In this document: positions 1-20,000 of the stretch, one piece after another
Layout: every line of letters begins with the position of its first letter
Numbering within the stretch: position 1 is the stretch's first letter
DNA from: an uncultured virus (IMG/VR IMGVR_UViG_3300037585_002406)
Taxonomy: Duplodnaviria; Heunggongvirae; Uroviricota; Caudoviricetes; Crassvirales
Reading direction: 5' to 3' (one strand)
DNA: 20,000 nucleotides
IMG/VR virus record: IMGVR_UViG_3300037585_002406
The notes under the pieces: model-generated
The model's input: the letters and a program-made list of their open reading frames with translations, nothing else
Told to the model about the DNA's origin: nothing
Database searches by the model: none
Position numbers and translations under genes: made by a program

Positions 1-2
1 TG

Positions 3-3000
3 GTATACACAAATACCAACGAATTTGAAAAGCATGATCGTATTGTAGACTTTTTAGACTACGATGGAAACGAAGGATTAAAGGTGGATTTCGAAAAGGA
101 TGCCATCCTTTATTTTACAGATAATGTAAACGAGCCCAGAAAGATAAATATATACAGAGCCTTACTTGAAAAGGACGATCTCTTTACTACGGATGAATAT
201 ACAGGCGACAATGCTCTTGAGCTCACAGATTTTATATGTGCGTGTCCTAAGGTGCCACTAGATAGAATAAGTTTTGAATTTGATGCAGACCTGTCTAGAT
301 CGACAAACAACTTCGCAGCCGCTCCAGGATTCCAGTTTGCATATCAGAACATATATATAGATAAATTAGAGACTGCTATATCTGCATATTCACCTGCAGC
401 ATTTCCACCGTCTATTGTAAATAGAGGTGCTGCACAGACTACGGATTTATTGTCTCATAATGTGTGTTTATTGAAGATACCAGAGGTGGGCCCAGAGGTT
501 GAGCGAATAAGGATATTGGCTAGGTATGAGAATTCTGCAAACTTTTTTGAAATAGATGAAGTAAGCAATATAGAGTCTGAGACAGCTAACTGGGATTTAG
601 AAACAAGAACTTATAAATTCTACAACGATAGGGTTGCTTCGGGTGTATCTCCACAAGAAGTTAAGAAGACTTTTGATAATGTGCCGAGAAAGGCGCAAGC
701 CCAGACGGCAATATCGAACCGCCTCATGTATGGAAACTACTTGGAGCAATTTGACAATGTTGATACCAAATGTGATGCAAAGGTTGTATATAAACCTAGG
801 CCTCAAGATTATTTAGATCTTGTCATCAGAGCAACACCCAGTATCGAGCCTGGAAGTTTCGGTCAAAATAAAGGTGTAGGTTTTGAGATAGACACCAAGG
901 AAATACCTAGAAAAATATACGCAGGCACCGTTATAAATATAGTTATAGAGTACGAACCAGATAGAAACTTTCATCTATACCAAGCGCATAATGTAAGGAG
1001 GTGGCGTGAAAATGGCATTAGCGATTATACGTACCATCAGAATAGACATATGGGGCCGAATATAGCTAACGCTACTGGGTGGCCTAGGTATCCCCTTATA
1101 GAAAATAACAACAGATATAGACCTCAGGGTGAGTCCTGGGATGGGGAGGCAGAACAGGGTGAGTACAGTCAACCTTGGGGCTCTTCGGCTAATAACGGAA
1201 CTCATGATGAATCTCAGGCGCACTATATGACAAGAGGTGATAATGACGGTACTGATAGATGGGTAAATAGCAGATATTCAGGGGCTAACTTTTTAGAGGA
1301 ATATGGGTATAGATATTTTGGGTGGAATTTTGGTGTAGGTGCTGAGGGTACTGAAGAGGGTGCAGACTGGATTGAGAGTAGCAGCTCAAATGGAAATAAC
1401 AATAATCCGAGGTGGTCCGACACATCCTTCACTGCCCTAACAGCTGGAAGTAGTGTCGAGGCAGATGCACCTGAATTCAGTGCTCGATACGGAACAAGTG
1501 CGGGTAACCCTCTAATTCTACAGGGCTGTAAGCTTCAATTTGAGGTTAAGTTTACTGTTGTACAGGACGAATTATGGAATGGTGACGATCTGGTTGCGGC
1601 TACTATAGTCGAGGCTCTTGCTGGTGCTAATGGAGAAGCGGTTGGTGTAGTTGCTAGTGAACTTATTGAAGCTACAGGCCTTCAGCCTGGGACAATGGGT
1701 ACTGGTATATTTAGTTTTCAATCTAAAATACAAATAGACGTAGAAAACGATGTTACAAAAGTCTATAGACATGAGTACGATCTGGGGTTGAATTACGAGG
1801 CTGAGGAGGGACACTTAACAAGCCATAGCTTTGAATTTCCAACCATAATCCCAGGAGACACCTATAGCAATCTGATAGTAGGTGTGGCAAATGACGGTGG
1901 AGCTACAGGATTATCAGACTATATCAATGGGGTTTTAGTTACTGCTGAAGATGTGGGTAACACGCTTCGTCGAGGTTACGCTGAAGCACTTAGACACCAA
2001 AGGACAGCTCCTCCTGCTGGCGCATTTATAATAAATAAGGCTAGTATTGACTTTTACATAGAGACTATAGAGGACGATGATATGGATCCTATTTATGAGG
2101 GTTATGGAGGGTTTAGAAAGAAGGCTCGTATTGCTATATCTAAAATAGAGGTTGAAGAAGAAGATGTCCTTACCTGTGTAAGGCGTGCGGAGGGTAACTC
2201 TCCGTGGTGGCTTTTAAATAAAGATAGCATAATAGCTATGCAGAGTTACTTTGCAGACCTCGACAGTACTTCAACAATGTCTGGCTTAGATACGCCTGGC
2301 GATGTTGCTAATAAGTTTTATGTATCAAATTCTGTCTGGGGTGGCCCTACCAATCATACTTGGTACAAGGCTTTTAAGCCTAAACACGACATCAATGAAA
2401 TGGTGGAATCGGCTGGGGATACGTCAGGCAATTTTTATGAATACATTCAAGTTATGAGAAACTGCTTTGGGAGATTAATGTTCGCGGATGGTCAGCGGAG
2501 TCTATATAAACCTCACAGCCAGATATTTAATACTCCCGAAGAAACTGTAGATGGGTACGAGAATATGTATAGGCCCGTGCTTGGTAAATCAAGGTTTAGG
2601 TTTTCCTTAATGGATGGGGAGGGTGGCCCTGGGGCCGCATTTGCTGGAGGTAACTCCGCTTATGATAAATATGATTTAGGTAAGTATGGATCTCTTGCTG
2701 GGAGGCTTGACTTTAATTTTAAGATTAGTGACGTTAAAGCAAATATCTACGATTTTGGGGCTCAGAGCTGGACGCAAGGCCATCATACCGTTCACGCGGT
2801 AATGGGGGGCACCGTGATTGATCCATATGGCGGCCCTGGAGCGTCTGTAGGTGATAGCACCAACTTAGCTAATTTCATAGATTATTCTTATGGGGGATAC
2901 ACTTCAACAACAAACTGGGATGCGGTAGCACAGTACAGTCTTGTTACAGACGAAGCATGGGAAGATGAATTAGGCGAGCCTGGCGAAAACTGGAGCACTG

Positions 3001-6000
3001 TTATGGACGGTGCTTGGGCTCGTACCCCTTATGTTTTGAGCGGGCCGCTATACACAGGTTCCATAGCTATGCTCCCTATTTATGGTGAAGATACAGACAA
3101 TCTAGGCAGGAGGAGGCCTTATCCAGAGGTAAGACCTTATACAACAACGCTACCGCTTATATGGGTTGGAGGCACTAGGAGCGCTCATATAAAGCGTCTT
3201 AACGACTGGGGAACCGCTAAGTTAAATTGGTTAAAAACATCATTTCCATGGCCTCAGACAGATGTACCGACAGGACCTCATCAGTGGAATGACGGAATGG
3301 GCGGATGGAATAGCTATGGGTTAGACAATAAGCCTTTTCGTCAGCCTAAATGGTATGCAGACGGATGGACTTGGGATGGGACTACTAATACACCTCAGGG
3401 AAGTCTAAGTGATTTAGGCGGTGACTCCGAAGGTGGCACTGTTGCTAGTACGCATAGCAGGTTTGGAAGTGTTGACTATGCGATGACTCACTCACATTTA
3501 GAGGGTCATGCAAGATCTATGTATACTCCAGCGGGGGGTAACTCACAGAATTATTCTTTTAAGTCGTCCGCAACTCACGAATTTGGCGTTGTATATTACG
3601 ATCAAAGAGGTAGACACGGATATGTTAATCATTTAGATTCTGTGTTTGTTGATGGATATGCACCGTCGCAGAGGACTGCAGATGAAAGTACAGACAATGT
3701 ACAGGGTCCTGCACATATTCAGCTGACGTTAAGACACGAGCCACCAGAATGGGCTCATAATTATAAAATCGTATATTCTAAAAATACGAGTGTCTCAGAT
3801 TTTCTACAATACTCTGCGGGCGGGGCATTTACCGCACAGGGGGAGTCTGTAGGTGGAGATCCGTCTAGAATATATGTATCTCTAAATTACCTGCAGGGAC
3901 ACACTATATCATATTCCGACGCTTGGGGCGCTAGGTCCGAAGAAGGAAGCCCTATTCTGTATACACACAGAGAGGGTGATAGGTTAAGGGTTATATCGTA
4001 TATGCTCCCGTCATCGAGCAGTGACTCTCAAGTTCCTACGCGTGTATACCCATACAATTACGATTTTGAGATATCGGGTATGGTAAATTTAGATGAGTCA
4101 GAAAGTAACCCGCTTGGAGGCTATGAGGATGTTGACAACAACCCTGGAGAATATTTTGTAGATGAAAACAAAAAGGGTTTATTCCTGCTTCTTAAAAATA
4201 ATGGGGGTGCCAATGGGTTTAGATACCAGGACGTTAGAGATGAAGCCCACCACTGGGGAGACAACTGCATCATAGAAATATATTCACCTGTAAAGGAATT
4301 GGATTCAGATGACCGCCTTTATTATGAAATAGGTAAGACATATTCTATATTTAGGCAATCAAATGGGAGTAGATGGCATGAGGGTGATTCCTATGACTTC
4401 TCACAATTTGGACAACAAGAGATGCTGGAGGTTATAGGACATGCTGTTATTACACTTACAGAGGGTGATGTGTGGTTTAGGTCGCACGCTGTGAACCTAA
4501 GAGATCACGGTAATGCTGAGGTTACTAACGCTTATCCAGATATTATAGTAAATACAGAAACGGAAGGATCTTCTTCAGATTGGGAAATTACCCAAGCTTC
4601 TGAAGCTAACTTCAAGAGTTATTACCTAGAGGCTCAGATGGCGACAGATTTATTTAAATCCCACGCTATACACATAGGTAGGCCTAATATGATAAAGCAG
4701 GATGCTCAAGAGACGTATAAAGAAGCCAGCGTTATACACTCGGATAGAGATATATTAGATCACGGAAAGGTTTCTTACTCTTCGTTTAATAGGTCAGTAC
4801 CTATAGATAAAGATCTAGACTTAAAGAGCGGTGAAATAAATTATCTAGGCAACTGGGATGACCAATGTGTATTTGTGCAGAAGGATAAATGTGGGTATTT
4901 TGGTATAGACAGAACCATGATATCCGATCTACAGGGTGAGAAGAGTCTTATAGCGTCTAGTAAGTTTATAAATGAACCTCAATATTATCTAGGTAGAGCG
5001 GGTGCAGACGGTAATCCAGAATCTGTGTATGTTCTCGATAACTCTATATATTTTGCGCACAAGTCTTTAGGCAAGGTATTTAAAGCCAGCGGAGGGGGTG
5101 CAGGTGTACAAACGATATCTGACACAAATATGCGCTCGTGGTTTAGGGACACATTCCAAAATGCTATGAATCTGTCTATGATAAACGGTGAAGATGTTCG
5201 TGTTGTAGGTGGGTATGACCCTATGAAACAAGAATATTTGTTAAGTATATTAAACCCTGAAACGCGCGGTTTACTTACAGATCCGTTTATTCCAGATGTA
5301 GAAGTAGTAGATCCAGAAGGAGGTGTGGTGCCAGGTACAGGAGGGCCAGGCGGACCGCCTCCAACATCGGATGTTGTGCCTTACTTTAATATCACTTGGG
5401 GTAATGGCGACAACTTTAAAAGCGATCCACCTACGTGGTTTGTTATGTATAATGAGCCAGGATATTTGACGAATACAACAGGCTTAATCTACTACTTAAA
5501 TATAGAGTTGAATAACTTCTTCGGAAGTATGGGGCTTTGGACTCTATCTCCTGGTCAGGAGCTTAAATTAACTATAGAGCTAAACGGTATAGATACTGTT
5601 AGCTACCAGAATCATGATTTTGCTTATGCGGGTACGGACACAGATACTAGATATGCTCTTGGTAGCTCAACATTTGCAGACAACTACGCATTTGTAGAAG
5701 AAGAAATTCCAGGCAGAAAGTTTGTGTTTACGTTTAATTCAGGCACTAACCAACCAGGTGATGATATACCTGATAATATTCTACTACCTGTAAAGCTTCC
5801 AGTAAATTACGATTTAACGCTTCTAGAGGGTGTAGAACAAGGTAATCTATATCCAAAACCTAATTTCTTAGAGCCTCCTGTTAATGAAGATGTATTTAGA
5901 AATACAGTTATATCGTATCAAATAGATTACAGCGGTATGGATGTTTCTCCCGCATCTTATGGACAGGGTGCTCCTCTTGCTGGGCTTATACAGTGGAGAC

Positions 6001-6548
6001 TTTTAAATGAGGATGGAGGAGGTGATGGGGGTAATGGTAATGGAGGCAACGGTAATGGAGGAAATGGTAATGGGGGTAATGGTGTTGCTCATGAATTTTG
6101 TAACTACCCTATGCTTGTTGACGAGAATGGTCATATAACTCACTCTTCAATCCTAGCGGCTTACATTCAGGTAACCGATATGTTAGACAGCGGAGAAATA
6201 ATGCAGGCAGATGCATTAACTATGGTTCCAAATCTAGCTCAATCTGTGCCTCCAATGATAACCATGACCGATCAGATTTTTGCGCTGGCACAATGGAGCG
6301 AAGAAGGTTATGGTCCTGACAACCCTCTAGTGTGTTCAGTTAATGGAGGTAATGGAGGTGCTAGATTAGGCTGTACTGATCCTACTGCAATAAACTACGA
6401 CCCTACTGCAACGGTTGATGACGGCAGCTGTATATATGACAATGGTTCAGAAGATGATGCGGGCGGTGAGTCAGATACACCACCACCACCACCACCAACA
6501 ACAAGAAAACGTAGATCAGGATCAGGACCACAAATACAATCATATTAA
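3..6548 (+). CDS. Large virion tail protein, tail stabilisation/muzzle-like (crAss-like stabilisation protein, P22 gp10-related), 5'-partial, with a modular C-terminal extension
   Basis: Frame is open from nt 3 (VYTNTNEFEKHDRIVDF...) through the GTG at 84 to TAA 6546-6548, so the gene starts upstream of the window. Motif blocks I recall from Bacteroidota phage tail stabilisation proteins: LYFTDNVNEPRKIN, FDNVPRKAQAQ..SNRLMYGNY, SFKSSATHEFGVVYYDQRGR, PPEWAHNYKIV, IIEIYSP, LYYEIG, GDVWFR, NPESV...IYF, VVGGYDPMKQEYLLSI. Confidence 0.75.
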   Translation, partial: VYTNTNEFEKHDRIVDFLDYDGNEGLKVDFEKDAILYFTDNVNEPRKINIYRALLEKDDLFTTDEYTGDNALELTDFICACPKVPLDRISFEFDADLSRSTNNFAAAPGFQFAYQNIYIDKLETAISAYSPAAFPPSIVNRGAAQTTDLLSHNVCLLKIPEVGPEVERIRILARYENSANFFEIDEVSNIESETANWDLETRTYKFYNDRVASGVSPQEVKKTFDNVPRKAQAQTAISNRLMYGNYLEQFDNVDTKCDAKVVYKPRPQDYLDLVIRATPSIEPGSFGQNKGVGFEIDTKEIPRKIYAGTVINIVIEYEPDRNFHLYQAHNVRRWRENGISDYTYHQNRHMGPNIANATGWPRYPLIENNNRYRPQGESWDGEAEQGEYSQPWGSSANNGTHDESQAHYMTRGDNDGTDRWVNSRYSGANFLEEYGYRYFGWNFGVGAEGTEEGADWIESSSSNGNNNNPRWSDTSFTALTAGSSVEADAPEFSARYGTSAGNPLILQGCKLQFEVKFTVVQDELWNGDDLVAATIVEALAGANGEAVGVVASELIEATGLQPGTMGTGIFSFQSKIQIDVENDVTKVYRHEYDLGLNYEAEEGHLTSHSFEFPTIIPGDTYSNLIVGVANDGGATGLSDYINGVLVTAEDVGNTLRRGYAEALRHQRTAPPAGAFIINKASIDFYIETIEDDDMDPIYEGYGGFRKKARIAISKIEVEEEDVLTCVRRAEGNSPWWLLNKDSIIAMQSYFADLDSTSTMSGLDTPGDVANKFYVSNSVWGGPTNHTWYKAFKPKHDINEMVESAGDTSGNFYEYIQVMRNCFGRLMFADGQRSLYKPHSQIFNTPEETVDGYENMYRPVLGKSRFRFSLMDGEGGPGAAFAGGNSAYDKYDLGKYGSLAGRLDFNFKISDVKANIYDFGAQSWTQGHHTVHAVMGGTVIDPYGGPGASVGDSTNLANFIDYSYGGYTSTTNWDAVAQYSLVTDEAWEDELGEPGENWSTVMDGAWARTPYVLSGPLYTGSIAMLPIYGEDTDNLGRRRPYPEVRPYTTTLPLIWVGGTRSAHIKRLNDWGTAKLNWLKTSFPWPQTDVPTGPHQWNDGMGGWNSYGLDNKPFRQPKWYADGWTWDGTTNTPQGSLSDLGGDSEGGTVASTHSRFGSVDYAMTHSHLEGHARSMYTPAGGNSQNYSFKSSATHEFGVVYYDQRGRHGYVNHLDSVFVDGYAPSQRTADESTDNVQGPAHIQLTLRHEPPEWAHNYKIVYSKNTSVSDFLQYSAGGAFTAQGESVGGDPSRIYVSLNYLQGHTISYSDAWGARSEEGSPILYTHREGDRLRVISYMLPSSSSDSQVPTRVYPYNYDFEISGMVNLDESESNPLGGYEDVDNNPGEYFVDENKKGLFLLLKNNGGANGFRYQDVRDEAHHWGDNCIIEIYSPVKELDSDDRLYYEIGKTYSIFRQSNGSRWHEGDSYDFSQFGQQEMLEVIGHAVITLTEGDVWFRSHAVNLRDHGNAEVTNAYPDIIVNTETEGSSSDWEITQASEANFKSYYLEAQMATDLFKSHAIHIGRPNMIKQDAQETYKEASVIHSDRDILDHGKVSYSSFNRSVPIDKDLDLKSGEINYLGNWDDQCVFVQKDKCGYFGIDRTMISDLQGEKSLIASSKFINEPQYYLGRAGADGNPESVYVLDNSIYFAHKSLGKVFKASGGGAGVQTISDTNMRSWFRDTFQNAMNLSMINGEDVRVVGGYDPMKQEYLLSILNPETRGLLTDPFIPDVEVVDPEGGVVPGTGGPGGPPPTSDVVPYFNITWGNGDNFKSDPPTWFVMYNEPGYLTNTTGLIYYLNIELNNFFGSMGLWTLSPGQELKLTIELNGIDTVSYQNHDFAYAGTDTDTRYALGSSTFADNYAFVEEEIPGRKFVFTFNSGTNQPGDDIPDNILLPVKLPVNYDLTLLEGVEQGNLYPKPNFLEPPVNEDVFRNTVISYQIDYSGMDVSPASYGQGAPLAGLIQWRLLNEDGGGDGGNGNGGNGNGGNGNGGNGVAHEFCNYPMLVDENGHITHSSILAAYIQVTDMLDSGEIMQADALTMVPNLAQSVPPMITMTDQIFALAQWSEEGYGPDNPLVCSVNGGNGGARLGCTDPTAINYDPTATVDDGSCIYDNGSEDDAGGESDTPPPPPPTTRKRRSGSGPQIQSY
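6027..6083 (+). repeat. Coding tandem repeat (GGNGN)x~4, 15-nt unit, flexible linker
   Basis: gggggtaatggtaat ggaggcaacggtaat ggaggaaatggtaat gggggtaatggt encodes GGNGNGGNGNGGNGNGGNG. Confidence 0.9.
6369..6437 (+). other. GCTD-type Cys motif (GCTDPTAINYDPTATVDDGSCIY) near the C-terminus of ORF1
   Basis: Matches the GCTDxxAxNYDxxAxxDDGSC repeat I recall from secreted/surface proteins of marine Bacteroidota; single copy here. Confidence 0.75.
6480..6497 (+). repeat. (CCA)6 microsatellite encoding a poly-Pro linker
   Basis: Perfect CCA x6 in the ORF1 frame (T-PPPPPP-TT). Confidence 0.9.
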
Positions 6549-6550
6549 TT

Positions 6551-7783
6551 ATGCCGTTTCAACCATTTACAGGAAATATATGCGACTATCCAACGATAAA
6601 CGGATACGATGCTGCTACGGACACCTATACTGGATTTTTTGATATACAGGGCGGCGGTGGTCCAGCCTTGATGTATCTATATAGCGCGTGGTTTCAAAGC
6701 TCTATGTCAATTATGCAGGGCGCTACTCTTGAAGAAATTTCATACCAGTACCCAATATGGGCTAACAGCACTTTTGCTCAAACATCTCCTGGGAGTGGAT
6801 GGGGTCCAGTAGGCGGTACGGGTCAGTTTGAGGATGACGGAAGGATCGTTGTTCAGGATTTGGTTATTTGGCTTATACAGCAGAGCGGAGGATCTGTCTC
6901 TTTTGAGGATAGCAGCTATTCGACATGGACGGTTACTGGAGGTTCTATTCAACTTCCGCCAGATTGTATAAATTTTTATGAGCATGGTGGTGCACACTTT
7001 GGTTCTTTTCAATCCCCTAAAGATTATCACCCTACTGTAGCGTGGCTCGGATATATGAATGTAATGGGTCAGCCTATGACATGCGATCCAAACATAATCA
7101 ATCCACCGCCTCCGCCACCTGACGAGCCACAGGGATGGACAGGCAACTTGTGTGACTATCCAGGTATTATAGATGAATTTGGAAACATAACTCAAGAAAG
7201 TGTTGTTGCTGGATGGGCTGCATGGAATTATAATACTGGGGTTGATCAAATTTTAGCTACTCATAATTTTCCAGACATGGATGGAGACGAAATTATAAGT
7301 ATGGAAGACTTCACCGCTTTACTGACTGAGTTTGGTGTGACGTGGCCAATGAATTGCACGGTAGGACCACCTATAGGTCCAGGAGACCCTACAGGGCCTT
7401 CAGACCCTACAGGACCTACAACGGGGCTGGGTGGGGGTAGATTGCCTGCAGGTTCTACAAAGAGTAAAAAGGGTAGAGTTGCTAAGGAAAGCACACCACC
7501 ACCAAGAGAAAGGTATGAGGGTGTGAGGGAGAACCTAAGAACAACAGGAGGGGAGTATATTCTACCAAACGGTCAGATTTATGTAGGTAATTACCATATA
7601 CACCCTACTATGGGGGCTATGGTTGGTGCAAAGCATACATCTGCACCTCACGAGAAGCTGCTTCCATACACCCCTGCAAAGGCTGTAATACCGCCAAAAT
7701 CAAAGAAAACAGAAGACTCGCCACAATCAAGATCAAAGAGGCGGGGAATGAGTGGCGGTGGATCAACATCAAATACCTATTAA
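6551..7783 (+). CDS. Hypothetical modular virion-associated protein (410 aa): two TGNxCDYP modules, EF-hand/dockerin-like loop, Pro/Gly linkers, His-rich C-terminal domain
   Basis: ATG 2 nt after the ORF1 stop; TAA 7781-7783. Internal repeat TGNICDYP/TGNLCDYP; DMDGDEIISMED loop; PPPPPP and GP(G/S)DPT linkers; YHIH...H....H cluster. Confidence 0.8.
   Translation: MPFQPFTGNICDYPTINGYDAATDTYTGFFDIQGGGGPALMYLYSAWFQSSMSIMQGATLEEISYQYPIWANSTFAQTSPGSGWGPVGGTGQFEDDGRIVVQDLVIWLIQQSGGSVSFEDSSYSTWTVTGGSIQLPPDCINFYEHGGAHFGSFQSPKDYHPTVAWLGYMNVMGQPMTCDPNIINPPPPPPDEPQGWTGNLCDYPGIIDEFGNITQESVVAGWAAWNYNTGVDQILATHNFPDMDGDEIISMEDFTALLTEFGVTWPMNCTVGPPIGPGDPTGPSDPTGPTTGLGGGRLPAGSTKSKKGRVAKESTPPPRERYEGVRENLRTTGGEYILPNGQIYVGNYHIHPTMGAMVGAKHTSAPHEKLLPYTPAKAVIPPKSKKTEDSPQSRSKRRGMSGGGSTSNTY
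7376..7423 (+). repeat. Short coding tandem repeat GP(G/S)DPT, 18-nt unit
   Basis: GPGDPT-GPSDPT-GPTT; DNA core gaccctacagg occurs at 7385 and 7403. Confidence 0.8.
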
Positions 7784-7785
7784 TC

Positions 7786-8841
7786 ATGATATATCAAGGA
7801 GAAACAGTAGCATTTTCTACGAAATCAAATGTATGGAAGACGAGATATTCGTTTAACCCTACGTGCTATATGGATATGGATGATGATTTTTTATCCAGCG
7901 CACCTGTTGATGAGGAAGATACGAGACTTGCATGGAGGCATGATATATCTGGGGTGTATAATCGCTTTTACGAAAGTTCTTATCCGTCGACTATGCGTGT
8001 TGCATCCAATCAAAACCCATCATCTACAAAGGCCTTTAAAGCTATATCTCTAGAGACGAACACACAGGGCTGGACAGCTAGGGTGCGGACGAATATAGAT
8101 AGGGGCGGTGATTTTTCACTTCAGCAGGATGGCATGATTAGATCTTTCGAAAGTAAAGAGGGTAATCAGTATTCAGCCATGCCTAGGAATTCACAAGGTG
8201 CTGGTAACTCAACATCAAATATTGTTTATGTCGGGTTGGTTAGATTGGGGGATCTACTATTTGGTGTAGAAGAGGGTGATGAGTTGGTAGACGTTATTGA
8301 CGCAACTGAAGCATTAACGCAGCCATATGTAGAGTATGAGGTACCGCTTCAGAATGTACCCGCAGTGTCTATTACCCCAGCTCAGGAATCAAAGCTTTAC
8401 TTTTCAAGTCCTGGTCAGGGCAATTTTTTAACAAGTGTTGCGGCCACAGCCGTACCCCAATATAATATTTACTCTGTATTTAGTTCTCAGGGCTATAATG
8501 AAAATGCCATGTCTATGGTGGGTTATAACGGAGCCAACAACAGTTTAATTTTTAGAAGTCCATATGTTGAACTTGGATTAGCAAACCAGATTCTACACAT
8601 GGCTACTATTTGGATGCTCGTCACAAGTAACATATATGGTGCTGCAGTATCTGAAGGTGATGTAGATTATGATTTACAATTACCTATATATATGATGACG
8701 AATCCTCGTATAAACGGGGATCTTATGAGGGGTCCATACGCAACCATCGACCTTACATTACCATCTGCTGGTATGGCTTTTGAGCTCCATTCTATCAACA
8801 TAGACTACGAAAACACCAAGCTTGATGGTAGTTTGGGATAA
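7786..8841 (+). CDS. Tail protein (351 aa), resembles the C-terminal portion of the tail stabilisation protein
   Basis: ATG 2 nt after the previous stop. Motifs TVAFS...WKTRYSFNP, NRFY, NQNPSSTKAFKAISLE, KEGNQYS, GDLMRGPYA.IDL, FELHSIN resemble, from memory, the C-terminal end of single-chain stabilisation proteins. Confidence 0.65.
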   Translation: MIYQGETVAFSTKSNVWKTRYSFNPTCYMDMDDDFLSSAPVDEEDTRLAWRHDISGVYNRFYESSYPSTMRVASNQNPSSTKAFKAISLETNTQGWTARVRTNIDRGGDFSLQQDGMIRSFESKEGNQYSAMPRNSQGAGNSTSNIVYVGLVRLGDLLFGVEEGDELVDVIDATEALTQPYVEYEVPLQNVPAVSITPAQESKLYFSSPGQGNFLTSVAATAVPQYNIYSVFSSQGYNENAMSMVGYNGANNSLIFRSPYVELGLANQILHMATIWMLVTSNIYGAAVSEGDVDYDLQLPIYMMTNPRINGDLMRGPYATIDLTLPSAGMAFELHSINIDYENTKLDGSLG

Positions 8842-8843
8842 AA

Positions 8844-8858
8844 TCACTAAATTTGCAA
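8844..8858 (+). promoter_or_regulatory. Putative Bacteroidota-type -7 promoter element (TAnnTTTG) within TCACTAAATTTGCAA
   Basis: TAAATTTG at 8848-8855 in the 21-nt intergenic gap before ATG 8863; 13/15 identical to the motif at 11617. No TTTG -33 element at canonical spacing. Confidence 0.55.
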
Positions 8859-8862
8859 TAAT

Positions 8863-10020
8863 ATGAGTAACGGATTAACTTCAGGACAAAAAACTACGGA
8901 GGCTTTAGCAATTGCTAATATGAATCCAGATCAGCGAGAAGCTTATCAAGATCAATTAACTAAGCAGGGTCGTCAAAGTGCTCTACTATCTGGTGGAGCT
9001 GGATTGTACGACGTTATCTCTGGTAAAAAGAAACAAAAAGATGCAGAGGGCGAAATAGAGACTCTGGGTGCAGAAGCGGATAAGATAAGAGAGCAGATGA
9101 AGAAGTCCAAGGTTCCAGGGGCTACAGACCCTGAGACCGTAGCTGCTGCTGTACGTAACGCAGCTATACTGGGTAGCGGAAAGCAAAGAGACGATTCATC
9201 TGAGCTCGCAGCCGCTAAGATGGCTATGGAGTCTGGTGCAGACCCCAGTCAGATACAGTCTGCTCTAAGTAAAGCTACGCAGGAAAAGGACGAAGCTGAG
9301 GAGGCTGAAAAGTCTGGGTTAATGAGAGAGGGGTTAGGTTCTGCCAGAGAGCAGGCAATGCAGCAATATCAGAAAGATATGGCTGATATGGGTATGGATT
9401 ATGATGAGAGTCAGGCGGCCCTACAACAAGCTCAGCAAGAAAGCCTACTTGGCCAACAACAGGCACAGGCGGGTACAAGGAATTTAATAAGCGGTGCATC
9501 GCAACTGCTTGCAAACCCTAGATCTGAGGAACAGCAGGCTGAGGCTAAAGAAAAGAGACAGGACTTCTTTGATAAGGCTAAGGACTTTTTTCAAACTGAC
9601 AGAGGGGAACTTCGTGAGGATAAAAAGTTTGCTGAAGAACAAGGTCTAGACCCAACAGAATTTGTAGAGGAGGAGGGTTTTGAGTTTCCTGACGAGGATC
9701 CCCCTGTGGAGGATTTGTCCGAAGGTTTTGCTAAAGGAGGTAGAGTTGTGCAGAAAACACCAGGTGCGTTTAAGCACGATGACGGAGACGGAGTGTATGA
9801 AAAGGGTGAGAATGAGCTTATATTGATGGCACAGAAGTCGGGCGGACTAGTGGATACAGGGATACGCCAGACTGGCGGTGAGTTTGTTATAAACCCTAAG
9901 CAGGCCAGGGGAATGGAGAAGGCATACGAGAAGGTAAAGAAAAAGAAAAACCCAAGTAAAGCAGACCTTATGTCTCTATTCAATGCTGTGCGTTTTCTTG
10001 ACGAGCCTCAATTTGATTAA
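8863..10020 (+). CDS. Putative internal virion/ejection (cargo) protein, 385 aa
   Basis: Ala/Gln/Glu-rich helical composition, short Gly-rich hydrophobic patch (ALLSGGAGLYDVISG), acidic linker, then a C-terminal block FAKGGRV...TGGEFVINP. Position directly after the tail genes. Function inferred. Confidence 0.6.
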   Translation: MSNGLTSGQKTTEALAIANMNPDQREAYQDQLTKQGRQSALLSGGAGLYDVISGKKKQKDAEGEIETLGAEADKIREQMKKSKVPGATDPETVAAAVRNAAILGSGKQRDDSSELAAAKMAMESGADPSQIQSALSKATQEKDEAEEAEKSGLMREGLGSAREQAMQQYQKDMADMGMDYDESQAALQQAQQESLLGQQQAQAGTRNLISGASQLLANPRSEEQQAEAKEKRQDFFDKAKDFFQTDRGELREDKKFAEEQGLDPTEFVEEEGFEFPDEDPPVEDLSEGFAKGGRVVQKTPGAFKHDDGDGVYEKGENELILMAQKSGGLVDTGIRQTGGEFVINPKQARGMEKAYEKVKKKKNPSKADLMSLFNAVRFLDEPQFD

Positions 10021-10022
10021 AT

Positions 10023-11615
10023 ATGGAAAATAAATATTACGACCACTTAAAGCCTCAACTGCCTCAACAGAATTTTTCTGATGTTGTAAATCAACAATTA
10101 CAGATTGTACAGCAGCAGCAACAACAGAGGCTTGCTCAGCAGATGCTTGTAGAGAAGGAGCAGCGTAAAATGCAGGACGCTCAGCAACAAGAACTGTTAG
10201 GATTTGATGTGTCTAAGTTCTCAGACGTTGATAAACAGGTGTTTGGAGCTAAAAGAGACTGGTTGGCAGATAGAATAAATAACTTCCACTATACGGGTAG
10301 AAATAGATCTGATTTCGTAACCGACGTAACCGCCTTAAAAACATCATTTGAGACGCTAGAACAGCACCATAAGAATACAAACAAAGAAAGAGACACTTTA
10401 GAAGGGTATGTATCTGGTACACAGCCTTGGACAGATAAGGTGATGCAGTTAGGAGATAACAAAGAATCTCTAGATTACAAAGTTCAGCAGTGGAATAACT
10501 CAGGCGTAGAACCCGATTCTATAGAGATAGATCCAAACACTGGTGATGCATATGCATACTATGTAGATATTAACGGAACGAGGATGCAGGGAGAGGACGG
10601 AAAGGATATGTACGGTTTGGTGTCTCAATCGCCTACCAGAGGATCTAAAGAGCATTTTGCCCCTACGGTATCACCTTACGCAAACCTATTGCCTGGTGAA
10701 TTCTCTAAAGATTATGCGTCAGCAGCCACTAGACTGAAGAAAAATGAGAACCTTACATACGAAGAAAAGCTAGACACGCTTAGATCTTGGGTTACAGCGG
10801 ATGCTATGAAGAACCAAGCTGTTGGTGCAACAGCCAGATCTCAATTCGTACAAAATTACGGTGAGTCGGTTCATGAGTCAGTATTACAAGACGATCAAAC
10901 TAAAAATGGACAAGAACCTGGATACGTATCTATGGATGTACGTGAGTATGTTGATGAGACAATGAGATTTTTAGAGGGTAACCTTATGGATGCGCCTGAC
11001 GATGATGATGATTCAGCACCGTCTATATTCCCATCGTCTGTAGAGTTTAAGGTTGATCAATTCCAAAAACCAGGACAAGGTTTTGTAGGACCGATTATGC
11101 CAGGATCTGAAGGGGATGACGAAAAATTTGGTAGCGGAATAAGCAGTCTTATGGTTCCTAAATCTGGAGTAGGTAAGTCTAGCATTACGGTAGAGAAGTC
11201 GTATATACCTCAGAATAATACAGATCCAAGGGCTAATGAAGTAAGCGATCAATACAGAGTGTTAGGCGTTGCTATGGATAACAGCGATGTTCCTAAATTA
11301 TTTGTACGTGCTGAAATGTATTTACAGAAAAACATTAATGATTTAGATCCGACGTATGCGGCTACTCTGCAGGGTTATGATATAAATATTGATGGAAAAA
11401 CTGTCGACAAGAAAGAAGCGGTTAATATCGTAGTTGATGCATACACTCCAGATGGAGAGACAAATCAAGAATATATCAGTATTTTAGCGCAGTTAGGGTA
11501 TGCTTCTGGTGTAAAGGATGGCGAAAGGAATGAAGCAATAAAGAAGGGTGTAGAGGTTCTAAGAACCTTTAATGATAGTGAAGCGCAGATATTTGCATCC
11601 CAACCAAGGCCATAA
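10023..11615 (+). CDS. Hypothetical protein, probable internal virion/ejection protein, 530 aa
   Basis: Long ORF 2 nt after the previous TAA; Gln-rich coiled-coil-like N-terminus; lies between a cargo-like gene and the giant polyvalent gene. No catalytic motif recognised. Confidence 0.6.
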   Translation: MENKYYDHLKPQLPQQNFSDVVNQQLQIVQQQQQQRLAQQMLVEKEQRKMQDAQQQELLGFDVSKFSDVDKQVFGAKRDWLADRINNFHYTGRNRSDFVTDVTALKTSFETLEQHHKNTNKERDTLEGYVSGTQPWTDKVMQLGDNKESLDYKVQQWNNSGVEPDSIEIDPNTGDAYAYYVDINGTRMQGEDGKDMYGLVSQSPTRGSKEHFAPTVSPYANLLPGEFSKDYASAATRLKKNENLTYEEKLDTLRSWVTADAMKNQAVGATARSQFVQNYGESVHESVLQDDQTKNGQEPGYVSMDVREYVDETMRFLEGNLMDAPDDDDDSAPSIFPSSVEFKVDQFQKPGQGFVGPIMPGSEGDDEKFGSGISSLMVPKSGVGKSSITVEKSYIPQNNTDPRANEVSDQYRVLGVAMDNSDVPKLFVRAEMYLQKNINDLDPTYAATLQGYDINIDGKTVDKKEAVNIVVDAYTPDGETNQEYISILAQLGYASGVKDGERNEAIKKGVEVLRTFNDSEAQIFASQPRP

Positions 11616-11616
11616 T

Positions 11617-11631
11617 TCACTATATTTGTAA
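11617..11631 (+). promoter_or_regulatory. Putative Bacteroidota-type -7 promoter element (TAnnTTTG) within TCACTATATTTGTAA
   Basis: TATATTTG at 11621-11628 in the 28-nt gap before ATG 11644, followed by an A-rich leader; near copy of 8844-8858. Confidence 0.55.
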
Positions 11632-11643
11632 AAAATAACGCAT

Positions 11644-11871
11644 ATGGCGAGTAAACTTTCACAAAACGATGGCCAGTTCATCGACGATCTGATTAGCGAG
11701 AAGCAAACTTTTTTTTTTAAAGGGAAACCCAAAGGGCGTTTCAATGCAAGAAGGAGGCGAAGTAGATCCGCCTCTTTTGGATTCTCAATCAGCTGGAACT
11801 TCGTCGGGGTTTACTTTACTACCTCAAACTCCGAATTTAGAATCGGATATACCAGAGCAAACAGATCCTGA
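11644..11871 (+). CDS. Short leader ORF (75 aa); probably the out-of-frame N-terminus of the giant protein
   Basis: ATG follows the promoter-like motif and A-rich leader. The first ~24 codons look protein-like (MASKLSQNDGQFIDDLISEKQTFF). After the T10 tract it overlaps the giant ORF, becomes Arg/Ser-rich and ends in TGA, whereas the five upstream genes all end in TAA. Confidence 0.5.
   Translation: MASKLSQNDGQFIDDLISEKQTFFFKGKPKGRFNARRRRSRSASFGFSISWNFVGVYFTTSNSEFRIGYTRANRS
11709..11718 (+). other. T10 homopolymer, candidate slippage/frameshift site
   Basis: ACT TTT TTT TTT AAA GGG AAA CCC; removing one T fuses the leader ORF to the giant ORF. Confidence 0.55.
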
Positions 11872-14800
11872 AGGATTTGAATTTGAAACAACAAAGTATC
11901 TATGGGAAAACTTAGACCCATCATTCGGTTATGATAATTACATAACTGATCGCTATAGTTCAGACAACGACATATTAAATGAGGTACCGCCTCTGCTACC
12001 TACTGCTGAAGGTTTAGATGAATGGATGACGGAAAACGCTCCAGAAGAAATAGCTCCTCCAGATCAACTTTCTGAAGTGGAGCAGATGTCTCCGTTCTTG
12101 GTTAACATATACAACAGTAATGTTGAAGCGTATAAAAACAATTTAAACGCTCGTAATGAAGCGGTAAATAACTTTAATGAAAGCGTAGTAAACCCTTACA
12201 ATGATTGGGTTGAGGATTATGACTCTGCAAGACAGAGAGTTATGAGGCAAGACCTTCAGGGTAGAAAAGCCTTAGAGGACATAAGGAGAAAGTCAACTCC
12301 AGAAAGCTATAATGAAATGATCAATAACCCTACTTTTGGGGTCTTAGATTTAGGGTTATTAAAGCTAAGAGAGAAGTCTGGGGTTTCTTTTAAAAACCCT
12401 GATGGAATTCTTATGACTAGAGGTGATGTTTTATTGTCTGATTTATATGAAGGTAGTGCTGATGAGTTAATTGCTATATTAGATGAAGAGGCAGCTTCTT
12501 TTAGAGAGCAGGGGCTTACTGAAATTGATGGTCAGATTGAACAACAAAGAGAGGAGGTTGAAAATAAAAAACCTAAAGGAGGGAAGCCTTACTTTGGTGC
12601 TCAAGCAAAATTAAAAGCTCTAGAAAAACAAAAAGAGGAATATTTAGCTGACGAGAGTCGCGGTAGAGATATAGCTGCACGTAAGTATTTTGAAAACCAC
12701 GTTCTTGAAAACTTAGCTATGAGTGAGGATGAATGGATAAATGAAACGCTAGTATCTAAGGGTGTTGCCCCAGGATCAGGAGTAAGCACAGAGGAGCTTG
12801 GTTTTGGAACATACAAAGAGTACATACAGAATCTTGAAGCTAAGATATATGGCGATCTCCTGTATAATAAAGAAGCTTATGACTTTTCTGAAGATTTAGG
12901 CATGGATGGTTTCAAGCTGATACTTGACGATGATGTAGCTGTGGGTGATAGAAATAGTAGATGGACTGACGCAGCATTAAGTTGGAGACAGGGGGTTGTT
13001 CAGCTTGAAGGTATGATAGACGCTACAAACACTGCATTTCAAGAGGTGGAAGAACTCTCTCTTGTGGATCAGCAAGCTTTGCTTGATTCTGATGCCAGCT
13101 GGTGGAACAGATTAGCATCTAGCGCTTATGCTATAGCTTCACCATCCAGCCCATCATTAAAAGCTATTGATCAAGCTGTAGGGGCTGTTAGATATTTTAC
13201 TGGTGAGGAAAGTGAAGAAACCGAATCTTTAAGAAACGCGTTGGCTGAAAGAGATGAGGAAAGAAATCAAAAGATGTCCGAACTACAACAGCAATCTACT
13301 CAATATGCTGTTAATGCAAAGCAGTTAGATTTATTTGGATCTGATGCTATACTCAACGAAAATATACAGGTGGAAAATTTATCCGCTATGTACAATCAAG
13401 CTAAGAGGGATGTAGTGTTTAATGAAGAGATACAACCAGCAATAGCCTCATCACCTACATCTCTAGCTGTTATGAGTGTTGCTGTAGCTACAGCACCTTT
13501 TACGGGGGGTAATAGTTTTGTTGCTGCAGGTGCCTCTGGTTTGACTATGGGCACTCTAGTTATGAATAGAACGTATTACGATAGTTTTACCAACCCTATA
13601 TACTACGAAAAAAATGATGACGGAAGCACAAACTGGGATGCTCCTAAAATATCAGAGGTTGAGAGACACGGTATGTCTTTCCTTCACGGAACGGCTGAAG
13701 GTCTTGGAGAGGGTGTAGGCACATATGTTACGTTTGGCATAGGTAAGTTTGCTCTCACTCCAGGTAGATTTAGCCCGTACAGCATGTTTAAGGGGGCTCC
13801 TAGCTTAACGGGTGCTACGCAATATTCTGCAGGTAGAAAAGCTTTAGACTACGGATTTGGAATGGCAACAAGTATGGGTATAGGAGCTGGTGAAGAGTTT
13901 ATAGCTGAAGGGGTTACTGGCGTTTCTCAGATGGCTATAGATTCTTATTTTTCTGGAGAGAAGTATACACGAGCTCAGTATGCTGAAAGGTTTATGAAGG
14001 ATGGTAAAATAGGTGCGTGGGCTGGTCTGGGCATGGGTGGTGGAGCTTATACCATAGGATCTGGTAAAGCTTTGTACGAGAAGTATTACGCACCAGAGGT
14101 ATTTAACTCAAGGGTTGTAGATGCTTATGACAATCAACTTACAAGTAGTGGATTCTTTTTCGACGGAGTAAGTAAGGTTAAATTAAAAAACCTTACAAAG
14201 CAGTTAGATATAATAAGAAGAGGCAACGCTGCTGGGACAAACTTAAAAGATCTTACAACAGAACAGAAGGAGGCTATAGATAAAGCAACAGAGTTGAGTG
14301 AGGAATTAAACACCGCTCAGGTTAGAGACCAGACGCTTTTAAAAGCATTAAGAGAGAACGGAAGAGGAGACTTAGTTGCGGAGCTTGTTGCTATGGATAA
14401 TAGGCTTTTATTCTTAAAGTCTATGCTTGCTGAATATTCGCAAAATGAAGATGGTCAGTGGATGGATGCTGATGGTAACCTTACAGACGATCCTACAAAG
14501 ATGGAGCTGTACCAAATGAGCCTTGAACTTACAGATACGAAGAAGAAAGAGATGGGGGCTGAGATGACTTCCATACTTTTAGAAGTGGAGAAGATAAGAG
14601 ACGCTGCGGAAAACAATGCTGTACATTCACCAGACTATACCCCTAAAGACAGAGCTAAAGGTGTGGGTAATTGGAGAGATAATGCTGATCCTAATCAATA
14701 CAATGAGGTTTCATTTAACGAGGAAACAAGTGAAGTAGTAGGCGACGTACCTAACGAGTTTTCAGACATTATAAATAGATATGCAGAAGCTGCAAAGGGG

Positions 14801-17800
14801 ACCGCTAAAATCATAGTGCATAAAACAGAAAAATCATTTAGATTGGTGTCAGGATCGGATAGCTCAGATCTTGCTCAATACAGAGAAGCAAATCCAGAAG
14901 AGAGAAAAAACAAATATGTAGATGAGATACATGTTTACGCAGGAGAAAAGCAGACTAAACAAGGTTTAGAAAAAAACTTAATACATGAGTATGGTCACGT
15001 TGCACTTAGAGACATTGTAGCAGACACAGAGGCAAGAGAGAGACTTGTGTCTGAAATATTAAAAATAGATAATGCAAAGGTACAGTCTATGGTAGAGGAT
15101 GTAAGACAAACTTACCTAGACTATGAAAAAGATGCTCTTGAGACAGAGGTGATAGTAAACTTCATGGACCAAGTTGCTACCTTAGAGTTAAGTCAGTCTG
15201 ATATAACCCAAGGATTTGAAGGGTGGGGTTTAGATATTATGCGTCAGGCTGGTAAGCTTGGACTAACAAGCAATGAAGCGGTGCTTCGTGATAAGGACTC
15301 TGTTGTAAAACTTGCTTCTAAGTTTACAAACTTTGTAAGACAAAATGGAGGAATCACAGGTATAAGAACACCTAAGCAAGCTGAGGCTCTTAGGACGCAG
15401 AGACAGGCTGAAACTGCAATTGAGCAGGCAGATAGTTCTGATGCGGCTGGTATGGCGGCAAGAGAATTTAACTACCTTAAAAACACAAAGATCTACTACA
15501 AAGAAGTTACATCTAGAGAAGGTAGAGATGGTATAACTAGAGTTACCTCTGTAAGAGAAAAGACTGCAGACCTTAGCGATTACAATCATTTTAGAAACCT
15601 ATATGCTAAGATGACAGGTAACGGTGCTGCTCCTAGCAGAATGGAAGATATATACTTTGTGAAGGACGGTAGAAGATTTGATGTAAAGCCTCCAAGGCCT
15701 AAGACAGATAGACGGGGAAATATCTTACAGATGGAGGTTCCTAGGAGGATGACCTACAACGAAAGAAAACTTGCCAGAGCTCAAGAAACGCAGGAGTATA
15801 CGGATATGCTGGCTCAAGAGAGGGCGGACCTTATGACGGAGGTTGGTGATCTTTGGAAAAATAATGATAAGAACATTAGCTCTTATACCAACTTGTCTGA
15901 CTTTAGCCCTACAGTAAGAGGGATGTTTGATGTAGGTCCTAGATCTAGAACTATAGAGCAAATAAATTCAGACATAGAAGATCAAGTTATTTCAAAGCAA
16001 AACATACAAGCTCTTATAGACTCCGAGATAACAGAAGATGATCTTAAGGCTCTAGCAGGTAGATTCACAAAAATTGGCAGGAAGTCAAACCCTAGCATAT
16101 TCAATATGAGTGGGTTGCGTAAAGAAGAAACACATGAGCAGAAAGCGGACCGCCTCACAAACGATATGGAAGGTAAAGGTTCTTTATGGCAACTACTACC
16201 AAAAGACTCACCATCTTATCAGAAACGTATACCTGATCTAAGATTAGCTACGCCTGCTGAACTGCAGTATGCATCAGACAGATTTGATAGAATAGAGGAT
16301 GAGCCTTTAGACGGTGACTTGCTTGATATCGACGCATCAGAACCTACAGGCTTAGCTGCAAGATCTATAAATTATGACAAGAGAAAAGCTATATTTAAAG
16401 GTGTTACTGCTGAAAACTTTAATGATTTTGTAAACGGTAAAATAAAATCTGGTAGGATACAGAGCTTTGAAGACCTTAAGAATTTAATGAGAGAGGCTAA
16501 CATGCTTGACTCTACAGGAAAACTTCAAATGACTATTCACAATGTAGACAGAACAATGGTTGGTCCTGGATCACTGCCCGTACATGGAGATGTTTTTAAT
16601 TTCCATTTATCTGGTGGTCCTTTAGGAAACTCTGTTGGAGCTATGCAGGGCGCTAATGTTGGTCACAATACCACAACAAGACAGTCTAGTATTAACATTA
16701 CAACTTATGCAGATGTCGCAAAAAAAACCAACAAAACATATTTATTAGGACTTAGATTGCTTACAGAAAAAAATAGTCTTGGTAATCCTCAAGTATTTAA
16801 GTTAGCTGTAAACTATACTTTAGAGTATTTAAAAAATGAAAAAACACCAGAGTCCACACAAGATTATCTAGTTGAAAGTTTAAATCGTTTCTTTAATAAT
16901 AAATCTTACGTAGCTGGTTCAAGAAGCACTAAAAAAGGATCTGAACAAAAGGTAAGCTTACTAGGTAAAAAGTTTCAACCTTTCGGTGGGGTGGATGGCG
17001 TGACTATGCAAACTGGATCTATGCATATAAACTCTAGGCAAGGGTTATTTAATTTCTTAGAAGAAATATCAAACGCATCTATAAATGAGATTACATCTAA
17101 TGTCAGCTTTGAAGATAGAACTGCTCTATCAACAAGATTATTTAGGACTAAGGTGGGACTTGGAGCTCAACCTGGATTTGTAAATCAAGAGCAGTTTTTA
17201 GATGCGGTAAATCAAAGTGAGTATAAAGGTGTAGAAGCAGGAAGTGTTGTTAATGCAACACTAATGGACGTTAACAATACAAACTTACATGGAATTAAAG
17301 GCGTATCAGGTCACTTACAGGGTGTTGGAGCTGATGCTCTTGCAGAGTCTACATCATACGATTTTGGGGTTACTGGACATACAACAACATTTCATTTTGA
17401 AAAACCTCTGTCTAATGAAGCTACCAATAAGATGGCTGCTAGACAGCAAACTAGCGGTGAATACTTAGCTTCACGTAGATTGCCAGGAAGGGTGTATGCA
17501 GAGGGTAACTCAACGTGGGAGAAGTCAACACCTACGGCTTACGGAGCTCAGATGCAGAGACTTGCTATAAAATTACAGGATAGATTTAGCGATGTTTTAT
17601 TGCTACAGCAGGACGTGGAGGAGTTTAGAGGTAGTAAAGTTCCTGAGTCTCAAGATTTTGAGATGGCTATGGATCTGATGTATGGTAAAGTACGTACAGA
17701 TTTAGAGGCTTTGGAGGGTAGATTAGAGCTTATAAACTTTGCTATGGAAGAGGCTGGATTGACGGCTGAGGATGTATCAGATTATTTGTACGCTAAGCAC

Positions 17801-20000
17801 GCAGAGGAGCGTAATAAAAAGATAGAGAAGACTAGGCCTGAAATGAAGAGCGGTTCTGGTATTACAACAGATGAAGCTGCCGAAATAATTGAAGAGTTGG
17901 AAAACCGTCAGATGGTAGCTATTTCTGAACTTATTTATGAGGTTATAGGTAATACGCGTAAGACGTTGGCTGAGTCTGGACTTGAAACTTCCGAGAGAGT
18001 AGAGGCTTGGGAGAACATGTACGAAAACTATGTACCTCTTAGTGGCTTGGCTGTAGATGAAGTGCAGGATGATCATAATTCATACCCCACAGGCGGTGCT
18101 GGTATGGCGATCTACGGTAAAACTACAAAGGCAGCAAAGGGTAGAGCAAGCAAGACAGGTATAAATCTTATAGCAAATGTTATAATGCAGAACGCTATGG
18201 TTAACCAGAGGGCTCGTAAGAACCAGGCTATGATGTCTCTATACAATCAGGTTAAAAGCAATCCAAATGAAGAGGTTTGGAATATATTCTCTGTAAAAAC
18301 CCCTATGAAGAAGACTGATGAGAAGGGTAATATAGTGGACATGAATGCATTTGAAATGAAGGCAGACAGGCGTATGGTTCCTATTAGGGTTAACGGAGAA
18401 CAACACTTTATCTTCTTTAAGAAGTCAGATTATGCCGATGCTTTAAACGGAATGACAGAGGAAAAATTAAACACTATTTTAAGAACTTTGTCAGGACCTA
18501 TGACGCTTATGCGTAACGCATTTACACAATACAACCCATCGTTCTTCGTAGGCAACTTCTTCAGAGATATACACGGAGCAGCATTCAACGCCTTAGCAGA
18601 AATAGAAAGAGAAGGCGGTATACTTCAGGGTTACGATATAAACAGTAAAGACTTTACAAAGTCTATGATTAAAAACTCATTTGTGGTTCTTGGTCACTTA
18701 CTTAAAGACAGCGCCTTTAGTAGAGAGATGAGCCCGCAGATGAGCGAATACGTTGCTGAATGGGAGGCTGCAGGAGGTAGAACAGGGTTTTCATACTCTG
18801 AAAGTATTAACAATGTTATAGACAACCTAAAATCTCAAGCAGAAACTCCAGGTAAAATGAAAGCGGCCAGACAGTACGCTTTTTCAAAACCAGGACAATT
18901 CTTCCAGTATGTAGCTGGTGTAAATGAGGCTTTTGAGAATAGTATAAGATTGGCAGCGTATATAGAAGCCAGAAAGGCAGGAGTAACTAAAAATAGAGCT
19001 GCACAGCTATCAAAGAACATAACTATAAACTTCAACAAATCTGGAGAATTAGGACCGTCTCTTAATCAGGTGTTCTTATTCTTTAACGCTGCCGTACAGG
19101 GTGTTACTAGATTTGGCAGAACATTCCAGTCATTAAAAGCAGAATTACCAAATAGTCCAAGCGAAACTACCAGTTGGAAAAATAGAGTTTCAAGCGCACA
19201 GAAGCTAGGAGCTGGCATGGTATTACTTTCAGGACTTCAGACGTTACTGAATATGGCTTTATCTGGTAGAGATGAAGAAGACGGAGAATTGTTCTACAAT
19301 AAAATAAAAGAGTATGAAAAAGAAAGAGGGTTTATCATAATATATGGATCAGGTCGTAATGACTACATATCTATACCTCTAGGATACGGATATAACATGT
19401 TTAATGTTGTGGGGTCGATGCTTGCAGAAGTTTCTGCAGGTGCTAGAGAATTTGATGATGCACTTATGAATATGGCTCTTGCTTCACACAGTGCATTCTC
19501 TCCTATTGCTATGGGTAACTCATCAACTATAGGGGGCGCAGCTGTAAAGTCTATAACACCTACTGTTCTAAAGGCTCCTCTTGATGCGTTTGGTTTTAAC
19601 GAAACATACCATGGGGGTAAGGTTTATCAAGAGCAATATCCGTTTGGTGCAGAGACTCCAGCTTCTACTCTTTCTTTCAGATCTCCAGATTTAGTGCAGG
19701 AGTTATTTGTAGGGTTACATGAAATGACTGGAGGTACAGAAAATATTGACGGAACTATTGAAATTAACCCAGACCCTTATTACTACATACTTCAGTCGTA
19801 CTGGGGAGGTGCTGGTGATTTTGTTATGGATATAGCAAGTCTTACTAGAAGCGGTTACGCTACAGCTAAGAGAAAATACGATATACTTTCTAAAGCTAGA
19901 ACAGATGAAGATTTTGTAGATGCTTTATTTAAGACACCTCAAGAAGACAGACCAATTATAAAGTTTAATGATGTACCTGTTATTAAAACAATATACGGTA
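11744..20000 (+). CDS. Giant polyvalent internal virion/ejection protein (>2750 aa, 3'-partial) with a zincin-like metallopeptidase motif and an LPD38-like C-terminal region
   Basis: Frame opens after TGA 11690-11692; first ATG 11744 (MQEGGEVDPP...). No stop in the stretches I translated, and the track lists no closed + ORF here, consistent with run-off at the window end. HEYGH at 14984-14998. C-terminal motifs LQDRF, YLYAKHAEERN (17783), YVPL (18029), TQYNPSFFVGNFFRD (18524), FENSIRLAAY, ITINFNKSG, FLFFNAAVQG, IPLGYG (19373) are as I recall from LPD38-bearing phage proteins. Confidence 0.8.
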   Translation, partial: MQEGGEVDPPLLDSQSAGTSSGFTLLPQTPNLESDIPEQTDPEGFEFETTKYLWENLDPSFGYDNYITDRYSSDNDILNEVPPLLPTAEGLDEWMTENAPEEIAPPDQLSEVEQMSPFLVNIYNSNVEAYKNNLNARNEAVNNFNESVVNPYNDWVEDYDSARQRVMRQDLQGRKALEDIRRKSTPESYNEMINNPTFGVLDLGLLKLREKSGVSFKNPDGILMTRGDVLLSDLYEGSADELIAILDEEAASFREQGLTEIDGQIEQQREEVENKKPKGGKPYFGAQAKLKALEKQKEEYLADESRGRDIAARKYFENHVLENLAMSEDEWINETLVSKGVAPGSGVSTEELGFGTYKEYIQNLEAKIYGDLLYNKEAYDFSEDLGMDGFKLILDDDVAVGDRNSRWTDAALSWRQGVVQLEGMIDATNTAFQEVEELSLVDQQALLDSDASWWNRLASSAYAIASPSSPSLKAIDQAVGAVRYFTGEESEETESLRNALAERDEERNQKMSELQQQSTQYAVNAKQLDLFGSDAILNENIQVENLSAMYNQAKRDVVFNEEIQPAIASSPTSLAVMSVAVATAPFTGGNSFVAAGASGLTMGTLVMNRTYYDSFTNPIYYEKNDDGSTNWDAPKISEVERHGMSFLHGTAEGLGEGVGTYVTFGIGKFALTPGRFSPYSMFKGAPSLTGATQYSAGRKALDYGFGMATSMGIGAGEEFIAEGVTGVSQMAIDSYFSGEKYTRAQYAERFMKDGKIGAWAGLGMGGGAYTIGSGKALYEKYYAPEVFNSRVVDAYDNQLTSSGFFFDGVSKVKLKNLTKQLDIIRRGNAAGTNLKDLTTEQKEAIDKATELSEELNTAQVRDQTLLKALRENGRGDLVAELVAMDNRLLFLKSMLAEYSQNEDGQWMDADGNLTDDPTKMELYQMSLELTDTKKKEMGAEMTSILLEVEKIRDAAENNAVHSPDYTPKDRAKGVGNWRDNADPNQYNEVSFNEETSEVVGDVPNEFSDIINRYAEAAKGTAKIIVHKTEKSFRLVSGSDSSDLAQYREANPEERKNKYVDEIHVYAGEKQTKQGLEKNLIHEYGHVALRDIVADTEARERLVSEILKIDNAKVQSMVEDVRQTYLDYEKDALETEVIVNFMDQVATLELSQSDITQGFEGWGLDIMRQAGKLGLTSNEAVLRDKDSVVKLASKFTNFVRQNGGITGIRTPKQAEALRTQRQAETAIEQADSSDAAGMAAREFNYLKNTKIYYKEVTSREGRDGITRVTSVREKTADLSDYNHFRNLYAKMTGNGAAPSRMEDIYFVKDGRRFDVKPPRPKTDRRGNILQMEVPRRMTYNERKLARAQETQEYTDMLAQERADLMTEVGDLWKNNDKNISSYTNLSDFSPTVRGMFDVGPRSRTIEQINSDIEDQVISKQNIQALIDSEITEDDLKALAGRFTKIGRKSNPSIFNMSGLRKEETHEQKADRLTNDMEGKGSLWQLLPKDSPSYQKRIPDLRLATPAELQYASDRFDRIEDEPLDGDLLDIDASEPTGLAARSINYDKRKAIFKGVTAENFNDFVNGKIKSGRIQSFEDLKNLMREANMLDSTGKLQMTIHNVDRTMVGPGSLPVHGDVFNFHLSGGPLGNSVGAMQGANVGHNTTTRQSSINITTYADVAKKTNKTYLLGLRLLTEKNSLGNPQVFKLAVNYTLEYLKNEKTPESTQDYLVESLNRFFNNKSYVAGSRSTKKGSEQKVSLLGKKFQPFGGVDGVTMQTGSMHINSRQGLFNFLEEISNASINEITSNVSFEDRTALSTRLFRTKVGLGAQPGFVNQEQFLDAVNQSEYKGVEAGSVVNATLMDVNNTNLHGIKGVSGHLQGVGADALAESTSYDFGVTGHTTTFHFEKPLSNEATNKMAARQQTSGEYLASRRLPGRVYAEGNSTWEKSTPTAYGAQMQRLAIKLQDRFSDVLLLQQDVEEFRGSKVPESQDFEMAMDLMYGKVRTDLEALEGRLELINFAMEEAGLTAEDVSDYLYAKHAEERNKKIEKTRPEMKSGSGITTDEAAEIIEELENRQMVAISELIYEVIGNTRKTLAESGLETSERVEAWENMYENYVPLSGLAVDEVQDDHNSYPTGGAGMAIYGKTTKAAKGRASKTGINLIANVIMQNAMVNQRARKNQAMMSLYNQVKSNPNEEVWNIFSVKTPMKKTDEKGNIVDMNAFEMKADRRMVPIRVNGEQHFIFFKKSDYADALNGMTEEKLNTILRTLSGPMTLMRNAFTQYNPSFFVGNFFRDIHGAAFNALAEIEREGGILQGYDINSKDFTKSMIKNSFVVLGHLLKDSAFSREMSPQMSEYVAEWEAAGGRTGFSYSESINNVIDNLKSQAETPGKMKAARQYAFSKPGQFFQYVAGVNEAFENSIRLAAYIEARKAGVTKNRAAQLSKNITINFNKSGELGPSLNQVFLFFNAAVQGVTRFGRTFQSLKAELPNSPSETTSWKNRVSSAQKLGAGMVLLSGLQTLLNMALSGRDEEDGELFYNKIKEYEKERGFIIIYGSGRNDYISIPLGYGYNMFNVVGSMLAEVSAGAREFDDALMNMALASHSAFSPIAMGNSSTIGGAAVKSITPTVLKAPLDAFGFNETYHGGKVYQEQYPFGAETPASTLSFRSPDLVQELFVGLHEMTGGTENIDGTIEINPDPYYYILQSYWGGAGDFVMDIASLTRSGYATAKRKYDILSKARTDEDFVDALFKTPQEDRPIIKFNDVPVIKTIYG

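Follow-up and report, generated by a model that had tools for sequence, protein, structure and literature searches.

Frameshifts that set the ratio between two products are familiar in phages, those of the Mu-type tail-chaperone genes being of this kind. Known recoding in phages is largely ribosomal and lies in tail-chaperone or capsid genes; in lambda G/GT, and in the capsid extensions of T7/T3 and Listeria phages, it sets a ratio of a major short product to a minor longer one for virion assembly (accessible sections of PMC5009743). Transcriptional slippage has been described in dnaX of Thermus thermophilus and in mxiE, spa13, spa33 and mxiA of Shigella, where a coding run of 9–10 A or T nucleotides leads to mRNAs of varied length (accessible sections of PMC5009743 and PMC6260861). 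As presented there, slippage of this type yields two proteins with a common N-terminus and requires no stimulator.

The same outcome is predicted from DNA for the locus analysed here, which carries a coding run of ten T at the start of a giant gene. However, dnaX and mxiE are cellular genes, whereas the run here stands at the extreme 5′ end of a phage structural gene; the large product would be the slipped one, needing a −1/+2 change; and among the phage relatives the default product moves between three frames. In contrast to lambda G/GT and the capsid types, a 21-codon leader would here switch between an overlapping beta-type tail and a cargo-type protein of ~2900 aa. No published description of the T10 site was found in titles and abstract openings; the original Cellulophaga, elemo and Panino genome papers and their supplements were outside the scope of this search and could mention split ORFs. 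The accessible text of PMC8776804 mentions neither frameshift nor slippage, that of PMC10172136 mentions no frameshift, and the sole match in that of PMC7886860 concerns split RNAP genes. Transcriptional slippage and ratio-setting phage frameshifts are thus both already known; their pairing at the start of a cargo-type giant gene whose default frame switches between lineages was not found in the literature.

The locus and its gene order

The window, i.e. the whole 20,000-nt stretch of DNA that was analysed, is the end of an incomplete 65.5-kb phage contig and was found in marine metagenomes. Its capsid (24–32%) and portal (about 30%) proteins are closest to those of Flavobacteriia podophages, namely Maribacter phage Panino, Elemovirus, Pervagoviridae and Pachyviridae. 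A GTDB scan with the capsid protein returned three MAG contigs and named no credible host. The features preceding the leader are as follows.

7786–8841, + strand: gene with a muzzle C-terminal domain (crAss_MUZ_C match)
8863–10020 and 10023–11615, + strand: two genes in cargo position, by gene order
11621–11628, + strand: TATATTTG, promoter-like motif 5′ of the leader ATG

The order of muzzle, two cargo-position genes and giant corresponds to that of the crAss001 muzzle (gp44) and cargo genes gp45, gp46 and gp47 described in the accessible part of PMC10172136, and the crAss muzzle C-terminal domain is shared as well. No sequence similarity was detected between the two cargo-position genes and crAss001 gp45/gp46, and, unlike in the window, the A/T runs of crAss001 gp45, 46, 47, 49 and 50 all stay below 8 nt. 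The giant protein of the window carries an LPD38 domain and a likeness to proteins of Stx-type phages, in contrast to the RNA-polymerase-associated crAss001 gp47, to which it has no phmmer match. It matches PHROG 616/14770/10691, and its C-terminal third is ~32% identical to giant LPD5-annotated proteins of Stx-type phages (344 phage records). Neither the giant nor the upstream protein matched a solved structure. From the crAss001 synteny, the LPD38 domain and the MS/MS annotation of the positional equivalent in phi18:3, we infer that the giant is an ejected cargo protein, in agreement with the "ejection" label it had been given.

The motif TATATTTG, which we take to resemble the Bacteroidota sigma −7 element TAnnTTTG, had been pointed out before ATG 11644 in the preliminary description and is present there in all 37 distinct loci (see below). 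It occurs at 11 sites in the 65.5-kb contig, all on the + (structural gene) strand and 7 with an ATG within 18 nt, which makes it a candidate late promoter. No copy lies directly before ATG 11744.

Three other observations were made in this region. The muzzle/tail-tip region (window 3–7783) occupies an ORF of 2325 aa, one of 410 aa and, separately, the crAss_MUZ_C ORF; according to the gene calls, one relative (L005) lacks the middle, 410-aa ORF. The motif hydrophobic-x-x-G-G (as FAKGG or MQEGG) turns up repeatedly in the cargo-position genes (window 8863–10020 and 11744–11764) and again in the C1:16638 gene, and is possibly a packaging or processing signal. Lastly, a second run, A10 at C1:18233–18242 (outside the window), falls within a gene for a 781-aa protein that is rich in Gly, Ala and Pro and has repeated xxGG motifs; stops are found 5–6 codons off in both shifted frames, so that a slip there would truncate the product.

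The T10 run and the frames around it

The run and the frames that meet at it are these.

11644–11708, + strand: shared leader of 21 codons, the common N-terminus of both proposed products; predicted acidic amphipathic helix
11644–11871, + strand: short default ORF of 75 aa (the leader is followed by FFF, a basic linker and three predicted beta strands)
11693–19999, + strand: giant frame, at least 2769 codons, +1 to the leader, running off the contig end
11708–11718, + strand: putative slip site C-T10, read xCT TTT TTT TTT in the leader frame
11718–11720, + strand: TAA in the −1 frame; with one base inserted, translation would end here in a dead 25-aa product
11744–11746, + strand: ATG from which the giant could be annotated; unlikely to be its main start
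near 19295–19861, + strand: LPD38 domain within the giant frame

The T10 run (11709–11718) had been singled out as the longest homopolymer, and this was borne out over the whole window: the next longest is A8, and among T-runs there are five of T6 and nothing longer except the single T10. The frames also read as first described. From ATG 11644 through T10 the ORF encodes 75 aa and ends at 11871; translation with one added T stops after 25 aa; and the giant frame opens at 11693 (after TGA 11690), 16 nt 5′ of T10, and is +1 to the leader.

Exact-pattern scans of viral contigs around T10 returned no loci and then one unrelated locus (L004), and the N-terminal 500 aa of the giant, used as a query, returned none. 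The flanks diverge too fast for such searches, and relatives were therefore gathered through the upstream gene, using an alignment of 49/57 homologues as the query and drawing loci from viral and metagenome collections. This gave 87 sequences (86 loci plus the window), 86 of which match the upstream gene and one of which is unrelated. Fifty were usable, the window included; of the 36 left out, 32 end within the upstream gene and 4 have <200 nt downstream (one of the latter, L027, still shows a T-run). The usable loci include duplicate assemblies and reduce to 37 distinct leaders. Clustered by the C-terminal part of the upstream protein, the 50 fall into 27 groups at 90%, 18 at 70% and 11 at 60% identity.

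A C followed by exactly ten T, in the same phase (phase 2, the first T being the wobble base of an xCT codon), is present in 50/50 loci, with the giant frame +1 to the leader in every one; the leader is 14–28 codons long in the relatives. Related contigs thus bear out the proposal that an out-of-frame leader with a slippery run would be conserved before the giant gene, and no run-length variant occurs among these consensus sequences. The residue before the run varies (S/T/A/P) and its letters CT are invariant, the codon being TCT in 26, ACT in 6, GCT in 3 and CCT in 2 of the distinct loci. Moreover, all 111 Phe codons within the run are TTT (37 distinct loci), whereas elsewhere in the short ORF TTC is in the majority (20/32 before the run and 103/149 after it, 36 aligned leaders). 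The nucleotide conservation of the run therefore exceeds what the protein needs. Lys or Arg is invariably encoded directly after the run (AAA 24, AGA 10, CGG 2, AGG 1), and the −1 frame meets a stop at once in 35 of the 37, remaining open for 11 codons in the other two.

The run length was also compared with Logan contigs. Those crossing T10 with ample flank (X1, X2, X6 record 25 and X19 record 5) contain no indel. X1 and X2 are from possible source studies; the other two come from separate studies, X6 record 25 having no differences from the window and X19 record 5, from another study, having 22 substitutions and no gaps (1 difference in 11554–11856 and 21 in 11857–12100). Diverged contigs from the 8 sequencing runs examined align over 11613–11733 and are unlike the window beyond. 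No run-length indel at T10 was seen in the contigs of these 8 runs, which are DNA contigs and would hide rare variants. The T10 run is real and conserved, and is no assembly error.

The giant frame is open to the end of the locus or for >2800 codons in 48 of the 50 loci, and the complete giants are about 2860–2935 codons long (>3300 in L005). In L023 and L029 it breaks 118 and 255 codons downstream, which look like a chimera and a one-base error, respectively. The L029 break, ~250 codons past T10, is a shift at a short A-run; the giant frame of the near-identical L028 is open, and the break is probably an assembly error.

Upstream of the run the giant frame is closed within 5–22 codons in the relatives. 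Downstream of it, an ATG is found at codon 5–9 in 22 of the 37 distinct loci; in the other 15 there is none within 50 codons, and the first lies at codon 54–196. Six of the 37 lack any ATG, GTG or TTG within 45 codons after the run, and Phe or Leu takes the place of Met in the MQEGG-like xxGG motif of L086 and L063. Between the stop of the short ORF and the first ATG, L031 and L059 are identical at 24 of 26 residues with 10 synonymous changes, and L084 and L059 keep 24 of 26 with 3, distant pairs being less clear; a TTG is present within that stretch in all three loci, which leaves the test supportive and short of decisive. With its frame +1 to the leader, closed upstream and lacking a conserved start, the giant appears reachable only via a frame change at the run.

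The short product and the relatives with A-runs

In the relatives the short products are 52–80 aa long and follow a common plan: an acidic helix, then FFF and a basic linker, and finally three strands with a conserved Gly/aromatic pattern. Six of the aligned members have cleanly lost roughly a strand with its turn. In the window the predicted strands cover residues 44–70 (nt 11773–11853). AlphaFold2 gave a helix at 7–20 (low pLDDT) and strands at 44–49, 53–59 and 64–70, with pLDDT 74–79 for the strands and 60.7 overall. As this pattern could be a shadow of the Ser/Asp-rich linker in the giant, the synonymous codons of the giant frame were randomised. The median open length of the short frame is 46 codons, where the null gives a median of 8 (p<0.05 for 31/37 loci, which are not independent). 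Ser is encoded by the rare codon TCG in 155/332 cases in the overlap compared with 272/3921 elsewhere, and divergence in close pairs is 65/1480 in the overlap and 741/4574 downstream. Among 180 changes in 12 disjoint close pairs, 65 are synonymous in the short frame and 53 in the giant, with ~24% expected for each, though transitions inflate both counts. A full-library profile search with the short protein returned 19 representatives at 50% identity, all of the same type; it belongs to no PHROG family, and has no phage tblastn match and no Foldseek viral match at E <= 0.001. Judged by these sequence comparisons, the short frame is held open by selection and its 75-aa product is a conserved protein. 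The preliminary view of this ORF as a leader peptide therefore stands as far as the shared leader goes; it is no mere leader, since the default product is itself conserved.

Runs were also found in the GenBank relatives, which comprise members of Pachyviridae, Pervagoviridae and Elemovirus, Panino and one uncultured phage. An A9–A11 run lies at the start of the syntenic giant in 9/9, a count that includes four Pachyviridae that are close kin and the closely related phi38:1 and Calle_1. It sits 32–65 codons into the gene, in other phases than T10, and no second A/T run in any of the nine 12–41 kb regions fetched reaches 9. A short frame encoding a basic, aromatic and Gly-rich peptide trails the giant by one base in all nine, the same offset as in the window, and in 5 of 6 tested this frame is open for longer than expected. 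The default frame differs. In elemoE, phi38:1 and Calle_1 (A10) and MW202828 (A11) the giant is in frame with the leader, and one base must be added to reach the short peptide. The A9 phages (Panino, phi18:3, phi19:3, phi46:3 and phi13:2) have a leader that enters the third frame, from which the giant is +1 and the short peptide −1 or +2. The A10 of phi38:1 stands at record position 67520 and the A9 of phi18:3 at 65506. Both products would thus need a shift from one A9 site, and a polymerase making a spread of lengths would supply both.

These phages resemble the window in having a run at the start of the syntenic giant and a short frame one base behind; they differ in using A-runs and other default frames, and in giants and short peptides without detectable homology. 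No significant similarity was found between the giants of the cultured phages and that of the window, and their short peptides scored at best 7.6 bits against the clade profile (controls, 7.2). The T10 clade and the cultured phages are linked by position only.

In GenBank the A9 phages are annotated with a small ORF and a giant from an internal start, Panino without the leader, and no frameshift is annotated in the features fetched for the relatives. The positional equivalent of the giant in phi18:3, gp123, was annotated from virion MS/MS. The preceding small ORF, gp122 (L092:19310–19621), consists of the leader of the giant and a third-frame tail after A9 (L092:19507–19515). The same leader arrangement is seen in the Pachyviridae L093, L095 and L096 and in Panino (L088), the annotated giant starts being internal. 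In Panino the leader ATG (L088:31571) is unannotated and a minus-strand ORF is called over the leader. In phi46:3 (L095:10439–16958) the giant is split into gp120 and gp121, unlike in phi18:3, phi19:3 and phi13:2.

Mechanism, alternatives and meaning

Programmed recoding at the T10 run, as put forward in the preliminary description, is strongly supported; on the sequence evidence we regard it as very likely, and the alternatives offered with it (a sequencing error and a start at ATG 11744) both fail. That the recoding is transcriptional slippage at the invariant C-T10, giving a short and a giant protein from one leader, is the probable reading, held with less assurance. The host RNA polymerase, starting at the TATATTTG promoter ~80 nt upstream, would slip in the run. 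Messages that keep U10 would encode the conserved short protein of 75 aa, and in a smaller share that has lost one U (or gained two) the 21-codon leader would be joined to the giant virion protein, which is probably ejected. Deletion may be the main route. Relatives would reach the same frame pair through A9–A11 runs and insertions.

This reading is consistent with what is known of bacterial RNA polymerase, in which 9-nt A/T runs slip efficiently and the hybrid is 9–10 bp (accessible sections of PMC5009743). Ten T would then be the shortest run that lets a 9-bp all-U hybrid advance by one base without a mismatch. In the accessible sections of PMC6260861, whose slippage data are from E. coli and not from Bacteroidota, RNA polymerase brought a +1 reporter back into frame through deletion at ~10% when the run was T8, and the A-runs tested showed no such rescue; this fits the use of T where a deletion and of A where an insertion is needed. 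However, the rule is loose, as deletion predominates on A11 in vitro (cited in the same source).

The main competitor is a programmed ribosomal frameshift (−2 or +1) on UUU UUU UUU, which would give the same two products from a uniform mRNA and which we consider unlikely, though a good deal less so than the other alternatives. A ribosomal signal would also require the fixed phase seen in 50/50 loci, U UUU UUU UUU in the leader frame permits perfect tandem −2 re-pairing, a −2 shift on U6A with stimulators is documented (accessible part of PMC3458567), and a Lys or Arg codon always follows the run. Yet no stimulator is conserved among RNA folds without pseudoknots: downstream folding reaches z < −2 in 5/37 loci against 4/36 control windows, and upstream in 0/37. 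The hairpin suggested at 11724–11742 is accordingly present in its letters and is no conserved fold. An upstream stem-loop in the nascent RNA, considered separately, was dropped on the upstream count. A +1 shift of the RF2/PA-X type fits poorly with a post-run codon that is AAA in 24/37 and is neither a stop nor consistently rare, a tandem −2 shift needs neither the invariant wobble T nor the 5′ C, and the positional equivalents use A-runs in three configurations, one of which would need two different shifts. Runs in three phases and of both bases, with no conserved RNA structure, favour slippage by RNA polymerase over ribosomal frameshifting.

Production of the giant mainly from an internal start (ATG 11744, or a later or non-canonical one), with T10 serving the short gene or acting as a pause or terminator, is improbable. 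Gene callers and GenBank do annotate the giants in this way, and an ATG lies 5–9 codons past the run in 22/37 distinct loci, but the other 15 have none within 50 codons (first at codon 54–196), which removes ATG 11744 as a general start. Moreover, no stop is tolerated in the giant frame across the run or 5′ of any ATG, protein selection leaves the all-TTT coding unexplained, the U-run has no hairpin 5′ of it as an intrinsic terminator would, and four relatives read straight from the leader into the giant. Mononucleotide runs as long as this one are prone to mutation, and replication slippage could in principle yield a few T9 genomes from which the giant is supplied to a burst or population, rare variants being concealed in contigs. 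Such phase variation, raised in the preliminary description, is more improbable still: the run has no length variant in 50/50 loci and no indel in the contigs of 8 sequencing runs, and the five A9 phages would need two lengths for two products. Finally, a homopolymer assembly error with a true T9 has nothing in its favour beyond the general risk of such runs and can practically be dismissed, given T10 in 50/50 loci and in independent studies and a T10 frame that encodes a conserved protein.

To return to slippage by the polymerase, conservation of the 75-aa product suggests that the site sets a ratio between two products, which in the T10 clade would be many short proteins to few giants. The earlier suggestion that recoding sets a low copy number for the giant is kept as a ratio; as a general purpose it falls, the giant being the default product in 4/9 GenBank relatives. 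Through their shared leader, the short protein and the giant may be sent to one location during virion assembly. The weakest step is the role of the short protein, which we tentatively suggest could be a small virion-assembly or ejection partner of the giant.

A broader proposal, in our judgement evenly balanced, is that a large group of marine Bacteroidota podophages (cultured Pachyviridae, Pervagoviridae and Elemovirus among them) may depend on a single slippery gene for their ejection machinery. Slippage by the host RNA polymerase would switch a shared leader between a hidden small beta-sheet protein and a giant cargo, and lineages would have re-tuned the ratio through the base, the run length and the default frame, to the point where the giant has no in-frame gene. 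The finding exposes an unannotated small conserved protein, and the three natural configurations are a ready series for studying the effect of run base and length on a protein ratio. Cultured Cellulophaga and Flavobacterium phages offer a way to test the idea. If it is true, the N-termini of annotated giants, including that of the MS/MS-annotated phi18:3 gp123, would be corrected, and a polymerase-slippage switch before a giant cargo-type gene would be a new use of slippage.
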